Shown: positions 1 to 64,000 of the stretch, in pieces
Numbering within the stretch: position 1 is the stretch's first letter
Layout: the number at the start of each line of letters is the position of its first letter
IMG/VR virus record: IMGVR_UViG_3300045051_000720
Coordinates: 62,001-126,000 of that record
Length of the DNA: 64,000 nucleotides
Reading direction: 5' to 3' (one strand)
The notes under the pieces: generated by a model
The model's input: only the letters and a program-made list of their open reading frames with translations
Told to the model about the DNA's origin: nothing
Database searches by the model: none
Translations under genes and position numbers: made by a program

Positions 1-1
1 T

Positions 2-36
2 AAAAAGCCCCCGCTCGGCGCGGGCCAAGAGGGGGC
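2..36 (-). terminator. Intrinsic terminator after the 60..626 gene
   Basis: On - strand GCCCCC...GGGGGC hairpin followed by TTTTTA. Confidence 0.7.
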
Positions 37-59
37 GAAGGAGTTAGGTTGGGTCAACC

Positions 60-626
60 TTAGATCGCACCAAACGCATGGTCGGTCGAGTACCAACGCG
101 CGCCATAGGCGAGGAAGTTGAATGTCATGCCGCCCGTGAGGGTCGACGCGACAGACACACCTACCGAAGACGCCGCCGTCGCGCCTGCGTTAACAATCAG
201 GTCAGCCGCGTTGGCACAGCGGATGGTCGCCGTACCAGTCGTGGCCGTCTTGATCGTAACCGTCTTGCCCTGCATGTTGGCGGTCGGAGGAAGCGTGTAG
301 ATGACCGGCGCGAACCCGGACAGCAGCACGAAGTTTTCCGCGATGCCAGTGAAGTTGCTCGTCAGCGGGCCGACGCCGCTGAAGGAGGGCAGCGCGGCAA
401 TCCAGCGGCCCGTTGTGGGCGTAGAGAGGACGTTGATGTTATCTACCGTCGCAGTCGACGATGCCGAGAAGTAGTAAAGGTTGGCGCCACCGTCGTTGGG
501 GGTGTTCGTTCCAAGGGTGCGAACCACAGCGTTCTCACCAAGGGTTGCAACACTGATGGCGGCTAGGGCGGCATTGGTGGCAACCGCGCCATTGGGGAGA
601 GCAGAGATGGGGACGATAGTAGCCAT
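60..626 (-). CDS. Putative virion structural / tail-fibre-like protein
   Basis: Ala/Thr/Gly-rich beta-type sequence with GGxxxYxF...GRW and YTLP...GKTVTIK motifs typical of fibre or baseplate modules; GGTGTATA motif upstream. Confidence 0.5.
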   Translation of the reverse strand: MATIVPISALPNGAVATNAALAAISVATLGENAVVRTLGTNTPNDGGANLYYFSASSTATVDNINVLSTPTTGRWIAALPSFSGVGPLTSNFTGIAENFVLLSGFAPVIYTLPPTANMQGKTVTIKTATTGTATIRCANAADLIVNAGATAASSVGVSVASTLTGGMTFNFLAYGARWYSTDHAFGAI

Positions 627-681
627 GGAAGTAAGAGGGGTTGTCCATCGCTATACACCCGCGCTCGCGCGGTTTATGCCG

Positions 682-987
682 CTAGGGATAGAGTTCTATC
701 CCGTAGGGTAGCTCGACTACGTAGGATGCATGGAACCGCTCCTTGCCATCCGCCGCGAAATAGATGCACTCCTGATTGTTGTGGAAGGTCTCAAACCCCT
801 TCTGGCTACCCCGACTCCACCACGTGTTGCTATTAGCCTTTAGCCACGCCTCGAAGGCGTTTGCTGCCGCCTTGTAGTCGGGAGTTAAAAGCAAGGTATC
901 GCCGTCCCCACCCTCGGCTAGGCAGGCCTGTTCGAGGGCGAGGAAGATGGTGGGGAGGGTGGTTGACATGGGGTTGAATTGAGCCAT
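682..987 (-). CDS. Hypothetical protein
   Basis: 101-aa ORF co-oriented with neighbours. Confidence 0.55.
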   Translation of the reverse strand: MAQFNPMSTTLPTIFLALEQACLAEGGDGDTLLLTPDYKAAANAFEAWLKANSNTWWSRGSQKGFETFHNNQECIYFAADGKERFHASYVVELPYGIELYP

Positions 988-1847
988 TTGTCTCTGATGG
1001 CGAGAACGGTTTCTGTTGTAAAAGCCACCCCACCTACATTGGTTGGGTTGTATTGCCTAAGATAGGCTATAAATTTATCGTATTTCCTTGACATTCTGAT
1101 AGTTGCATCAGAGTAAAGATAGTCTAAAAACACTATGGACCCTCGGGTTGACAGTTTTATATCTTTAGCTCGGCTATGGGAGTAACCATGCAAACGGGGT
1201 TTGACCCCTAATCGTTGTTCAATAAATGTTTGAACTCCTTCACAAAAATATGGAGAACCCGTAATTGAAACCCCTATTTTTCTATCTTTGGTATTAAAAT
1301 ATACGCTTCCATCTCCGTCGAATACTCCTCTTAAAAAATGAGACATCAAATCTCTAGGTACCTGCTGTTCGCTTGGAAACTGGAGAATGAGTGACTTGGC
1401 CGGTACGCATCCTAATTTACTAAGAGCATCGCTAATTTTTCGGCTGTAAATAGCCAGTACATACTTTTGCTTATGGAAAGGTTTACGTTTTGCCGGTTGA
1501 TGTAAATTTTGTGGAGAACCCATGGCACGCGCCATTTCAATAAGTAGGTATTGGTCGGGTTCGCACAACTGAAGTGTCAATCCCTCACGATTATTACATC
1601 CGTCCGAATACATCAGCCCTAAAAAATAAGCCTTTTCCGGATCGTCAATACGATCAAAATACGTTTCATTACACGATCTAAACCTAGAAGTGCGACTAAC
1701 ATATGAATCATATTTCTTGAGGATATTTCTTATCTGATCTTCGGTCACGCCATAGTCTTTCGCTATGTCAGACGGCTTCCTATGTCCGTTGACATGAGCA
1801 TCTATGATTCTTGGATGCTGCGATGGAAGTATTTTGACGTTTGGCAA
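918..1847 (-). CDS. LAGLIDADG homing endonuclease with N-terminal HTH
   Basis: YFLGLMYSDGC and FLRGVFDGDGS motifs; AT-rich. Confidence 0.9.
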   Translation of the reverse strand: MPNVKILPSQHPRIIDAHVNGHRKPSDIAKDYGVTEDQIRNILKKYDSYVSRTSRFRSCNETYFDRIDDPEKAYFLGLMYSDGCNNREGLTLQLCEPDQYLLIEMARAMGSPQNLHQPAKRKPFHKQKYVLAIYSRKISDALSKLGCVPAKSLILQFPSEQQVPRDLMSHFLRGVFDGDGSVYFNTKDRKIGVSITGSPYFCEGVQTFIEQRLGVKPRLHGYSHSRAKDIKLSTRGSIVFLDYLYSDATIRMSRKYDKFIAYLRQYNPTNVGGVAFTTETVLAIRDKWLNSTPCQPPSPPSSSPSNRPA

Positions 1848-1848
1848 G

Positions 1849-2946
1849 TTACAAATCTTTTAGCAAAATGTCTACGGCTTGTGCATAGGTGTGGTTTTGC
1901 AGTTCCAAACCTGCCTTGTTTAATCCCGTTTTCGCCCGTCGTTCAGCCTCCTCAAAACCCGCTATGATGTCGTCATCACCCGCTACGAATAAGTTGCCTA
2001 CGTTAAATTGGCCCTGCGCGGCAAAATGTACCCCATCAGCAGCGGGTCGCTTCCCATTAGGATTGACTAACACGGCAGTGTCGTCCGCCAGATAGTCCAA
2101 ATAGGCATGGGCACGCATAGCCACAGGCCATGCCCCCATGGCAGTAGCGTGGTAGCACGGAAGGTCCCGGCCTTCGCCTCCCGACATTGCAATCACAATC
2201 TCGCTAGACTGAAGAGTCTGATTGTAGATGGCATTCGTGGAAGCCCACGGAAGGAAGTTGATATTGTTGTACCGCTTTCCTTCAAGAGCCTGCCCTATAA
2301 ACTGCTCTAACGCGCCGGGCGGAAGAAACCCATTATGTACCGCACAGTTGAGACGATAGTCCTTGTTATTACCATACCGCTTAGCCCAAAGACGCAGAAC
2401 CTGAGGATGACCTTTACGAGCCTCCCACTTTCCGGCCATCAAGAACGAAATCGCGCCTTCTATCGCAGGTCGCTTAGGTAATAGACTAAAATTGTGAGCA
2501 TCAAATCCCAGCGGCAGGTATTCACTTTGGACCCCAAACATACCAAACACGGTTTGGGTATACCGACTCGTCACATAGACCCTGTTCTGCTGACGGAGCA
2601 CATTGATTTCGCAAGGCGTTAGACTGTCCAGCTCGAAGAACGTCAGGAGATTGTTGCCTCGCTCAGAGTAGGAATGGATGCTATCATTGATGTGCCACAA
2701 TCGGATTGTGGCATGTTTGCGCGAATGGCGTTGCTGCGCGCTGTTGTGACAAGCACAAAGCCACTGCGTAAATCCCGGGTCATCTTTCTGAGTAGATAGA
2801 TCAAACGGATTGCGTGGGTCTGGAGTGATAGGAAACAGAGCGGGATTTAACCCACGCTTGTACATTTCACGCAGCAGGGCAATAGAGACATTGCCAAAAC
2901 TCAGGGCGTTGATAGCAAACGAGGTTGCGAAGGGGGGAGTAGACAT
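1849..2946 (-). CDS. Glycosyltransferase (GT-B / GT4-like)
   Basis: GKWEARKG and SGGEGRDLP...AMG motifs. Confidence 0.75.
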   Translation of the reverse strand: MSTPPFATSFAINALSFGNVSIALLREMYKRGLNPALFPITPDPRNPFDLSTQKDDPGFTQWLCACHNSAQQRHSRKHATIRLWHINDSIHSYSERGNNLLTFFELDSLTPCEINVLRQQNRVYVTSRYTQTVFGMFGVQSEYLPLGFDAHNFSLLPKRPAIEGAISFLMAGKWEARKGHPQVLRLWAKRYGNNKDYRLNCAVHNGFLPPGALEQFIGQALEGKRYNNINFLPWASTNAIYNQTLQSSEIVIAMSGGEGRDLPCYHATAMGAWPVAMRAHAYLDYLADDTAVLVNPNGKRPAADGVHFAAQGQFNVGNLFVAGDDDIIAGFEEAERRAKTGLNKAGLELQNHTYAQAVDILLKDL

Positions 2947-2950
2947 AGGA

Positions 2951-3622
2951 TTACGTGATACCAAGGTGCGCCTTCACCAGCGCGAGGTTGTCGAAATAGA
3001 TCTGACGCGCGTGCTCGTGACTCACGTGCAACCGCTTTCCCACCTCACGCCAGCTCATGGTCTCATGGTCGGGTGAGAAATGCCTCCACTTGAGGATCAG
3101 ATCAAACCGCTTGTCCGTGCACACCTCGGCCGCGGCGCGGCGCACCTCATCGATCCCAATGTCGCGGTTGGTGGTTTGCACCACGTCGGTCTGCTCATCC
3201 TCAAGGGTGACAAACCCCCCGTTGGTGACCTGATAGGTATCGTCATCCACATCCAGCGGCGCCATGCCGGTGCCCGCATAAGGCCCAGCCGAGATCGGGT
3301 CGCGCGCGCCCTTCTTGAGCAGTCCACGACACATGTAGTCGGTGCGGTCGCCAATGTAGGTCGAGAGTTTGGTCCCGCGGCCCGGCTCGTACGCACAGAT
3401 GAACCGGTACAGATTGAACAGCTTCTCGTCATCCAGATCGCGCGCGTGGATGGTGTTGGGGTACGCGCTGGCATAGCGATTGACGACGGTGAAATAGATG
3501 CCCGAGTGCCGCTGGACCAGCTCAACCAAGGCCGTGCTGTCCTGCTCGGTTTTGACACGCGTGATGAGGTCGGATTCGGAGAGGCCGGTGTCGAGAGGTA
3601 AGGTGGGGTCGCGGCGACTCAT
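2951..3622 (-). CDS. Phage-encoded sigma-70-family factor
   Basis: Region 2-like ALVELVQRH...YEPGRGTKLSTY and region 4 HTH MSWREVGKRLHVSHEHARQI. Confidence 0.8.
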   Translation of the reverse strand: MSRRDPTLPLDTGLSESDLITRVKTEQDSTALVELVQRHSGIYFTVVNRYASAYPNTIHARDLDDEKLFNLYRFICAYEPGRGTKLSTYIGDRTDYMCRGLLKKGARDPISAGPYAGTGMAPLDVDDDTYQVTNGGFVTLEDEQTDVVQTTNRDIGIDEVRRAAAEVCTDKRFDLILKWRHFSPDHETMSWREVGKRLHVSHEHARQIYFDNLALVKAHLGIT

Positions 3623-4407
3623 CGGGTCTGTTCGTAGTCGAGAGGGTTGAAGGGGGTATCAGGACCGTCGATGAAGGTGCAGGTCTTGACGGGTACGTCA
3701 CCACATACATCGCGCGTCTGACCCGGGTCCCACCGGAGGCGATACATCAGTTCGCCCCACGTACTCGAACAGTCGTCACCGTTACGAAATCCATGTATGA
3801 TGGTACCAGTCTGTCCGTTGAAGTGCGTTGTGCGTACTCGGCGACCATACAGTGGGGCACAAGTGAATCCGCGCCCCCACTCACCCATACCGCTAGTGTA
3901 ATGCATCGTCCATCCATCTGGAATGGGACCTACCCATGGTGGGGGAGGTGGATTGAGACAGACTCTCATACTCTCGGGTATCTTGACCCCATCTCCTACC
4001 GCCACCTCCGCGCCTTTCAAGGGCACCAGCCCGCTTGCGCCTAGCGGCGCGCCAGATGTGGCTAGAACCGTCGATCCGCCGCCAGTTGAGGTCAGGGTAC
4101 CCCCCATGACGATCGGGGGCGTATTGGCCCGTTCTAGGGCCTTTAACGCCTCATCCAGCACCAGCATCAAGATCGGTGCGGCACACAGTGCTTCTAGGTC
4201 TATCAACACCCAGCCCGTTACCAACCATTTGAGGAGGGTGAGTCCCACTCCCACCCACCAGCCAAAGCAGACCGGACACCCCAATGGGTACACGATCCAC
4301 TCGGGGGACACCTTCCGTAGCCACGCCCGAGGCCGCGCGCAGATGCGTGATTGCCCAAGTACCCAGAAGGCGAAATATACAACCAGCGCATAGACAACGA
4401 GTTCCAT
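3619..4407 (-). CDS. Membrane protein (CPVCFGWW motif)
   Basis: N-terminal hydrophobic segments with CxxC; overlaps neighbouring stop/start. Confidence 0.6.
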   Translation of the reverse strand: MELVVYALVVYFAFWVLGQSRICARPRAWLRKVSPEWIVYPLGCPVCFGWWVGVGLTLLKWLVTGWVLIDLEALCAAPILMLVLDEALKALERANTPPIVMGGTLTSTGGGSTVLATSGAPLGASGLVPLKGAEVAVGDGVKIPESMRVCLNPPPPPWVGPIPDGWTMHYTSGMGEWGRGFTCAPLYGRRVRTTHFNGQTGTIIHGFRNGDDCSSTWGELMYRLRWDPGQTRDVCGDVPVKTCTFIDGPDTPFNPLDYEQTR

Positions 4408-4883
4408 CAGTTCGCGGAGGGGTCAGGCGGCCCCGAATCAGGCGCATGTTCCCCGTTCAGCTCATCCATCAAGGCGAAGCAGATCTGCCCCACCGCCGAG
4501 ATATCGGCATCGGTGATGGCCAACTTGTTGGGCGTGTAGTCATCATACCCCACCATGTCGCCGCACATATCGATCAGGTCCGCTATCAGCTCCGCTGTGC
4601 CGGGGCTAACCACCACCTGCTGCGCGAAGGTGTTGATCGGCTGAGTGAGGATATAGTACCCGTTCACCTTGTCGAGGGGTAACACCAACCCGGCCTTCTC
4701 CATATCATCCAGCGCGGCACGATATAAGGCCTCTTTATAGGGTTCCAGAGGGCTATCCTCGCCTATTCTCACGTTGACCAAATCGTGTTTGAGACTGAAG
4801 GTCGTCTGCCGCAGGAAGTGGCTGAACAAGTGGTTCTTGATGTCGAGGAGGGTCACAATGGCGGGCTGAGAGTGGGCTACCAC
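4407..4883 (-). CDS. Hypothetical protein
   Basis: 158-aa ORF directly downstream of a sigma70-type promoter. Confidence 0.7.
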   Translation of the reverse strand: MVAHSQPAIVTLLDIKNHLFSHFLRQTTFSLKHDLVNVRIGEDSPLEPYKEALYRAALDDMEKAGLVLPLDKVNGYYILTQPINTFAQQVVVSPGTAELIADLIDMCGDMVGYDDYTPNKLAITDADISAVGQICFALMDELNGEHAPDSGPPDPSAN

Positions 4884-4891
4884 TAGGTACC

Positions 4892-4920
4892 ATGATAGGG
4901 GGGTTGGGTGGTGGTGTCAA
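4892..4920 (-). promoter_or_regulatory. sigma70-type promoter
   Basis: TTGACA-N17-TATCAT. Confidence 0.75.
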
Positions 4921-5614
4921 CAGGTTGTTGAGTTGGGAGGCTGGAAACCATAGTATATTACACTGTAGTATATTAAGACTGATCTATTACGTCGCCAGCA
5001 TGGCGTGTTTCAGCCTTTGGCGGTCAGGCTTGCCCTGACCCTGCATCAATCGGGCGGAGCGTAGCGACGCTCGCGCGGGGTTGAGGGGCGCGTAAGCCCC
5101 TCTCCTTATTTGTCCACGGTGTCACTTTCCCTGTCCCCAGATGGGGTAAAACCAGAGAAGCGACAAGCCAATGGAAGTCGGGCGTTTACGAGCGCCGGGC
5201 GTTACTCAACTGGTTATTTTTATCGGTCCCCATTCGTCGTGTGACTCGGTGAGCCGGGATCTCGCGTATAGCTCGACACCGTTGTTGCCAACACTCACCG
5301 TTACCATCCCAATGAACACTCCTCCAGCATCGCAGGTTTGCCTACGACACGCCGCGCCGAAGGCTGGCCGGGAAAGGCACTGGGCGCGCGGCATGGGTAG
5401 AGTGACTATAAAGCCCAATCAGGTCGGCATTCCAGCCAACCATCCCGCCTGAGAAGTGACTACTCGGCGGCAGTAACGGGGACCTATCCATGTGACTAGG
5501 GCGGATGTGGTGACGACCGTCCCAAGCGTCGCCCATTATCCCGGGCCAGTGACTGTGTGCGGGTGTACCGCGAAAGAACAGGCGTTCCGTGTGAGGGATT
5601 GATGCCTACATCCC

Positions 5615-5687
5615 ATCATAGGCCCGTTGGACAGCCTTGTCAACCACGATTTTGGTGTTTGACATCACCACCCAACATGGCTACTAT
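5615..5687. promoter_or_regulatory. Divergent sigma70-type promoter pair
   Basis: - strand TTGACA-N17-TATGAT (5643-5615); + strand TTGACA-N17-TACTAT (5659-5687). Confidence 0.75.
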
Positions 5688-5708
5688 ACATTCTTAGCGA
5701 CCTTCACT

Positions 5709-7100
5709 ATGGCCTTCGGCAATCACTCTCGCCCGCGCGGCACCCGTGTCAACGGGGCTTATGTTCCCAACCCCGGTATCGCGCGGTTGTGGGAGGATTT
5801 CAAGGCATATGCCTCACCCCTCGGGTTTACACCCGATCAATGGCGATTCACCGAGGCGTTCTTCACCGGTCGCAACGTGTGTTTGTTGGGTCGAGCGGGT
5901 ACAGGCAAATCGTATGTGCTCAAGGCGCTGTTCGAGTACCTGACCAAACAGAAAGTGTCGGTGGGACGCACGGCCACGACTGGCGTTTCGGCGTTTGGGA
6001 TAGGTGGTCAAACGATCCATTCGTGGGCGGGGTTGGGTCTTGCGGACGAACATTCCGAGGCTATCATCGCGTCCATCCAGAAGAAGGGCAAGGTCAAGGC
6101 GCGGATTCGCGCGGCGCAGGTGTTGTTCATTGACGAGGTCTCGATGGCCAAGGCCGATCTGATGGACAAGCTGGATGCGGTGTTGCGCTATTACCGTGAC
6201 TCGGGCGATCCTTGGGGCGGCGTGCAAGTCGTTCTCTGCGGGGACTTTTTGCAACTTGCACCAGTCTTCAAGGGTGACGAGACCCAAGCCTTCGCTTTCC
6301 ACTCGGCGGTCTGGGATGAGGGTAACGTGCGTACCATCGTGCTCCAAAAGGTCGTTCGCCAGCAGGGCGATAATACGCTTTTGTCCATTCTCAACGACGT
6401 GCGCGTTGGCAATACCGATTCGCTCCATCTGCTGGACAGCCGGGTGGGCGCGACATGGCCCGACAACGAAATCGAGGCGGTGAGAATCTTCTGCAAGAAC
6501 ATTGATGTCGACGGGTACAACCGCGAACGCATGGCACAGCTCACCAGCGCCGCGAAGACCTACACTGCGCGCGATTCGGGCGAGTCTTTTCACACGGACA
6601 CGTTCAACAAGAACTGCCCCGCGCCGCAGGTGTTGGAGCTGAAGGTGGGGGCGCAGGTGCTCCTTGTTGCCAATCTGGATGTCCAGAGCGGCTTTGTGAA
6701 CGGTAGCGTAGGCATCGTCAAGGCTTTTGGTCCGAACGGGGTGACGGTCAAGTTCACCCAAGGTACGACCGTCGTCGAGCATAACGAGTGGACCATCAAG
6801 GAGCAGGCGGTCGGGATGGATGGCAAGATCATCTATCGCACGGTCGCCACGCGCCGACAGATCCCGCTCAAGGTGTGCTATGCGGTGACTACTCACCGGG
6901 TCCAAGGCATGACGCTGGACCGTGCGATTATTGACATGACGGAGGCCTTCACGACCGGGCAGGTGTACACCAGCCTGAGCCGTGTGCGTGATTTGGAATC
7001 ACTCTCGCTTGCCAGCGCCATTCCCCACTCGGCGATTCGAGTCAATCCCGAGTGCGTGGCGTTCTACGAGGAAGCGGAGCGGGCGGAGAACCCGTTTTAA
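5709..7100 (+). CDS. PIF1-family SF1B DNA helicase
   Basis: GRAGTGKS, IDEVSM, GDFLQLAPV, LKVGAQV, QGMTLD and GQVYTSLSR motifs; start moved to the ATG downstream of the promoter. Confidence 0.93.
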   Translation: MAFGNHSRPRGTRVNGAYVPNPGIARLWEDFKAYASPLGFTPDQWRFTEAFFTGRNVCLLGRAGTGKSYVLKALFEYLTKQKVSVGRTATTGVSAFGIGGQTIHSWAGLGLADEHSEAIIASIQKKGKVKARIRAAQVLFIDEVSMAKADLMDKLDAVLRYYRDSGDPWGGVQVVLCGDFLQLAPVFKGDETQAFAFHSAVWDEGNVRTIVLQKVVRQQGDNTLLSILNDVRVGNTDSLHLLDSRVGATWPDNEIEAVRIFCKNIDVDGYNRERMAQLTSAAKTYTARDSGESFHTDTFNKNCPAPQVLELKVGAQVLLVANLDVQSGFVNGSVGIVKAFGPNGVTVKFTQGTTVVEHNEWTIKEQAVGMDGKIIYRTVATRRQIPLKVCYAVTTHRVQGMTLDRAIIDMTEAFTTGQVYTSLSRVRDLESLSLASAIPHSAIRVNPECVAFYEEAERAENPF

Positions 7101-7829
7101 CGCAGCAGCTCGAAACGCCCCTCCTCCAGCACTATCTCAGGCCGGTGACACTTGGCTCCAGTGCGATGGTCGGTGATGCGACGGTCGATCAGGTTGTAGG
7201 TTCTCACCTTCTCACCCCGCCCGGCTCCGCCGTAGGCCGCGCGGGTTTGCTGTCCCTTAACCCACTGCGCCAGTTTGCCTGCGAGACACTCGCGGGCGAC
7301 GCGGCGGTTTTGCCACTGGTCGCGCCCGTTGATGAAGACCTCAAGGCCGGTTGGGGTGTGGCGTAGACGGACGGCAGAGCAAACCTTGTTCGCGTTTTGC
7401 CCGCCTGCACCCTGTGAGCCGCGCTGGAAGGACTCCGCCAGATCACACTCGCGCATGGTGGTAGACCCTTGAGGCTTGAGCAAGGTCACGGTGACGGCCA
7501 CATAGCTAGTGTGACGCCTGCCACCGCGCTCAGTGTGAGGCACGCGTTGGACGCAGTGACCACCCGTCTCGGCGTCAAACAAATCGATGGCGCGCCGGTC
7601 ATGGATAGTAAAGGACCATTTGGATGGACCCTCCTCGCCCAGTTCGGGCGTTAGCCGATTGCGCGCGGCGTAGGCTAGGTAGGCCGACCAGAGCTGGCCA
7701 GCGAACGCTTTGCTGTCTTCCCCACCCTCGCCGGACTGAACCTCAACGAGAACCCCAACCGCGTCAAAGCGACTCCAGCCGTGCGACGTAGCCGTTAGAC
7801 TGCGGGACCGTGGTGCGGGTTGGGTTCAT
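7097..7829 (-). CDS. Class I peptide chain release factor lacking domain I, predicted +1 programmed frameshift (join 7829-7767, 7765-7097; ~243 aa)
   Basis: GAGGQNANK catalytic motif, QRVPHTE (RF1-type PxT), VEVQSGEGGEDS and RTYN; the 21-codon first ORF ends GGAG-TCG-CTT-TGA-C. Confidence 0.85.
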
Positions 7830-7836
7830 GAGGCGC

Positions 7837-7865
7837 ATCATATACACACGAGGCGAGAACGTCAA
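7837..7865 (-). promoter_or_regulatory. sigma70-type promoter, probably leaderless, for the release factor gene
   Basis: TTGACG-N17-TATGAT, 7 nt before ATG 7829. Confidence 0.65.
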
Positions 7866-7880
7866 GCACAAAAGCTGGCG

Positions 7881-8528
7881 TTATCCCAGAAACGGCTTCC
7901 ACACGGGGTGCTTTGGGTCCTCGCGTAGATGCACGATCGGCGGCACACTCGCCGGAGCCTTCGGGCGCGGGCGCGGTAGACCCGCTTCTTCGGGGGTCTT
8001 GTCGGCCTTCATGGTGTTGATCCGCTTGTCGCAGGTGACGGTATTCTCCCATGTATCGCGACCACCTCGCGAGCGCGGATCGATGTGGTCAACCGACAGT
8101 TCGGCGCGGGTCAGTTTGCGCTTGGTGTAGGCGCAGATGAAGTTGTCGCGGCGGTGCACGTTACCCGTGGACCAGCGCGTGGTGCGCATGGGGATCTTGT
8201 CGAAGTGAGCACAGATGACCACCAGTGGCGCGCGGATGCGGCCCTCGGGATTGTCCGCACTGCGTCCGACGCCAATCCACAGGTCGCCTTCACGCACGGG
8301 CAGCTTAACCCAGTTTTCCCATGCGGTCGGTTGGGCACTGACCAGTACGTGATCGCCATTCTCGTCAACGGCGGTCGTGATGTCGAGCGCGTAGCCCGGG
8401 TGGTCTCCGTCAGACTGGGAGTTGAGAAACACCACCGCGTCTCTCACACTCATCTGATCTACGGGGGACCACGAGCGGTTGAGCTTGAGGACGATGGTCT
8501 TGTCGAGGATGCTGAGGTGATCGGACAT
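7881..8528 (-). CDS. HNH endonuclease (McrA-like)
   Basis: RDNFICAY, SVDHIDPRSRGG..TWENTV.C...N..KADKTPEEAG. Confidence 0.88.
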   Translation of the reverse strand: MSDHLSILDKTIVLKLNRSWSPVDQMSVRDAVVFLNSQSDGDHPGYALDITTAVDENGDHVLVSAQPTAWENWVKLPVREGDLWIGVGRSADNPEGRIRAPLVVICAHFDKIPMRTTRWSTGNVHRRDNFICAYTKRKLTRAELSVDHIDPRSRGGRDTWENTVTCDKRINTMKADKTPEEAGLPRPRPKAPASVPPIVHLREDPKHPVWKPFLG

Positions 8529-8577
8529 GGTGAGTGAGGGGCTAGAGTTAGGGTCTTTGTGTGATCTGATGGGAAAA

Positions 8578-8665
8578 TGGCGGAAGCGAGAGGGCACGAT
8601 CCCCAACGCACGAGTCGTCCTGCGGTGTAGCACACCGTGGCAGTCGCCTGACTGCTTTCGCTTCC
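8578..8665 (-). tRNA. tRNA-Ser(GCT)
   Basis: Cloverleaf, long variable arm, G73-CCA. Confidence 0.8.
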
Positions 8666-8666
8666 G

Positions 8667-8755
8667 TGGCGGTAACAAGTGGGGTTCAACCACTGTGCAA
8701 TGAAGCACACTCTGGGTTTCGGGTCCAGTCGAGGAAAACGTCCTCAGTTGCTACC
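8667..8755 (-). tRNA. tRNA-Ser(CGA)
   Basis: Cloverleaf, long variable arm, GCCA end. Confidence 0.75.
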
Positions 8756-8842
8756 GGCGGAGTGGTGCCGTACTGCCCGGCTGCCGGTTGCCCGACACAA
8801 CGCTTTCCAAGCGCCGTCCACCTCTAGGTGGCCCAACCCTCC
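8756..8842 (-). tRNA. tRNA-Ser(GGA)
   Basis: GGCGC-TTGGAAA-GCGTT anticodon arm, long variable arm, bulged acceptor stem. Confidence 0.72.
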
Positions 8843-8875
8843 AAAAAGATACAGACCCGAGCGGGGTCTGTAAAG

Positions 8876-8969
8876 TGGCGGTGAGTTGAGATCTTGCGTC
8901 CCAAGGCGGGGTTGGCCCTCCTCCATTCGCTTTCAAGGCGGCGGCAGCGCCTCGGCTGCTTAACTCACC
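8876..8969 (-). tRNA. tRNA-Ser(TGA)
   Basis: CTTGAAA loop, long variable arm, GCCA end. Confidence 0.8.
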
Positions 8970-8973
8970 AAAG

Positions 8974-9049
8974 TGGTGCGGACACCCCGAGTTGCACGGG
9001 GACTATCCCTCGTTAGGACCGAGGTTGACTGTCTGTTGCCGATGTCCGC
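8974..9049 (-). tRNA. tRNA-Arg(CCT)
   Basis: CCTCG-GTCCTAA-CGAGG arm, ACCA end. Confidence 0.82.
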
Positions 9050-9537
9050 GAAAAATACTTGTCGCGCTCGACGGTGCGGCGACCCAGCTCTGCGCTGAGG
9101 AAGGCTGTCATCTTGCCGTTGTGACTCATGAGCTTGTCGGCCCACCCCACCATCAGCTGGTTGGGGCACACAAACGGTCCGCGCGCGTTGACGATCAGTT
9201 GGTAGGCATCAGAGTAAGGTATCCTGTGGTGGACCAGCCAGATGAAGGCTGCTGCGCTTGACCGCGATACGCCTGCGAAGCAGTGAAAGAGGATGGACTG
9301 GTCGGGGCTGGTTTGGGCGTAGACACCCAGTAGCCGCCGTATCATCGCCTCTGTGGGAGCGAGAGGGTTGGACGAGTTGCCCGTATCAGCGAACACAAAT
9401 GAGTGGAGAGTGAAGGGGTACTTGAACGCTCGGATGTCGGGGCCGGGTTGGTGGACCTCGTGGAAAGAGATGATGTGGTCCAGCAGAACCGTCGCGAAGG
9501 CAGGAACCTCGGAGACGCCACAAATAGCGAAGGGCAT
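9013..9537 (-). CDS. Cys-dependent (dual-specificity / tyrosine) phosphatase
   Basis: HCFAGVSRS P-loop, FAD acid loop and PN motif; own promoter at 9543-9571. Confidence 0.9.
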   Translation of the reverse strand: MPFAICGVSEVPAFATVLLDHIISFHEVHQPGPDIRAFKYPFTLHSFVFADTGNSSNPLAPTEAMIRRLLGVYAQTSPDQSILFHCFAGVSRSSAAAFIWLVHHRIPYSDAYQLIVNARGPFVCPNQLMVGWADKLMSHNGKMTAFLSAELGRRTVERDKYFSRTSATDSQPRS

Positions 9538-9572
9538 AGCCGATGCTAGTCCGTAATGAGGGCGCTGTCAAG

Positions 9573-9665
9573 TGGCGCGAACGGCAGGATTCTCACCCAC
9601 ATCAGGGCCGAGCGGCCCTTCACCTGCGTTCGAAGCGCAGTTGACGCTATTATGTCGGCGTTCGC
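9573..9665 (-). tRNA. tRNA-Arg(TCG), long variable arm
   Basis: CTGCG-CTTCGAA-CGCAG arm, GCCA end. Confidence 0.8.
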
Positions 9666-9666
9666 A

Positions 9667-9755
9667 TGGTCTCGACGGCGAGAGTTGCACTCGCAGATTG
9701 GCTTGCGCCAGACGGTTTAGAGGACCGTTGCCTTGTCTACCCGAGCCCCGTCGAG
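9667..9755 (-). tRNA. tRNA-Arg(TCT), long variable arm
   Basis: ACGGT-CCTCTAA-ACCGT arm, ACCA end. Confidence 0.75.
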
Positions 9756-9760
9756 GGAAA

Positions 9761-9837
9761 TGGCGCGAGACCGGGGATTCAAACCCCGACTGATCCTCGT
9801 TCGCAACGAGGGCGACTATTCGGTTGCCGAGTCTCGC
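9761..9837 (-). tRNA. tRNA-Arg(GCG)
   Basis: CCTCG-TTGCGAA-CGAGG arm, GCCA end. Confidence 0.82.
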
Positions 9838-9932
9838 AAAGAGATTGCACCGTCCCCAGTCGATGCGTCGCTGGGGAGCAGGACACCAGTAGGACATCGC
9901 ATTAGTCCACCCGGAGATTCCACGGTGCAAAT

Positions 9933-10007
9933 TGGGGCGCACGACCGGATCTACCCCGGCCCTCCAAGCGTCACAGGCTCGGGTGCTTCTACTACACTAC
10001 GTGCGCC
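9933..10007 (-). tRNA. tRNA-His(GTG)
   Basis: G-1:C73 pair, CTGTGAC loop. Confidence 0.85.
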
Positions 10008-10013
10008 ATAAGG

Positions 10014-10089
10014 TGGAGCTTCAGTAGGGGTTCTCACCCTCCTCTCTCGGATACAAGCCGAGGCCATCGAATGTCTATGGGTCTGAAGC
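10014..10089 (-). tRNA. tRNA-Thr(TGT)
   Basis: CTCGG-CTTGTAT-CCGAG arm, CCA end. Confidence 0.82.
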
Positions 10090-10093
10090 GAAA

Positions 10094-10167
10094 TGGAGCC
10101 GAGGACCGGTAACGCTCCGGTGTCTATCGTTTACGAAACGATGGCTCTGCTTTTGAGCTACCAAGGC
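10094..10167 (-). tRNA. tRNA-Thr(CGT)
   Basis: ATCGT-TTCGTAA-ACGAT arm, CCA end. Confidence 0.85.
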
Positions 10168-10171
10168 AAAG

Positions 10172-10247
10172 TGGTGGTCCCGGGAGAGCAACGATCCTCC
10201 ACGTCACGCCTATAAAGCGCGCAGTCTGCCGATTAACTTACAGGACC
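10172..10247 (-). tRNA. tRNA-Ile(TAT)
   Basis: CGCGC-TTTATAG-GCGTG arm, ACCA end. Confidence 0.78.
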
Positions 10248-10361
10248 AAAAGGAGGGCATCGGAATCATCTCGGCGCGCAGTGTGCACCTTACGATCCGT
10301 CAGCCCTATAGGTGGTTTGTTTACGAGACGGTGCGTTTAACGACACAGGGCGCAAACGAAA

Positions 10362-10481
10362 TGGTTCCACGGCTCAGGTCGATCAACCCCACCTTTGGCC
10401 AGCCACCTCAGCGAGGTTTGGTAGCTCGTTAGGCCCTTCGCTTCTGACGCCTCCAGTTGGATTGCCCTCAGTGACCGTGAA
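10362..10481 (-). ncRNA. Oversized tRNA-like RNA (120 nt)
   Basis: TTCACGG/CCGTGGA acceptor-like stem plus ACCA; internal arms non-canonical. Confidence 0.45.
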
Positions 10482-10484
10482 AGA

Positions 10485-10570
10485 TGGTGGGCGTGGAGGG
10501 ATGCGAGCCCTCAAGGACAACGGAATTTGAACCCGTCGCTTCTACCAGTTTCGCTTTCGTCCACACGCCC
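10485..10570 (-). tRNA. tRNA-Leu(CAA), atypical architecture
   Basis: ACGGG-TTCAAAT-TCCGT arm; extra GGACG/TGTCC pairing. Confidence 0.8.
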
Positions 10571-10572
10571 GA

Positions 10573-10655
10573 TCGGCATGGTGGGATTCGGACCCACAGG
10601 GGATAGCGCATTTTAAGTGCGCCGGTTGTCGCCAGTTTCCCTTATCCACATGCCG
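10573..10655 (-). tRNA. tRNA-Leu(TAA), atypical architecture
   Basis: GCGCA-CTTAAAA-TGCGC arm; extra GGATA/TATCC pairing; CCA not encoded. Confidence 0.8.
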
Positions 10656-10661
10656 GTAAGA

Positions 10662-10736
10662 TGGTGGGACCATGGAGCCAACGCACTCCAATCTCCGCGC
10701 TGAGAACGCGGCGAACTACTCTTATTCGATGATCCC
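10662..10736 (-). tRNA. tRNA-Glu(CTC)
   Basis: CCGCG-TTCTCAG-CGCGG arm, ACCA end. Confidence 0.82.
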
Positions 10737-10737
10737 G

Positions 10738-10820
10738 TAGGCGTGGAGAGATTCGGACTCTCAAGGACACGTGATCCTAAGTCACGCGGTTCTGCCAATT
10801 TCCCTTCCGTCCACACGCCC
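10738..10820 (-). tRNA. tRNA-Leu(TAG), atypical architecture
   Basis: CGTGA-CTTAGGA-TCACG arm; extra GGACG/TGTCC pairing. Confidence 0.8.
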
Positions 10821-10826
10821 ATAAAA

Positions 10827-10917
10827 TGGTGGCCTCGGGGGGAGTCGGACCCCCACGCTACTATGATTTCGCTCGCGAATCTCATTCGCGCATGTCTACC
10901 AGTTCCATCACGAGGCC
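10827..10917 (-). tRNA. tRNA-Leu(GAG)
   Basis: Class II cloverleaf, ATGAGAT loop, ACCA end. Confidence 0.85.
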
Positions 10918-10994
10918 GAGGTCCCAGTCGGAGTTGCACCGACCCTGTTCGTCATTACCAATGACGCGCCGTGGCTACACTCGGCATTGGGACC
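10918..10994 (-). tRNA. tRNA-Thr(GGT)
   Basis: CGTCA-TTGGTAA-TGACG arm. Confidence 0.82.
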
Positions 10995-10999
10995 ATAAA

Positions 11000-11076
11000 T
11001 GGGGGCTCAGGTCAGATTTGCACTGACGACCGTCTCCGTATGGGGGAGCCGCGCTAGCTAGCTGCGCCACTGAGCC
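11000..11076 (-). tRNA. tRNA-Met(CAT) elongator (Ile2 not excluded)
   Basis: CTCC-CCCATAC-GGAG arm, CCA end. Confidence 0.72.
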
Positions 11077-11077
11077 G

Positions 11078-11153
11078 TGGTGGTCCCGTCGAGATTCGCA
11101 CTCGCCTCATCCGATTAAGAGTCGGAGTCCTCGCCTATCTAGGAGTCGAGACC
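11078..11153 (-). tRNA. tRNA-Lys(CTT)
   Basis: TCCGA-CTCTTAA-TCGGA arm, ACCA end. Confidence 0.87.
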
Positions 11154-11161
11154 GTAAAGTA

Positions 11162-11452
11162 TTCAACCGCGTAGCCGCGTTTCTGTTGCCGGGCCATCCC
11201 GACCGACATCCATTTCTCTCACCCACGGTCACCCGTGAACGGGTATCGTTTATAGACACCTGCACCAACCACGCCCTGCTTGACGGCCAGAACTAGCCTC
11301 GGGCTCCATTTGGCTTGCTGGTATCGTGTGGTTATCGCGAGTGTCTACCGACGTAACATCGTCGGGACTGCTCTCCCATCGACTTCTGTCCAGACGCGAA
11401 CTTGACCTCTACGCACGCATCGAGTGCGCGGCAGCGGATGTCTGCGGTTGAA
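11162..11452 (-). ncRNA. rnpB: RNase P RNA (compact, ~290 nt)
   Basis: P1 TTCAACCGC/GCGGTTGAA; P2 GACATCC/GGATGTC; CR-I GAGGTCAAGTTCGCGT pairing with CR-V AACAGAAACGCGGCTA (P4); CAGCAAGCCAAAT; GAGAGAAATG. Confidence 0.85.
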
Positions 11453-11455
11453 AGA

Positions 11456-11530
11456 TGGTGGAGGTACCGAGTGCCGCCCTCGGGCTTGAGTCATGCCATG
11501 ACCCTGTGCTGCTGTTATCACTATACCCCC
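11456..11530 (-). tRNA. tRNA-Ala(GGC)
   Basis: G3:U70 pair, ATGGCAT loop, ACCA end. Confidence 0.87.
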
Positions 11531-11604
11531 GCTGCCTCGGAGCGAATTGCACGCCCACCTAACACCTTCAGAGGGTGTCGGACTAGCTGTTATCCCACGA
11601 GGCA
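11531..11604 (-). tRNA. tRNA-Gln(CTG)
   Basis: U1-A72, ACACC-CTCTGAA-GGTGT arm. Confidence 0.85.
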
Positions 11605-11638
11605 AAAGTGATAGGGGTGACAAAACTGACCCGTCATT

Positions 11639-11709
11639 GGGTCAGTAGTGTAGTGGTAGCACGTCCGCCTGACTGGCGGGGGGCGCGGGTTCAAATCCCG
11701 TCTGATCCA
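11639..11709 (+). tRNA. tRNA-Val(GAC), inverted relative to the array
   Basis: Canonical GTGT-AGTGGTA-GCAC D arm and GGTTCAAATCC T loop on the + strand. Confidence 0.72.
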
Positions 11710-11715
11710 TTTAAT

Positions 11716-11791
11716 TGGCTGCCCACCACGGATGACAGCCGTGACCCTCGCCTTCAAAGGGCGGTATGCTTGACGTTTACATCAATGGGCA
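11716..11791 (-). tRNA. tRNA-Gln(TTG)
   Basis: CTTTGAA loop, GCCA end. Confidence 0.82.
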
Positions 11792-11798
11792 ATGAGAG

Positions 11799-11876
11799 TG
11801 GTCGGCGTGGAGGGATTCGCACCCCCGATCCTTCGCTTCCGGAGCGAGCATGTTGGCTAGGCTACACCACACGCCG
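11799..11876 (-). tRNA. tRNA-Pro(CGG)
   Basis: C1-G72, TCCGGAA loop, ACCA end. Confidence 0.85.
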
Positions 11877-11977
11877 ATATTGCGGGCCGGTTATCCATCC
11901 GGCGGCACCCGGCTTGATGGTGAGCAAGACGGAGACTCTGGAATTGGCGTGATTTTATGGCTCACGCCGCCGCAAAA

Positions 11978-12055
11978 TGGTCCTCGCGGCAGGCTTCGCT
12001 CCTGCGGCCTTCTGCATGTCGTGCAGCCGCTCTAACTGGGCTGAGCTACGCGAGG
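11978..12055 (-). tRNA. tRNA-Val(GAC)
   Basis: CTGC-ACGACAT-GCAG arm, ACCA end. Confidence 0.82.
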
Positions 12056-12060
12056 GAAAG

Positions 12061-12138
12061 TGGTCGGGCCAGTTGGATTCGCACCAACGATCTCATGCTC
12101 CCCGAGCATGCGCGATGACTAGGCTACGCTATGACCCG
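12061..12138 (-). tRNA. tRNA-Pro(GGG)
   Basis: CATGC-TCGGGGA-GCATG arm, ACCA end. Confidence 0.87.
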
Positions 12139-12237
12139 ATTGGCAGATACCGTCTGTTACTCCCACCGTGGTGTCCCGTCTGCCGCGGGGCTTTAGGTGG
12201 TGTTTGGGTAATCCAAACGTCTCGTGAACGGCTAAGA

Positions 12238-12336
12238 TGGCTGTACCGGTAGGAGCCGCCCCTACACCGCCGCAGGTCATGCGTACGGGCTCGCTTAACA
12301 GGCGAGTGCAACGAACGTGCTATTTGCCTCGGTACA
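12238..12336 (-). tRNA. tRNA-Asn(GTT), long variable arm
   Basis: CTCGC-CTGTTAA-GCGAG arm, GCCA end, 99 nt. Confidence 0.78.
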
Positions 12337-12342
12337 ATAAAA

Positions 12343-12418
12343 TGGTCGTCGCTGAGGGACTCGCACCCCCGAACCTCTGCGTGTAGGGCAGGTACCGTAG
12401 CTGCTGGGTCAAGCGACG
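12343..12418 (-). tRNA. tRNA-Val(TAC)
   Basis: CCTACAC loop, ACCA end. Confidence 0.82.
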
Positions 12419-12422
12419 AAAG

Positions 12423-12499
12423 TGGCGCGATAGATGGGTGCTGCCCCCACTTGTCTCGGCATAGACAGTGCCGCGAGCATGCTGTTGCTCTTCTACCGC
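12423..12499 (-). tRNA. tRNA-Asp(GTC)
   Basis: CGGCA-CTGTCTA-TGCCG arm, GCCA end. Confidence 0.85.
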
Positions 12500-12501
12500 G
12501 T

Positions 12502-12573
12502 ACGGATGGAGGGACTCGCACCCCCGTTATGTCCGGTCCCAAACCGGAAGCCATTGCTGCTAGGCGACATCCG
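12502..12573 (-). tRNA. tRNA-Pro(TGG)
   Basis: TCCGG-TTTGGGA-CCGGA arm. Confidence 0.8.
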
Positions 12574-12580
12574 TGTGAAA

Positions 12581-12653
12581 TGGATGCAGGGCCGAGGAAT
12601 CGCACCCGGTCAGGGCGACGGGTATGAACCGCGCTTGGTCTAACCTCCCTGCG
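12581..12653 (-). tRNA. Initiator-like tRNA-fMet(CAT) with reduced D arm
   Basis: C1:A72 mismatch, TTCATAC loop, CCA end. Confidence 0.7.
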
Positions 12654-12660
12654 TAAAGTG

Positions 12661-12810
12661 TTCCCTTTGTAGGCGTGCTCCAACGCCTCGTTGTTTGTCA
12701 AAATGGCCGGTGCTCTACCGTTGAGCTAGCATCCTCCTTGCGAAGGACCGCAGGTGTCGAACCTGTATCTCCGGCAAGTGTTACCTTGCGGGCTTTTGAC
12801 CTCTAGGGAA
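12661..12810 (-). ncRNA. YrlA-like Y RNA (circularly permuted tRNA-mimic domain on a long stem)
   Basis: T arm (CAGGTTCGACACCTG), then closed acceptor stem, then D arm (GCTCAACGGTAGAGC), enclosed by GCCGG/CCGGC, GTCAAAA/TTTTGAC and TTCCCT/AGGGAA stems. Confidence 0.72.
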
Positions 12811-12812
12811 AG

Positions 12813-12885
12813 TGGTGGAGCCCCGGGCATCGCAGCCCAACGACAGCCGGATTTTCAGTCCAGCCCGTGCACTCGCACTGACTCC
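12813..12885 (-). tRNA. tRNA-Phe(GAA)
   Basis: CTGGA-CTGAAAA-TCCGG arm, ACCA end; short D arm. Confidence 0.72.
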
Positions 12886-12943
12886 GGAGCCATCGTTAGG
12901 TCCGCCGATGGCGCAGGCGGTCTCGGGTTATTGACGAGGAAGA

Positions 12944-13020
12944 TGGGACGGACGGTGGGTAGCGCGCCCACATGAAGCCGGATTTGGAGTTCGGTGCCTT
13001 ACTTGTCGAGCCACGTCCGT
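12944..13020 (-). tRNA. tRNA-Trp(CCA)
   Basis: CTCCAAA loop, CCA end. Confidence 0.8.
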
Positions 13021-13195
13021 ATGAAAAGGTGGAGCGAAGAGATGGTCATTTATTCACCGGGCTGGGACCAATCCACGAGGTGCCCGATCCAGATGTCTCC
13101 TGCCTCGCTCCGTTTGGAGACCAACGAGTGATGTGGTGTCAGGTTCCTGTAGGCTTCACTGACACCGACCCGCGGCGTGAACCGCGAGGTGAAGA

Positions 13196-13269
13196 TGGTG
13201 GTCAAGTCGGGTGCTGCCCCCGCGTCTAACGGTTATCGACCGTTGGCTCTACTGTTGAGCTACATGACC
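13196..13269 (-). tRNA. tRNA-Ile(GAT)
   Basis: AACGG-TCGATAA-CCGTT arm, ACCA end. Confidence 0.87.
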
Positions 13270-13399
13270 AAAATTGCTGTCGCGGTCAACCCGCGTTTCG
13301 GCTCAGCTTGGCCGTTTGCAAAATGGCGACTACGTTAACCAGTCTTGACCGGAGGCGTGCTTGCGGGCGCGTCGTAGCCCGTTGGGTATTAGCCCAAAG

Positions 13400-13491
13400 T
13401 GGTGGACCCGGAGGGAGTTGCACCCCCGACGCCCCGTTAGGGGTCCAGATTTACAGTCTGGTGCAGCCATCTGACAGCTACCTCGTGGTCC
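13400..13491 (-). tRNA. tRNA-Tyr(GTA)
   Basis: CCAGA-CTGTAAA-TCTGG arm, long variable arm, ACCA end. Confidence 0.85.
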
Positions 13492-13497
13492 GAAAAA

Positions 13498-13572
13498 TGG
13501 AGCGTCGTGCGGGACTCCCACCCGCGTGTGTCTGCTTGGAAGGCAGATGCCTTGGTTCTCGGCCAACGACGC
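13498..13572 (-). tRNA. tRNA-Gly(TCC)
   Basis: TCTGC-CTTCCAA-GCAGA arm, TCCA end. Confidence 0.87.
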
Positions 13573-13632
13573 ATGGGGTTTATCGCCACCGCGGAGCGGC
13601 TGATTGGTTACAGCGGGGTGGAAGCCCCAAGA

Positions 13633-13707
13633 TGGTGGAGTCAACGAGATCCGCCCTCGTATGTCACGGATGCAAACCGTGTGCCTTTCTATGTCGGCCA
13701 TGACCCC
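13633..13707 (-). tRNA. tRNA-Ala(TGC)
   Basis: G3:U70, CACGG-TTTGCAT-CCGTG arm. Confidence 0.87.
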
Positions 13708-13709
13708 AT

Positions 13710-13781
13710 TGGACCCGGCGAGTGCCGCCCTCGCGCCTCCGCGTTGCGAACGCAGCGTGCTACTGTTGTCACCACGAGCCC
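13710..13781 (-). tRNA. tRNA-Ala(CGC)
   Basis: G3:U70, CTGCG-TTCGCAA-CGCGG arm. Confidence 0.85.
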
Positions 13782-13786
13782 GAAAA

Positions 13787-13967
13787 GAGTGACACGATAG
13801 ACTTGTCCGGCAGTCTGGGGAGTCTTGCGGGACTCCTATGGCCTAAACCACGTCTTACGCCGCCTCTTGCCTTAACGCGCGGCCCTTTCCCTTGCGGGTA
13901 CTCAGGGGCTCATCGGCTGTGGATAGAGGACGGACTGTTGGTCCGGGTAGTATCTATCGTGTTGCCC
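13787..13967 (-). ncRNA. 6S-RNA-like rod (~180 nt)
   Basis: Closing stem ACACGATAGAT/GTCTATCGTGT, internal stems, central bubble with 3-prime hairpin GGAGTC-CCGCAA-GACTCC. Confidence 0.45.
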
Positions 13968-14053
13968 CGGTTAGGATCGACTCCGCCGAGGCGAAAAAGG
14001 ATGCCGGACCCCAGCTTTCGCTTGCGGGCGTCCCCTCGCGGGTCCGACGTAAG

Positions 14054-14129
14054 TGGAGGCGCGCCACGGTGCTGCCCCGTGCAAACAGTGTTTTGCAAAC
14101 ACGTCTCGTCGCTGGCTGAGTCGCGCGCC
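14054..14129 (-). tRNA. tRNA-Cys(GCA)
   Basis: TTGCAAA loop, U73-CCA. Confidence 0.85.
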
Positions 14130-14176
14130 ATTGAGCTAACCACGCCAAGGGGGACCAACAGGTGTCGCTCAGGAAA

Positions 14177-14252
14177 TGGTGGGTCCATCGGGCATCGATC
14201 CCGCTTCCACGGTTTAAAAGACCGCTGCTAATCCGGCTACAGCTCTGGACCC
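14177..14252 (-). tRNA. tRNA-Lys(TTT)
   Basis: GCGGT-CTTTTAA-ACCGT arm, ACCA end. Confidence 0.85.
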
Positions 14253-14254
14253 AT

Positions 14255-14326
14255 TGCGGGTAGGGAGACTTGCGCTCCCCTCTCAGCCTTGGCAAAGCCG
14301 TGCGTCGCTATCTACGCTTCACCCGC
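14255..14326 (-). tRNA. tRNA-Gly(GCC)
   Basis: CGGCT-TTGCCAA-GGCTG arm. Confidence 0.82.
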
Positions 14327-14427
14327 GAAAAGTGTCCGATGGGAGAACTGTCAAACCCCCTATGCCCTATGCGCATGGCGTCTCGTTGGTCGGACCCAAC
14401 GGCAGGTATCGATCCTGCGAACATGAC

Positions 14428-14502
14428 GGTGACCGCACCCGGATTCCCACCGGGGTTCTTCGCTGGAAAGGCGAGAGTACTGGGGTGCTATACGATGCGG
14501 CC
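14428..14502 (-). tRNA. tRNA-Glu(TTC)
   Basis: TCGC-CTTTCCA-GCGA arm. Confidence 0.82.
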
Positions 14503-14515
14503 AAAAGTGGGCTGA

Positions 14516-15118
14516 CTACGAAGCCGTCCGACCAGTCGCCGGAGTGAGAAATGACGGAACACAAGGACGGTCAGGACGATTATACCGACTCCTTGGACAG
14601 AGAGCACCTAAAGGTAGAGCCGGTGGGGTAATCTTAGGCGCGTTCTCCCTCTTCCGTTTGTGTTCTATTTGACCATGAAAGCGATCAAATCCTAGCATTC
14701 TAGCGGCTGTGATAGCAACGTGATGGTCTTGTGTCTGTCCGAGACGAAAGGAGAGATCGTTGCGATCTTCTAGTCCGAAATCTTTGACGAGCTTATCTTT
14801 TTGGGAGCTGGTCAGATACTGGAAGATAGCCCTTCGATGAATACTTCGAGGCTCTTTCACCGTTGGCTTGTTTCGGGTAGCCCTTTCTGCGCGGTGATGT
14901 GCCTCGTGACAATCCCGACACAGTACCTCCAGATCCTCCATTCGTTCGTTACCACCTACCCGTTCGTAGGTTTTGTGATGGACATCGGTGCCGTGTTCAT
15001 GACATCGATTACAAACGGGACCATAGTAAGCAATCGCCTCAGCCCGCTTGGCCTTCCAGATGGGTGACTGGAGGTATTGACGATGGAGCAATTGATTGTC
15101 GGTAAGATGCTGGGCCAC
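14516..15118 (-). CDS. HNH endonuclease
   Basis: YLQSPIWKAKR...CNRC...VHHKTY...DLEVLCRDCHEAHH. Confidence 0.88.
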   Translation of the reverse strand: MAQHLTDNQLLHRQYLQSPIWKAKRAEAIAYYGPVCNRCHEHGTDVHHKTYERVGGNERMEDLEVLCRDCHEAHHRAERATRNKPTVKEPRSIHRRAIFQYLTSSQKDKLVKDFGLEDRNDLSFRLGQTQDHHVAITAARMLGFDRFHGQIEHKRKRENAPKITPPALPLGALCPRSRYNRPDRPCVPSFLTPATGRTAS

Positions 15119-15132
15119 GGGTGATATATACC

Positions 15133-15161
15133 ATGATAGCTCGCTATCCGCCTACTGTCAA
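15133..15161 (-). promoter_or_regulatory. Internal sigma70-type promoter before the HNH gene
   Basis: TTGACA-N17-TATCAT; lacks the spacer YAAC element. Confidence 0.65.
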
Positions 15162-15403
15162 TCGCTGTAAAGTGACCATCGCGCAAGCCGGACCAATGGC
15201 CCTGTTGAACGCCTCGCGCACTCAGCTGCGATGGTAACGTCTGCATCTAGAGACCCTTGCCGCGCAATCGGGCAGGTGAGAGGAGCTTGTTAACGCCTAC
15301 AAGCGGAGATAGCATGACTTGATAGGCTCATGCGGGCCGTAGACGCAGGTTGAAGAACATGGCTTCACGCCACACTCTGGGTGTGCATCTGACCTCGACT
15401 GCG

Positions 15404-15415
15404 ATTTCAAAGACC
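15404..15415 (-). promoter_or_regulatory. boxA-like antitermination element
   Basis: GGTCTTTGAAAT just downstream of the attenuator terminator. Confidence 0.45.
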
Positions 15416-15425
15416 TGCTCTAGCT

Positions 15426-15456
15426 AACAAAAAGACCCACCTATCTGGTGGGTCTC
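15426..15456 (-). terminator. Attenuator intrinsic terminator
   Basis: AGACCCACC-AGATA-GGTGGGTCT hairpin followed by TTTTGTT. Confidence 0.88.
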
Positions 15457-15481
15457 GGAAAGGATTAGACTGGATGTCGTC

Positions 15482-15607
15482 TTAGGTCCCGAGACCCCCT
15501 GTGGTGACCGGCTTGGCGTTCAGCCAAAAGCTGATCATATCCACGCACGTATACCCTTCACGGAGGGACCGTGTCGTGGGCAGTGGTGACTTTTGGAGGT
15601 GGGACAT
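15482..15607 (-). CDS. Attenuator leader peptide (41 aa, contains all 20 amino acids)
   Basis: MSHLQKSPLPTTRSLREGYTCVDMISFWLNAKPVTTGGLGT-stop; last codons GGGTCTCGGGA complement TTCCGAGACCC of the terminator 5-prime arm. Confidence 0.78.
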   Translation of the reverse strand: MSHLQKSPLPTTRSLREGYTCVDMISFWLNAKPVTTGGLGT

Positions 15608-15637
15608 TGAAGGTGAGAAAAGTGAAGGTTGAGGCGA

Positions 15638-15698
15638 TATACACCCGCACGGTGCGGGTTTATATCGACATCATAGGCGAGTTAGACGCGCTCGTCAA
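15638..15698 (-). promoter_or_regulatory. Tandem promoters for the leader / tRNA unit
   Basis: TTGACG-N17-TATGAT (15698-15670) and ATAAAC-N12-GGTGTATA (15663-15638). Confidence 0.7.
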
Positions 15699-15766
15699 GG
15701 GTTGGTTGCGCTGATCTCGCGTGGGTTGTGTAACACACTGGCGCGGAGCAGGTTGGGTATAAAGAA

Positions 15767-15909
15767 AGGATGGATGGGGTTACGACCCACTGATTGACCG
15801 TTCACGTACCACGTTCGTACGCCGGTTTGTCTTTCGACCGTGTGCGTTCTGATGGTCAGCACACTCGCGTCATCAACCGTAGCGTGTCAGCAATCCACGC
15901 CGCCATCCT
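15767..15909 (-). ncRNA. Expanded tRNA-like RNA B
   Basis: AGGATGG/CCATCCT acceptor stem, GCGTG-GATTGCTGA-CACGC D-like arm, GTGGG-TCGTAAC-CCCAT T-like arm, ~90 nt insert. Confidence 0.55.
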
Positions 15910-16047
15910 AAAGGTCAACTCCCCTTGACGCGCGTGAGTGGCCTGAAGCAAGGTCGGCATTGCGCCCGAGGGTAGCAATCCTAGTCGCGGTACCGTCAGA
16001 GGCGCGCCAGAGGGGGAGTTCAAGGAGGGAGCGACCCACCAAGAGAA

Positions 16048-16170
16048 TGGATAGGTCGGGCGCAACTCCGACTGGTAGGTTTCCCCACGCCGGGCGCGCC
16101 TTTCGGCGGACCACTTGTTGAGGCTTACTCCGCATTACGCTTGCATGTCTGCTTTCCATGCCGCTATCCA
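16048..16170 (-). ncRNA. Expanded tRNA-like RNA A
   Basis: TGGATAG/CTATCCA acceptor stem, GCATG-GAAAGCAGA-CATGC D-like arm, GTCGG...CCGAC T-like arm, ~70 nt insert. Confidence 0.55.
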
Positions 16171-16634
16171 AAAGGATGCCCACCCCTTGCGTTCGCCATC
16201 TTGGGCGACCCAAAGCGTGTCATTCGGGACATGCATCCTAGCTCGTGCTCGACGGGTTGTGATGGTTGTCATGAGACAAGCGCATCGCCGGTAAGGGAGG
16301 ATAGAGCCAGACCACGCGCGACCGCGAGTGATCGTGTATACCTTGAGGGGTGGGCAGAGGGGATGAGAAAGAACAAAAGGGGGCGAGCCGCTGTTATGAG
16401 GTTACGGCTCAGGCGAATGAATGACCACGGCAGCGCAAGGAGGAAAACAGATAAACTCCCTCGCCACAGCGCCTCATTACCCGTCAGTATCCCACGCCAT
16501 CGCGAGACCTGACACTCGGCTTTTACGTGGTACCAAGTCGGGGATGTAACTGACTAGCCTGCTCGGCCGCCACTATTCCCGGCGGGATTGCCCCGCTATG
16601 CACCCGCCGTTGCGGGAAGTGAAAGAACGTATCC

Positions 16635-16714
16635 TATACACCCCATGGTAGGCGTGTTGGATGGCACTGTCAAGAGAGATTGGCGTTGACAGTGGGGTCT
16701 AACCCGACTAGACT
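16635..16714. promoter_or_regulatory. Divergent promoter pair
   Basis: - strand TTGACA-N17-TACCAT (16673-16645) plus GGTGTATA; + strand TTGACA-N17-TAGACT (16686-16714). Confidence 0.75.
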
Positions 16715-16720
16715 GAGGGG

Positions 16721-17428
16721 ATGAAGTACATGGGGTCCAAAGCGCGCTATACCAAGAGCATCTTACCCATCATCCTTGCCAACCGCGCGCCCGACCAATG
16801 GTATGTTGAGCCGTTCGTAGGCGGAGCCAATGTGATTGACAAGGTATCGGGGCCGCGCATCGGGGCCGACATCAATCCTTACCTCATCGCCCTGCTAGAG
16901 GCGCTACGGGATGGTTGGATACCACCACGGTTGACCCGCGACGAATATAACACCATCCGCGCGGACAAGGGCGCACACGAGACCTGTTTGGTTGGCTGGG
17001 CCGGTGTTGGCTGCTCATACAGCGGCAAATGGTTTGGCGGCTATGCTGGTACCGTTCAAACCCGAGACGGGGTCCGCGATTACATCGCCGAGGCTATCGC
17101 CAACGCGACGCGGCAGGCCAAGGGATTAGCGGGAGCCGAGTTTGTCAGTCTGTCGTACGACCAGATCACTTTGCCACCATCGAGCCTTGTGTACTGTGAC
17201 CCGCCCTATGCGGACACAACCTCATACGCTAACACGTTTGACACGCCTGCGTTTTGGGAGTGGTGTTGTCATGCTGTGGACGCTGGCCATCGGGTGTTTG
17301 TCTCGGAGTATCGTGCCCCCGAGGACTGGTGCTGTGTGTGGGAAGGTCGGGCGACGAGCAGCTTGTCGGCCAACGGCAAGTGTGGAGGTAACAAAGTCTC
17401 GACCGAGAGATTATTCACCAAGGGTTGA
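16721..17428 (+). CDS. DNA adenine methyltransferase (Dam / D12 class)
   Basis: KYMGSK, YVEPFVGGA, YCDPPY. Confidence 0.9.
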   Translation: MKYMGSKARYTKSILPIILANRAPDQWYVEPFVGGANVIDKVSGPRIGADINPYLIALLEALRDGWIPPRLTRDEYNTIRADKGAHETCLVGWAGVGCSYSGKWFGGYAGTVQTRDGVRDYIAEAIANATRQAKGLAGAEFVSLSYDQITLPPSSLVYCDPPYADTTSYANTFDTPAFWEWCCHAVDAGHRVFVSEYRAPEDWCCVWEGRATSSLSANGKCGGNKVSTERLFTKG

Positions 17429-17459
17429 CAGTGAGGTTCAACACCCCTATGATAGGGTC

Positions 17460-18356
17460 ATGGTCGTCACGTGTTATGGTTTTCGCGGGGTGGGTAGTCA
17501 GATCGATAGAATCGAAGAGGGCTTTCGCGCGCTTGGTCACGAGGTGACCTCTGACGTGGGGTTGGCCGATTTGGTATATTGCAACGATTCGGGGTCGTTC
17601 GGTCAGGTCATCGACGCCAAGGCGCGCGGGACGATTCGCGGCAAGGTGGTGTTTAACCAACTGGATCTTGCGCCACATCTCGGTGCGGCTTTCCCCCTTG
17701 CGCTCATTCGAGAGCAACTGACCCACGCCGATGCGGTGACTACCATCTCACAGACAGTCGCGCGCGACATCAAGGCGCGGCTGGGTATTGACGCGACCGT
17801 CATCTACAATCCGATCCGGGCGGTCACCCGCGCGCGGGGTGTGCGTCTCTATAAGGGGCTGTTCGTCGGTAGGGTTCAGGACCATGAAAAAAGAGCGGTC
17901 ATCGGAGCGGCGGCTCTTTCCATCCTTGGCTATGGGTGGGACGACATGGTCACGGTGGGTCGCGAGCTACCGCCCTATGGAGGTCAGTACTATGGCGAGG
18001 CTACGGATGCGGAGCTGAGCGGGTTTTACAACACCTGCGACTATCTGATTTGCCCCACCCGCAACGCCTTTCTCGGGCCCCCCATCCTCGAAGCGATGGC
18101 GTGCGGGTGCATCCCGGTCGTGTGTCGCGACCTTGACATCCTCGACGAGTTCCTGCCCGCGACTCTCTTTCCCGAGTACCGGGAGGTGGAGCCCACCGCC
18201 CCGTCGATCGCTCGGTTCATCGCGAGGTATCAGGGCGACATCTCGCGAGCGGAGATGAGCGACCGGCTGTACAACCACTACGCGCGCACGTGGGCGGGGG
18301 CGCTCAGCCCGGCGGGCGTGGCGAGTGCGATTGAGCGGGTTTATCGGAGCCTATGA
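17460..18356 (+). CDS. Glycosyltransferase family 4
   Basis: FVGR...EK and FLGPPILEAMACG; leaderless start after promoter 17425-17453. Confidence 0.85.
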   Translation: MVVTCYGFRGVGSQIDRIEEGFRALGHEVTSDVGLADLVYCNDSGSFGQVIDAKARGTIRGKVVFNQLDLAPHLGAAFPLALIREQLTHADAVTTISQTVARDIKARLGIDATVIYNPIRAVTRARGVRLYKGLFVGRVQDHEKRAVIGAAALSILGYGWDDMVTVGRELPPYGGQYYGEATDAELSGFYNTCDYLICPTRNAFLGPPILEAMACGCIPVVCRDLDILDEFLPATLFPEYREVEPTAPSIARFIARYQGDISRAEMSDRLYNHYARTWAGALSPAGVASAIERVYRSL

Positions 18357-19198
18357 CCTACACCGAGCCCCCCCTTGCCGTCCTCGTCCTTGACTTCGAG
18401 CGTGAGGAGGAGACCCGTGCATGTCTCGCCTCCATCCGCGACCACATCAAGATCCCGCACAAGGTCATCTATCTCCATAACGGACCCGCTGATTACCCTT
18501 CCGCCCTCCTCAAGGAGGGACTCATCCACCAGCTCATCCAGCCCGCAACGAATAACGGCCTCGGCATCGGGACGCGCGATCTGTTCGCGGCATCGTTTAG
18601 TCGCTACTCGCTCTACCTCCAACCCGATCAGGTCTTGCGTGTGGACATCACTCCCGAGGTCTTCGCCAACCTGACGGGCATGCTGGGGGGTAAGATGATG
18701 CTCCAGATCAAGGACGAACCCACGCCGCGCGATTCAGGGTGGACGGTCGCGTCTGTCAGCCTCGCCGGACAAGTGTGTGGTCCAAGTGAGTACAGTGAAA
18801 GGGCACACCTCATCGAGACGGCCTTCTATAAAGGGTTGGAGTGGAACGGATTGCCGTGCCACGGCGCAGGACCTTATCACGATGGCGAGTGGCGCGAGGC
18901 TACCATTCAGCGGTACTACCGCGAGCACCAGCTCATTCACGCGACCCATCTCCCTCCCCTCGTAGAGGACCGAGGCTATCGTGCGCGACGCCAGAATCCG
19001 GATGGTTCGGTGTGGGAGCACCAACCCGACACGAAGGCCTTGACACTTGTGCGCGGGCCGGTGCGCGAACGGTATGTGTATCCCAAGCTCAGTCCGCGCG
19101 AGTGGGAGTCTGTGCTGGCTACGCAGGCATGGCCGGCGGGCCAGATTCCTGAGGACGAGGTCAAGGACAGCTTCACGGTACCCCATTGGCACGCATGA
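18353..19198 (+). CDS. Glycosyltransferase (GT-A / GT2-like)
   Basis: LAVLVLDF.R...CLASI, HNG, NNGLGIG, YLQPD. Confidence 0.7.
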   Translation: MTYTEPPLAVLVLDFEREEETRACLASIRDHIKIPHKVIYLHNGPADYPSALLKEGLIHQLIQPATNNGLGIGTRDLFAASFSRYSLYLQPDQVLRVDITPEVFANLTGMLGGKMMLQIKDEPTPRDSGWTVASVSLAGQVCGPSEYSERAHLIETAFYKGLEWNGLPCHGAGPYHDGEWREATIQRYYREHQLIHATHLPPLVEDRGYRARRQNPDGSVWEHQPDTKALTLVRGPVRERYVYPKLSPREWESVLATQAWPAGQIPEDEVKDSFTVPHWHA

Positions 19199-19992
19199 GT
19201 CTATCCTTGTACGCTTACGCGTTTAACTGTGCCAAAAGGGACTTCGATCTCGACGGCGCGGTTGCCAACTTCCTTGCCTTCAGCGACGAGGTCGTGATCG
19301 CCACTCTCGCCACCCAAGAGGATGACACCCTAGATCGCCTCCGCGCCCACGCTGCGGCCAACCCGCGCCTCAAGGTGGTGGTTTCCGACATGGACATCAA
19401 GCGCAACAACCGCTTCGACGGCGACCTCAAGACCCTCGCACTTCAGGCCTGCACCCATCCTATCCGAGTCATCGCGGACGCCGACGAACGTTTCGTCATC
19501 AGCCAGCGCATGTGGTGGGATGCGTTGGGGGCGAGACTGTTGGAGCAACCGACAATCGATGGGTGGCTCATCCCTGTCATCGATCTGTACGGGAGCAAAG
19601 ACACCATCCGCGCCGACCAGCATGTTGGGCTCAAGATGCGCATCCATAAGGCCACGGTGGTCAAGAGGGGAGTGCATCACCTAGCGGAGCGCGGCGCGGG
19701 GCTTATCGACACCTCGATGTCCGACACTACTGACCCGTTGCTCGCGGACGGCAGCATGGCGAGGTTCGCGCCGGTTGTCAATCCCAGCCAGCTCCATCCC
19801 CTGATGTGCAACCAACTGCCGGTGTTCGTGTTGCACTACGGCTACCTTGACCTCGCCCGCCGCGCCAAACTCGGTCGCGAGTTTTGGAAGACTCACTGGG
19901 AAGCGCGCTCGGGCCACGTAGAAAACGTGGCGGTTGACAAGGCCTCGTTGGAGGGTTATCCTGTGGTGCCCCATGGACTGAAGCTGACATGA
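19195..19992 (+). CDS. Glycosyltransferase (GT2-like)
   Basis: DEVVI, DDT, DADE and LHYGY motifs. Confidence 0.8.
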   Translation: MSLSLYAYAFNCAKRDFDLDGAVANFLAFSDEVVIATLATQEDDTLDRLRAHAAANPRLKVVVSDMDIKRNNRFDGDLKTLALQACTHPIRVIADADERFVISQRMWWDALGARLLEQPTIDGWLIPVIDLYGSKDTIRADQHVGLKMRIHKATVVKRGVHHLAERGAGLIDTSMSDTTDPLLADGSMARFAPVVNPSQLHPLMCNQLPVFVLHYGYLDLARRAKLGREFWKTHWEARSGHVENVAVDKASLEGYPVVPHGLKLT

Positions 19993-20479
19993 CCACCAAA
20001 CCCTTCATCGAGATCCACGAGACCGTGGGCGGCAAGGTTGCAACAGCCTATCGTCCCGCTGAGGGACACTGTCCCATGCTGATGGGTATTGCCTTGGCAT
20101 CGGCCACTCGCGTTATCACCCAGTCCTTCCTCGCCGAGATGGAGTTGGGCGAGGAGCATCGCAAGCCCATTGAGCGCGAGATCGTGGCGACCTACCTGCG
20201 CGACCTCCAGATGGGAGACATGGGCGAGGCCGAGAGCACGGATGTGAAGGATTTGTCATGACCCACCGCGAACGCATCCTCACCAAGCTCGCCGCCGCGT
20301 GGGATCACGCACCCAACGCGCGTCTCGGCCAGCTCCTTGAGTCGGTTGAGAACGTAGGCTGGGACATCAGCCCTCAGCGCGTGGCTGCGCCGAGGCTTTT
20401 ATGGATGGGTAATGACCTGTTCGAGGCGGCGCTGGACCAGTGGAACGCCGATGCGGGGCGGAAGGTGGTGGGGGTATGA
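19989..20479 (+). CDS. Two small hypothetical proteins (19989-20261, 20258-20479)
   Basis: ATGA-coupled ORFs. Confidence 0.6.
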
Positions 20480-21330
20480 CCGTGCCGCGCAACTGGCTCT
20501 GCCTCATCACGTCTGACCGGGAAGAGGTTAACGTTGATGAGTTGACCCGCGACGTGTGGCCTCACTTCGACGGTATCTGTGCGGTGGTCCACCCACAGGG
20601 CGGAGACGACAAGGTCAAAGCCATCCTTGAGGACCGCAAGGGCGACGGTTTCGTTGTCGAGCAGCCCTACCTCTGGCATCATAGCCACGCGATGAACCGT
20701 TGGCTGCTTGACCCGCGCGTTCACCTGATGGACGCCTGTTGGATTCGCGACAGCTCTGAACGCTTCAATCCCACCTTCACCGCGAGCCTCGCCGCGTTCT
20801 CGGCCGACCTCCTACGTCATGACATCTGGAACCTCGCCCAGCGATCCAAGCTTCTCATGTTCCGCCGCTGGTACGGGCAGCAGTTTTTCAACGGCCTGCA
20901 CTGGGGATTGAGTGGCACGAACGGTGCAACCATCGCGATGGACCGCATGGCCCAGTTCGCTAACGACCGCGACTATGCCTACTCTGTGCGCGACGAGAAG
21001 CGGCCCGCGACGCACCGCTACGAGCACGAATTGAGGTATTTGATCGACTACGGTCCCAACGGCAACCACCTTGCACTATTCCACCCCAACCAAGCTGACC
21101 TCGAACGCGCGCAATGGGGTCTGTTCCACTACACCACGTGGCTGCGCGGGCAGGGTGTGACCACTGCTGACCAGCTCATTAACTGGTGGCAGCGCAACCC
21201 CATCGACGCGCAACACGTGGCATGGATCAATGCCGAGCGTCCGCTCCGCAACGCCTACCGTTTCTTTGCTCTCCACCATACCAACGAGGCCATCCTTGCC
21301 GATGAGGACACATGGAGGCTAACCCTATGA
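20476..21330 (+). CDS. Probable GT-A-fold glycosyltransferase
   Basis: FDGICAV, DSSE, GLHWGL; cluster context. Confidence 0.5.
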   Translation: MTVPRNWLCLITSDREEVNVDELTRDVWPHFDGICAVVHPQGGDDKVKAILEDRKGDGFVVEQPYLWHHSHAMNRWLLDPRVHLMDACWIRDSSERFNPTFTASLAAFSADLLRHDIWNLAQRSKLLMFRRWYGQQFFNGLHWGLSGTNGATIAMDRMAQFANDRDYAYSVRDEKRPATHRYEHELRYLIDYGPNGNHLALFHPNQADLERAQWGLFHYTTWLRGQGVTTADQLINWWQRNPIDAQHVAWINAERPLRNAYRFFALHHTNEAILADEDTWRLTL

Positions 21331-24300
21331 GTGATCCCATCACCCTTACCGAGGCCCAGTGCTACGAGGCGATTGAACGCTGGCAAGACTATGCGGTGTT
21401 CATGTATCACACTGAGCGCGGGGTAGCCTTGTTTGCGACCAACAGCATCCAGCACGATGGACGACACGTTACCATGTCTATCGAGCCGGACGGACGTATC
21501 GCGGCAACGCGCAAGGAGGACGGTGTCAAAGTGGTCTACGATGTCGTCATCACTACCGCGCCCTTACAGGGAGACAACAGCCTCGACAACGTCCAGTACC
21601 TCGCGCGGGTGTCGGACGTGGCTTCGCTTCCGCCAAACGACCAGACCTATTTCAACGGTTTGCGCCCGTTTGTCTATTCTCTGTTCCAGCGTACGGTGGC
21701 CAATCAGTTCATCGCGCGCATGGCTCCCGAGACTATCAAGGTCATCGCTCATGACCTGTCGTTGGCTGCGCCTAAAGCCGCCCCATGACCATCTACCTTG
21801 TCCTCCGCCACGATGGGACCTTTCGCGCCCACTCCTACGTCTCCTACTGGACCGACGACATGCAGGCGGCGCGAGTGTACACCAAGCTTGGACCGGCCAA
21901 GGCTCTGGTCACTCGCTGGCAGCGCGAGAACCCCAATGAACCCACGCCTACCCTGCTCATGCTGCCTTTCGAGGCTGCCGACATGCACGTGGTAGACCTG
22001 AGCGAGTCTACATCCAAGGCCATCGCGCGCATTGAGCGGCGTAAGCTGGAGCGGGCCAAGATGCAGGCCGCGTGGGAGATCGAGGAGCTACAACGCAAGC
22101 AGGCCGAGATCCAGCAGCGACTGGCCACCCTTCACCATGAGCACTAGAACCTCCCACGCCGACGCCAACTATTTTTCCGTCTCGGCGAACACCTACCAGT
22201 GGTTCGCTGGTACCCCCGAAGCCCGTTCCGATACTCAGCCGCCGAGCGATCTGACCTTTAGACCCGACCAACCCGCCAACTGGGATGCGGTTCTAAAGAT
22301 CTGCGACGAGACGAACGGGTTGCGGTGGTATACCGTTCGCGCAGCACAGGGGCGAGAGAATGCCCTTGACCTCAACAACCGCGTGACCGATTGCCTGATC
22401 AAAGGCGAGTGGGGGCTGGACGCTGCATCTGGTGATCAGGTTATCACGGTCAAGGGTGGGTGCAGAGGCATCCGGCTGTGGGGAGAGGTTTACTCCACCG
22501 GTCGCAACGCCGACATCGTGGTTGGAGCATGGAGCGATCAGTGCCACGACGTGTCAACCGATCTCGATTTCTCGCAGCTTGGTCGTCCTGATGGACGGCC
22601 TTTGACCGTTATCCTTGCGCGTTGTAAGGGGGTGAAGCTGCCACCCGGCGCGCGTGTGTTGCGCCTCAAGAGTCTCGGCTATTCCGCGTACTGGTGGCTC
22701 AAGCTCGCCGCCGTCAAGCTGGGGGTGCTGCGATGAACGTCTCGGTCCCCAACGTGTCTACCTACATCCCCCTCCTCATCTGCGGAGAGGGTACCAGTCA
22801 AGAGATCGCTCGCGTGGGTGCGGACGGCACCGTCGTCCTCTCCAAACCCGGCGCGGACAAGGAAGCGGCGCGGCTGTTCTGGGACGCCATCCAGTTTAAG
22901 GGCAAGACCTTTCGCGCGCGCATTGCCGAGCTGGAGGCCGCACAGCCCAAGGAGGTGTACGTCGTGACAAAGGGCCAGTACAGCGACTACGGCATCCTTG
23001 GGGTCTATCTTGACCGTACCCTAGCCGACGAGTTCGCGGCCCAGCGTCATGCTGACGTTGAAGTCTGGCCTCTTGGTGCGCTTGACTTGCCTCGCGGCCA
23101 TCGTCGCTACTCCGTGATCATGGATGGCGAGGGCAGCACGGCGGTGTATGGCGTGAACGAGGTCGACTCATCGGACGAGGGCGCGGATGAGAACCTGACG
23201 GAGACTGATGACACTGGTCCCAAGAACGAGTGGGGTTACTCTACTCGCTATGTCTACACCGGCTATCGCCGGTTCTATGTCACCACCGACATGGGTGAGC
23301 AAGGCGCACTCAAGATCGCCAACGAACGGCGCGCCCAACTCATCGCGCTCAACCAATGGCCACAAAAGGGTGCACTCGTCGAGTAAGATGGCATCCCATC
23401 ACCCAGCCGCCGCGCTGCGCGGGCCGGGTGCTTGTTTATTGCCCTACCTACCCTCACCGTCGCGTCCGCCCCATCTCAATCGACCTTCTGCAATGGTGCA
23501 CCGACGCTACGCATTGGCATCCTCTGGTTGATCCCTATCCATCCCCGCCATGACCCATCGCCCGCGCCTTTGGTTCCTCACTCGCTACGAGCACCGGGGT
23601 TGTGTGCGCCTTGCTATCTATCACGCGCGCGATGCGCTTGACGCAAAGGCGATGGTAGAGCGAGAGCCGGCGGTGAGGGAGATCGATCCCGACTGGGTTC
23701 GATCCCACCAGATCGAGGCGGACCTCCTGACCAGCCAGTGGGCAGATCTCGTGCTGCGGCAGTGGTTCCGGGCCGACTATGTGCGCAAGCTCCGCCAGAG
23801 CATCGACACCCTCGCACCGTGGGCCTTCGCTTATGGTCACCGCGCGCCTTAGGGGTTGACACCGCCATCCAACCCGGCTACCATGGGATCATGACCCTTG
23901 ACTATACCCCCACCATCCGCGCCGAGATCGAGGTAGAGGTTGCTCGGCTCAAGAGGCGGTTGGAGGCGAGGGCCGAAGTTGCCGGTTGGCCTATCGTCGA
24001 TGATGTGGCGGCCGAGTACGTCGAGCTGGGCTATCTCGTCAACCTCCATCACGGGCACGACCTGTTTGGGGAGAACGACACGATTTGCGGTCTGCCTATC
24101 TCCATCAATCGCGCCTGTCCGCGCACCATTCGGGTGGGTGCGGACGATGTGTACTCCGTTGATGAATGGGTGGTCTATGATGAAGACGGCGAGCCCGAGA
24201 CGCGTTCCCTTACCCACAAAACCGACCTGTTTGAGGAGACCATCTGGTAATGCTCATCCAACACGCCATCTACGTTCCGGCCGAGGACTGTTTCCTCGTG

Positions 24301-24967
24301 TCCGCCCACCGCGACATCCCGAATGTTTACACCTTCCCCGATGGTCAGACCCTCGCCATCTCTGGTGCGCTTGAGTGGACACATCGCGATGGTGACCTTA
24401 TCGCGCTGGAGGGGCGTTATGAGGAATGGAACTTGATGGACGACTGGCCCTTCGAGGACATCGCCGCGCGATTGCTGTTCCAGCGCGGGGACGAATGGCG
24501 ACCCATCAAGGAGGCTACGGCGAGTGAGCTGGAGACCCTCGCGCGCGGCGAGGGGTGGACGGCACGGGTGGCGGCGCACTGGTTGACCAAATAATATGCA
24601 CTATCGCGACGGTACGGAAGCCCAAGTGGGCGACATTGTAACAGGCCGAGGCTACAACCTCCCCTATCTTATCGTGGGTCCCGTGACCCAGCTCATCCCC
24701 GCTAACGGGGACGCTTGCAATCTGCGCGTCGAGGTGCGCGTGGCCAAGTGGCATGACTACTCTCACGAGGACGGTTGTCCCGACACCCCCGCCCACTTCA
24801 CCTTCGAGACCTACGAGGAGGCAGGCGCGGTACGGGACTTCGAGCTGGTCTATCGCGAGGGCTGGAAGCAGACGCAGGTGGCCCGTTCGATCTGGCTGCC
24901 CAAGGACGCGAGGGGGTTTGTCGAGGACGAACGGGGGCGGCGCTGCATGGTGGTAGAGAAGCCGTGA
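21327..24967 (+). CDS. Run of translationally coupled hypothetical proteins (21327-21788, 21785-22147, 22137-22736, 22733-23386, 23550-23852, 23891-24250, 24250-24594, 24596-24967)
   Basis: Overlapping start/stop codons and consistent GC3; no recognisable motifs. Confidence 0.6.
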
Positions 24968-25599
24968 TCTCACGTCGCTCATTCCTGACCCGCATGTTGG
25001 TGGCTGCTGGGCTGGCCCCGCTGGCAGCGCGCGCCGCCAAAGACCCGGGTTATCATGTCGGCATTGACCCTGCTGGTCCCGGCTCTGATGCCACGGACCA
25101 TCACGCTGTCTGGGTGAATGGCCCGGCCATCAAGGTCCCGAGCAATCGGGTGATGTGGCCTCACGATGACGTGTTTCGGCGCGAGTGGGTGATGGTGTCC
25201 CGCTATATCGGTGATTGGGACGGCACGTTCAAATTGGCGCGCGGCTGCACGAATCCCGCGTATATCCTCGCGGACTTGTATGACAGGGCGCGGGAAGGGC
25301 GGTTGCCCGAGCCAGACTGGGTCCTGCAAGATAGCGTGGGTTTCCTCGACTGGCAGATGCTGTATGATTTCGGGCGGTGGTGCGACGAAACTGTGGTCGG
25401 TACAGGGGTAGTCATCACCAACGGTAGCGCGGTTCATACGCGACTGAACGCCTTCACCCCCCGCTTGACGGTTCACGCAGCCCTTGTAAACGAAGAGCAG
25501 ATTGACGGGCTCCGCGAGACCCTCCGTATGCACTGCCTCAGCTGGCAGTCCACGGACCCGCGCTATCGCACTAGTTGGCCGGGTATTTCCTACGCATGA
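24964..25599 (+). CDS. Tat-signal protein carrying a tail-tip protein J-like segment
   Basis: SRRSFL, hydrophobic stretch, ARA; KVPSN..Y.G.WDGTFK....NPA..L.D...D...LY..G..CD..V...PR.T as in lambda gpJ. Confidence 0.7.
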   Translation: MISRRSFLTRMLVAAGLAPLAARAAKDPGYHVGIDPAGPGSDATDHHAVWVNGPAIKVPSNRVMWPHDDVFRREWVMVSRYIGDWDGTFKLARGCTNPAYILADLYDRAREGRLPEPDWVLQDSVGFLDWQMLYDFGRWCDETVVGTGVVITNGSAVHTRLNAFTPRLTVHAALVNEEQIDGLRETLRMHCLSWQSTDPRYRTSWPGISYA

Positions 25600-26351
25600 C
25601 CTCACGTCTACCCATCACCCTTTGTTTATGGACCAGCACGAAGGGCCACTTCGGTCATAGAGACGTGTACCGGACAACGCTTGCGCATCTAGACCGCCAG
25701 TTGCCGATCTCCACGTTTGGACAACTCGTTACACACGCGAAAGTTAGCCCCGGTGACGAGGCTGTGGCTGCCGATATGGTTGCCGATCTTGAGGCGCGCG
25801 GGTTTAAGGTACTCACCACCACCGCTGACTGGGGGCGTGGTCTCAGTCATCAGGCTCAGTACATGGCCGATGTCGTCAAGCTGTCCAAGGAGAAGGCGGT
25901 TTACGAGCAGCCCTACGTGCTGTGGCTCGAAGACGACTCGACGTTGGATAGTCATGTCGTTCCACTTGACGACCTCCTCGCGCAGTCCTGTCAGATGCTC
26001 GCTAAGGACCATGACCTGACTTCGATTCGCTTACTCCGTCCCACCGATTTGAGCACGAGCCCTATGGTGAGCGTACCACCCGAGCAATCAGACCCGCGCT
26101 GGTTCTACTCGCCCGATTTCAACTTCCAGCCCGCATTGCTTCGCTCTCGCGACTTCTACCTTGCCGCGCGGTTTGTCGAGGAGAACCCCCAAGCCGCCGC
26201 GTTGGTTCAGTGTGAGGCGCTATGGCGCATGGTGCTGACTCCGTTCTCGCGGTCCCCGCGCCAGCATCTGGTCTATCATCCAACCTACGCGAGCACTACG
26301 CATCTCGGTGTTCCTGAGTATCCCGCTATCAAAGCAAGTCTCAACCTATGA
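25596..26351 (+). CDS. Probable GT-A glycosyltransferase
   Basis: YVLWLEDD motif and C-terminal HLG. Confidence 0.6.
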   Translation: MTSRLPITLCLWTSTKGHFGHRDVYRTTLAHLDRQLPISTFGQLVTHAKVSPGDEAVAADMVADLEARGFKVLTTTADWGRGLSHQAQYMADVVKLSKEKAVYEQPYVLWLEDDSTLDSHVVPLDDLLAQSCQMLAKDHDLTSIRLLRPTDLSTSPMVSVPPEQSDPRWFYSPDFNFQPALLRSRDFYLAARFVEENPQAAALVQCEALWRMVLTPFSRSPRQHLVYHPTYASTTHLGVPEYPAIKASLNL

Positions 26352-26511
26352 CCCTCCCCCTCCCCCCCCACGCCTTGGGTAAGGCCCACCAATACCGCCT
26401 CGTCAAGATCGGTAACCAAGAAGCGTGGGTCCAGCGCAAACGGTTCCGGCGCTCCAAGCACCGCGGCGCGTGTGTGGGGGCGTTTGGGGGAGGTCGGAAG
26501 TGAACAGATAG

Positions 26512-27297
26512 ATGGAAGATTTCATGATTACGCATCGCGACACAGATTGGGCGTGGAAAATACCTTTACGAGACACAAGGGGTGAAGTTATTGCCTATGC
26601 ACTGGTTGATGAGGAGGACTATGCTTGGCTTTCATCATTTCGCTTTTCTGTCAAGCGAAACAGACTAAAACATGACGTTATTCTTTACGCCTATACTAGT
26701 CACCGAGAGTCACTAACAGCAAGCGGGCCAGCCTTACATCGGATGGTTATGCATCGCCATTATGGCGATATTGAGGGCAAGATAGTGGATCATAAAAAAG
26801 ATACTTTGGACAATCGTAAGGATAACTTGAGGTTAACTGATCGCACCGGGAACGCCCGCAATAAAAGCAAGCATGTTCAAACGACATACAAAGGGGTTCG
26901 ACAGATTAAGGGCTATGGACGATATAGGGCTTATATCTGTATCGAGTATAAGCAAAAACACATCGGATCTTTCGATGACCCTAAGGATGCAGCCATCGCC
27001 TATGATTTGATAGCTAGGCAAGAATTTGGAGAGTTCGCCCATCTCAATTTTCCACATGCGACCGAATCAGACTATGATCGGGTTAGGATGATGATAGCTG
27101 AAGCAAAAGTAGTTAAGGGAACCTCTCGATATAGAGGAGTATCAAAGAGTTTTGGTAAATGGGTAGCACAGCTTTCTACTGGGGGACAGCACTACCGTCT
27201 TGGCAGATTTGATTCCGAGGAAGAAGCGGCTTTGGCCTATAACGAAGCTGCTGCCAAACATTTTGGCCCCAAAGCTCGACTAAATATAATCAAATGA
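26512..27297 (+). CDS. HNH-AP2 homing endonuclease
   Basis: VDH...LDNRKDNLR; two AP2 domains (YKGV...AAIAYD, SRYRGV...AALAYN); AT-rich. Confidence 0.9.
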   Translation: MEDFMITHRDTDWAWKIPLRDTRGEVIAYALVDEEDYAWLSSFRFSVKRNRLKHDVILYAYTSHRESLTASGPALHRMVMHRHYGDIEGKIVDHKKDTLDNRKDNLRLTDRTGNARNKSKHVQTTYKGVRQIKGYGRYRAYICIEYKQKHIGSFDDPKDAAIAYDLIARQEFGEFAHLNFPHATESDYDRVRMMIAEAKVVKGTSRYRGVSKSFGKWVAQLSTGGQHYRLGRFDSEEEAALAYNEAAAKHFGPKARLNIIK

Positions 27298-28031
27298 ATC
27301 AACTACAATGGCGTAAAATGGGGATACGGATGTCGGGGTGTGAGGCACCAATAGAAGACCTTATCAAGCAGCATTCTTCTCTGCTACCCACTGATCACAT
27401 CTACACGTTATTAGAAGTAGGGTCGGCGGGGTGTGTGACGCTGCGTGCATTTAGCGATATTTTACGTGAGGCTCGTGGGGACAAATGGCGCACAATAGGA
27501 CTCGATCTCACGCTAGATAAAGCATGGTCAGTTGATATGACTGAAGTCCATCAATCATTTGCAGGTTTACGTGAGCAGATTATTGTTGCGGGCCAGTTAG
27601 ATGCTCTGATGGGGGACTTGCGTGGGATGAGTCTCTTGTTATTGGACGACCCCCGTGCGTTCGTTCGGGATACGCTATCCTACGCACCGGACCTGACTTT
27701 TATTGATGGGTCTCACGGTGTAAGTTGTGCCAGAGACTTCGTCGCCGTCGAACCGAAAGTGCCGATTGGAGGACTCATCCTATTCCATGATTATGGCATC
27801 CCAGAGCAGGGCACCGACTGGCAGACCCTTGACCGCGAGTTCATCTCTGTCCGCTCCTATGTCCACCGATTGGGCCTCAACCAACCCTGCAACGCGCCCC
27901 GCAAGGGCTGGCGGTGGGTGGGCGAGATCAAAGGGTCCCGGCATTGGGGCGGCGACGGTAACTCATGCGCGGTCGTCCAGCGGACGGAGGAGCCATTGGC
28001 AGACCAGTCGGAGCTGTCGATTGATCCATGA
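27294..28031 (+). CDS. Class I SAM-dependent methyltransferase
   Basis: LEVGS, FIDGSH, GGLILFHDY. Confidence 0.8.
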   Translation: MNQLQWRKMGIRMSGCEAPIEDLIKQHSSLLPTDHIYTLLEVGSAGCVTLRAFSDILREARGDKWRTIGLDLTLDKAWSVDMTEVHQSFAGLREQIIVAGQLDALMGDLRGMSLLLLDDPRAFVRDTLSYAPDLTFIDGSHGVSCARDFVAVEPKVPIGGLILFHDYGIPEQGTDWQTLDREFISVRSYVHRLGLNQPCNAPRKGWRWVGEIKGSRHWGGDGNSCAVVQRTEEPLADQSELSIDP

Positions 28032-28039
28032 GACAGGGT

Positions 28040-28981
28040 TTACAGATCGGGTACCGGAGGCAACGCGAGCAGGCTTCGTGCACTTTGTCGCGCCTGTTGC
28101 GGGGTCCACGACCGAATAGTCTCTTCTCTGACGCGACAGATCTCCATCCACTTAACATATTTCCGCTCCATCCTCAGCCCTGTATGTTCGGCGTAGAGCC
28201 AGTCCATCAGGCGCTGGATGTTGCACTGAGCACCGTAACGCAGCACGTGCGTGCCTCCGTCCTTAAAAATTGTGTTGGGATGGGGGATTCCCAAACGTCG
28301 CTCCAGATGTTGGGCGATTTGGTGCAGAATCGTTGGGGTGCCTACGAGACTCCAACTGGTGATTACAGTGTTGCGTCGTTTGCAATAGGTAATAGAGCCA
28401 TCTCCTTCGAACATCCCGAGAATGAACCAACGGATCAAATGGTCGGGAATAGGAGGCAGCGGCAAGTCAAGATAGGTTTTCCCGGGACGCAAGCCAAGAT
28501 TGATCAGATCTTCATATATTCGTTTTCGGGTCAACGCCAATGTGCATATGTCTTGCGCGGGGTGAAGACACCCCGTCTGGGGACCGACCATGGTAGTGCG
28601 ACGTACGTAGTACAGAGGTTTGGTGTGCCCCATGATGCGATTGATGGTTTGCAGATAGCTTTCATCGGTGATGGCTACTCCAATAGACATCGCCTTAACG
28701 CTCGCACTCATGCATCCATCCGCGTAGATGAAGCCGAGAATCTGGGCTTTCGCGGGGGTGTCGATGACGCTGAAGAAGGTCTCATCCACAGAGTAGAGGG
28801 TGACGAATCGCTGCTTCGAGGTCAGTTTTACCCCGGTTTGGCGCATGTTGCGCGCCAATGCAGAGGCGCTGATGCCGAATCGCTGAGCAAGACCCTTACG
28901 GGTCTCAGTATCGGGGTTGGCGCGCGCCGCCGCAAGGGCGGCTTGCAGGTTGGCCTTGAACAAGTGGCTAGACATATCCAT
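28040..28981 (-). CDS. LAGLIDADG homing endonuclease
   Basis: ILGFIYADGC and FILGMFEGDGS; paralogous to 918..1847. Confidence 0.9.
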   Translation of the reverse strand: MDMSSHLFKANLQAALAAARANPDTETRKGLAQRFGISASALARNMRQTGVKLTSKQRFVTLYSVDETFFSVIDTPAKAQILGFIYADGCMSASVKAMSIGVAITDESYLQTINRIMGHTKPLYYVRRTTMVGPQTGCLHPAQDICTLALTRKRIYEDLINLGLRPGKTYLDLPLPPIPDHLIRWFILGMFEGDGSITYCKRRNTVITSWSLVGTPTILHQIAQHLERRLGIPHPNTIFKDGGTHVLRYGAQCNIQRLMDWLYAEHTGLRMERKYVKWMEICRVREETIRSWTPQQARQSARSLLALPPVPDL

Positions 28982-29065
28982 CTATACACCGCCGCGTTGC
29001 ACAGTTCGGCTGTCTCTCTCGTAATCTATCTCAGATACTAGCCTAACCTTTTACCCATTAACACA

Positions 29066-29446
29066 ATGCGTACCCTAACCAACCATGTCACTAACGGGCT
29101 AAACGAAGCCCTCCGTATCACCGTCCTCGATGAACCCGGCCAAGGTGGAGCCTGCCACGAGTATCTCACCGACTACATCACGACCGACGAGGACGGCAGC
29201 CCCGCGCACGCGACCCAGTACGTCGTGTTCCAGAACGGCCCCGTCAAGGAGAACGGCGTCAACGGCACGTCGCAGGAGGCTCTCCTCGCCATTCTCATCG
29301 ACCGCCTGCGCGGGTTCCAGTCAGGCCAGTTCGCTTGCCCCGATAACGCCGAGGCTCTCGCCCACCTTGAGGGTGCGCTAGCCGCCCTCAATCGACGCAC
29401 AAACGCACGGGTGTTTCGGGGTGTGGAGGGAACGAACGTCGTCTGA
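29066..29446 (+). CDS. tad1: Tad1-family anti-defence (immune-signal sponge) protein
   Basis: GGACHEY, FQNG..KE, LLAILIDRLRGFQSGQF...NAEALAHLE...NRR...R..RGVEGTN; co-linear with Tad1 as recalled. Confidence 0.8.
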   Translation: MRTLTNHVTNGLNEALRITVLDEPGQGGACHEYLTDYITTDEDGSPAHATQYVVFQNGPVKENGVNGTSQEALLAILIDRLRGFQSGQFACPDNAEALAHLEGALAALNRRTNARVFRGVEGTNVV

Positions 29447-29645
29447 ATATGTGGACCATCCTCGCTACCCGCCCTTTTTCCATGTCGTTCACCGATCCGT
29501 GTGGTAATGACCTCTTCCCTACTGTCGCGGAAGGGGTGTTAACCGTTGAGCAGGACGAGTGGGACCACCAGCGTGCGCGCTGGACGGACGGGGTCAGCTC
29601 GGTGAAGATTGATGTGGCCTATGCGTGGGAGCAGATGAAGGGAAC

Positions 29646-30464
29646 ATGAGTATCCTCGCTTCAGTCTACGGTGGCAACCTCGGGGACACCCTCTGGCTCA
29701 CCCCCCTTGCGCGCTACGAGGACCTGACCGTGTGGATGCGCGGCGATGACACCAAAGCCCGTTCTGTCGCTCCGATCCTCGACGGGGTTTGCTCGGTCGT
29801 TCTCAAGCCCAACCCCCCCGAGACCCTCAAAGCGCCTATTCGCGCGCATGTGACGCAGCAGATCTTGGCGGCATATGGTCATGGCGGTAAGCCCTCCATC
29901 CCGCGGGTCATCTTGCGTCCCGACGAGGTGCAGTGGGCGGTTGACTACGTTAAGGGCGTAACGGGCGGTCACTCCTCCAAGATAGTAGCCATGGTCAACC
30001 ACTGCTCTGGCTCCGCCGACCCAACCAACTATCGCGCGGCCTATGTGCGGGGCAACCCGGCGGTGTTCGAATCCCTCGCGCGGTTTTGGAAGGGCGCTGG
30101 TTACAAGGTGCTTCAGTTCGGTCCCGCGCCGGGATTCTACACCCCAGACGTGTTCACGCCGATCGAGGGCGCTATCCCCGTGCGCGGGCTCAGCGTGCGG
30201 CAGCTCGCGGCGGTTTATCATGTCATTGGTAAGCTCATCTCGCTCGATACAGGCGACCGATGGCTGATGCTGGCCGTTGGCGGCAAGGTTGCTTGCCTCG
30301 TCCCACCTCATTCCGACCAGATGGGCTATCGCCATTGGGACCTACTGCTCGACGCCACCTGTTGGGGCGACGAACGCTCGCGCGAGGGTTATGCTCTTCA
30401 TCACGACTGGACCCATCTGTGCAACACCCACCTGTTTGACGAGATCGAATACCTCACGCTATGA
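29646..30464 (+). CDS. GT9 (heptosyltransferase-like) glycosyltransferase
   Basis: GNLGDTLWLTP and ISLDTG motifs. Confidence 0.75.
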   Translation: MSILASVYGGNLGDTLWLTPLARYEDLTVWMRGDDTKARSVAPILDGVCSVVLKPNPPETLKAPIRAHVTQQILAAYGHGGKPSIPRVILRPDEVQWAVDYVKGVTGGHSSKIVAMVNHCSGSADPTNYRAAYVRGNPAVFESLARFWKGAGYKVLQFGPAPGFYTPDVFTPIEGAIPVRGLSVRQLAAVYHVIGKLISLDTGDRWLMLAVGGKVACLVPPHSDQMGYRHWDLLLDATCWGDERSREGYALHHDWTHLCNTHLFDEIEYLTL

Positions 30465-31140
30465 CCATCTACCTTGCCCATCCTGTCGGCTACGCCTACG
30501 ATCTCCTTGCTCGCGCCGCGGTTAAGGCGCGTTGCGATCCCACTAGCATCCAAGCCAAGGAGACCCTCCTCCTGCTCGACGAGGCCATTCAGGCGCAGGT
30601 CGGTGTTCTCCTTCACGAGCAGATCTGCGCATCGGACGAGTATCGCGTGTTGATGGCCATCAACGAACAGGGAGGCGACCATGACGCCGCTCAACGCGCG
30701 CTAGGAGCACGCTTCGCATGATTCGGGTACCCGTAGACGAGGCGTATGCCTTCGACATGCTCTCGATCCTGCGTGTCAAGAATGAGCATGTATTGACGGA
30801 CGCGGGAGTTGACGCCCACGACCGCCTTGCCAACGCCATCCGCGACGAGGTGGGTGGTGAGCTGTTTACCGCCATCATCGCGTCGCCCGAGTACACTGCG
30901 CTCGTGCGCATCAACAGCGCGCTGTTTGACGCCCTTGAGATGCTCAAGCGCACCGACAAGCACTTCGAGGCCGCGACTGATGGCGAGTGGCCACCCAAGC
31001 ACACGATAGGCGAGTGGCCCGGCGCGGCCAGTGAGGTGGACCAGATGGTCTATCGCCGCTACCTCTGCAAGCGTGCGCTTCAACAACGCTTCTTCCCAAC
31101 CGTCGCCCTGACCGAGCGCAAGATCGGTTATTCATCATGA
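30461..31140 (+). CDS. Two related small helical proteins (30461-30721, 30718-31140)
   Basis: Both share YAxD.L....VK and I.AS.EY..L..IN, resembling small proteins linked to GT9 clusters. Confidence 0.6.
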
Positions 31141-32096
31141 GTCTGCCTACCAATCGTCCTGTCCGATGCTGGGGTGTTAGGGCCAGCCTAATCGGAGACA
31201 CGCTGTCTGCACTGCCTACGTTGAACTGGCTCGAACGCCGCTTTCCCGGGTCTTACAAGCACTGGGTGGTCGCGCGCAAGTGCTCGCAGTCCATCCAGCT
31301 CTACCTCAATCACCCGCTCATCGACAAGCTGGTCGTGACCGATTGTCACGAGGGCATGGGGCCACGCGACATTGAACTGGCCAACACGTGTGACATTCGA
31401 TTCGACATCATGCCCCAGCACCCCGAGGGCGACATCTGGCCCAACCGGCGCAACCTATGGGAGGAAACGTGGGTGATGGCCGGGTTGCCACTGAGCGAGT
31501 ACCATGCGTTGCCACCTGCTGAGCAGCGGTCACATCTGGTGCAGTGGTTCGAGGTCGAGAAGCAACCCGCCAAAACCATCGCGCTGTGGCCTTGTGCGGG
31601 CTACGGCATCGAGAACAAGCGCAACCCTAGTCGCGAGTGGTATGTCAAACTGCTCAACCAGCTTCACGCCGAGGGATGCATCATCTACCAGTTCGGCCAC
31701 CCCAAGGACTATACCTTCGACCTGTGGAGTGGTCCGACCTACCGCGATTTCCGCCGGCTGGCGTTCTTCGATCAGATCAAGCTGACGCTGGGGTGTGACC
31801 TGATGATCGGGACCGACAGCGGGTCCGCGCTGGTTGTCGGGGCCTACGAGAAGATCCCGCAGATTAGCCTGCTTACGAATCATTGGCCGGGGCATACCGA
31901 AAATCCGACTGCGTTCGCGACCCTCAACCCGCTCAACACCAGCTTCTTCTCGCCCGGCACGGCGGACGGTATCAAGCAGGAGGAGGTAGTCGCTAAGGCC
32001 TTGGAGCTGGTTGCCTCGCGCGCGGGTGAACAACACGCTGCCGATGGTACGGTGCCTAACGTCGCCGAGAGCGTGACCCATGGAGGACGACACTGA
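31137..32096 (+). CDS. GT9 glycosyltransferase
   Basis: SLIGDTL..LP and IGTDSG motifs. Confidence 0.82.
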   Translation: MSLPTNRPVRCWGVRASLIGDTLSALPTLNWLERRFPGSYKHWVVARKCSQSIQLYLNHPLIDKLVVTDCHEGMGPRDIELANTCDIRFDIMPQHPEGDIWPNRRNLWEETWVMAGLPLSEYHALPPAEQRSHLVQWFEVEKQPAKTIALWPCAGYGIENKRNPSREWYVKLLNQLHAEGCIIYQFGHPKDYTFDLWSGPTYRDFRRLAFFDQIKLTLGCDLMIGTDSGSALVVGAYEKIPQISLLTNHWPGHTENPTAFATLNPLNTSFFSPGTADGIKQEEVVAKALELVASRAGEQHAADGTVPNVAESVTHGGRH

Positions 32097-32728
32097 TGAG
32101 TGTGGTCATCGACTCCAACCTGTTCGCGGATCTGCCTGCGTGGGAGATGAAGAATGTGCTCGGCAGCGCCACGCATACGTTTTTCGGGCTCACCATGAGT
32201 CAGCATCCCCACGCGGTCATCAAGCTCAACCAGCTCCTGAACGCCACGAGACCGGCGCGCATCGTGGAGGTCGGGACGGGGGCGGGTGGACTCACGGTTT
32301 TGTTTGCCCTGTTCTGCAAGGCCACAGGCGCGGCCCTTCACTCGTACGACCAGCAGGGTGGGAAACATCACGAGCTACTGGCTCAACTGGGGTATCCCGT
32401 GCGACGTGGTGACGCGTTGGGAGATCCGGCGGTAGTGGAGGAAATCAAATCTATCGTCGCGCGCGAGGGGCGTTCGGTGATCTTCGCGGACGCCGGGAAA
32501 GCGATCGAGGCAAATCTGCTCATCCCCGTCATGAAGCCCGGCGACCTCATCCTCATGCACGACTTCGCCCCCGATGCAGAGACCTTCCGCCGCGACATCC
32601 AAGGTGTCCGATGGAACTGGTTCGAGGCGTGGTACGAGCGCGTGGCGGAGGTTTCAAACGCGCACGGTATTGTGTACTCACCCTATACGAACGACGTGGT
32701 CTGGAGCGTCGGAATAAAGACCCGCTGA
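32096..32728 (+). CDS. Class I methyltransferase (CmcI-like)
   Basis: IVEVGTGAGG, PGDLILMHD. Confidence 0.75.
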   Translation: MSVVIDSNLFADLPAWEMKNVLGSATHTFFGLTMSQHPHAVIKLNQLLNATRPARIVEVGTGAGGLTVLFALFCKATGAALHSYDQQGGKHHELLAQLGYPVRRGDALGDPAVVEEIKSIVAREGRSVIFADAGKAIEANLLIPVMKPGDLILMHDFAPDAETFRRDIQGVRWNWFEAWYERVAEVSNAHGIVYSPYTNDVVWSVGIKTR

Positions 32729-33744
32729 TGCGCGTTGCCTATTTCGATTTGGGGCTCTCTCGGGAAGAGTACACACTCCAGCCCCGCCATTACGGCGGAG
32801 GCGCGGTCGCGGCCCGCTACCTCAAAGAGTCCGATGTCGACTTCCACATCTTCGCGCCGCCCGATGCGTTCGACAACGTCGGGGTGGACGAACGTCGGGA
32901 CCGGTGCAACCCGTTACCTTACGAGGTCTGCAAGTGGTTGGCCGAAGGTGGCTCCCTAGACAAGGTGTGGCCCAATGGGGCGGCGGGGTTTCCTTTTGAC
33001 CTCATCCTTCATCCACACACCTGTGCCACGATCAATCGGGGGAGCTATCGCGGGCCGGTGTGTCACTTCTGTGGCTTCGATGGGTCTGCCGGGCACCCCG
33101 GCAACGATTACGTCTTATTGTACGACAAGACCTTCCGCGCCCAGTTCGGCGAGTGCGCGAAATATGTGCGCATAGGCAAGCCCGTGCCTGCGCAGTGTCC
33201 CGAGAAACCCAGCGCGTTCAGCAGTGCGGAGCAGCCCTTTTTGTTCCAAGTGAGCCGCCATGACGACCACATGGGCAGCATTGCCATCGCCAAGGCCTGT
33301 CTTGAGGCGGGTATCCCGGGCGTGTTCGCCGGACCGATTCACCACGATTACCCCCTGCGCGACTACATTGATGGCAAGACCACGACGTACCTCGGTGAGA
33401 TCGACGAACAGACCAAGATGGACCTGCACCGCCGCGCGCGGTTGGGTGTGTTGTGCGCCGACTGGGACCTGCCTTTTTCGCAGACCCTGATCGAGGCCCA
33501 AGGTCAAGGCACACCCATCTACGTCAACCGACGCGGCCCGTTCCTCAAGACCTATCTGAAGGACGGGGTGAATGGGTTTGACGCGGCGGGGTGTTCGCTG
33601 CGGGAGGCGTTTGAGCGCGCGCCGTTGATTGACCCGCAAGAGTGTTGGGCGTCAGCCAAGGCATATGACGTGCCGGTGATGGTCGAGTCCTTCCGCCGAG
33701 CCTTCAACGAGATCGTCGCCGAGTGGCGCGCCACTCATCCCTAA
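32728..33744 (+). CDS. Glycosyltransferase family 4
   Basis: HYGGG, PFSQTLIEAQGQGTP, DGVNGF. Confidence 0.8.
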   Translation: MRVAYFDLGLSREEYTLQPRHYGGGAVAARYLKESDVDFHIFAPPDAFDNVGVDERRDRCNPLPYEVCKWLAEGGSLDKVWPNGAAGFPFDLILHPHTCATINRGSYRGPVCHFCGFDGSAGHPGNDYVLLYDKTFRAQFGECAKYVRIGKPVPAQCPEKPSAFSSAEQPFLFQVSRHDDHMGSIAIAKACLEAGIPGVFAGPIHHDYPLRDYIDGKTTTYLGEIDEQTKMDLHRRARLGVLCADWDLPFSQTLIEAQGQGTPIYVNRRGPFLKTYLKDGVNGFDAAGCSLREAFERAPLIDPQECWASAKAYDVPVMVESFRRAFNEIVAEWRATHP

Positions 33745-34487
33745 TGCACCTATCCTATGTCACCGTGTCGGTGGACTACTCCGACTATCTGGCTATCACC
33801 CTGCGCCACAACCGCCCTCACTTCGACGATATGATCGTGGTCACCGCGCCGCGCGATCGGGCGACGCAGGAGTTGTGCGCGCGCGAGGGGGTGCGGTGCG
33901 TGGTAACGGACGCTTTCTACCATCCATTCGGCGTGGCCTTCAACAAAGGCGCGGGACTGAACGCGGGGCTGGCGGCCCTCAAGGAGCCGCAGTGGGTGGC
34001 GATTTTCGACGCCGATACCTTTGTTCATCCCACCTTCCGGCAGGACCTCGAAGCCCTGCCGCTGGACATCGAGTGGCTCTACGGCACCGAGCGCGTCCTT
34101 CTCCCTACCTACGCCGACTACATCGCCCTTGTCACTGGCGCGCGGTCTGTTGAGTCGTTTGAGTCGCCGCGTGGCTTTGCGTTCGGCTGGATGCAGTTGA
34201 TACACTGGGGTAGCCACGCCATGCAGTCCTGCGTGCCGGGTGAGTGGTATCCCCAAGGGCGGGATTGCACCGAGGTGGACTGGAGATTTTTTCGGCGCTG
34301 GGGCAATCTGATCAACGACTACGCCGCCGCTGAGGGGCGCATTGCCAAGCTGCCGTTCAAGTCGTTCAATTTGGGTCCCCACGGAGTCAACCATCAAGCG
34401 CGCCGGTCTCCCGCTTTCGTCCCTTCCATCTGGGGCGACGGTAGTGACGACATCCCAATGGGTGGACCCCCAATGCCTCATGACTGA
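33744..34487 (+). CDS. Glycosyltransferase family 2
   Basis: FNKGAGLNAG, FDAD. Confidence 0.8.
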   Translation: MHLSYVTVSVDYSDYLAITLRHNRPHFDDMIVVTAPRDRATQELCAREGVRCVVTDAFYHPFGVAFNKGAGLNAGLAALKEPQWVAIFDADTFVHPTFRQDLEALPLDIEWLYGTERVLLPTYADYIALVTGARSVESFESPRGFAFGWMQLIHWGSHAMQSCVPGEWYPQGRDCTEVDWRFFRRWGNLINDYAAAEGRIAKLPFKSFNLGPHGVNHQARRSPAFVPSIWGDGSDDIPMGGPPMPHD

Positions 34488-35136
34488 TCCTCTCTCCCTC
34501 ATCAACTGGGTCCTCAAGGACCTGCCGGTCCCTCTCGTTGGGTCGGTGTGTTACGACGGTCAGAAGCAAACCAAGGAGTGCACCGCCAAGGCGTTTGCGG
34601 CCTTCACTGAATGCTACTCGCTCGTCCGACCGCGCCGTGTCCTTGAGATCGGCACCCACGCAGGTGGCTCCGCGCTGATGGCCCTCGCGCTGACCGAGGC
34701 GTCTGTGCTGTCCGTCGATATAGGCTCGACGTGGATCACACCCGAGCGTTCATTCGCCGATTGGGGGTGCGAGTCAGGTGAGGGCGGCCTATATCAGGTT
34801 GAGCGCGTGTTGCGTGCGGCGTTTCCAGACCGGTTTAGTTTGCTCATTGGCGATTCAACTGACCCTAGCACTCGTGCGACCATCAAGGTGTGCCATACGT
34901 TGGAGCCCTTTGACCTCGCGTTTATCGACGGGAATCATGCCTACGAGTACGTGCTCAGCGACATCCGGTTCGCGCGCTCGTTAGGTGTTAAGACCCTCAT
35001 CCTCGACGACATGAACAGTAGCGACCCCAACAGCGATGTGGCCCGCGCCGCGCGCGAGGAGGGGTTGGTGATTGTCAAGGAGTGGGCGACTATCCATTCG
35101 GGTGGCGTGAGCTTCGCGTTGACGCGGGTGCCCTAG
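34480..35136 (+). CDS. Class I SAM-dependent methyltransferase
   Basis: LEIGTHAGGS, FIDGNH, ILDD. Confidence 0.85.
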   Translation: MTDPLSLINWVLKDLPVPLVGSVCYDGQKQTKECTAKAFAAFTECYSLVRPRRVLEIGTHAGGSALMALALTEASVLSVDIGSTWITPERSFADWGCESGEGGLYQVERVLRAAFPDRFSLLIGDSTDPSTRATIKVCHTLEPFDLAFIDGNHAYEYVLSDIRFARSLGVKTLILDDMNSSDPNSDVARAAREEGLVIVKEWATIHSGGVSFALTRVP

Positions 35137-35152
35137 ACGACTATCATAGGCT

Positions 35153-36331
35153 ATGCCCCTACCGCGATTTGACTGGCCTCTCGCTACGGATTCGTTCAGC
35201 CTGCTTGACCGCGCCCGCATTGCGTGGTGGCAACTGACCACCCCCCAGTTCACCATGGGTCCGCGCGTCGAGGAGTTCGAGCGCGAGATGAGCAAGCTGG
35301 CGGGGGTGCGCGCGTTGGGGGTATGCAACGGATCTGTTGCCAACCAGCTGGTGTTCGAGCTGTGGAAGGTCAAGCATCCTGACCAGCCGAGGCCCCTCGT
35401 CATCGTTCCTGCCGTGACGTGGGTGTCCAGCATTACCCCGGCCATGATGGCGGGTTTTGAGATTGCGTTCTGCGACATCAACCTGACCGATCTCAGCTTC
35501 GACTACGACATGCTCGCGCGGATGCTGGAGAACCGGTCTGGACAACCGACCATCATCTGGCCCACCGCCTTGATTGGCTTTTGTCCCGACATGGAGCGCC
35601 TCCATCAGCTTGCCGCCAAACACGGCGCGGAGGTGTTCCTTGACGCTTGTGAGAACACCCTCAGCTATACGCGGTGGGACCAGTCTATCCTCGCAAGTGC
35701 CGCACTGACAACGACTAGCTGCTATTTCAGCCATCAGATCACTGCGGTGGAACTGGGTTTTGTTTTCTTCCGCGACGAGTCCGACTACATGCTCGCGCGG
35801 ATGTTCCGCAACCACGGCATGTCACGCTCGCTGACCGGCCCTCACGCCGCCGCGCGCAAGCTGATTGAGGACGCCAATCCGTCTATAGACCCGTCCTTCC
35901 TATTCGCCGTACCCGGCACCAACCTGCGCCCGAGCGATGTCCACGCTATGTTCGGGCTGAGAGACATCAAGCGGGTGGACCGGTACCGCCTGCACCGCAC
36001 GGCCATCTACCGCCGGTTCCACGAGGGGTTGGACCAATCCCGCTACTACCTCCCGCCACTCACCGAGACCCATGTGGGGTTCTGTTTACCGATCATGCGG
36101 CGAGACGATGCAATCGGCTTTGTCAAGCAGATGCTGAACGGGATGGGTGTGGCCACTCGTCCGCTCATTGGCGGGAATCTCCTCCATCAACCCCCGTTCA
36201 AGCGGTACGGGCGGCCGGAGGACTATCCTAATGCCGAGTGGGTTCACCAGCACGCTGGGTATTGCGGCCTACATCCGGGCGTGACCGAGGACATGGTGGA
36301 TGGGCTCGTGGAGGTCCTCAACGGTCTATGA
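35153..36331 (+). CDS. DegT/DnrJ-family PLP enzyme, ColD-like 3-dehydratase
   Basis: NGSVAN, DACE, SCYFSHQITAVE (His in place of the catalytic Lys), RNHG. Confidence 0.8.
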   Translation: MPLPRFDWPLATDSFSLLDRARIAWWQLTTPQFTMGPRVEEFEREMSKLAGVRALGVCNGSVANQLVFELWKVKHPDQPRPLVIVPAVTWVSSITPAMMAGFEIAFCDINLTDLSFDYDMLARMLENRSGQPTIIWPTALIGFCPDMERLHQLAAKHGAEVFLDACENTLSYTRWDQSILASAALTTTSCYFSHQITAVELGFVFFRDESDYMLARMFRNHGMSRSLTGPHAAARKLIEDANPSIDPSFLFAVPGTNLRPSDVHAMFGLRDIKRVDRYRLHRTAIYRRFHEGLDQSRYYLPPLTETHVGFCLPIMRRDDAIGFVKQMLNGMGVATRPLIGGNLLHQPPFKRYGRPEDYPNAEWVHQHAGYCGLHPGVTEDMVDGLVEVLNGL

Positions 36332-36753
36332 AGACGCTCGCGGAACTGCCCGCGCTAGATCAGCTAGCCCACTGCCCTCTCAACACCCGCATCTGGTTTG
36401 AGGAGGAGAGTCAGCCGTACCGCGTGCGGGCGCGTAGCTCGCGCTATCTTGTCTGCACCAAACCGTTCAACCCAAAGCACACCGTCCTTTACACCATCGT
36501 GGACCTCGTGGAGAACGTGCGCGGCCCAGAGAATCTCGTCTTTGGGATGGGTGCGGAGAGCGACGAAGACTGCGTTGCGATGATTGAGCGGCTACACGGG
36601 ATCACCAGACCGCTAACCGCCAAGGAGACGGCGGAGGTAAAAACACTCCCGCGCAACCTGCGGCGGGTATGTCAACCACTGTTGGTTGAACCAACCGAGG
36701 TATCTCATCGTCACCGCATCGATCTCAAGGTGGCGCGGGTAGCGTTGTCATGA
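36328..36753 (+). CDS. Hypothetical protein
   Basis: Coupled ORF. Confidence 0.6.
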   Translation: MKTLAELPALDQLAHCPLNTRIWFEEESQPYRVRARSSRYLVCTKPFNPKHTVLYTIVDLVENVRGPENLVFGMGAESDEDCVAMIERLHGITRPLTAKETAEVKTLPRNLRRVCQPLLVEPTEVSHRHRIDLKVARVALS

Positions 36754-36919
36754 TAGCCCGCGCCAAGCGTTACCGTCTGGTCAAGCGTCTCGTCAACGAG
36801 TACCTCGACGCGGCCATTCGTGATCAACGCCGTCGTCCTCACATGGCGCGACTCAACTTGACCGGCGCGCAGGGTGTGCTGGACGCCGCGGTGAGATGCG
36901 AAGCGAAGGCGGGATTTGG

Positions 36920-37618
36920 ATGACCCCCCAACCGATCCTCCTCCCTGATGGCGAGACTCTCTTACCGATCACCCTCTACGGAGTGAATCGCGACCCTCTC
37001 GTTACTGATTGGCACCGCCGCGTCATCAACCACTTCTGCTGGACGTGGAATTATATCGAGGCCCCTTTCCACCTCGGGGTCTCGCACGGCTATGTGATGA
37101 ACACCATCCTGCGCGCGCTGGTGCAGGAGGTGAATCCCCCAACCTACGTCATGTTCTGTGATAATGACAACATCCCCATGCGGCGGGAGGCTTTGGACAG
37201 CATGGTTATGTCGGTGCGGAACAAGGTCACGGTCTATGGCTGTGCGTGGCAAAGTTCGCATAAGGTAGGGCCTAACGGGTCGGTTCAGCACGCCTATGCC
37301 AGCCAAGCCTGTTTGTGTTTCCCTCTTTCGCTCTATCGCGCGTTAGGGTGTCCCGATTGTGACCATTTCAACCCGTGCTCTGACACGAGCGAGGAGATTA
37401 CTTACGAAGCCCAGCTCCGCGGGTACCAGCTCTCGCTTTTATACCCATCTCACAGTGAGGAACCCACCGTCGCGCTGGACAACGGGTGTCAATACGGCCA
37501 CTCTATCGTGTACGGCCCGAACCTCTGGTTCCATGAGACGCGCGCTGATTTGCCGGGTGCTAGTGAGCGTTTTGTAGCGATGGCCAAGCGGGTCATCGCG
37601 GGGGAGTTCCAATGCTGA
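36920..37618 (+). CDS. Probable GT-A glycosyltransferase
   Basis: SHG..MN, FCDND (DxD). Confidence 0.6.
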   Translation: MTPQPILLPDGETLLPITLYGVNRDPLVTDWHRRVINHFCWTWNYIEAPFHLGVSHGYVMNTILRALVQEVNPPTYVMFCDNDNIPMRREALDSMVMSVRNKVTVYGCAWQSSHKVGPNGSVQHAYASQACLCFPLSLYRALGCPDCDHFNPCSDTSEEITYEAQLRGYQLSLLYPSHSEEPTVALDNGCQYGHSIVYGPNLWFHETRADLPGASERFVAMAKRVIAGEFQC

Positions 37619-37843
37619 TCGCCGACTCGTTAGGTGGCAACCTTACCGATTACCCCTCGGTCCTTGACGCCCTGCGCGAGGCCAATGTGATGACCATCAA
37701 ACCAATGGATGGTCACTCTCGCGTGCGCGAGAGGTGTGATCGGTACTACCAGATCTACTTGACCCGCGATCAGGTGCTGGCGTGGGCTGATGAGTTGCGC
37801 GCAATGGTTGACAAGGGGGTCTAACCCCGCTAACATGGGGTCA

Positions 37844-39160
37844 GTGGATACCCCTTTCGCCGCTGATTTCCGCGCGTTGTTGACCAAGCATGGGATCACT
37901 GCGCCTCGGGCTGCACATGGGTCCTATGTCTTCAATCCCGCCAAGCCCAGTGTGCTTTACTCTGGCCCCGTGCACGACGCCGAAGAGATGGTTGCGGCGG
38001 TGAGTGCGCTCGTGGAGTCTCGATGGTCAGTTGCGGGGGAGCAGGTGGGACGGTTTGAGCGCGCGTTTGCTCAGACCGTGGGCAACCGCTACGGCGTCAT
38101 GGTCAACTCAGGGTCCTCAGCCAATCTCGTTTTGATTGGCGCGGCGAAGGAGGTGTTTGGGTGGACCACGGATGATGAGGTCATCACCTCGTGTGTGGGT
38201 TTCCCCACGACCGCATCCCCTATCGTCCAGCACGGACTGACTCCTGCGTGGGTGGACATTGAGTGGGACAGCCTGAACCTAGACCTCGGCGCGGTCAAGC
38301 GGGCTATCACGAACCGCACTCGCGCGGTGCTGGTCGCGCCTGTATTGGGCAACCCACCCGATATGGATGCTCTCATCGCACTGTGCCGCGAGAACGGGCT
38401 GGTGTTGTTAGTCGATGACTGCGATGGACTCGGCACCAAATGGGATGGGTTACCACTGCCCGCGCTGCCGGGCGTCTATGCTTCCACTTGTTCGCTTTAC
38501 CCCAGTCATCATATATCGACTGGGGGCGGCGGCATGGTGACCTCCAATGATGAGAGGGTGATCGATGTCGCGCGCAGTCTCGCTAGTTGGGCCAAGGACT
38601 GCTTCTGTTCTGGCGTGGGCAACCTTATCCCCAACGGTTGCTGCGGCAAACGATTCTCGCGCTGGCTTGAGTCGGAACCCGACCTCATCGTGGACCACCG
38701 CTACACCTTCCCTCGGATCGGCTACAACCTGCTCCCCCTTGAGATCCAAGGGGCAATGGGTCTCACCCAGCTGATCAAGCTGCCCTCCATCATTGCCAAG
38801 CGGCGCGCTAACCACGATCTAATCGCGCAGTGGTTGTACGCTATCCCCGGAGTGCGCGGCGTGAGGGTTGAGCCCAAAGCAGAGGTGTCGTGGTTCGGGG
38901 TACCAATCGTTGCGGAGACACAGGCGCTCAAGGAGGAGCTGCTCAATCACCTTGAGGCACACGGGATTCAGACGCGCGGGTATTTCGCCGGCAACCTGCT
39001 CGCGCAGAAGGGTTTCGCTCATCTGGGTGACTATCGCGCCTATCCGAATGCCAATCAGGTTCTACGGAAGGTATTTTTCGTGGGCTGTGCGCCCACGTAT
39101 AGTCCCGCGCATCTTGCCCATATCGAATCGACCCTCAAGACCTTCGTGCCACCGACATGA
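37844..39160 (+). CDS. rfbH: CDP-4-keto-6-deoxyglucose 3-dehydrase (RfbH/DdhC-like)
   Basis: NSGSSANL, FPTT, LGNP, DDCD, SLYPSHHISTG, Fe-S Cys cluster DCFC...CCGKRF, IGYNL. Confidence 0.85.
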   Translation: MDTPFAADFRALLTKHGITAPRAAHGSYVFNPAKPSVLYSGPVHDAEEMVAAVSALVESRWSVAGEQVGRFERAFAQTVGNRYGVMVNSGSSANLVLIGAAKEVFGWTTDDEVITSCVGFPTTASPIVQHGLTPAWVDIEWDSLNLDLGAVKRAITNRTRAVLVAPVLGNPPDMDALIALCRENGLVLLVDDCDGLGTKWDGLPLPALPGVYASTCSLYPSHHISTGGGGMVTSNDERVIDVARSLASWAKDCFCSGVGNLIPNGCCGKRFSRWLESEPDLIVDHRYTFPRIGYNLLPLEIQGAMGLTQLIKLPSIIAKRRANHDLIAQWLYAIPGVRGVRVEPKAEVSWFGVPIVAETQALKEELLNHLEAHGIQTRGYFAGNLLAQKGFAHLGDYRAYPNANQVLRKVFFVGCAPTYSPAHLAHIESTLKTFVPPT

Positions 39161-39871
39161 CCTCATCCATTTGGACCAGCCAAGACGGTAACACCACTCT
39201 CATTCTCTCTAAGGTGGACGGTTTCACACTGTGGCCCGCAGGAAGCAGCGGCAGCAGCAGCTACCCCCGCCGTCTCTCGGTCTATGTCAATGGGGTAGAC
39301 GTGCTGATCCGTGAGGATGCTGACATCGAGTCGCTACTCGCTATGCTGAAGACGCGAGTGGCGAAAGGAGCAATGGGATGACCAAGACCACCATCGAACT
39401 GGAGCGTCATACAGTTGTCGAGACTGACAACGGGACGCCCCTATGTGCCATAAGTCCATCGGTTGACGTGATGGATCGTGTGATGCAGACGGCCAACGAG
39501 GCTGGACTCAAGGTCTATCACCACGCCGTGCGTGGCGCGCGCCAAGTGTTGTCGACGCGTACCGTCGCCGATCCGGTTCGATCCTACGATACTTATGCCG
39601 CAACGATGACCGAGCGGACAGTCGAATACGTCTGGTTTGTTGACATCTACCTCCAATGAGCCTCACCAATCACGACCTGTGGCAGCTGCGCTGGTTCTGG
39701 GAGGACAAGGGTGATGTCACCCGCTACTGCCGGTGGGATGAGATTGAGGCGGAGGTAGAGCGCACGCACCCCGAGATCACGCAGGCCTACCGCAACCTGA
39801 TCGCGGCGCGACGCACGCTGTCCGCAGTGCTGGTAGCCGCGACGAATGGGCTACCGGAGGACGAATCATGA
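39157..39871 (+). CDS. Three small hypothetical proteins
   Basis: ATGA-coupled ORFs 39157-39381, 39378-39659, 39656-39871. Confidence 0.55.
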
Positions 39872-40707
39872 GCGCGTCCGTTATGGGGGTAGGTTTCGTC
39901 GGTGGTCGCTACTGCGCGATGTACCCGGACGCCATGCCGGAACCTCGCTATACCGTCAAGCCCACGCGAGATGACGTTCTCTTCACCCGTTCGACCGTCG
40001 ATAACTACGCGCCGCTTCACGGTGATTTCCACACCGACATCGAGACCAACTTGCTTCACCTAACCGAGGTGCTCCCCCACGTCTCCGGGATATTCAACTT
40101 CGTGTCGAGCTGGTTCACGGTCGCCAACGCCGGGCAGTGTTTCGATTCGCCCGCGCGCGAGGACGACCTCTGCGACCCCAACGGGTACTACAGCGCGACA
40201 AAGGCCTGCGCCGAACACCTTGTACGCTCCCACACCCAAACCGCTCAAGCGGGGCTTATCCCCGGCCCGCGTGCCTACCGCATCCTGCGTCTTGGTAACG
40301 TGCTTGGCATTGACCCACGCGCGTCCAAGACTAAAAACGCGCTTGTTCACCTGCTCGCCAAGGTCAAAGCGGGCGAGGACGTGACGGTGTATACCGGCGA
40401 TTGTCTGCGCGACGTGATGCATGTTGATGACACTTGCCGCGCGATTCGGCTGTGTCTTGAGCGTGGCACACTCGACACCATCTACCATATCGGCTACGGG
40501 ACCAGTGTGCGTACCATCGATTTGATCGAGCACGCGAAGGGCGTGACGGGGTCGCATTCACGCATTACGCTCGTCGCGCCGCCGAGGTTCCATCAAATCG
40601 TGCAGGTGCCTGATTTCCATTTTTGCACAGCCAAGCTCCGCGGGCTGGGCTTCGTCCCTGATATGGACCCCTACCAAGCGGTTGAGCGGGTGTTGGCAAA
40701 CCTATGA
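39868..40707 (+). CDS. NAD-dependent sugar epimerase / reductase
   Basis: GxGFVG, YSATK, RLGNVLG, RDVMHVDD. Confidence 0.85.
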   Translation: MSASVMGVGFVGGRYCAMYPDAMPEPRYTVKPTRDDVLFTRSTVDNYAPLHGDFHTDIETNLLHLTEVLPHVSGIFNFVSSWFTVANAGQCFDSPAREDDLCDPNGYYSATKACAEHLVRSHTQTAQAGLIPGPRAYRILRLGNVLGIDPRASKTKNALVHLLAKVKAGEDVTVYTGDCLRDVMHVDDTCRAIRLCLERGTLDTIYHIGYGTSVRTIDLIEHAKGVTGSHSRITLVAPPRFHQIVQVPDFHFCTAKLRGLGFVPDMDPYQAVERVLANL

Positions 40708-41174
40708 GACCTAAGCTGCGCATCTGGGTCTTCTCCTATGGCGAGGAGAACACCATGTACGACCCCTCATGGCCGACCGTTCGGGTTCGCGCCCGCACTC
40801 GCCGCCAAGCTCGTCGTCGTGCTGAGGTCAAGGCTCAGCAGCTCCTCCGCCAACACCGCGCGCGGTGGGAATGGTTGGATGGTGATTGGCAACCCATCCC
40901 GCTACCTAAGGGCGGTATCATGCCATGGTCGAAGGGAGAGGTCGTCAAACCGCGCGGGCGGCGTAAGGCCCCCAAGCCGTTCGTATGGCCCAAGTGCCTT
41001 GGGGGCAGTCAAGAGGCCTTCGCGTCGTTCATCAGTGGGCCTATCCTCCAGACCATTGAGGCGGCTCCTGCGCTGGCGGACCTGTTTGGCAAGACGACTT
41101 TGAGCGACGGACCAACCATTCCCCTCGCGCAGTTTGCCTACACTCGCGCGCGACCTACGTGGAGGCCAGTATGA
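40704..41174 (+). CDS. Hypothetical protein
   Basis: Coupled ORF. Confidence 0.5.
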   Translation: MRPKLRIWVFSYGEENTMYDPSWPTVRVRARTRRQARRRAEVKAQQLLRQHRARWEWLDGDWQPIPLPKGGIMPWSKGEVVKPRGRRKAPKPFVWPKCLGGSQEAFASFISGPILQTIEAAPALADLFGKTTLSDGPTIPLAQFAYTRARPTWRPV

Positions 41175-42007
41175 TCATCGCCTCGGCCCTCTACTATGCC
41201 GGCTCTCTCGCCAATCCGGCGAGCCTCGTGCGGGACAATCGTTTTTATCCAGCCAAGGCAGTTCAAACCTTTGGGGTCTGGTGGCAATACCTGCGCCGCC
41301 ACTATCCCGACGTGCCAGTAGTGCTGTTTGCGGACACCGCGTCGCCGATACCCATCCGTCCTCTGTTAAACACACTGCCCGAACCGTGGTGGGACGTGGA
41401 CGAGCGACACCTACCCTGCTCAGAGGACATGGTCCCGCAGGTGATGGTCAAGTGGCTTTCTGCTCACTCGGGCAAGTACTTCTGGCCCATGCAGCGTAAC
41501 CTCGTCGAGGCCATTTGCTGGGCCTATCGCGCGAACAAATCGCTGCTGTGGATCGATGCGGACGCTTTTCTCAATACCGACATCCGGCCCCTCCTGCGCG
41601 GGTGTGATTGCGCCGCTAGTGGAATCCAACCCCACCAGATGACCATGGATTCGGTGTGCTTCTATCTCAGCGCGCGCCGTCTCCACGCACTGGACGGTCT
41701 GGTAGACCTTCCGTCCTTCCTCACCACCATGCTGAATGAGGGACCCACGGAGACGCGCATGCACACGCTCCAAGAGGGTGGTCTATACAAGCTGTTTGCG
41801 TATGGCGACGTGCGCGCGCTCGGCCGCGATATCCAACTCGCGCATCTGAGCTGCTACGATCGGTTTCTCACTTTCCTCCGGCGCAATCCCCTCGACACAC
41901 CCGAGTACCGCGCGCTCGTCACGGCGCTGAAGGGGGTGGATTGGACAACACTGCCCAGCGTCGAGCGCGCCTTCTGGGACATGCTTTATCCCGACAACGC
42001 TGTATGA
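41171..42007 (+). CDS. Probable GT-A glycosyltransferase
   Basis: LWIDADAFL DxD motif. Confidence 0.6.
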   Translation: MIIASALYYAGSLANPASLVRDNRFYPAKAVQTFGVWWQYLRRHYPDVPVVLFADTASPIPIRPLLNTLPEPWWDVDERHLPCSEDMVPQVMVKWLSAHSGKYFWPMQRNLVEAICWAYRANKSLLWIDADAFLNTDIRPLLRGCDCAASGIQPHQMTMDSVCFYLSARRLHALDGLVDLPSFLTTMLNEGPTETRMHTLQEGGLYKLFAYGDVRALGRDIQLAHLSCYDRFLTFLRRNPLDTPEYRALVTALKGVDWTTLPSVERAFWDMLYPDNAV

Positions 42008-42520
42008 CCATCACCGAACGCAACGACTTCATCACCCATTTGACCTGTATCCTCAACGATCTGCCCGGGGACTTGCACACCATGGTCAATGTCAATGGGC
42101 CAACTGGCCCTGCGCTCGACCTCGTGATGTATGAGCGCAAGTCGTGGCCGAGTGGCCGGGCTATCGTGACCAAGAGCGACCTTCCGTTGTGTGCCACGGT
42201 GACCATCACCTATGACGAGCTGGGTGAGGCCATGACGCGCGGCTGGGGTTATCCGCAACACCTGATCCGCAAACGCTGGGACATCGCCCTTGCGGCGCAA
42301 CGTGCAGATTCATGACCATCACCGACCGTATTGCCTCGCTCCTCTGGGACTACACCATCGCGCATAACGCGCGACCGACCGTGCTGCGTTTGACCCGCGA
42401 GGACGAACAGGCTCTAGGTGTGTTGACCTGTTTATACGGTGGACCCGATGTGTGTGGCGCGCCCCCTCCTCCACGCTTCATGGGGATGGTTATTGAGCTG
42501 GACGCCGAGAGGACAGAGGT

Positions 42521-43096
42521 ATGCTGACGCGCCTGCATCACGTCGTCGAAATCGGCGCGGGTGACGTTGCGTCATCTGCCCTGAGCTGGGCTACCCACGC
42601 GGACCGCGTTTCGCTTTATGAACCGAACGTCCTGCTTTGGAGCGACCTGATGCGCGGCGCGGCGGGTCTGGACAACGTGACGGCGCGCAACATGGCCGTC
42701 AGCGATGTTGGAGGTAACCAACCCCTCTATCATCTGGGCCTCGGGTCATACCTCGCGGGTGCGCCGTCGTTTTATGCGACATCTATCGAGCCTGAGGGTG
42801 TGCCGTTCATCGTGTCCCTCGCGCGCGCGGTGGAGGTCATCACAATCAATCAGGCGGTGCCCGAGGACACGGATCTCCTCATCATCACGATTGGCGGCGG
42901 CGAGTGGCGGTTGCTGGCCCCCATGACAATGCGCCCCAAGACCATCGAGACGGCGCACTATTGCCACAATGCCGCGCAGTGGGCAGACACGCATCGTACG
43001 TGGGATTGGTTGCAGGGAGCGGGCTACGTGGGGATGGTGATGGCGACTAATCAGCACTCCACCTTCCACCGTGTGAGATGGACCTTGACACCCTAG
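42521..43096 (+). CDS. FkbM-like methyltransferase
   Basis: VEIGAG, YEPN, NMAVSD. Confidence 0.65.
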   Translation: MLTRLHHVVEIGAGDVASSALSWATHADRVSLYEPNVLLWSDLMRGAAGLDNVTARNMAVSDVGGNQPLYHLGLGSYLAGAPSFYATSIEPEGVPFIVSLARAVEVITINQAVPEDTDLLIITIGGGEWRLLAPMTMRPKTIETAHYCHNAAQWADTHRTWDWLQGAGYVGMVMATNQHSTFHRVRWTLTP

Positions 43097-43280
43097 GTCA
43101 ACCCCGCTACGATAGGGTCATGCGCTTCATCACTGATCCTCGGGTGTTCAACTACGTCATCATGACGCTGTACGCCCTGTCGGCAGCTCGCTGGGCCTAC
43201 CTGCACAAGTGGGCGGATATGTGTTACTGGCTCTCGGCTATCGCCATCACGGCGACGGTGACGTGGGGGTATAAGCACTG

Positions 43281-44138
43281 ATGAGCCTCATCATCGAGAC
43301 CGACATCGGTCATGACCCCGATGACCTGTTCGCCATCTGCTACCTCGCGGCGGCGGGAGCGGACATCCTCGCCATTTGCGTGACGCCGGGTGACCCTGAC
43401 CAGATAGCCATCGCGCGGTTTGCGTGCGAACGGTTGGGGTTGGACATACCCATCGGCGCGGCTAAGCTGGGGCGCGAGAAGCTGTCGTCCGGTTCCATCC
43501 ACCACGCGCTGCTCAAACGGTACGGCAAGGACCTGTGTGCGGAGGCGGACGGGTTAGGGCACGACATCATCGCGTCAACAGTGCAGCATGGCAGCGAGCT
43601 GTTCGTCATCGGTCCGGTCACCAGTGTAGGGACCTACCTGTCGATCCATCGACATCAACGATGCCCTTTCACTCGCGCGACCATGCAGGGAGGGTTCGTT
43701 CCCTACTCACTGTACCGCCCTCCGGTGACCCTTCCCAAGTTTGAGGGGCGCGGGCACATGCCCACTTTCAACCTAAACGGCGACGTGGGGAATGCTTACT
43801 ACTTCCTGTCTGCGCCTATGGCGCGCCAGATGGTTGGCAAAAATGTGTGCCATACGATGCTGTTTGACGCGGCCCGATTCGCACGGTTCACCAAGCCCAC
43901 CTGTGCCGCCGCTGAGCTGTTCGCGGAGGCGGCTACTCTACTTCTCGCAGACGGTCGGACCAAGGCTTTCCACGACCCCACTGCCGCGGTGTGTCACCTC
44001 CATCCTGAGGTTGGCACATGGATCGACGGCAAGACCATCCGGTGCAAGGATGGGTGGACCACGGTCCCCGGCGAGGACAAGGTGTTGGTGGACATCGATA
44101 GGGATGCCCTGTGGGGGCGACTGGAGACGTGGTCATGA
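43281..44138 (+). CDS. Nucleoside hydrolase (IUNH family)
   Basis: ETDIGHDPDDLFA, IGPVT, MQGG, FN...D, HDP. Confidence 0.85.
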   Translation: MSLIIETDIGHDPDDLFAICYLAAAGADILAICVTPGDPDQIAIARFACERLGLDIPIGAAKLGREKLSSGSIHHALLKRYGKDLCAEADGLGHDIIASTVQHGSELFVIGPVTSVGTYLSIHRHQRCPFTRATMQGGFVPYSLYRPPVTLPKFEGRGHMPTFNLNGDVGNAYYFLSAPMARQMVGKNVCHTMLFDAARFARFTKPTCAAAELFAEAATLLLADGRTKAFHDPTAAVCHLHPEVGTWIDGKTIRCKDGWTTVPGEDKVLVDIDRDALWGRLETWS

Positions 44139-44662
44139 AGAGGGGTGGCAGGGGTCGCGGTTGGAGTAAAGAAGACGAAGACGTTCTTCGAGCAGAATAT
44201 CCAAAGGGTGATTTGGCGGCGGTTGCATTGCGTCTTGGGAGAACAGAGACGGCAGTGAGGATGCATTCAAAAATACTTGGATTTCGTCGGCCTCGACGTT
44301 TCCATGGTAGCCGTAATCCAAACTTTGCTGGTTATGGCAGGATATCAAAAAGTTATTTTAGTCGAGTCAAAAGAGGTGCTTATAAAAAGGGGTTAGAAAT
44401 GTCAGTGTCATTGGAATATCTTAATTCTATCACAGTAGATCGTTGTCCTTTTTGTGGTAGGGCCTTGGTTTACAAAAACTTTAGTGTTGGGGAAGAGGTG
44501 ACCGCCTCCTTGGACCGTATTGATTCTAGACGGGGCTATATTGAAGGTAATTTACGTTGGATTCATAAAGACATTAACATCATGAAGTCTAATATGACCG
44601 ACGCTGAATTTTTGGGTTGGGTGTTTGACATATGGAGGCACACACATGATCAAGGGATCTAA
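44135..44662 (+). CDS. HNH-like homing endonuclease with N-terminal HTH
   Basis: TASLDRIDSRRGYIEGNLRWIHKDINIMK; AT-rich. Confidence 0.75.
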   Translation: MKRGGRGRGWSKEDEDVLRAEYPKGDLAAVALRLGRTETAVRMHSKILGFRRPRRFHGSRNPNFAGYGRISKSYFSRVKRGAYKKGLEMSVSLEYLNSITVDRCPFCGRALVYKNFSVGEEVTASLDRIDSRRGYIEGNLRWIHKDINIMKSNMTDAEFLGWVFDIWRHTHDQGI

Positions 44663-46082
44663 TTGGACCGCAGAAGAAGATTGCGTGCTCCGCGCTCTTT
44701 ACTCCCACGCTACGACAAAGCGTGAAGATTTGTTGTCAGCGTTACCCAAACGCACTTGGAAAGCCATTCTTAGTCGAGCTAACAAAAAATTAGGTCTGAC
44801 ACAAAAATATCATATTGGCAGCCCGCGGGGCACAGCCAATCCGTTAGCTACAGGAAAGGGTCAAATTATTGGCTCATTTATGTATCAAATGAGACAGAGC
44901 GCGGATACTCGTAATTTGGAGCGTCCTTTGCTTGATGGGTCTGATGAGGGCTACGATTACCTTAACGAAATCATTACAGAAGTCTGTCCGTTGTCAGGTA
45001 GGCCGCTTACGTTTCCTAAATTTAGTGGAGATCAGTCTAAGACTGCGTCTCTTGACAGAATAGATTCTTCACTAGGCTATGTTAAAGGTAACGTAAGATG
45101 GGTTCATAAGACGGTCAATATCATGAAAAAGAATATGGGAGACGCACAATTCATGGACCTTATCGAGGATATGGTTGAGCATTGTGTTGTAGCAAAGCCA
45201 AAAACAGACGAAGAGCGTTCGCGTATGAAAAAGATACTTGTTTGCACGATTGCCCGTAATGTTGAAAAGCAATTACCAGAGTGGGCCAAACGCCTAGAGC
45301 GGTTACGTTTTTTGCTGGCTCAAGAAGGTTGGCTAACTGATTTCAGTGTTTACGAAAACGATTCAACGGATTTAACCTCTTCTACCGCGAAGGCCTTGTT
45401 AGATGGGTTGGGTAATCAGGATTCTCGGATCTGGTTTACTTCTGAGGTGATTGGTACTAAGCACTATGGTTCAATATGGAATATAGATCGTTTACGTAAT
45501 CTGGCTAATGCCCGGCAAAAATGTTTAGATCAGATTGGGTCAGACGCACTGCAAACCTATCACAAAATTGCGTATATAGAGCCTGACGTTACTTATGACC
45601 CAGTGTGGTGTAGTGAATTGGTGTTGGCTCGTCACCCCCGAGCCGCTGGGCTAGGCGAACCAGACATCTATAGCGGATGGAGTCTTCGCACTCAAAAAAA
45701 TCCAAAGGAAAGTATTTTTTTGTTTGATACCTGTGCCACCCGCGCGACCAAGGATGATGTGTGTTGGGACATCACCGAGCGCAACGGTACTTGGCGCGGC
45801 GCAACGGTTGTACCGACCGATCTGGGCGGTCACGATGCAATGTGCCTCCATCCTGTGTGGTCAACGTTCTCGTGCTTCTGCGTCTACAACGCCGAGCCGT
45901 TCAAACGTGGCGTGCGGTGGGGGTTCGTCAATGCCCGACTCAACACGGGGCAGACGCCCGTGGGAGATACTGCGTTTCTTGGCTGGTTGGATGCGGACAC
46001 TTCGGTAGTCTGCGAGGCGTTCCGCGCGCGGGGCTATGATAAGGTCTATCTCAACACCAACTGTTTGATCAGACACGCATGA
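44646..46082 (+). CDS. HNH-like endonuclease in frame with a glycosyltransferase (GT domain from 45225)
   Basis: TASLDRIDSSLGYVKGNVRWVHK, then KILVCTIARN, YENDSTD, LANARQKCL, EPD. Confidence 0.7.
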   Translation: MIKGSNWTAEEDCVLRALYSHATTKREDLLSALPKRTWKAILSRANKKLGLTQKYHIGSPRGTANPLATGKGQIIGSFMYQMRQSADTRNLERPLLDGSDEGYDYLNEIITEVCPLSGRPLTFPKFSGDQSKTASLDRIDSSLGYVKGNVRWVHKTVNIMKKNMGDAQFMDLIEDMVEHCVVAKPKTDEERSRMKKILVCTIARNVEKQLPEWAKRLERLRFLLAQEGWLTDFSVYENDSTDLTSSTAKALLDGLGNQDSRIWFTSEVIGTKHYGSIWNIDRLRNLANARQKCLDQIGSDALQTYHKIAYIEPDVTYDPVWCSELVLARHPRAAGLGEPDIYSGWSLRTQKNPKESIFLFDTCATRATKDDVCWDITERNGTWRGATVVPTDLGGHDAMCLHPVWSTFSCFCVYNAEPFKRGVRWGFVNARLNTGQTPVGDTAFLGWLDADTSVVCEAFRARGYDKVYLNTNCLIRHA

Positions 46083-46906
46083 ACCCGCGTCGTCAAGTCC
46101 GCTTCGGTTTCCCCACAAACGGGTTCAGCGTAGGCGACACCTTCCTGTTCACTCCGGTGTGCCGCTACACTGACGTGACCTACGAGATCCCCGTCGACTC
46201 ATTTTGCGCGTCGGACATCGCGTCCGTCCTCCAGAGCGTGGCCCGCATCGAGTACGTCCATACTCCCATCAAGGAGGAGGAGTCGTTCGCGCAGTACGTG
46301 GCCCAGTATGGCCCGGTCCCTCAGATCCCACCCGTGCGTTGCCTCCACTCTGCACGACGTTGGTTGCTGCGGTATGGCATTGACGCGCCTAACGCTCTCC
46401 CTTACGCCGAGCCGCCGATGGCGGACGTAGAGTGGGCGATGAAGTGGCTTCGGCTGTACCGGCGTCCCATCGTGTTTACTCCCATTCCCGGCGGTCTGAG
46501 CAATCCCGCCGACCTGTTAGCGCGGTATAAGTACGTGCCGCCGCAGGTGTGGACTGCGACATTGGAGCGCCTCGCGCGCGACCACGACCTCCTCTACTTC
46601 ACCGCCCGGGAACACCACGTGCCCTTTCCCCACGTCAAGACCCTTCTTGGGTTTCCCGTGGCTAAGATCGCGGCTATCATGTGGCTCTGCAAGCGCCACC
46701 TCGGCGTCGAGAACGGGCTCCTGCATCTGGCCATTGCTATGGGAGCGACCTGCCGGGTGGGTATGCCCACCATTGACGGCAAATCCCTCTGCGAGGTGGC
46801 CGACTACTACGTCTATGCGGGTGATATGTGGCGCACGGAGCCGTGCCGTGCGTTCTATCATCTGTTCGACGACGCATCGGACCACGCCAATATCGTCTAT
46901 TCATGA
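46079..46906 (+). CDS. GT9-like glycosyltransferase
   Basis: VGDTFLFTP and GVENGLLHLAIAMG. Confidence 0.72.
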   Translation: MNPRRQVRFGFPTNGFSVGDTFLFTPVCRYTDVTYEIPVDSFCASDIASVLQSVARIEYVHTPIKEEESFAQYVAQYGPVPQIPPVRCLHSARRWLLRYGIDAPNALPYAEPPMADVEWAMKWLRLYRRPIVFTPIPGGLSNPADLLARYKYVPPQVWTATLERLARDHDLLYFTAREHHVPFPHVKTLLGFPVAKIAAIMWLCKRHLGVENGLLHLAIAMGATCRVGMPTIDGKSLCEVADYYVYAGDMWRTEPCRAFYHLFDDASDHANIVYS

Positions 46907-47436
46907 ACCTCCATCTCGGCTGCGGCAATGTGCGCCTGCCCGGCTTTGTTAACATCGACAGCCGTCACCTTCCCGCGGTAGACCGGGTGGACAACATCCG
47001 CCATTTGCGCTCGGTACCGGATGGTTCGGTCGATCTTGTCTACTGCTCCCACGTACTAGAGCACTTCAGCCGGTGGGACTACCCGCAGGTGCTGGCAACG
47101 TGGCATCGCGTGTTGCGGCGCGGAGGCGTCTTGCGCGTAGCCGTGCCCGATTTCCGTGCCATCGTCAACCGCTATATCGACACGCACGACCTGCCAGACC
47201 TTATCGGTCTGCTCTATGGCGGACAAGACTACCCCGAGAACCACCATCACTACGCGTGGGACATTGCGTCGTTGACGCATGACCTAACCGCAGTGGGGTT
47301 CACTAATGTGCGCCGGTACGACGCGCGAGCCACTGAGTACGCTCACATCCACGATTGCAGTCAAGCCTACCTGCCGCGCATGGACAAGGTCAATGGGGAG
47401 CTGATGAGCCTCAACGTCGAGTGCGAGAAGCGTTGA
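46903..47436 (+). CDS. Class I methyltransferase (type 11)
   Basis: LHLGCG, SHVLEHF, HRVLRRGGVLRVAVPD. Confidence 0.88.
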   Translation: MNLHLGCGNVRLPGFVNIDSRHLPAVDRVDNIRHLRSVPDGSVDLVYCSHVLEHFSRWDYPQVLATWHRVLRRGGVLRVAVPDFRAIVNRYIDTHDLPDLIGLLYGGQDYPENHHHYAWDIASLTHDLTAVGFTNVRRYDARATEYAHIHDCSQAYLPRMDKVNGELMSLNVECEKR

Positions 47437-47467
47437 CACCACCATCCAATCACCCTATCATTAGGTC

Positions 47468-47968
47468 ATGACTCCTCTCACGCGCGCCCACCTTCTCATT
47501 CTCCTCACCTTCGGTCTAATCTGCGGTGTCGTTGCCTGCGGCTACGCTCCCCATAAGGACCCACCCCTTTTTACCTACCCCACCGCGCGCATGGCCGAGG
47601 AGTCGGCGCGCCTGCACGCGCGTGACATTGGCGGGTCTTTTAATCAGAACCTGTGCTGCGGGTCTATGGTGCCGCTTATGCAGGCGGGCGACTGGATTGT
47701 CGTCGCGGACCCAATCAAGGTCCCCTTCACCGACGATCTGCTCGGGCGCCCTTGCGTGTACCAGCCCAAGTGGTTGCCGGCGGGACAATACGTACTCCAT
47801 CGCTTCACCTCGGGCAGCGCGCGCGACGGGTTCATCGCCAGCGGTGATGGGGTCAAACCAGACATCGATCCACGCACCGGGCGCGATTTTCACTCAGAGG
47901 CCAGCTATCGGGTCACCGCCGCGGACTATCGCGGGCGCGTTGAGGGCATCTATCGGGTCAAACCCTAA
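47468..47968 (+). CDS. S26 signal-peptidase-like protein
   Basis: N-terminal TM segment, GSMVP...GD, VLHR, GD. Confidence 0.6.
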   Translation: MTPLTRAHLLILLTFGLICGVVACGYAPHKDPPLFTYPTARMAEESARLHARDIGGSFNQNLCCGSMVPLMQAGDWIVVADPIKVPFTDDLLGRPCVYQPKWLPAGQYVLHRFTSGSARDGFIASGDGVKPDIDPRTGRDFHSEASYRVTAADYRGRVEGIYRVKP

Positions 47969-48193
47969 CACCATGTCGAAAGGCTCACGCAGGAGACCGG
48001 GCAAACCCGGCGCATATGAGCGCGGCTACGAGGCCATCAACTGGGCCAAGGGGCGACCTGTGCGTAGGGTGACCAAGCTGACGACGCAGGAGACGTTGAC
48101 GAAGGACTATACCGACAAGGCGGACTGGGTCATCCTGCCTCTCGAAGACCTGCTTGGTCCTTCCTACGCCAAGCGAGGACGTACTCTCTCGTC

Positions 48194-48508
48194 ATGAGCA
48201 TCAACCGTCGCTTCTTTCTCCGTGCCCTTATCGGCGCACCCATCGCCGCCAAGGCCGTCGAGCGCATCATCGCGGCTGGTGGACCTAAGGTTCAGCCTGT
48301 TAAACCGACACCCGAGCCATCATGGACAAAGGGAGCGGCTGACAAGGTGGACCCCCGCTGTTATGCGATATCGGGGGCCGCTAGGTACTCTAGCGACGGC
48401 TGCCCGTGCTTTTCTATACAGTCGTCACGGCAGACGGGCAGCTTCGGTTTATTCCCTTCTCATGACCGGCGTCATTCTCTGCGCTTTTCAATCCGAGGAC
48501 ACGCTTGA
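48194..48508 (+). CDS. Small protein with Tat-like signal
   Basis: MSINRRFFLRALIGAPIAAKA. Confidence 0.45.
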   Translation: MSINRRFFLRALIGAPIAAKAVERIIAAGGPKVQPVKPTPEPSWTKGAADKVDPRCYAISGAARYSSDGCPCFSIQSSRQTGSFGLFPSHDRRHSLRFSIRGHA

Positions 48509-49235
48509 CGCCTGCCTCGCCCCTTGGCTGGCTACTAAGCGCGCACATCCGGGTGACTATATCATCTGCGCGGTGAGTGTGCCCTTCGAGGGTTTCCCCC
48601 AAGACCCACCCGACCGCACTCGCCAGATCCTAGACGGCTATGCTGCGACCGGTGAGATTGACCATCTCATCACGAGCGACCAACCGATGAAGGAAACCGA
48701 GGCGCGCGGACGCGCGTTGCGGTGGTTGGTGGAGAAGGGGGCGGCGCTGACGGTCATGGTTGACAGTGATGAGACGTGGTCTCAAGAGCAGATCACTGCC
48801 GCGCTGGCTTTCGTCGACGCCAATCCGTGGGTGCAGTGGTTCCGCGTACCCTACAAGCAGATGGTCTTCACGCGCGACCAGTGGTTGGCTCAGCCCTTCA
48901 TCCCGGCGCGTATACACCGCACGCACATCCACGGTGGGTACGTTGCAGCGGGTTTCTGGGACGACAACAACGTGTTCTATCGACGCCCATGGGAGGCAGA
49001 TGGGAAGGTTGTACGGGATGCTGAGCTAGCGTGTCTCGTTATCCCTCAGGCCTTGGTCTGGGTATCGCACGAGACGTGGTTATCGAACGCCCGAAGCCGC
49101 GCCAAGGTGCGATATCAAACGTCTCGCGGCTGGCAGTGTTCGTTCTGTTGGGATGAAGCGACCGATTCGCTCAGATTCAATGACGCCTACTATGCTCTGA
49201 CGGGTGAGTGCATCCCCGAGGTTGTCCATGCCTGA
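48462..49235 (+). CDS. GT2-like glycosyltransferase
   Basis: VMVDSDE, EARGRAL, SHETWL. Confidence 0.65.
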   Translation: MTGVILCAFQSEDTLDACLAPWLATKRAHPGDYIICAVSVPFEGFPQDPPDRTRQILDGYAATGEIDHLITSDQPMKETEARGRALRWLVEKGAALTVMVDSDETWSQEQITAALAFVDANPWVQWFRVPYKQMVFTRDQWLAQPFIPARIHRTHIHGGYVAAGFWDDNNVFYRRPWEADGKVVRDAELACLVIPQALVWVSHETWLSNARSRAKVRYQTSRGWQCSFCWDEATDSLRFNDAYYALTGECIPEVVHA

Positions 49236-49549
49236 TCTTATCGCCCCCGAGGGTTTCCGCTGGGTATGCGTCGGTGAAGATCTCGCCGCCAACGACTTCG
49301 AGCGCAATGCGTGGGGGCAGTGGGAGGGTGTCTACTCCTACTATAAGGTCACTCGCACCCACCGATGCATGGTGCCTTATACCTATCTGCGCGCATTCCT
49401 CGGGGTTTATCAGCATCCGGCGTTTGTCGCTGGGTCGCATCGTGCTGCACGTCTCGCCCCTTTGTGGGCGTGACCTACACCTGCCGCGCCCGCGTTTTGG
49501 GCACAGGTTGTTCACCAAACGGGGTCGTGTATAACCCTTTCCCGCTATC

Positions 49550-52015
49550 ATGACGAAGCAAATTTCGACCACCTATTCTTACGATGAGTGCTTGAGCGCC
49601 TCCCAAGCCTATTTCGAAGGAGATGATTTAGCTGCCAAGGTCTTTGTTGATAAGTATGCCTTACGCGACAATGAGGGGAATTTATTGGAGAAGACCCCCG
49701 ATCAAATGCATTGGCGAATCGCACGGGAGTTTGCGCGCGTTGAGAAGAGCAAGTTCAAACATCCGTTGGGGGTAGATGGGATTTATGGTCTGCTTGACCA
49801 TTTCCGTTACATCATTCCGCAGGGATCACCGATGTTTGGAATAGGAAATCCTTATCAAACCATCTCGTTATCCAACTGCTTTTTGTTGGACGTTCCTCTT
49901 GATTCTTATTCGTCTATCCTTCAGGTAGATGAGCAATTGGTCAATATATGCAAACGACGAGGTGGGGTTGGAATTGATTTGTCTAATCTACGGCCTGCGG
50001 GAACGATAACGCGTAACGCTGCGCGTCAGTCAACAGGCATCGTAACGTGGATGGAACGGTATTCCAATTCTATTCGCGAAGTAGGACAAGGAGGGCGCAG
50101 AGGGGCATTGATGCTGACTTTGTCTATTCATCATCCGGACATCATTTCTTTTTGCACGATTAAAAACGATCCAGCCAAGGTAACGGGGGCTAACATATCG
50201 GTTCGTTTGACGCGGGAATTTTTAGACGCCGTCAAGAAAGACGAAGAATATGAACTGCGGTTTCCCGTAGATGCAGCGAAGCCCATTATCTCTACTAAGA
50301 TGCGCGCCAAGGAAGTATGGGATGTTATTATCAAATCTGCTTGGCTGCGCGCAGAGCCCGGATTATTGATGTGGGACAACGTGACAGAAAACACACCCGC
50401 TGATTGTTATGAGGAATACCAAAGTCGCGGTACCAATCCCTGCTCGGAGTTAAATCTTTCACCATTAGACAGTTGTAGACTTTTATGTCTCAATTTGCTG
50501 TCTTATGTCGTCAAACCGTTCACCAAAGAAGCTGCTTTTGATTTTGCTCTTTTTCATCAGCACGGTAAGATTGCCCAGCGTTTCATGGATGATTTGGTCG
50601 ATTTAGAGTCTGAGAAAATAGACTCTATTCTTGCGAAGATTCAGACCGACCCCGAATCAGATCTCGTCAAACGTAACGAGATAGTGTTATGGCAACGCGT
50701 CAAACGCTTCAATGACGAAGGAAGACGCACCGGTACTGGGATTACTGCACTTGGTGATGCCCTAGCCGCCCTAGGGATTGCTTATGGTTCTGAGCAATCA
50801 ATTCAAGTTACGGAAGATATTTATCGCTCTTTGAAGTTGGCTTGTTATGAGTCGTCTATTGATATGGCAGAAGAGTTGGGGTGTTTCAAAGTTTACGATG
50901 CCGCTCGTGAAAAGGATTGTCCTTTTATCAAGAGAATAGCCAAAGAATCTCCTGCTTTGTATGCACGCATGGTTAAGTTTGGTCGACGGAACATTTCATT
51001 AACGACTACCGCTCCGACTGGCTCGGTCAGTCTTATGACTCGCACCACATCGGGGATTGAACCCTTATTTATGACGGGTTATACTCGGAGGAAGAAAATC
51101 AATCCAAATGAGAAAAATGTAAAGGTTGATTTTGTTGACCAAAATGGGGATGCGTGGCAAGAGTTTGTAGTTTATCATCCTACTATTAAAACGTGGATGA
51201 CCATTACTGGGGAAACGAATGTCAAAAAATCTCCGTGGTACGGATGTTGCGCTGAAGATATTGATTGGATCAATCGTGTCAAGTTACAGGCAGCAGCGCA
51301 AAAACACGTTTGTCATGCTATATCATCTACGATCAATCTTCCAGAAAACGTGACGAAGGTAAAAGTGAGTGAGATTTATCAGACCGCTTTTGAGAACGGG
51401 CTCAAAGGTATCACGGTTTACCGCAAGAATTGTCGTAGCGGGGTCATGGTTGAAACCGCCGCCTCCGATCGCGGTGAGAGGATTGTCAAAACTAAGGCCC
51501 CTAAACGACCCTATAGGCTACATGGGGAAGCGCACCATTTTACAATCAAAGGACACCGTTATTTTGTTGCTGTGGGGCTACTAGAAGGGGAACCATATGA
51601 GATATTTGGTGGTGAGAATTGCGATTCCGAGGGTGAGGTCTTGATACCCAAAAATGTAGTTGAGGGGCAACTCGTCAAACATGCCCGAGGTAAGTATAGT
51701 TTAGTAATTGCCGACCACGATTATCCTGTCGTAGGCCCATACTCCGATACCACTGTAGACTCTCTTACAAGAATGATTTCGACAGCTCTCCGTCACGGGG
51801 CAGATATTTCATTCGTTGTTCATCAGTTGGAAAAAACAAAGGGCGAGATGCAAAGTTTTTCCAAAATTCTTGCGCGTACACTCAAAAAATATATCAAGGA
51901 CGGTACTAAAGTAACAGGAGACAAGTGCCCAGAATGTAAGAGGGAAGATTGTGAACTGATTAGAGAAGATGGGTGCATTAAATGCGTGACATGTGGATGG
52001 ACGAAATGCGGATGA
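49550..52015 (+). CDS. nrdJ: Class II (B12-dependent) ribonucleotide reductase
   Basis: SNCF, RRGALM, TNPCSE, APTGS, SSTINLP, KGITVYR, C-terminal Cys pairs. Confidence 0.92.
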   Translation: MTKQISTTYSYDECLSASQAYFEGDDLAAKVFVDKYALRDNEGNLLEKTPDQMHWRIAREFARVEKSKFKHPLGVDGIYGLLDHFRYIIPQGSPMFGIGNPYQTISLSNCFLLDVPLDSYSSILQVDEQLVNICKRRGGVGIDLSNLRPAGTITRNAARQSTGIVTWMERYSNSIREVGQGGRRGALMLTLSIHHPDIISFCTIKNDPAKVTGANISVRLTREFLDAVKKDEEYELRFPVDAAKPIISTKMRAKEVWDVIIKSAWLRAEPGLLMWDNVTENTPADCYEEYQSRGTNPCSELNLSPLDSCRLLCLNLLSYVVKPFTKEAAFDFALFHQHGKIAQRFMDDLVDLESEKIDSILAKIQTDPESDLVKRNEIVLWQRVKRFNDEGRRTGTGITALGDALAALGIAYGSEQSIQVTEDIYRSLKLACYESSIDMAEELGCFKVYDAAREKDCPFIKRIAKESPALYARMVKFGRRNISLTTTAPTGSVSLMTRTTSGIEPLFMTGYTRRKKINPNEKNVKVDFVDQNGDAWQEFVVYHPTIKTWMTITGETNVKKSPWYGCCAEDIDWINRVKLQAAAQKHVCHAISSTINLPENVTKVKVSEIYQTAFENGLKGITVYRKNCRSGVMVETAASDRGERIVKTKAPKRPYRLHGEAHHFTIKGHRYFVAVGLLEGEPYEIFGGENCDSEGEVLIPKNVVEGQLVKHARGKYSLVIADHDYPVVGPYSDTTVDSLTRMISTALRHGADISFVVHQLEKTKGEMQSFSKILARTLKKYIKDGTKVTGDKCPECKREDCELIREDGCIKCVTCGWTKCG

Positions 52016-53037
52016 CTAACAAGACCAAACAATACCTTGAACGGGCCTGCCAGATTCATAAGAATAAATATGACTATTCACTAGTGAGCGACATCACGAC
52101 GAATAAGCAGTATATTGAAATCAAGTGCCCTATACATGGTGTGTTTAAGCAAGCCGTCTCATCGCATGTCAATGCCAAACAGGGCTGCCCACGATGTGGG
52201 GGTAACTTTCGCAGGACAACAGAAGAGGTGATGGATGAGATTCGCAAGGTACACGGAGACAGATTTACCTATACCCCGTTTCAGTATAAATGTAATAAGC
52301 AGAAAATTGAGATATTCTGTAAAGTGCACGGCTCATTCAAGACTGGTGTTAAAGAACATCTGAACGGTGGTGGGTGTCCTAAGTGCGCTAAGAACGCCAA
52401 AATGAATACGGAGGATTTTATCAAGAAGGCGCGTAAAAAACACGGGGATCGTTATGATTATAGCAAAGTAGATTATCGGTTGTGTGACCAACATGTAACC
52501 ATTACCTGTCGAACTCATGGAGATTATTTACAAACTCCGCACGCGCATCTTGCCGGATATGGTTGTTCTAGATGTGTGGCCAATTCGTCTCGCAAGGAAA
52601 ATTGCTGGCTAGATTCGCTACAGATTGTGGGTTTGCTTAGACAGCATAAGGTCAAAGTAGGAAAAAGGAGATATACAGTAGATGGGTTCGATCCAAAGAC
52701 AAATACGATATATGAGTTTAACGGAGATTATTTCCATGGTAATTACAAGTATTTCGATGGTTGTTGGACTAACCGCGTAACGAAAACGTCGTTTGCCGAG
52801 TTGGCGCGTAAAACACGCGAAAAAGAAAAGGCGTTGAAACAAGCGGGGTATACAGTTGTCTCGATCTGGGAGAGTGACTATCTCGCTTCCTTGGGCAAAG
52901 AATACCGCGATGAGGTTGACTCCACGCAACGGCGGGTCAATCAATTGGCTTTCATTAGAGAATGGCAATTAGCTGACGACGAATGTTTTGATTGGCAGAA
53001 TTTTGCGGCCTTGTTAGGCAAGCCTAAATCTGTCTAG
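52012..53037 (+). CDS. Homing-type endonuclease (repeated C..HG zinc modules plus PD-(D/E)xK domain)
   Basis: CPIHG/CKVHG/CRTHG repeats, VDGFD..YEFNGDYFHG, IWE; AT-rich. Confidence 0.8.
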   Translation: MTNKTKQYLERACQIHKNKYDYSLVSDITTNKQYIEIKCPIHGVFKQAVSSHVNAKQGCPRCGGNFRRTTEEVMDEIRKVHGDRFTYTPFQYKCNKQKIEIFCKVHGSFKTGVKEHLNGGGCPKCAKNAKMNTEDFIKKARKKHGDRYDYSKVDYRLCDQHVTITCRTHGDYLQTPHAHLAGYGCSRCVANSSRKENCWLDSLQIVGLLRQHKVKVGKRRYTVDGFDPKTNTIYEFNGDYFHGNYKYFDGCWTNRVTKTSFAELARKTREKEKALKQAGYTVVSIWESDYLASLGKEYRDEVDSTQRRVNQLAFIREWQLADDECFDWQNFAALLGKPKSV

Positions 53038-53104
53038 GTGCTCGCGCCCTTGGCGAGCCGGTTAGATAGTTGACACCCCCATCCAACGTGGCTAGCATAG
53101 GTGG

Positions 53105-53851
53105 ATGACCATTATCATCTCCGACCTCCACGGGTGTTGGTTTTCGACCGTACGTTTGCTCAACACCTGTGCCGCGCAATACCCCGGCGCGCGGCTGGTG
53201 CTGTTGGGCGATCTGGTTGATCGCGGTCCCCACTCGCGCGCGGTGGTGGAGTTCGCGATGGGTCATCAGATACCCACGGTACTCGGGAATCACGAGTCAC
53301 TTTGCCTTGCCTACTCCGCCCATGCCCGCCAAGGCTACGATGCACGATGTGCGAGCTACTACGAGCGCGACATCTGGCTCTACAACGGGGGTGAAGAGAC
53401 CCTCGCCAACTGGCTCCCCGACGAGTCACAGTGGCGGGAGGGTCTGCCCAAGGATGTGCTCGATTGGATGGCGGCGCTCCCACCCTATATCATCCTTGAT
53501 GAGGTGGACGAACAGGGGCGCAAGTTGCTTTGTTCGCATACCGGCTACGGGCTGGATGCCGATAGCGGCGGCTGGTTCCGCGCGCTATGGGGGCGGCATG
53601 AATATGGCGACGGGGAGTTCCCCGAGGACAACCTATACAGAGCGTTCGGTCACACCCAAAAGCGCGAGGCTGAGGTGACGGACAAGTGGGCGATGATAGA
53701 CAGCGGCGCGGCGTACGCCAAGCGCGGCCTTGGCACCCTCACCGCCTTCATTTGGCCTACCAAAGCCCTTATCCAGCAACGCTTTGACGAGACCCCAATC
53801 CAACCCCAATTCAGTATCGTTGGCGGGTGTATAGAAAAGGCATCCTTCTAA
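53105..53851 (+). CDS. Metallophosphoesterase (Ser/Thr phosphatase family)
   Basis: SDLHG, GDLVDRG, GNHE, FGHT. Confidence 0.9.
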   Translation: MTIIISDLHGCWFSTVRLLNTCAAQYPGARLVLLGDLVDRGPHSRAVVEFAMGHQIPTVLGNHESLCLAYSAHARQGYDARCASYYERDIWLYNGGEETLANWLPDESQWREGLPKDVLDWMAALPPYIILDEVDEQGRKLLCSHTGYGLDADSGGWFRALWGRHEYGDGEFPEDNLYRAFGHTQKREAEVTDKWAMIDSGAAYAKRGLGTLTAFIWPTKALIQQRFDETPIQPQFSIVGGCIEKASF

Positions 53852-53853
53852 CC

Positions 53854-54252
53854 ATGCCCCCCGAATCCACCCCTCCTTTTGTGAGTTCACTCCCGCCTGA
53901 GCTGCTGGACGGTCTGGACGATAGAGGGAGATACCTTTACCAATCGGTAGACCGCATCACGCAGGCCCAAGCGTGGCTGATCGAACGGTCTAAGGAGCAT
54001 ACTGAGACCCTCGCTGCGGTGCGGTTGCAGGTCGAGAAAACAAATGGACGTACGACCGCCAGCGAGGCCAAGATCCTCGCGCTGGAAAGCGACCCCGGTC
54101 TCAAGCTGGCTCGGGTGGGCGCGACCCTTGTGCGATCAAAGTGGTTTTGGGGCGCGGCGGCATCGGCGATTATCGTCACGATTTCGGTAGTTGGTGGATA
54201 TGGAGCCGTTGCTCCGCTACAGGCAATAGTTAAGTTGGTGTTTGGGCTTTAA
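53854..54252 (+). CDS. Coiled-coil plus C-terminal TM protein (holin-like)
   Basis: VEKTNGR coiled coil then hydrophobic helix; GGTGTATA upstream. Confidence 0.45.
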   Translation: MPPESTPPFVSSLPPELLDGLDDRGRYLYQSVDRITQAQAWLIERSKEHTETLAAVRLQVEKTNGRTTASEAKILALESDPGLKLARVGATLVRSKWFWGAAASAIIVTISVVGGYGAVAPLQAIVKLVFGL

Positions 54253-55348
54253 TCTGTTTCCAGCCCTTGCACTTGTGCTTTGGGGGACCACCAATTCTTT
54301 TCCATCCGAGTACTTCGGAAGTTTTTTCTTTGGCCAACCAATAAAAAGGTTCATAGGGCAGGTTGTTTTGGTGGCAGAATAAACGAAGATTATCGATGTG
54401 AATAGTCTGGCCCGTGGGGTCAATGAGATCAAGACTAAGTATTTTTAAGCAACGACGTGAAATAATGGTTTCGTCGGTAGTTTCGGGGAGTTTCCACCCA
54501 CGATGACTTAGTTGTCTCTTAGCCAAGACGGCCCCTATAGCCTGAGGACGAAGGTTGTTCTTTTTACAAAAGTTACCAATTCCAATACCACTAATTATTT
54601 CTCCCGTGGGAGCGCGTAACGTAAAATGTCTTTCACATTTGCTAACCTCATCTAAACGTTCTTGCAGACGCCATCCTTGGTATTCTAGTTGTTTTTTGTC
54701 TAATAGCCGCAAAAACGAGGCAAGGGTAAATCCATACTCTTGAATGGTTTGTCGGATGTTTGATACTACTAGGGTCCTGCCGTCTTTGTGTTGGAGGTAG
54801 TATCGTTTCCCCACCCTCTCGCCCAATTTGGGGTTATCAAGTTGTTCGCGTGTTAAGCTTACAGAACAAAATCCTTTATGTGTGCGGTATTTTTCGGGGT
54901 GTTTGACGATATACTTCATTTGAGAATTAGATAGTCCATGCGTACGACAAAAGGCTGCTAGATTTACTCCTTCAACGATTTCCCATGTATCAATTCGTCG
55001 TACCCGAAATGGGCGCGAATGGTTCGCGCGAATTTTTTCAATTGATTCGGGCGATAACAAACGATTATCTCCGCAATTTTTCAGGTTAAACCCATTGGGG
55101 ATGTACGCATTAAAACGTTGCGCATAAAAATGTTCCAGTTTATTTAGTTGGGCTATGTCAGTGATATCCTTTTCTAAAATTTCAACGTCGAACGCGTGAT
55201 GCCCGTATTTTTGTGCGGCGTTGAACAAAAGCGGGTTGGTTGTTTGCTCCCACCAGCGACCTCCGGAGTATCGGCGTCGAAAAGAGGTAACGCTTTGGCC
55301 GATGTAACTCTTACCCGTCTCTCGATGGTAGATGCGATAGATGATCAT
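54230..55348 (-). CDS. GIY-YIG homing endonuclease
   Basis: IIYRIY...GKSYIGQS...R, PNGFN; C-terminal repeats; AT-rich. Confidence 0.85.
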   Translation of the reverse strand: MIIYRIYHRETGKSYIGQSVTSFRRRYSGGRWWEQTTNPLLFNAAQKYGHHAFDVEILEKDITDIAQLNKLEHFYAQRFNAYIPNGFNLKNCGDNRLLSPESIEKIRANHSRPFRVRRIDTWEIVEGVNLAAFCRTHGLSNSQMKYIVKHPEKYRTHKGFCSVSLTREQLDNPKLGERVGKRYYLQHKDGRTLVVSNIRQTIQEYGFTLASFLRLLDKKQLEYQGWRLQERLDEVSKCERHFTLRAPTGEIISGIGIGNFCKKNNLRPQAIGAVLAKRQLSHRGWKLPETTDETIISRRCLKILSLDLIDPTGQTIHIDNLRLFCHQNNLPYEPFYWLAKEKTSEVLGWKRIGGPPKHKCKGWKQIKAQTPT

Positions 55349-55503
55349 GAGGGTATGGTGTGATACACCTACCGTCGGCATATTTTGGACTAAATGGGGT
55401 GTGTTTATGGTTGAAGGCATCTCTTTCGAGGCGATTTCTTCATTTATGACGGCGTATCGCCTAGGGTCTTGACAAGGGCGGTTAACCCGCCTATGATGGG
55501 GTC

Positions 55504-55785
55504 ATGCCATATGAACACCCCACCGATGACCTGAGACAGGTCCTTGTCGAGCACTGGGAGCAGGTAGGTCCCGAGGGCGCGACCGAGATTGGGTATAGGA
55601 TCTTGAGAGGGCTGCACTATCGCGTGCAGCGCAAGTGGCTTGTGTTTGACGGGGTGCCGTCTGACCCCAAGCAGCACTTTATGGGGACAATGGACGGCAC
55701 CGAGATCAATGGGGTTAAAGGACGACCAGAGTGGTGTGACCTTCCTATCGTGTCTGAGACCGAAGCACAAACCCCTTCTACATGA
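55504..55785 (+). CDS. Hypothetical protein
   Basis: Leaderless ORF after promoter 55469-55497. Confidence 0.65.
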   Translation: MPYEHPTDDLRQVLVEHWEQVGPEGATEIGYRILRGLHYRVQRKWLVFDGVPSDPKQHFMGTMDGTEINGVKGRPEWCDLPIVSETEAQTPST

Positions 55786-56831
55786 CCAAAATCGCTATCG
55801 TCACGGGCGCGAATAGCATGGATGCCAAGTCCCTCGCGCGCTTCCTCCAGTATAAGGACTATCATGTAGTCCTCACCTTCCGCCGCAACTCTCTCTTCAA
55901 TCGCGATGACTGGTATCGTGAGGTACAGATTGACGCCGCCAATGTCGGACGGTTCTCATTTGAGGTCTGTGACATCACCGACCAGAACAGTGTGCGCGAG
56001 TGCCTGACCGCTGTCCTTGCCAAGCACGGTGCGGTGCACGAGCTGTACATGATAGCTGCCATGAGCCACGTGGGCTACTCCTTCACCCAAAAGGAATACT
56101 CCATCGCCGCGAACGGGCAGTCCTACTATTTTTTCCTTGAGGCCCTTCGCCTGCTCTCGCCCACTACGCGCGTCTATGGTGCGCTCACATCCGAGCTAGC
56201 GGGCAATGTGCCTGACGGATCGGTCTTCAATGAAGACACTCTCTGGCATCCCAAGAGTCCCTACTCGATCGGTAAGGCCCTTGGCGGTCACTGGATTCAG
56301 TTCTACCGCGAGTCGCGCGACGCGGGGATGTTCGCTTGCTTTGGTATCCTGTTCAACCACTCCAACTGGTTCAGAACCAACGACTTCTACGTGATGAAGT
56401 GTGCACAAGCGGCGGCGGAGATAGTGGAGGGCAAGCGTATGTCACTCGCCCTCGGAAATCTGTCGTTTTACCGTGACGAACACTGGAGCGACTACGGGGT
56501 TGAGATGATGTGGGCCATGCTCCAACGAGACACCCCCCAAGACTACGTCGTGGGCACGGGGGTGTGTCATCATGGCGAGGAGTATCTCGACCACGCGTTT
56601 GGCCACTTCAACCTTGATTGGCACAAGCACGTGGTGATTGACGAAACTCTCAAGCGCCCCAACGAGGTGCACCGTTTGGTTGCGGACAGTACTCGCGCGC
56701 AACGCGACCTCGGCTGGAACCCGCGTCGGCTGTCGTTCCAGAACCACATGCGGCATCTGTGTGAGTATGCTTATGTCAAAGCGCGCGGGCAGGTACCTGT
56801 GCTGCCAAACATGTATACGCTGTACCCATGA
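55782..56831 (+). CDS. gmd: GDP-mannose 4,6-dehydratase
   Basis: AIVTGANSMD, AAMSHVGYSF, TSEL, PKSPYSIGK, GILFNH, LGNL..RD, RPNEV. Confidence 0.87.
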   Translation: MTKIAIVTGANSMDAKSLARFLQYKDYHVVLTFRRNSLFNRDDWYREVQIDAANVGRFSFEVCDITDQNSVRECLTAVLAKHGAVHELYMIAAMSHVGYSFTQKEYSIAANGQSYYFFLEALRLLSPTTRVYGALTSELAGNVPDGSVFNEDTLWHPKSPYSIGKALGGHWIQFYRESRDAGMFACFGILFNHSNWFRTNDFYVMKCAQAAAEIVEGKRMSLALGNLSFYRDEHWSDYGVEMMWAMLQRDTPQDYVVGTGVCHHGEEYLDHAFGHFNLDWHKHVVIDETLKRPNEVHRLVADSTRAQRDLGWNPRRLSFQNHMRHLCEYAYVKARGQVPVLPNMYTLYP

Positions 56832-58068
56832 CCGACGTAACCGATCAAGTCTCCTTCGGCTCGGTCGACGACGAAGCGTTGCCCCTTCACCGCTGCATCT
56901 GCGGACGCGAGTTCGGCTCGTGGGAGGAGATTCTCTCCATCTATCCCGACCACCCGTGGCAGTGTCCGCACTGCGGCGCGCGGCTGGTGTTTACCAATTC
57001 AATCAGGGTGTACCGCTGTGAGTGAGATTCCCAACGACATCTACGACCAAATCCCACCTCGCTCCATCCTGATCGTCCGGGGGACCGACGAGGAGGCCCA
57101 AGCGGTCAAGGAGAAGGTTGGGCTTACGACCACGGTCTTCCCGGTCAAGCGGGACACCGATATTTTTTGCATCGTCGAGGAGAGTCTCAACGCCGCGGGG
57201 TGGTTTAAGAGGATGACATGACCCCCACCGAATCCATCCGTGCGCTGGTCGGGCGCTATCAACTGGGCTACTACTTCAACCCCGGCGGGTGCGAGTTCTT
57301 CTCGTCCGCTCATCCATCCATCCCGCACTGCCAGACAAGTGGTGGCTATGAAGAGGAGAAAGACGCCGCCAAGCTCGCGGCGTGGTGTGCGCAACACGAG
57401 GCTGTGCTGACCACCCCACAGCCCGACACCTATCTCTGGTATAGCGAGGGGCAGTACCCCGTCCGCGTGATTCGCGGCAAGTGCTTTCACCGATGCACGC
57501 TCGCGTGTCAGGTCGATGGCGATCACGGCGTTGAGGAATGGGAGCAGGAGTTTGACGACATCGAGGAGATCGAGGGTGGGTGGCGACTGCGCTGTGTGAC
57601 ACGCGGCGAACCCGCGACCTATGTGATTGTCAAACCCGACACGCCCGAGGCCCGCGCTGAGTGGGAGAAGAGATTGTTCACTGACCATCCTTGATGGCCA
57701 TCCGCCGCGCTAAAGATCCCTCGGCTAAGCCATCTCGCGCGCAGATGGATGCCATCATCCGGCGGTATGTCAAGGATGGGGTGACGCCCGATTGGCGCAA
57801 GGACATGCCGATTGCGTACAACCTCTTCAAGCGTTACCCCAGTCTGGCGTTCTGGACCCATCACGAGCTACCCTTTGGACTGAACAGCATGGCGTGGTTC
57901 CTGACCGAGCAGGGTGCGGCACAGCTGGAGAGCGATTGGGTAGTGTTTCACTACGACATTCCTAAGGAACCAGAGTTACCGCCTATTGAGATCCTTATTA
58001 AGCCGCCTTCTCCTTATCATGCTTCCCCCGCAAGGCCTAAAACTGTAGCAGAGTTTTTACGTACCTGA
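56828..58068 (+). CDS. Four small hypothetical proteins, the first a zinc ribbon
   Basis: 56828-57025 (CxC..CPHC), 57018-57221, 57218-57694, 57694-58068. Confidence 0.55.
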
Positions 58069-58982
58069 CCGTATTTTTTGTCAAATCTCTTTTGGGTATG
58101 TTCGGTCCATTTGATATGTCCCGCGTCGTATGCTCTAAGCCACTGCTGGTCATCAACGTTGGGGTCTAAGATTACATATTCCTTACCCCATTCCTTACAT
58201 TTTAGAGACGCCGCCTCGGTCTTCAAATGAACTTCATTGGTAGTCCAAAACTCGATAGGTTTGATTTCGTAGACGATTGCTGGGGTGATAAAATCAGGAT
58301 AGTAGAGGCGGGCGTAACCAGTTTCGTCAATGTAGGGAATAGCGTAGGTTGGATTTTCGCCACTTTCCCAAGGAATTTGTTGCTTCTCTAAGATATCTAT
58401 CATGAAAAATAGTTCTGACTTACTACGGAAATAGTGGCCCTTGTACCATCCTTCGTACCCTCTGCTGCTATGCGTCCAACGTCCATTAGAAACACGTCCC
58501 TTGAGTCTTTGTAGGTTATGTTGTTTAATAAGTCGACGTAATATGACCAAACTTACGCCGTATTTGGCACAGATTTGTTTACGGTGTAAACCACTATGGA
58601 CGTAATCCGCCATCATGGATTGTCTAGTTTCGGGTCGGATGTAATAGTCCCGAAGGGTGACTCCATTTTTTATCAAGTGGCGACCAACGCGATTCGTGTG
58701 TATGCCTAATTGACGCCCTACCTCTGACAGTGATAAGCCATCCTTGACATATAGATCGATCATCTTGTTGGTTATTTCTTTACTCCATGGTGCACGATAT
58801 ATCTTCTTGAGATCTAAAAGGGTTATGAGATCGTGTGCGTATATGTATCGGTGTATTGTATGTTGGCTCACTCCTAGTTCTTGTGCGACCTGCCGCTGGG
58901 TTTTTCCTTCTGATAATTGCTTACGTATCAATTGGTCTTCTTCGGGCGAGAAGATCCATATTCCATGAGGACCCCTATTCAT
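58017..58982 (-). CDS. HTH-repeat plus TnsA-like PD-(D/E)xK endonuclease
   Basis: FRSKSE, YYPDF, YEIKP; AT-rich. Confidence 0.78.
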   Translation of the reverse strand: MNRGPHGIWIFSPEEDQLIRKQLSEGKTQRQVAQELGVSQHTIHRYIYAHDLITLLDLKKIYRAPWSKEITNKMIDLYVKDGLSLSEVGRQLGIHTNRVGRHLIKNGVTLRDYYIRPETRQSMMADYVHSGLHRKQICAKYGVSLVILRRLIKQHNLQRLKGRVSNGRWTHSSRGYEGWYKGHYFRSKSELFFMIDILEKQQIPWESGENPTYAIPYIDETGYARLYYPDFITPAIVYEIKPIEFWTTNEVHLKTEAASLKCKEWGKEYVILDPNVDDQQWLRAYDAGHIKWTEHTQKRFDKKYGQVRKNSATVLGLAGEA

Positions 58983-59046
58983 CCGTGTTGACACCAAGGT
59001 CTAACTATCCTATCATTGCACTTACATGCAGCCATTTTTGTTCTTT

Positions 59047-59196
59047 TCATCGCTTGCCCTCCTTTGCCGTGCTCAAAAACGAATCAAGGATGCGTCGGAT
59101 CAGTTCCGCCGTCTTGAGCCCTTGGGTAAGGGCAACTTGTTCGAGGCCGCGCTTCTGCACGTCTGTCAGATAGATATTGGTTCGGATGTATGACAT
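59047..59196 (-). CDS. Ribbon-helix-helix (CopG-like) regulator, 49 aa, below the ORF-track cut-off
   Basis: MSYIRTNIYLTDVQKRGLEQVALTQGLKTAELIRRILDSFL...; ATAAAC-N12-GGTGTATA upstream. Confidence 0.75.
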   Translation of the reverse strand: MSYIRTNIYLTDVQKRGLEQVALTQGLKTAELIRRILDSFLSTAKEGKR

Positions 59197-59231
59197 GGCG
59201 TTCACTATACACCTACTAACCCACCGTTTAT

Positions 59232-60458
59232 ATGGCCACTCCTAAGCCCTCCAAAACTGCACCCGTAACACCCGCTGAACCAACGGGTTCTGCCGAGGCT
59301 CAGTTGACGAAGTTTCTCAACGCCAACAAGGACGAGCACTTCAACTACGTCGAGGACGCTAACTACGCCGTGTCGACTGGGTCCCTCAACCTAGACGCAG
59401 AGCTTGGGCTACTGGGGCCATCGCTGGTACGTTTGGTCGGCCCGAGCGCCAGTGGAAAAACCTCGTTCGCATTCGGCGTCACGAAGGAGTTTCTTGCGAC
59501 CGTGCCGGGTTCGCGCGCCGTGTACATAAAAGCCGAGGGGAAACTGTCGGCCGATCTCAAGGAGCGCACCGGTTTGACTTTCATTACCGATCCCAAGCTA
59601 TGGGCTGACGGCACGGTGTTTGTATTCGAGTCTAATGTGTACGAGGTGGTCATCAGTCTCATCCGCGAACTGATTACCAACAACCCACAGAACCATCGGT
59701 ACGCCTTCATCCTTGATAGCATGGATGGGCTGATCCTACGGGAGGACGCCGCCAAGACGGTTGACCAGAATGTACGCGTAGCCGGCGCCCCCAAAATTAC
59801 AAAGGAATTTTTACAAAAGGTCAGTGTCGCGATGACCAAGCGCGGGCACCTCTGTTTCTTCCTCGGGCAGGTTTCTGCCGAGATCAAGCTGGACCCTTAT
59901 GCTAAAGGCCCACCCCGTCTAGTGCCCGGTGCTGGTGGTTCAGCGGTCCAACACTTCGCATCACACGTGCTGGAGTTCCAGAACTGGTACGAAGGTGACC
60001 TCATCCTTGAGAAGCCTGAGGAGCGGCTCAACCGCATGACCAACAAAGCGTTGGGGCACATCTGCAAGGTCAAGATCAACAAGACCGACCGCGAGAAGCG
60101 GTACGTGACCGTGGAGATCCCCATCAAGCACAGTCAAACGGGTGGGGGGTCTATCTGGCGTGAGCGCGAGATCGCAGATGCTCTGCTTATGTGGCAGCTC
60201 GTTACCAAGACCAATCCCAACCCGCCTGAGCCCAAGAAGGGCAAGGAGGAACCTGCCAAGGACAAGAAGGGCGGTTCGTGGCTCTACTTCGCGCCGTCGC
60301 TGGTTTCTGACCTAGAAAAGGCGGGTATGGAGCTGTCCAAAGACGAACGGGGTTCCGTCAAGATCCAAGGCATGAACCAGCTCTACGACCTCCTCGAATC
60401 CCGCAAGGACGTGTCCGACTACCTCTTCAACCGCTTCCGCGCGATGGTGGGGTCATGA
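59232..60458 (+). CDS. RecA/UvsX-like recombinase
   Basis: VSTGSLNLD, GPSASGKTS, ILDSMDGL, GG.A..HFAS. Confidence 0.88.
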   Translation: MATPKPSKTAPVTPAEPTGSAEAQLTKFLNANKDEHFNYVEDANYAVSTGSLNLDAELGLLGPSLVRLVGPSASGKTSFAFGVTKEFLATVPGSRAVYIKAEGKLSADLKERTGLTFITDPKLWADGTVFVFESNVYEVVISLIRELITNNPQNHRYAFILDSMDGLILREDAAKTVDQNVRVAGAPKITKEFLQKVSVAMTKRGHLCFFLGQVSAEIKLDPYAKGPPRLVPGAGGSAVQHFASHVLEFQNWYEGDLILEKPEERLNRMTNKALGHICKVKINKTDREKRYVTVEIPIKHSQTGGGSIWREREIADALLMWQLVTKTNPNPPEPKKGKEEPAKDKKGGSWLYFAPSLVSDLEKAGMELSKDERGSVKIQGMNQLYDLLESRKDVSDYLFNRFRAMVGS

Positions 60459-60630
60459 TCGATTTCGACCTGATGGGCTGGATGCTGGATGAAGAGGTGC
60501 GCCCCGTTGCGCCGCCCGACATCGACATATCCGACATCCCCTTCGACGAGTTGGGCGAAGCACACATCCGCCGCGCGGCGACCGAGGCGCGCGAAGAGGT
60601 GGACGATCCACGAGGTTTTCTCAATGACCA

Positions 60631-60870
60631 ATGACCGCCGCTGACATCGTCAAGGCTCATCAGTATCTCTACTACGTCCGCGCCCAGCCAATCTGGACGG
60701 ACTATGATTACGACCGGTTCTGTTCGGTCCATTCTATTGAGGGAGGTGGTGGGTCGGACCGCGCGGCCGATTACGCACCTGACATCGTTAACCTTGCCGA
60801 GCGCATGACACTCGCACCGCATGAATGGTGGCCCGATCTCGTGACCGCGCGGCTGCGTGAGTGTATCTAA
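60631..60870 (+). CDS. Small protein resembling NAD-ligase subdomain Ia
   Basis: YLYYV...PIWTDYDYD. Confidence 0.55.
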   Translation: MTAADIVKAHQYLYYVRAQPIWTDYDYDRFCSVHSIEGGGGSDRAADYAPDIVNLAERMTLAPHEWWPDLVTARLRECI

Positions 60871-60881
60871 GACAGACCCAC

Positions 60882-61298
60882 ATGATGTTCAGAACCCTTA
60901 ACGGACGAGAGCGAGATGTCAGCATCAAGAGATATTTGATCGACTGGTCACCCGAGCGGGAGGTGTCCTCGTTCCAGCGCGACACCAAGCGGTTTCTCTA
61001 TCCCTACTGGCGACACGACATCGTGCTCGAAGAATTTCGCATCCCCGGCGCGGGGTTGCTACGTGTTGATTTACTCAACGTGGTCAAGGGCATCATGGTT
61101 GAGGTGTCTCCCGAGTCCAGCCACTCATATAACGCCTTCTTCCACCGCGGCTCGATGAACGTGTTCAAGGATGCGCTGAAGCGCGACTTGGCCAAGGCCA
61201 AGTGGGCTGAGGCCAATGGGTTTCAGTACGTCGAGATCATCGGCTCGGACTTCCCTTTGTCCCAAGCCGTGTTCGAGCGGCAGGGGGTGACGCTATGA
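60882..61298 (+). CDS. PD-(D/E)xK-like nuclease
   Basis: EEFRIP..LRVD...VEV...H...FFH...RD..K. Confidence 0.6.
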   Translation: MMFRTLNGRERDVSIKRYLIDWSPEREVSSFQRDTKRFLYPYWRHDIVLEEFRIPGAGLLRVDLLNVVKGIMVEVSPESSHSYNAFFHRGSMNVFKDALKRDLAKAKWAEANGFQYVEIIGSDFPLSQAVFERQGVTL

Positions 61299-61485
61299 TG
61301 TCATACGAGTACAACCGCGGCTACGAGGCCGCTAAGCGGGTCATCGCGCATGATGTGGAGAACGGGGACTATATCAATCGACGCGTCGCCGCTGCACACC
61401 ACGCCGCGGTGGGGCGAAGTAGCCTCGATCAAGACGAGTGGACGCAGGGCTGGGTGGCGTATTGTGAGGAGGCGGCGGAGATTTT

Positions 61486-62037
61486 ATGATCACCCTCGAC
61501 GTAGAGACCGGCGGACTCATCGCCACCCAACATGCCCTGCTGAGTATCGGCGCAGTGGACTACACAACCGGCGACGAGTTCTATATCGAGTGTCGCGCGG
61601 GGAGTGCCCTAGAATTGGATGACAAAGCCTTGGCGGTGAATGGCTTCACCCGCGAGCAAGCTCTCGACCCTGCCAAACCCTTTCGGGACGTTGCTTACGT
61701 GCGATTCCTTGACTGGTGTAAGGGGCGTGATTGTCTTGTAGGTGGTCAACAGGTGGGGGCGTTTGATCTCAACTGGCTCAAGCAGGTCCACGTCTACACG
61801 GAAAGTGCGGCAAAGGCGGAGAACTACGTCCACTACGAGGACATCAAGGGTATTACGGCGTGGCCGTTCGGTCATCGTTCCGTTGACCTCCATAGCGTCG
61901 CCTATGCCAAGTTGGGTAAGTCACTCTCCCTCGATGGGATTCTCCAAGCACTCGGCTTGACCCCTGAACCCAAACCCCACAACGCGCTCACGGGCGCGCG
62001 GCTGGAGCGGGACGCATTCAAGCTGTTGTTAGCCTAA
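61486..62037 (+). CDS. DEDDh 3-5 exonuclease
   Basis: LDVETGG, FD, HNAL. Confidence 0.85.
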   Translation: MITLDVETGGLIATQHALLSIGAVDYTTGDEFYIECRAGSALELDDKALAVNGFTREQALDPAKPFRDVAYVRFLDWCKGRDCLVGGQQVGAFDLNWLKQVHVYTESAAKAENYVHYEDIKGITAWPFGHRSVDLHSVAYAKLGKSLSLDGILQALGLTPEPKPHNALTGARLERDAFKLLLA

Positions 62038-62047
62038 CCCCTACCTT

Positions 62048-63448
62048 ATGAGTAAGTCCCAGCCCAACCGTTACGATCAAGACACTGTCGCGCAGTTGCG
62101 CACTCACCTCAAGGACTGCGAGAGCATCAGCGATGCGCTGACCGCTCTCCAAGAGCGCCTTCAGATCACGCGCGACCACGCGCAGCGCCTCAATCGCCAG
62201 TACGCTTTCTGGGGCCGTGCCGAGGGGACCAAGGGTTACGACACCCCCCCACAAACCCCCAACGAAGAGCCCGAGAACGAGGCCGATCTACCCGGCGCGC
62301 CGGGGACCCACGTGTCCTTCAAGGGTGACACGGGTGTCATCGATCTCGTGTCCGAGATGCCCAAGACGCTGGATGAGCTGCTCGCTGCCTGTCAAGTCGA
62401 TCCTGAGATCTGGGAGGTCGAGCGGTACGTGTGCAATCAGTGGCAGATGGGCCGCAAAGACAAGCGGGTCAACCTCACGTGGAGAGAGGGCGTCGCTACG
62501 GGTTTTGTCGACGACTCGGGCAAGATTGCCCGCGCGCCGCTGTGGCAGGTGAAGGCGTGGTTGCGGCGCAAGGTCGAGAAGACCACCCTCAACCTGATGC
62601 TGGAGCAGTTCGCCCTAAAGGCGGCCAAACACGCGCCGCGCAAGTGGGTGTTCGAGCGACCCAAGCGCGCGAAAGGCGACTGTTGTTATGTGCTCAACGG
62701 GCAGGACCTGCACCTCGCGAAGCTGGCGTGGTCACCAGAGACGGGCGGGGCGGACTGGGACATCAACATCGCGCGCAAGGTGGACGACGCTGCCGTCGAG
62801 GATCTGATGGGTAAGGTGCCTATCGAGCGCATCGACGAGGTGATTGTGATCGTCGGCTCGGACCTCCTTCAGGTGGACAACGACAAGAGCACCACCACGG
62901 CGGGGACGTATGTCGATTCCGACTCGCGCCTCGCCAAGGTCTACAATGTGGCCTGCGACATGCTCACGGCGCGCATCGAGCGGCTCGCCTCGCGTTTCAA
63001 GGTCAAGGCTATAGTCATCCCCGGCAACCACGATTCGACTGTGTCCTTCTTCCTCGGTCGCTATCTCGCGGCGTGGTTCCGTACCCACCCCAATGTTGAG
63101 GTGGACTCGCGTCCCCTCAGCCGCAAGTACCACGGGTTCGGCAAGACCCTTTTGACGTTTGACCACGGCGACGAGACCAAGATCAAGGACCTCCCGCTCA
63201 TCATCATGCGCGAGAATCAGGCGACTATCAGTCAGTACCGCTTCATGGAGGCCTTGACGGGCCACCTCCACCACGAGGAGAGCAACGACATCAAGGGTAT
63301 CGTGTTGCGCGTCGCGCCCGCGTTGTGCGCGGCTGACAAGTGGCACGCGCGCAAGGGTCTGGTTGGCTCGATTCGGCGTTCGCAAGGGTTGCTCTATCAG
63401 CGCGAGAACGGGCTGGAGGCCATCTACTATTCAACTCCCCTCGACTAA
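62048..63448 (+). CDS. Calcineurin-like metallophosphoesterase / nuclease
   Basis: DLH, GSD, GNHD, HGD, GHLHH. Confidence 0.8.
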   Translation: MSKSQPNRYDQDTVAQLRTHLKDCESISDALTALQERLQITRDHAQRLNRQYAFWGRAEGTKGYDTPPQTPNEEPENEADLPGAPGTHVSFKGDTGVIDLVSEMPKTLDELLAACQVDPEIWEVERYVCNQWQMGRKDKRVNLTWREGVATGFVDDSGKIARAPLWQVKAWLRRKVEKTTLNLMLEQFALKAAKHAPRKWVFERPKRAKGDCCYVLNGQDLHLAKLAWSPETGGADWDINIARKVDDAAVEDLMGKVPIERIDEVIVIVGSDLLQVDNDKSTTTAGTYVDSDSRLAKVYNVACDMLTARIERLASRFKVKAIVIPGNHDSTVSFFLGRYLAAWFRTHPNVEVDSRPLSRKYHGFGKTLLTFDHGDETKIKDLPLIIMRENQATISQYRFMEALTGHLHHEESNDIKGIVLRVAPALCAADKWHARKGLVGSIRRSQGLLYQRENGLEAIYYSTPLD

Positions 63449-64000
63449 TGACCGGCGACCTCCACATGATAGAGCAACTGGCCGCGCAGCGCCGCGCGCG
63501 AGGCGAGCCTGAGACCTTTTACCAACCCGTGACCAAAGACCTATCCGTTCACTTCTCCTCCGCCTCCAACGAATGGCAGACGCCGAGTTGGCTGTTTGAC
63601 CGCCTCAACGCCGAGTTCGCGTTCGATCTTGACGCTGCCGCCAGCGACGCCAACCATCTCTGTGCGCGATACTATACCGCCGAGCAGGACGCCCTCAAGC
63701 AGGACTGGGGGAAGGATGGTACGGTGGCTTTCATAAATCCCCCCTACGGGCGCCTTGGCCCGCGCTTCCTATCATATGGACACGAGCAGACCATCGCTCA
63801 TCCTCATTTAACCGCGGTCTTCCTTGTACCCGCCCGGCCCGACACCAAGGTATGGCACGAGCACTGCGCGCGCGGCGAGGTGCGCTTCATGCGGGGGCGT
63901 ATAGGCTTCATCAATCCCGCCCTGCCGTCGTTTCGCGCGGATGGTGATTTCAAGGTCTCACCCGCGCCTTTCCCCAGCGCCATCGTGGTCTTCGGCGCGA
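63448..64000 (+). CDS. Phage N6-adenine DNA methyltransferase (3-prime end runs off the window)
   Basis: EWQTP..LFD.L..EF.FDLDAAA, NPPY, LVPARPDT, APFPS. Confidence 0.88.
   Translation, partial: MTGDLHMIEQLAAQRRARGEPETFYQPVTKDLSVHFSSASNEWQTPSWLFDRLNAEFAFDLDAAASDANHLCARYYTAEQDALKQDWGKDGTVAFINPPYGRLGPRFLSYGHEQTIAHPHLTAVFLVPARPDTKVWHEHCARGEVRFMRGRIGFINPALPSFRADGDFKVSPAPFPSAIVVFGA

What the first reader, a model, noticed from the sequence alone, without database searches (positions are those of the whole stretch)
15426..15698. Pan-amino-acid leader-peptide attenuator in front of a complete phage tRNA array
SEEN: on the - strand two promoters precede an unannotated 41-codon ORF (15607-15482), MSHLQKSPLPTTRSLREGYTCVDMISFWLNAKPVTTGGLGT. 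All 20 amino acids occur by residue 31, and residues 16-33 (REGYTCVDMISFWLNAKP) are 18 consecutive different residues. Under a uniform-frequency model that is 20!/(2 x 20^18), about 5e-6 per window. Repeated residues often use different synonymous codons (Pro CCA/CCC/CCG, Thr ACG/ACA/ACC, Ser TCC/TCA/AGC, Arg CGG/CGT, Val GTG/GTC). The last codons (GGGTCTCGGGA) can form 11 bp with TTCCGAGACCC, which overlaps the 5-prime arm of a strong terminator (AGACCCACC-AGATA-GGTGGGTCT-TTTTGTT) about 25 nt past the stop. Downstream lie a boxA-like element and 42 co-oriented tRNAs for all 20 amino acids. KNOWN: this is the geometry of trp/his/thr-type attenuators, which use runs of one or a few amino acids. 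INFERENCE: a ribosome reaching the stop masks the antiterminator (array off), while stalling at any sensor codon frees it (array on). The phage would then sense loss of any aminoacyl-tRNA, e.g. by host anticodon-nuclease defences or starvation, and deploy a replacement tRNA set. I know of no description of such a universal sensor. CAVEATS: a sigma70-like promoter at 15161-15133 lies downstream of the terminator and could bypass it, and the leader has no SD (common in this genome).
Basis: partly seen in the sequence, partly recalled or inferred. Interest (0 to 1): 0.96.

Follow-up and report, generated by a model that had tools for sequence, protein, structure and literature searches.

The report
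Leader-peptide attenuator before phage tRNA array
A short, conserved gene-like stretch and an on/off transcription stop signal sit in front of a large phage's set of tRNA genes, and probably switch those tRNAs on when the cell's protein synthesis falters; the principle is known from bacteria, but this use of it is not described.

Summary
The sequence features are real. There is a 41-codon ORF (15607-15482, minus strand) with all 20 amino acids, a strong intrinsic terminator (15456-15432), and an alternative pairing between the ORF's last codons and the terminator's 5' arm.

The window is from a 219-kb IMG/VR phage contig with no relative among deposited phages. I found nine related loci through a neighbouring PIF1 helicase. 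Seven carry the same module upstream of a syntenic tRNA array.

In all seven:
- only this reading frame is open;
- the ORF has 19-20 amino-acid types in 41-59 codons, against 13-17 in the other frames;
- the terminator's 5' arm pairs with the ORF's 3' end (p 0.002-0.02 each against shuffles) although the arm sequences differ.

Four relatives have no sigma70-like promoter between terminator and array.

Ribosome-mediated attenuation is the best explanation. It is untested experimentally.

Selection for full amino-acid coverage has only moderate support (combined p about 0.005-0.02). Two relatives are counter-examples.

The single-sequence statistic was overstated. All 20 types in about 41 residues is a roughly 1% event.

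The mycobacterial whiB7 uORF is a published precedent, so this is a new variant of a known kind.

The parts
15670..15698 (-). sigma70-like promoter of the leader (TTGACG-17-TATGAT)
   Evidence: Promoter scan gives 10 of 12 matches. The same promoter sits at the same place in L047, L213, L226 and L229.
15638..15659 (-). 5' stem-loop (ACCCGCACCGTGCGGGT) overlapping the recurrent motif GGTGTATA
   Evidence: The stem-loop is in the MFE fold. Its stem differs in sequence but is kept in homologues. GGTGTATA occurs 8 times in the window against 0.95 expected. The same hairpin plus motif precedes the gene starting at 626 on the minus strand.
15608..15637 (-). C/U-rich 5' UTR without a Shine-Dalgarno sequence
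   Evidence: Read from the sequence. The same kind of upstream context precedes the ribonucleotide reductase, RecA-like and other genes of this genome.
15482..15607 (-). leader ORF, 41 codons plus TAA, encoding all 20 amino acids
   Evidence: Homologous ORFs lie in the same frame in six relatives. The other two frames are closed in all seven.
15559..15573 (-). internal hairpin A (CACGG-UCCCU-CCGUG), followed by GGGUAU at 15556-15551; candidate RNA polymerase pause hairpin
   Evidence: It is present in the nascent-RNA folds of all seven homologues, with unrelated stem sequences at the same place in the ORF. The pause function is inferred.
15513..15527 (-). internal hairpin B (UUGGC-UGAAC-GCCAA) over the F-W-L-N-A-K codons
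   Evidence: The flanking Ser codon switches between AGC, TCG and TCC in homologues, which argues for a protein-level constraint.
15487..15499 (-). antiterminator 5' arm (GGGGGUCUCGGGA), codons 37-41, ending 3 nt before the stop codon
   Evidence: It pairs with 15460-15450 in the MFE and nascent folds. Duplex energy is -22.1 kcal/mol against a shuffle mean of -11.9, p = 0.002.
15450..15460 (-). antiterminator 3' arm (UUCCGAGACCC), overlapping the terminator's 5' arm
   Evidence: RNAalifold picks this helix as the consensus structure, with two compensatory pairs.
15426..15456 (-). intrinsic terminator GAGACCCACC-AGAUA-GGUGGGUCUU followed by UUUGUU
   Evidence: Terminator scan. Hairpin energy is -22.1 kcal/mol. 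A terminator is present at the same position in all relatives, with covarying stems.
15403..15415 (-). boxA-like element GGUCUUUGAAAUC; a second candidate UGUUCUUCAACC lies at 15359-15348
   Evidence: Read from the sequence. GGTCTTTGA is invariant between the window and L229. GGTTCTTTGTGTGA, TTCTTTGACAA and GCTCTTTGATA follow the terminator in L046/L047, L225 and L209. NusB/NusE binding is inferred.
15170..15345 (-). conserved untranslated segment between the boxA-like element and the HNH promoter
   Evidence: About 93% identical to L229. Nothing was found by Rfam or ARAGORN. MFE z = -0.31.
14516..15161 (-). inserted HNH endonuclease gene with its own sigma70-like promoter (15161-15133)
   Evidence: Pfam HNH. 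Promoter matches 11 of 12. The gene is absent at this place in L046, L047, L213, L226 and L231. L229 has a different ORF there.
8578..14502 (-). tRNA array: about 35 genes detected, 18 amino-acid specificities, interspersed with ORFs
   Evidence: ARAGORN and Infernal. The order Ser...Arg...Gly, Ala, Lys, Glu is syntenic with arrays in relatives.

Best explanation
This is a ribosome-mediated (leader-peptide type) transcription attenuator that gates a phage tRNA operon.

PROPOSED MECHANISM
1. Host RNA polymerase starts at the sigma70-like promoter (15698-15670). It transcribes a 5' stem-loop and a Shine-Dalgarno-less 41-codon ORF.
2. The polymerase probably pauses at the hairpin in the middle of the ORF (hairpin A plus GGGUAU).
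3. If a ribosome translates smoothly to the end of the ORF, it occupies or unwinds GGGGGUCUCGGGA (codons 37-41) just as the polymerase makes the terminator. The terminator hairpin then forms and transcription stops at about 15426.
4. If the ribosome is held up anywhere in roughly the first 33 codons, or never loads, that segment pairs with UUCCGAGACCC. This sequesters the terminator's 5' arm.
5. The polymerase then reads through, passes a boxA-like element, and transcribes the long untranslated tRNA array.

Because the ORF samples all 20 amino acids, mostly once each, the switch would respond to shortage of almost any charged tRNA or to general translation stress. It would give negative feedback on tRNA supply.

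SHOWN: the anatomy, its conservation, the covariation, frame conservation and the thermodynamic switch.

INFERRED: translation of the ORF, pausing, coupling, the inducing signal and boxA function.
For: - The ORF, terminator and alternative pairing are present as described.
- Seven homologous leaders come from phages whose PIF1 helicases are 55-77% identical.
- The start codon (ATG in 5, GTG in 2) is at the same place, and only this frame is open.
- Indels are in-frame.
- Ser is kept through switches between AGC, TCG and TCC, and Leu through CTG, TTG and TTA.
- Synonymous versus nonsynonymous codon differences are 10 versus 9 for window against L229.
- In all seven, the nascent fold pairs the terminator's 5' arm with the ORF's last codons, 2-23 nt before the stop.
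- Duplex energies are -14 to -26 kcal/mol, with p 0.002-0.02 against dinucleotide shuffles. A nominal Fisher combination gives 7e-10, but homologues are not independent.
- RNAalifold chooses this helix, with compensatory pairs.
- Terminator stems covary with it three ways.
- Footprint-constrained folding gives antiterminator for A-site codons 1 to about 33-47, and terminator for the last 9-13 codons, in the window, L213, L046, L231 and mostly L226.
- No sigma70-like promoter lies between terminator and first tRNA in L046, L047, L213 or L231.
- Amino-acid types are 20, 20, 19, 20, 19, 19, 20 in frame 0 against 13-17 in the other frames.
- The absence of a Shine-Dalgarno sequence is the norm in this genome.
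- The same 5' UTR design precedes a 188-aa gene.
- Precedent: single codons in the diverse whiB7 uORF suffice to sense Trp or His starvation (PMC10274678).
Against: - There are no expression, Ribo-seq or Term-seq data, and the host is unknown.
- L225 (PIF1 63%) has only a 20-codon ORF with 13 amino-acid types and a weak antiterminator.
- L209 has 18 types and no antiterminator at the ORF end.
- In L047 and L229 the equilibrium fold is the terminator wherever the ribosome is placed.
- The distance from the antiterminator arm to the stop codon varies from 2 to 23 nt. In L226 and L231 a ribosome at the stop would not cover the arm.
- Ancestry-corrected support for selection on amino-acid coverage is modest, with Fisher p about 0.005-0.02.
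- High triplet diversity is seen in all three frames, so codon variety is not frame-specific.
- In the window, the HNH promoter (15161-15133) and an upstream promoter followed by a boxA-like element (16673-16645) could feed the array independently of the switch.
- The phage encodes a sigma-like protein, so unrecognised phage promoters cannot be excluded.
Confidence: 0.55

Rival explanations
1. This is a factor-dependent processive antitermination module of the lambda PR'-qut-tR' type or the put/boxA type. A constitutive promoter makes a short terminated RNA until a phage or host factor modifies RNA polymerase so that it ignores the terminator. Candidates are a Q-like protein acting at the -10-like GGTGTATA element, or a Nus/boxA complex. 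The ORF would be incidental or would encode a small protein.
For: - The architecture (promoter, then about 230 nt, then a strong terminator, then a long operon) resembles the lambda late region (my knowledge).
- A -10-like motif, GGTGTATA, recurs downstream of promoters: 8 occurrences against 0.95 expected.
- BoxA-like elements follow the terminator and the upstream promoter.
- The phage encodes a sigma-like protein at 2951-3622.
Against: - This model does not explain the conserved open frame, the in-frame indels or the synonymous codon switches.
- It does not explain the covarying pairing between the ORF end and the terminator's 5' arm.
- No Q-like gene was identified.
- The two mechanisms could coexist.
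Confidence: 0.13
2. This is a nascent-peptide sensor of the TnaC/SecM/SpeFL type. The conserved residues of the peptide (His near the N-terminus, G-Y, F/S-W-L, G-L-G) would arrest the ribosome in response to a small molecule or other signal. That arrest, rather than tRNA supply, would set the antiterminator or terminator choice.
For: - Some residues are conserved at the protein level through non-synonymous-looking codon switches, such as Ser AGC/TCG/TCC before F-W-L.
- Trp is invariant in the four-sequence alignment (A2) and is present in all seven leader peptides.
- Arrest peptides that control terminators are known (PMC8429421 and 10.1101/604074, listed).
Against: - Most conserved residues coincide with RNA elements: GGUCUC in the antiterminator arm, GGGUAU after hairpin A, and UGG in hairpin B. 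The constraint may therefore lie in the RNA.
- The peptide is otherwise poorly conserved, at 25-63% identity.
- There is no similarity to known arrest motifs.
Confidence: 0.1
3. This is an independent small gene or small RNA with its own terminator. It would have no regulatory link to the tRNA array, which would be transcribed from other promoters: phage-specific ones, or the HNH promoter in this genome.
For: - A strong promoter lies downstream of the terminator in the window.
- The leader RNA is unusually stable for its composition, z = -4.2.
- L225 keeps a terminator with only a rudimentary ORF.
Against: - The module always sits immediately upstream of the array, in the same orientation, in seven genomes.
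- Four relatives have no sigma70-like promoter after the terminator.
- An alternative helix that competes with the terminator is conserved and is as stable as the terminator. A simple gene end has no use for that.
Confidence: 0.12
4. This is an RNA-only switch (riboswitch, T-box-like element or thermosensor). The structured leader would bind a ligand or an uncharged tRNA, and the ORF would not be translated.
For: - Hairpins A and B and the 5' stem-loop are kept by covariation.
- The leader's MFE z-score is -4.2.
Against: - There was no Rfam match, including T-box, even at E up to 1.
- The frame is open only in frame 0 in all seven.
- Amino-acid diversity is frame-specific.
- The loop between the antiterminator arms is not conserved.
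Confidence: 0.07

Closest known systems
whiB7 uORF transcription attenuator of mycobacteria and other Actinobacteria (PMC10274678)
   Same: - A short upstream ORF is followed by a rho-independent terminator with a competing antiterminator.
- Efficient translation gives termination, and stalled translation gives read-through.
- The uORF is long and compositionally diverse. The M. smegmatis version has every amino acid except Cys.
- Single codons determine which amino-acid shortages are sensed.
   Different: - The output here is a phage tRNA operon, not a transcription factor.
- There is no alanine enrichment.
- The leader family shares no sequence similarity with whiB7 leaders.
- The element is viral, and a boxA-like element follows it.
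Classic leader-peptide attenuators of amino-acid operons (trpL, hisL, thrL, leuL, pheL, ilvL)
   Same: - A leader ORF sits upstream of the operon.
- Antiterminator and terminator are mutually exclusive.
- The stop codon lies next to the antiterminator's 5' arm.
- A hairpin inside the ORF could serve as a pause site.
   Different: - There are no tandem runs of one regulatory codon. Instead the ORF has maximal amino-acid variety.
- There is no conserved anti-antiterminator (1:2) helix, so the untranslated RNA defaults to read-through in the window rather than to super-attenuation.
- There is no Shine-Dalgarno sequence.
uORF or leader sensors of general translation stress (E. coli toiL, PMC12121999; B. 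subtilis vmlR leader, PMC9226507)
   Same: Ribosome stalling in a short ORF is converted into read-through of a downstream termination signal.
   Different: Those respond mainly to ribosome-targeting antibiotics and control toxin-antitoxin or resistance genes. I know them only from the abstracts listed.
rrn-type boxA antitermination and the lambda PR'-tR' late-gene module
   Same: - A long untranslated operon is preceded by boxA-like elements.
- A short promoter-proximal transcript ends at a strong terminator.
   Different: Those do not use a translated leader or an alternative helix that competes with the terminator.
T-box riboswitches
   Same: They sense tRNA charging and act through an antiterminator/terminator choice.
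   Different: - T-boxes bind one specific uncharged tRNA directly and are not translated.
- No T-box match was found here.

Membership tests
Leader-peptide (ribosome-mediated) transcription attenuators | A short ORF with start and stop codons lies in the leader, upstream of the regulated genes and on the same strand | tested here: met
   The 41-codon ORF lies at 15607-15482. Homologous ORFs of 43-59 codons are present in six relatives, and only this frame is open.
Leader-peptide (ribosome-mediated) transcription attenuators | An intrinsic terminator lies between the leader ORF and the regulated genes | tested here: met
   The terminator lies at 15456-15426. Terminators of -18 to -23 kcal/mol are present in all seven homologues.
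Leader-peptide (ribosome-mediated) transcription attenuators | An antiterminator helix excludes the terminator and is conserved by covariation | tested here: met
   It is seen in the nascent folds of all seven. It beats shuffles with p 0.002-0.02 each. RNAalifold picks it as consensus, with 2 compensatory pairs.
Leader-peptide (ribosome-mediated) transcription attenuators | The antiterminator's 5' arm is placed so that a ribosome finishing the ORF masks it, while a ribosome stalled upstream does not | tested here: inconclusive
   The arm ends 2-13 nt before the stop in five homologues but 16-23 nt before it in L231 and L226. The footprint model gives the expected switch in 5 of 7 and always the terminator in L047 and L229.
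Leader-peptide (ribosome-mediated) transcription attenuators | Clustered regulatory codons for the cognate amino acid | tested here: not met
   There are no tandem runs, and 19-20 amino-acid types mostly occur once or twice. This departs from trp/his-type leaders but matches the whiB7 type.
Leader-peptide (ribosome-mediated) transcription attenuators | The leader ORF is translated and read-through responds to ribosome stalling | not testable with these tools
   There is only indirect support: frame conservation, synonymous codon switches, and a genome-typical Shine-Dalgarno-less start context.
Leader-peptide (ribosome-mediated) transcription attenuators | The regulated genes lie in the same transcription unit, with no promoter after the terminator | tested here: inconclusive
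   This holds for sigma70-like promoters in L046, L047, L213 and L231. It does not hold in the window, where the HNH promoter lies at 15161-15133. Phage-specific promoters cannot be scanned.
whiB7-type broad-spectrum uORF attenuator | A diverse uORF whose composition sets which amino-acid shortages are sensed | tested here: inconclusive
   The composition is met: 19-20 types in the reading frame only, and enriched over nulls. The sensing itself was not tested.
whiB7-type broad-spectrum uORF attenuator | Homology to whiB7 leaders, or a whiB7 gene downstream | tested here: not met
   The downstream genes are tRNAs. The peptide profile search found only the leader's own family.
T-box riboswitch | Match to the T-box covariance model (Stem I with specifier, T-box bulge) | tested here: not met
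   There was no Rfam hit in 4500-17000 at E up to 1, other than tRNAs.
rrn-type boxA antitermination site | A boxA consensus (about GCTCTTTAACAA or TTCTTTGA) lies in the transcript downstream of the promoter | tested here: inconclusive
   GGTCTTTGAAATC lies at 15415-15403 and is conserved in L229. Related motifs follow the terminator in L046, L047, L225 and L209. The motifs are short, no statistics were done, and NusB/NusE binding is untestable here.

The most novel reading that the evidence does not exclude
The leader ORF has been selected to contain every amino acid, and many different codons. Loss of any single charged tRNA would then stall the ribosome and switch on the phage's own near-complete replacement tRNA set. 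Possible causes are anticodon-nuclease defences, phage-induced host shut-off or starvation. The newly made tRNAs would then restore translation of the leader and switch the array off again. This would be a virus-encoded, self-correcting monitor of the whole tRNA pool.
Probability: 0.3. Interest if true: 0.9.

Novelty: new variant of a known kind. Interest (0 to 1): 0.77.

Why it matters
Phage tRNA arrays are usually discussed in terms of codon usage or escape from tRNA-targeting defences. How their expression is controlled is largely unknown.

A conserved translation-sensing switch in front of such an array would mean the phage measures the state of the host's translation apparatus and supplies tRNAs on demand. 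That links transcription attenuation, so far a bacterial metabolic and stress device, to virus-host conflict over tRNAs.

The proposal is directly testable. The promoter looks like a standard sigma70 promoter and the whole module is only about 280 nt. It would also give a compact natural sensor of general aminoacyl-tRNA supply.

The published whiB7 uORF shows that single codons can confer such sensing. This makes the proposal plausible, and it also means the principle itself is not new.

Tried and rejected
SEARCHES THAT FOUND NOTHING USEFUL
- DNA searches of deposited phages, both near and distant, found nothing.
- Protein searches there gave only remote hits.
- The adjacent DNA methylase has many IMG/VR relatives but is not a synteny marker. 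Those loci have no tRNA arrays and share no other genes.
- The PIF1 helicase as a single query in IMG/VR found only 27-28% relatives.
- A PIF1 profile found IMG/VR relatives below 50% identity, almost all without the array.
- The genome-contig scan gave bacterial PIF1 genes only, with a best hit of 45%.
- The one metagenome scan, with a two-motif pattern from the post-terminator region, returned 10 chance matches.
- The same pattern found nothing in IMG/VR.
- A profile search with the four leader peptides against 5.8 billion proteins found only one 35-aa gene call from a relative. Gene finders almost never call this ORF.

TESTS THAT DID NOT HELP
- MAFFT misaligned L213 and L231 in the antiterminator region. 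I therefore relied on per-sequence folding with shuffles rather than on alignment-based pair counts.
- Codon diversity as evidence: it exceeds genes and random ORFs but is equally high in the other two frames. I do not count it as frame-specific evidence.
- I looked upstream of tRNA arrays in unrelated phages. L030 and L066 have a roughly 30-codon ORF ending about 50 nt before a terminator, with only 15 amino-acid types. This was not pursued.
- The roughly 950-nt ORF-free stretch upstream is not unusually structured, z = -0.64.
- Asn and Asp tRNAs could not be located.

Full report
WHAT IS THERE

On the minus strand, the window carries the following elements in order:
- a sigma70-like promoter (15698-15670, TTGACG-17-TATGAT);
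- a 5' stem-loop;
- a C/U-rich stretch without a Shine-Dalgarno sequence;
- a 41-codon ORF (15607-15482, MSHLQKSPLPTTRSLREGYTCVDMISFWLNAKPVTTGGLGT);
- 25 nt further on, a strong intrinsic terminator (15456-15432 plus UUUGUU).

The fold is more stable than all 200 shuffles, z = -4.2.

Downstream of the terminator lie, in order:
- boxA-like elements;
- a 175-nt conserved segment;
- an HNH endonuclease gene (14516-15118; Pfam HNH) with its own promoter matching 11 of 12 positions (15161-15133);
- a tRNA array (14502-8578).

In the array I could confirm about 35 tRNA or tRNA-like genes with 18 amino-acid specificities. I could not confirm 42 tRNAs or all 20 specificities.

HOW UNUSUAL IS THE SINGLE SEQUENCE?

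It is less unusual than claimed on one count.
- All 20 amino-acid types in a 41-residue peptide occurs in about 1% of same-length windows of this clade's proteins.
- It occurs in 0.55% of six-frame ORFs of 38-44 codons.
- That is roughly one such ORF per 64-kb window by chance.

The all-different 18-residue run is rarer. There are 2 in the window and none among 2.5 million background 18-mers.

The window's codon variety, 30 distinct of 41, is ordinary. The case therefore rests on comparison with relatives.

RELATIVES

The window is part of IMGVR_UViG_3300045051_000720, a 219-kb contig. It has no relative among deposited phages.

The neighbouring PIF1 helicase (5637-7100) has many relatives at 50-77% identity in Logan and NCBI assemblies. 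Fetching their contexts showed a family of roughly 170-200-kb phages with syntenic tRNA arrays.

Seven genomes carry the same module just upstream of the array: the window, L047, L229, L213, L226, L046 and L231. The module consists of promoter, 5' stem-loop with GGTGTATA, C/U-rich spacer, ORF and terminator.

Two genomes are divergent:
- L225 has a 20-codon ORF that keeps only the C-terminal L-G-L-G part, with a weak alternative pairing.
- L209 has a 47-codon ORF with 18 amino-acid types and no pairing at the ORF end.

IS THE ORF CODING?

Evidence that it is:
- The start codon is at the same place in all seven (ATG in 5, GTG in 2).
- The frame is open in all seven, while both other frames carry 1-6 stops.
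- Length differences are in-frame.
- Ser before F-W-L is kept through AGC, TCG and TCC, and Leu through CTG, TTG and TTA.
- Between the window and L229, 10 of 19 differing codons are synonymous.

The missing Shine-Dalgarno sequence is not an argument against translation. Most genes here lack one, including the ribonucleotide reductase and RecA-like genes. Many genes look leaderless. A 188-aa gene starting at 626 has the same hairpin, GGTGTATA and C/U-rich 5' UTR.

Gene finders almost never call the ORF.

IS THERE A REAL ANTITERMINATOR?

I folded the nascent RNA of each homologue before the terminator's 3' arm exists. In every one, the terminator's 5' arm pairs with the last codons of the ORF, the G-L-G codons, 2-23 nt before the stop.

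The arms differ in sequence between genomes, and the partners change with them. The terminator's 5' arm reads:
- GAGACCCACC in the window;
- GAGACCTGCC in L047;
- GAGACTCACC in L229;
- AGACCCAC in L226;
- CCAAACCCGCCC in L046;
- GAACCGACTCCTC in L213;
- GAGACCCGG in L231.

Duplex energies of -14 to -26 kcal/mol match those of the terminators. They beat dinucleotide shuffles of the ORF end in each case, p 0.002-0.02. A nominal Fisher combination gives 7e-10, but homologues are not independent. RNAalifold selects this helix as the consensus structure, with two compensatory pairs.

A hairpin in mid-ORF (15573-15559 in the window) is also kept, with unrelated stem sequences. It is followed by GGGUAU and is a candidate pause site. 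The pause function is inferred.

DOES RIBOSOME POSITION FLIP THE SWITCH?

I masked a 30-nt footprint at each A-site codon and refolded.
- In the window, L213, L046, L231 and mostly L226, the antiterminator forms for codons 1 to about 33-47.
- In the same five, the terminator forms for the last 9-13 codons, including the stop.
- L047 and L229 give the terminator throughout at equilibrium. There the model would need kinetic, co-transcriptional formation of the antiterminator.
- Without any ribosome, the window's RNA defaults to the antiterminator.

IS THE ARRAY UNDER THIS CONTROL?

In L046, L047, L213 and L231, no sigma70-like promoter lies between the terminator and the first tRNA.

In the window and L229, an endonuclease-type gene has been inserted there. 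The window's copy brings its own promoter, which can bypass the switch.

An upstream promoter (16673-16645), followed by a boxA-like element and about 950 nt of ORF-free sequence, may also feed in.

IS FULL AMINO-ACID COVERAGE SELECTED?

The seven ORFs have 20, 20, 19, 20, 19, 19 and 20 amino-acid types in 41-59 codons. The other two frames of the same DNA have 13-17.

Rare residues (Cys, Asn, Asp, Phe, Ile, Met, Glu) sit at different positions in different homologues.

For a conservative test I left out the window, since it was the discovery case. I fixed every residue identical to any earlier sequence and redrew the rest at random. This gives conditional probabilities of 0.02-0.55 per homologue, a product of 5e-6 to 7e-7, and a Fisher p of about 0.005-0.02.

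This is suggestive, not decisive, and L225 and L209 are exceptions. Triplet diversity is high in all frames, so I do not count codon variety as independent evidence.

COMPARISON WITH KNOWN SYSTEMS

The geometry is that of leader-peptide attenuators, but without runs of one regulatory codon.

The closest described system is the whiB7 uORF attenuator of mycobacteria (PMC10274678).
- Efficient uORF translation gives a rho-independent terminator, and stalling gives an antiterminator.
- Removing its single Trp codon or its His codons removes the response to that amino acid only.

This shows that one codon per amino acid can be enough.

I found no paper describing an attenuator in front of a phage tRNA array. 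Rfam has no matching family.

VERDICT

This is a real, conserved regulatory leader. It is most likely a ribosome-mediated attenuator of a phage tRNA operon (confidence about 0.55). Rivals are processive antitermination, a nascent-peptide sensor, an unrelated small gene and an RNA-only switch.

The idea that it evolved as a universal monitor of the tRNA pool is attractive and not excluded (about 0.3).

It is a new variant of a known kind and is of high interest because it is small, conserved and directly testable.

Noticed in passing
window 15700-16673 (minus strand): A promoter (16673-16645, 10 of 12 matches) is followed by GGGGTGTATAGG, a boxA-like GTTCTTTC, and about 950 nt without a credible ORF. 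A second hairpin, U-tract and GTTCTTTC module lies at about 16400-16360. Blocks are 70-84% identical in L047 and partly in L229 and L213. The MFE z-score is only -0.64, and Rfam finds nothing.
   Followed up: partly
window 15170-15345 (minus strand); L229 20075-20240: This segment between the terminator and the HNH gene is about 93% identical to L229, far more conserved than the leader ORF. It ends in an ACCATCGC...GCGATGGT stem followed by the CACTTTAC spacer typical of the tRNA array. It may be an atypical tRNA-like RNA, but ARAGORN and Rfam are silent.
   Followed up: partly
window 652-659, 15638-15645, 16635-16642, 28983-28990, 40386-40393, 48911-48918, 53826-53833, 59206-59213: The motif GGTGTATA occurs 8 times against 0.95 expected. 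In three cases it lies just downstream of a promoter, and twice it is preceded by an ATAAACC stem-loop. It could be a phage-specific promoter element, a sigma-dependent pause site or a 5'-UTR element.
   Followed up: partly
window 35153, 47468, 53105, 4883 (minus), 9537 (minus) and others: Many genes have a TAnnAT hexamer 6-7 nt before the start codon and no Shine-Dalgarno sequence. This suggests widespread leaderless or near-leaderless mRNAs, and a host that tolerates them.
   Followed up: no
window 7097-7582 (minus) and 9013-9537 (minus): Next to the array lies a GGQ-motif protein whose counterparts in relatives are annotated with the RF-1 domain (an ArfB/PrfH-like peptidyl-tRNA hydrolase). 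Inside the array lies a Cys-phosphatase-like protein (HCxxGxxRS; counterparts in relatives annotated DSPc). The same kinds of gene sit at the same places in relatives. Both are further translation- or RNA-related genes.
   Followed up: partly
window 11638-11710 (+): The best-scoring tRNA in the window (tRNA-Val GAC, 60 bits) lies antisense to the otherwise co-oriented array, between the two tRNA-Gln genes.
   Followed up: no
window 14516-15118, 7881-8708, 918-1847; L047 12583-13827; L231 6261-7097: The arrays and their leaders are peppered with mobile endonuclease genes, at different places in different relatives: HNH, LAGLIDADG, GIY-YIG and an IS605-type TnpB. In L047 the TnpB gene ends right at the leader promoter.
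   Followed up: partly
L047 12195-12255, L213 13820-13880, L226 about 14370-14401, L046 about 18450-18460: The motif CAACGTCCGAAAGGCTTTACA, plus a further 40 nt or so, lies directly after the terminator. It is nearly identical between L047 and L213 and partly kept in L226 and L046, but is replaced in the window and L229. Its function is unknown. It could be a processing site, a factor-binding site or a phage promoter.
   Followed up: no
L030 about 2140-2200 and L066 about 1295-1350: Two unrelated large phages also have a roughly 30-codon ORF ending about 50 nt before a terminator upstream of their tRNA arrays. Each ORF has 15 amino-acid types. This may be coincidence.
   Followed up: no
window 2951-3622 (minus): This ORF has a sigma-70 region-4-like C-terminus, so the phage may direct its own promoter class. 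That limits what a sigma70-consensus scan can say about transcription units.
   Followed up: no
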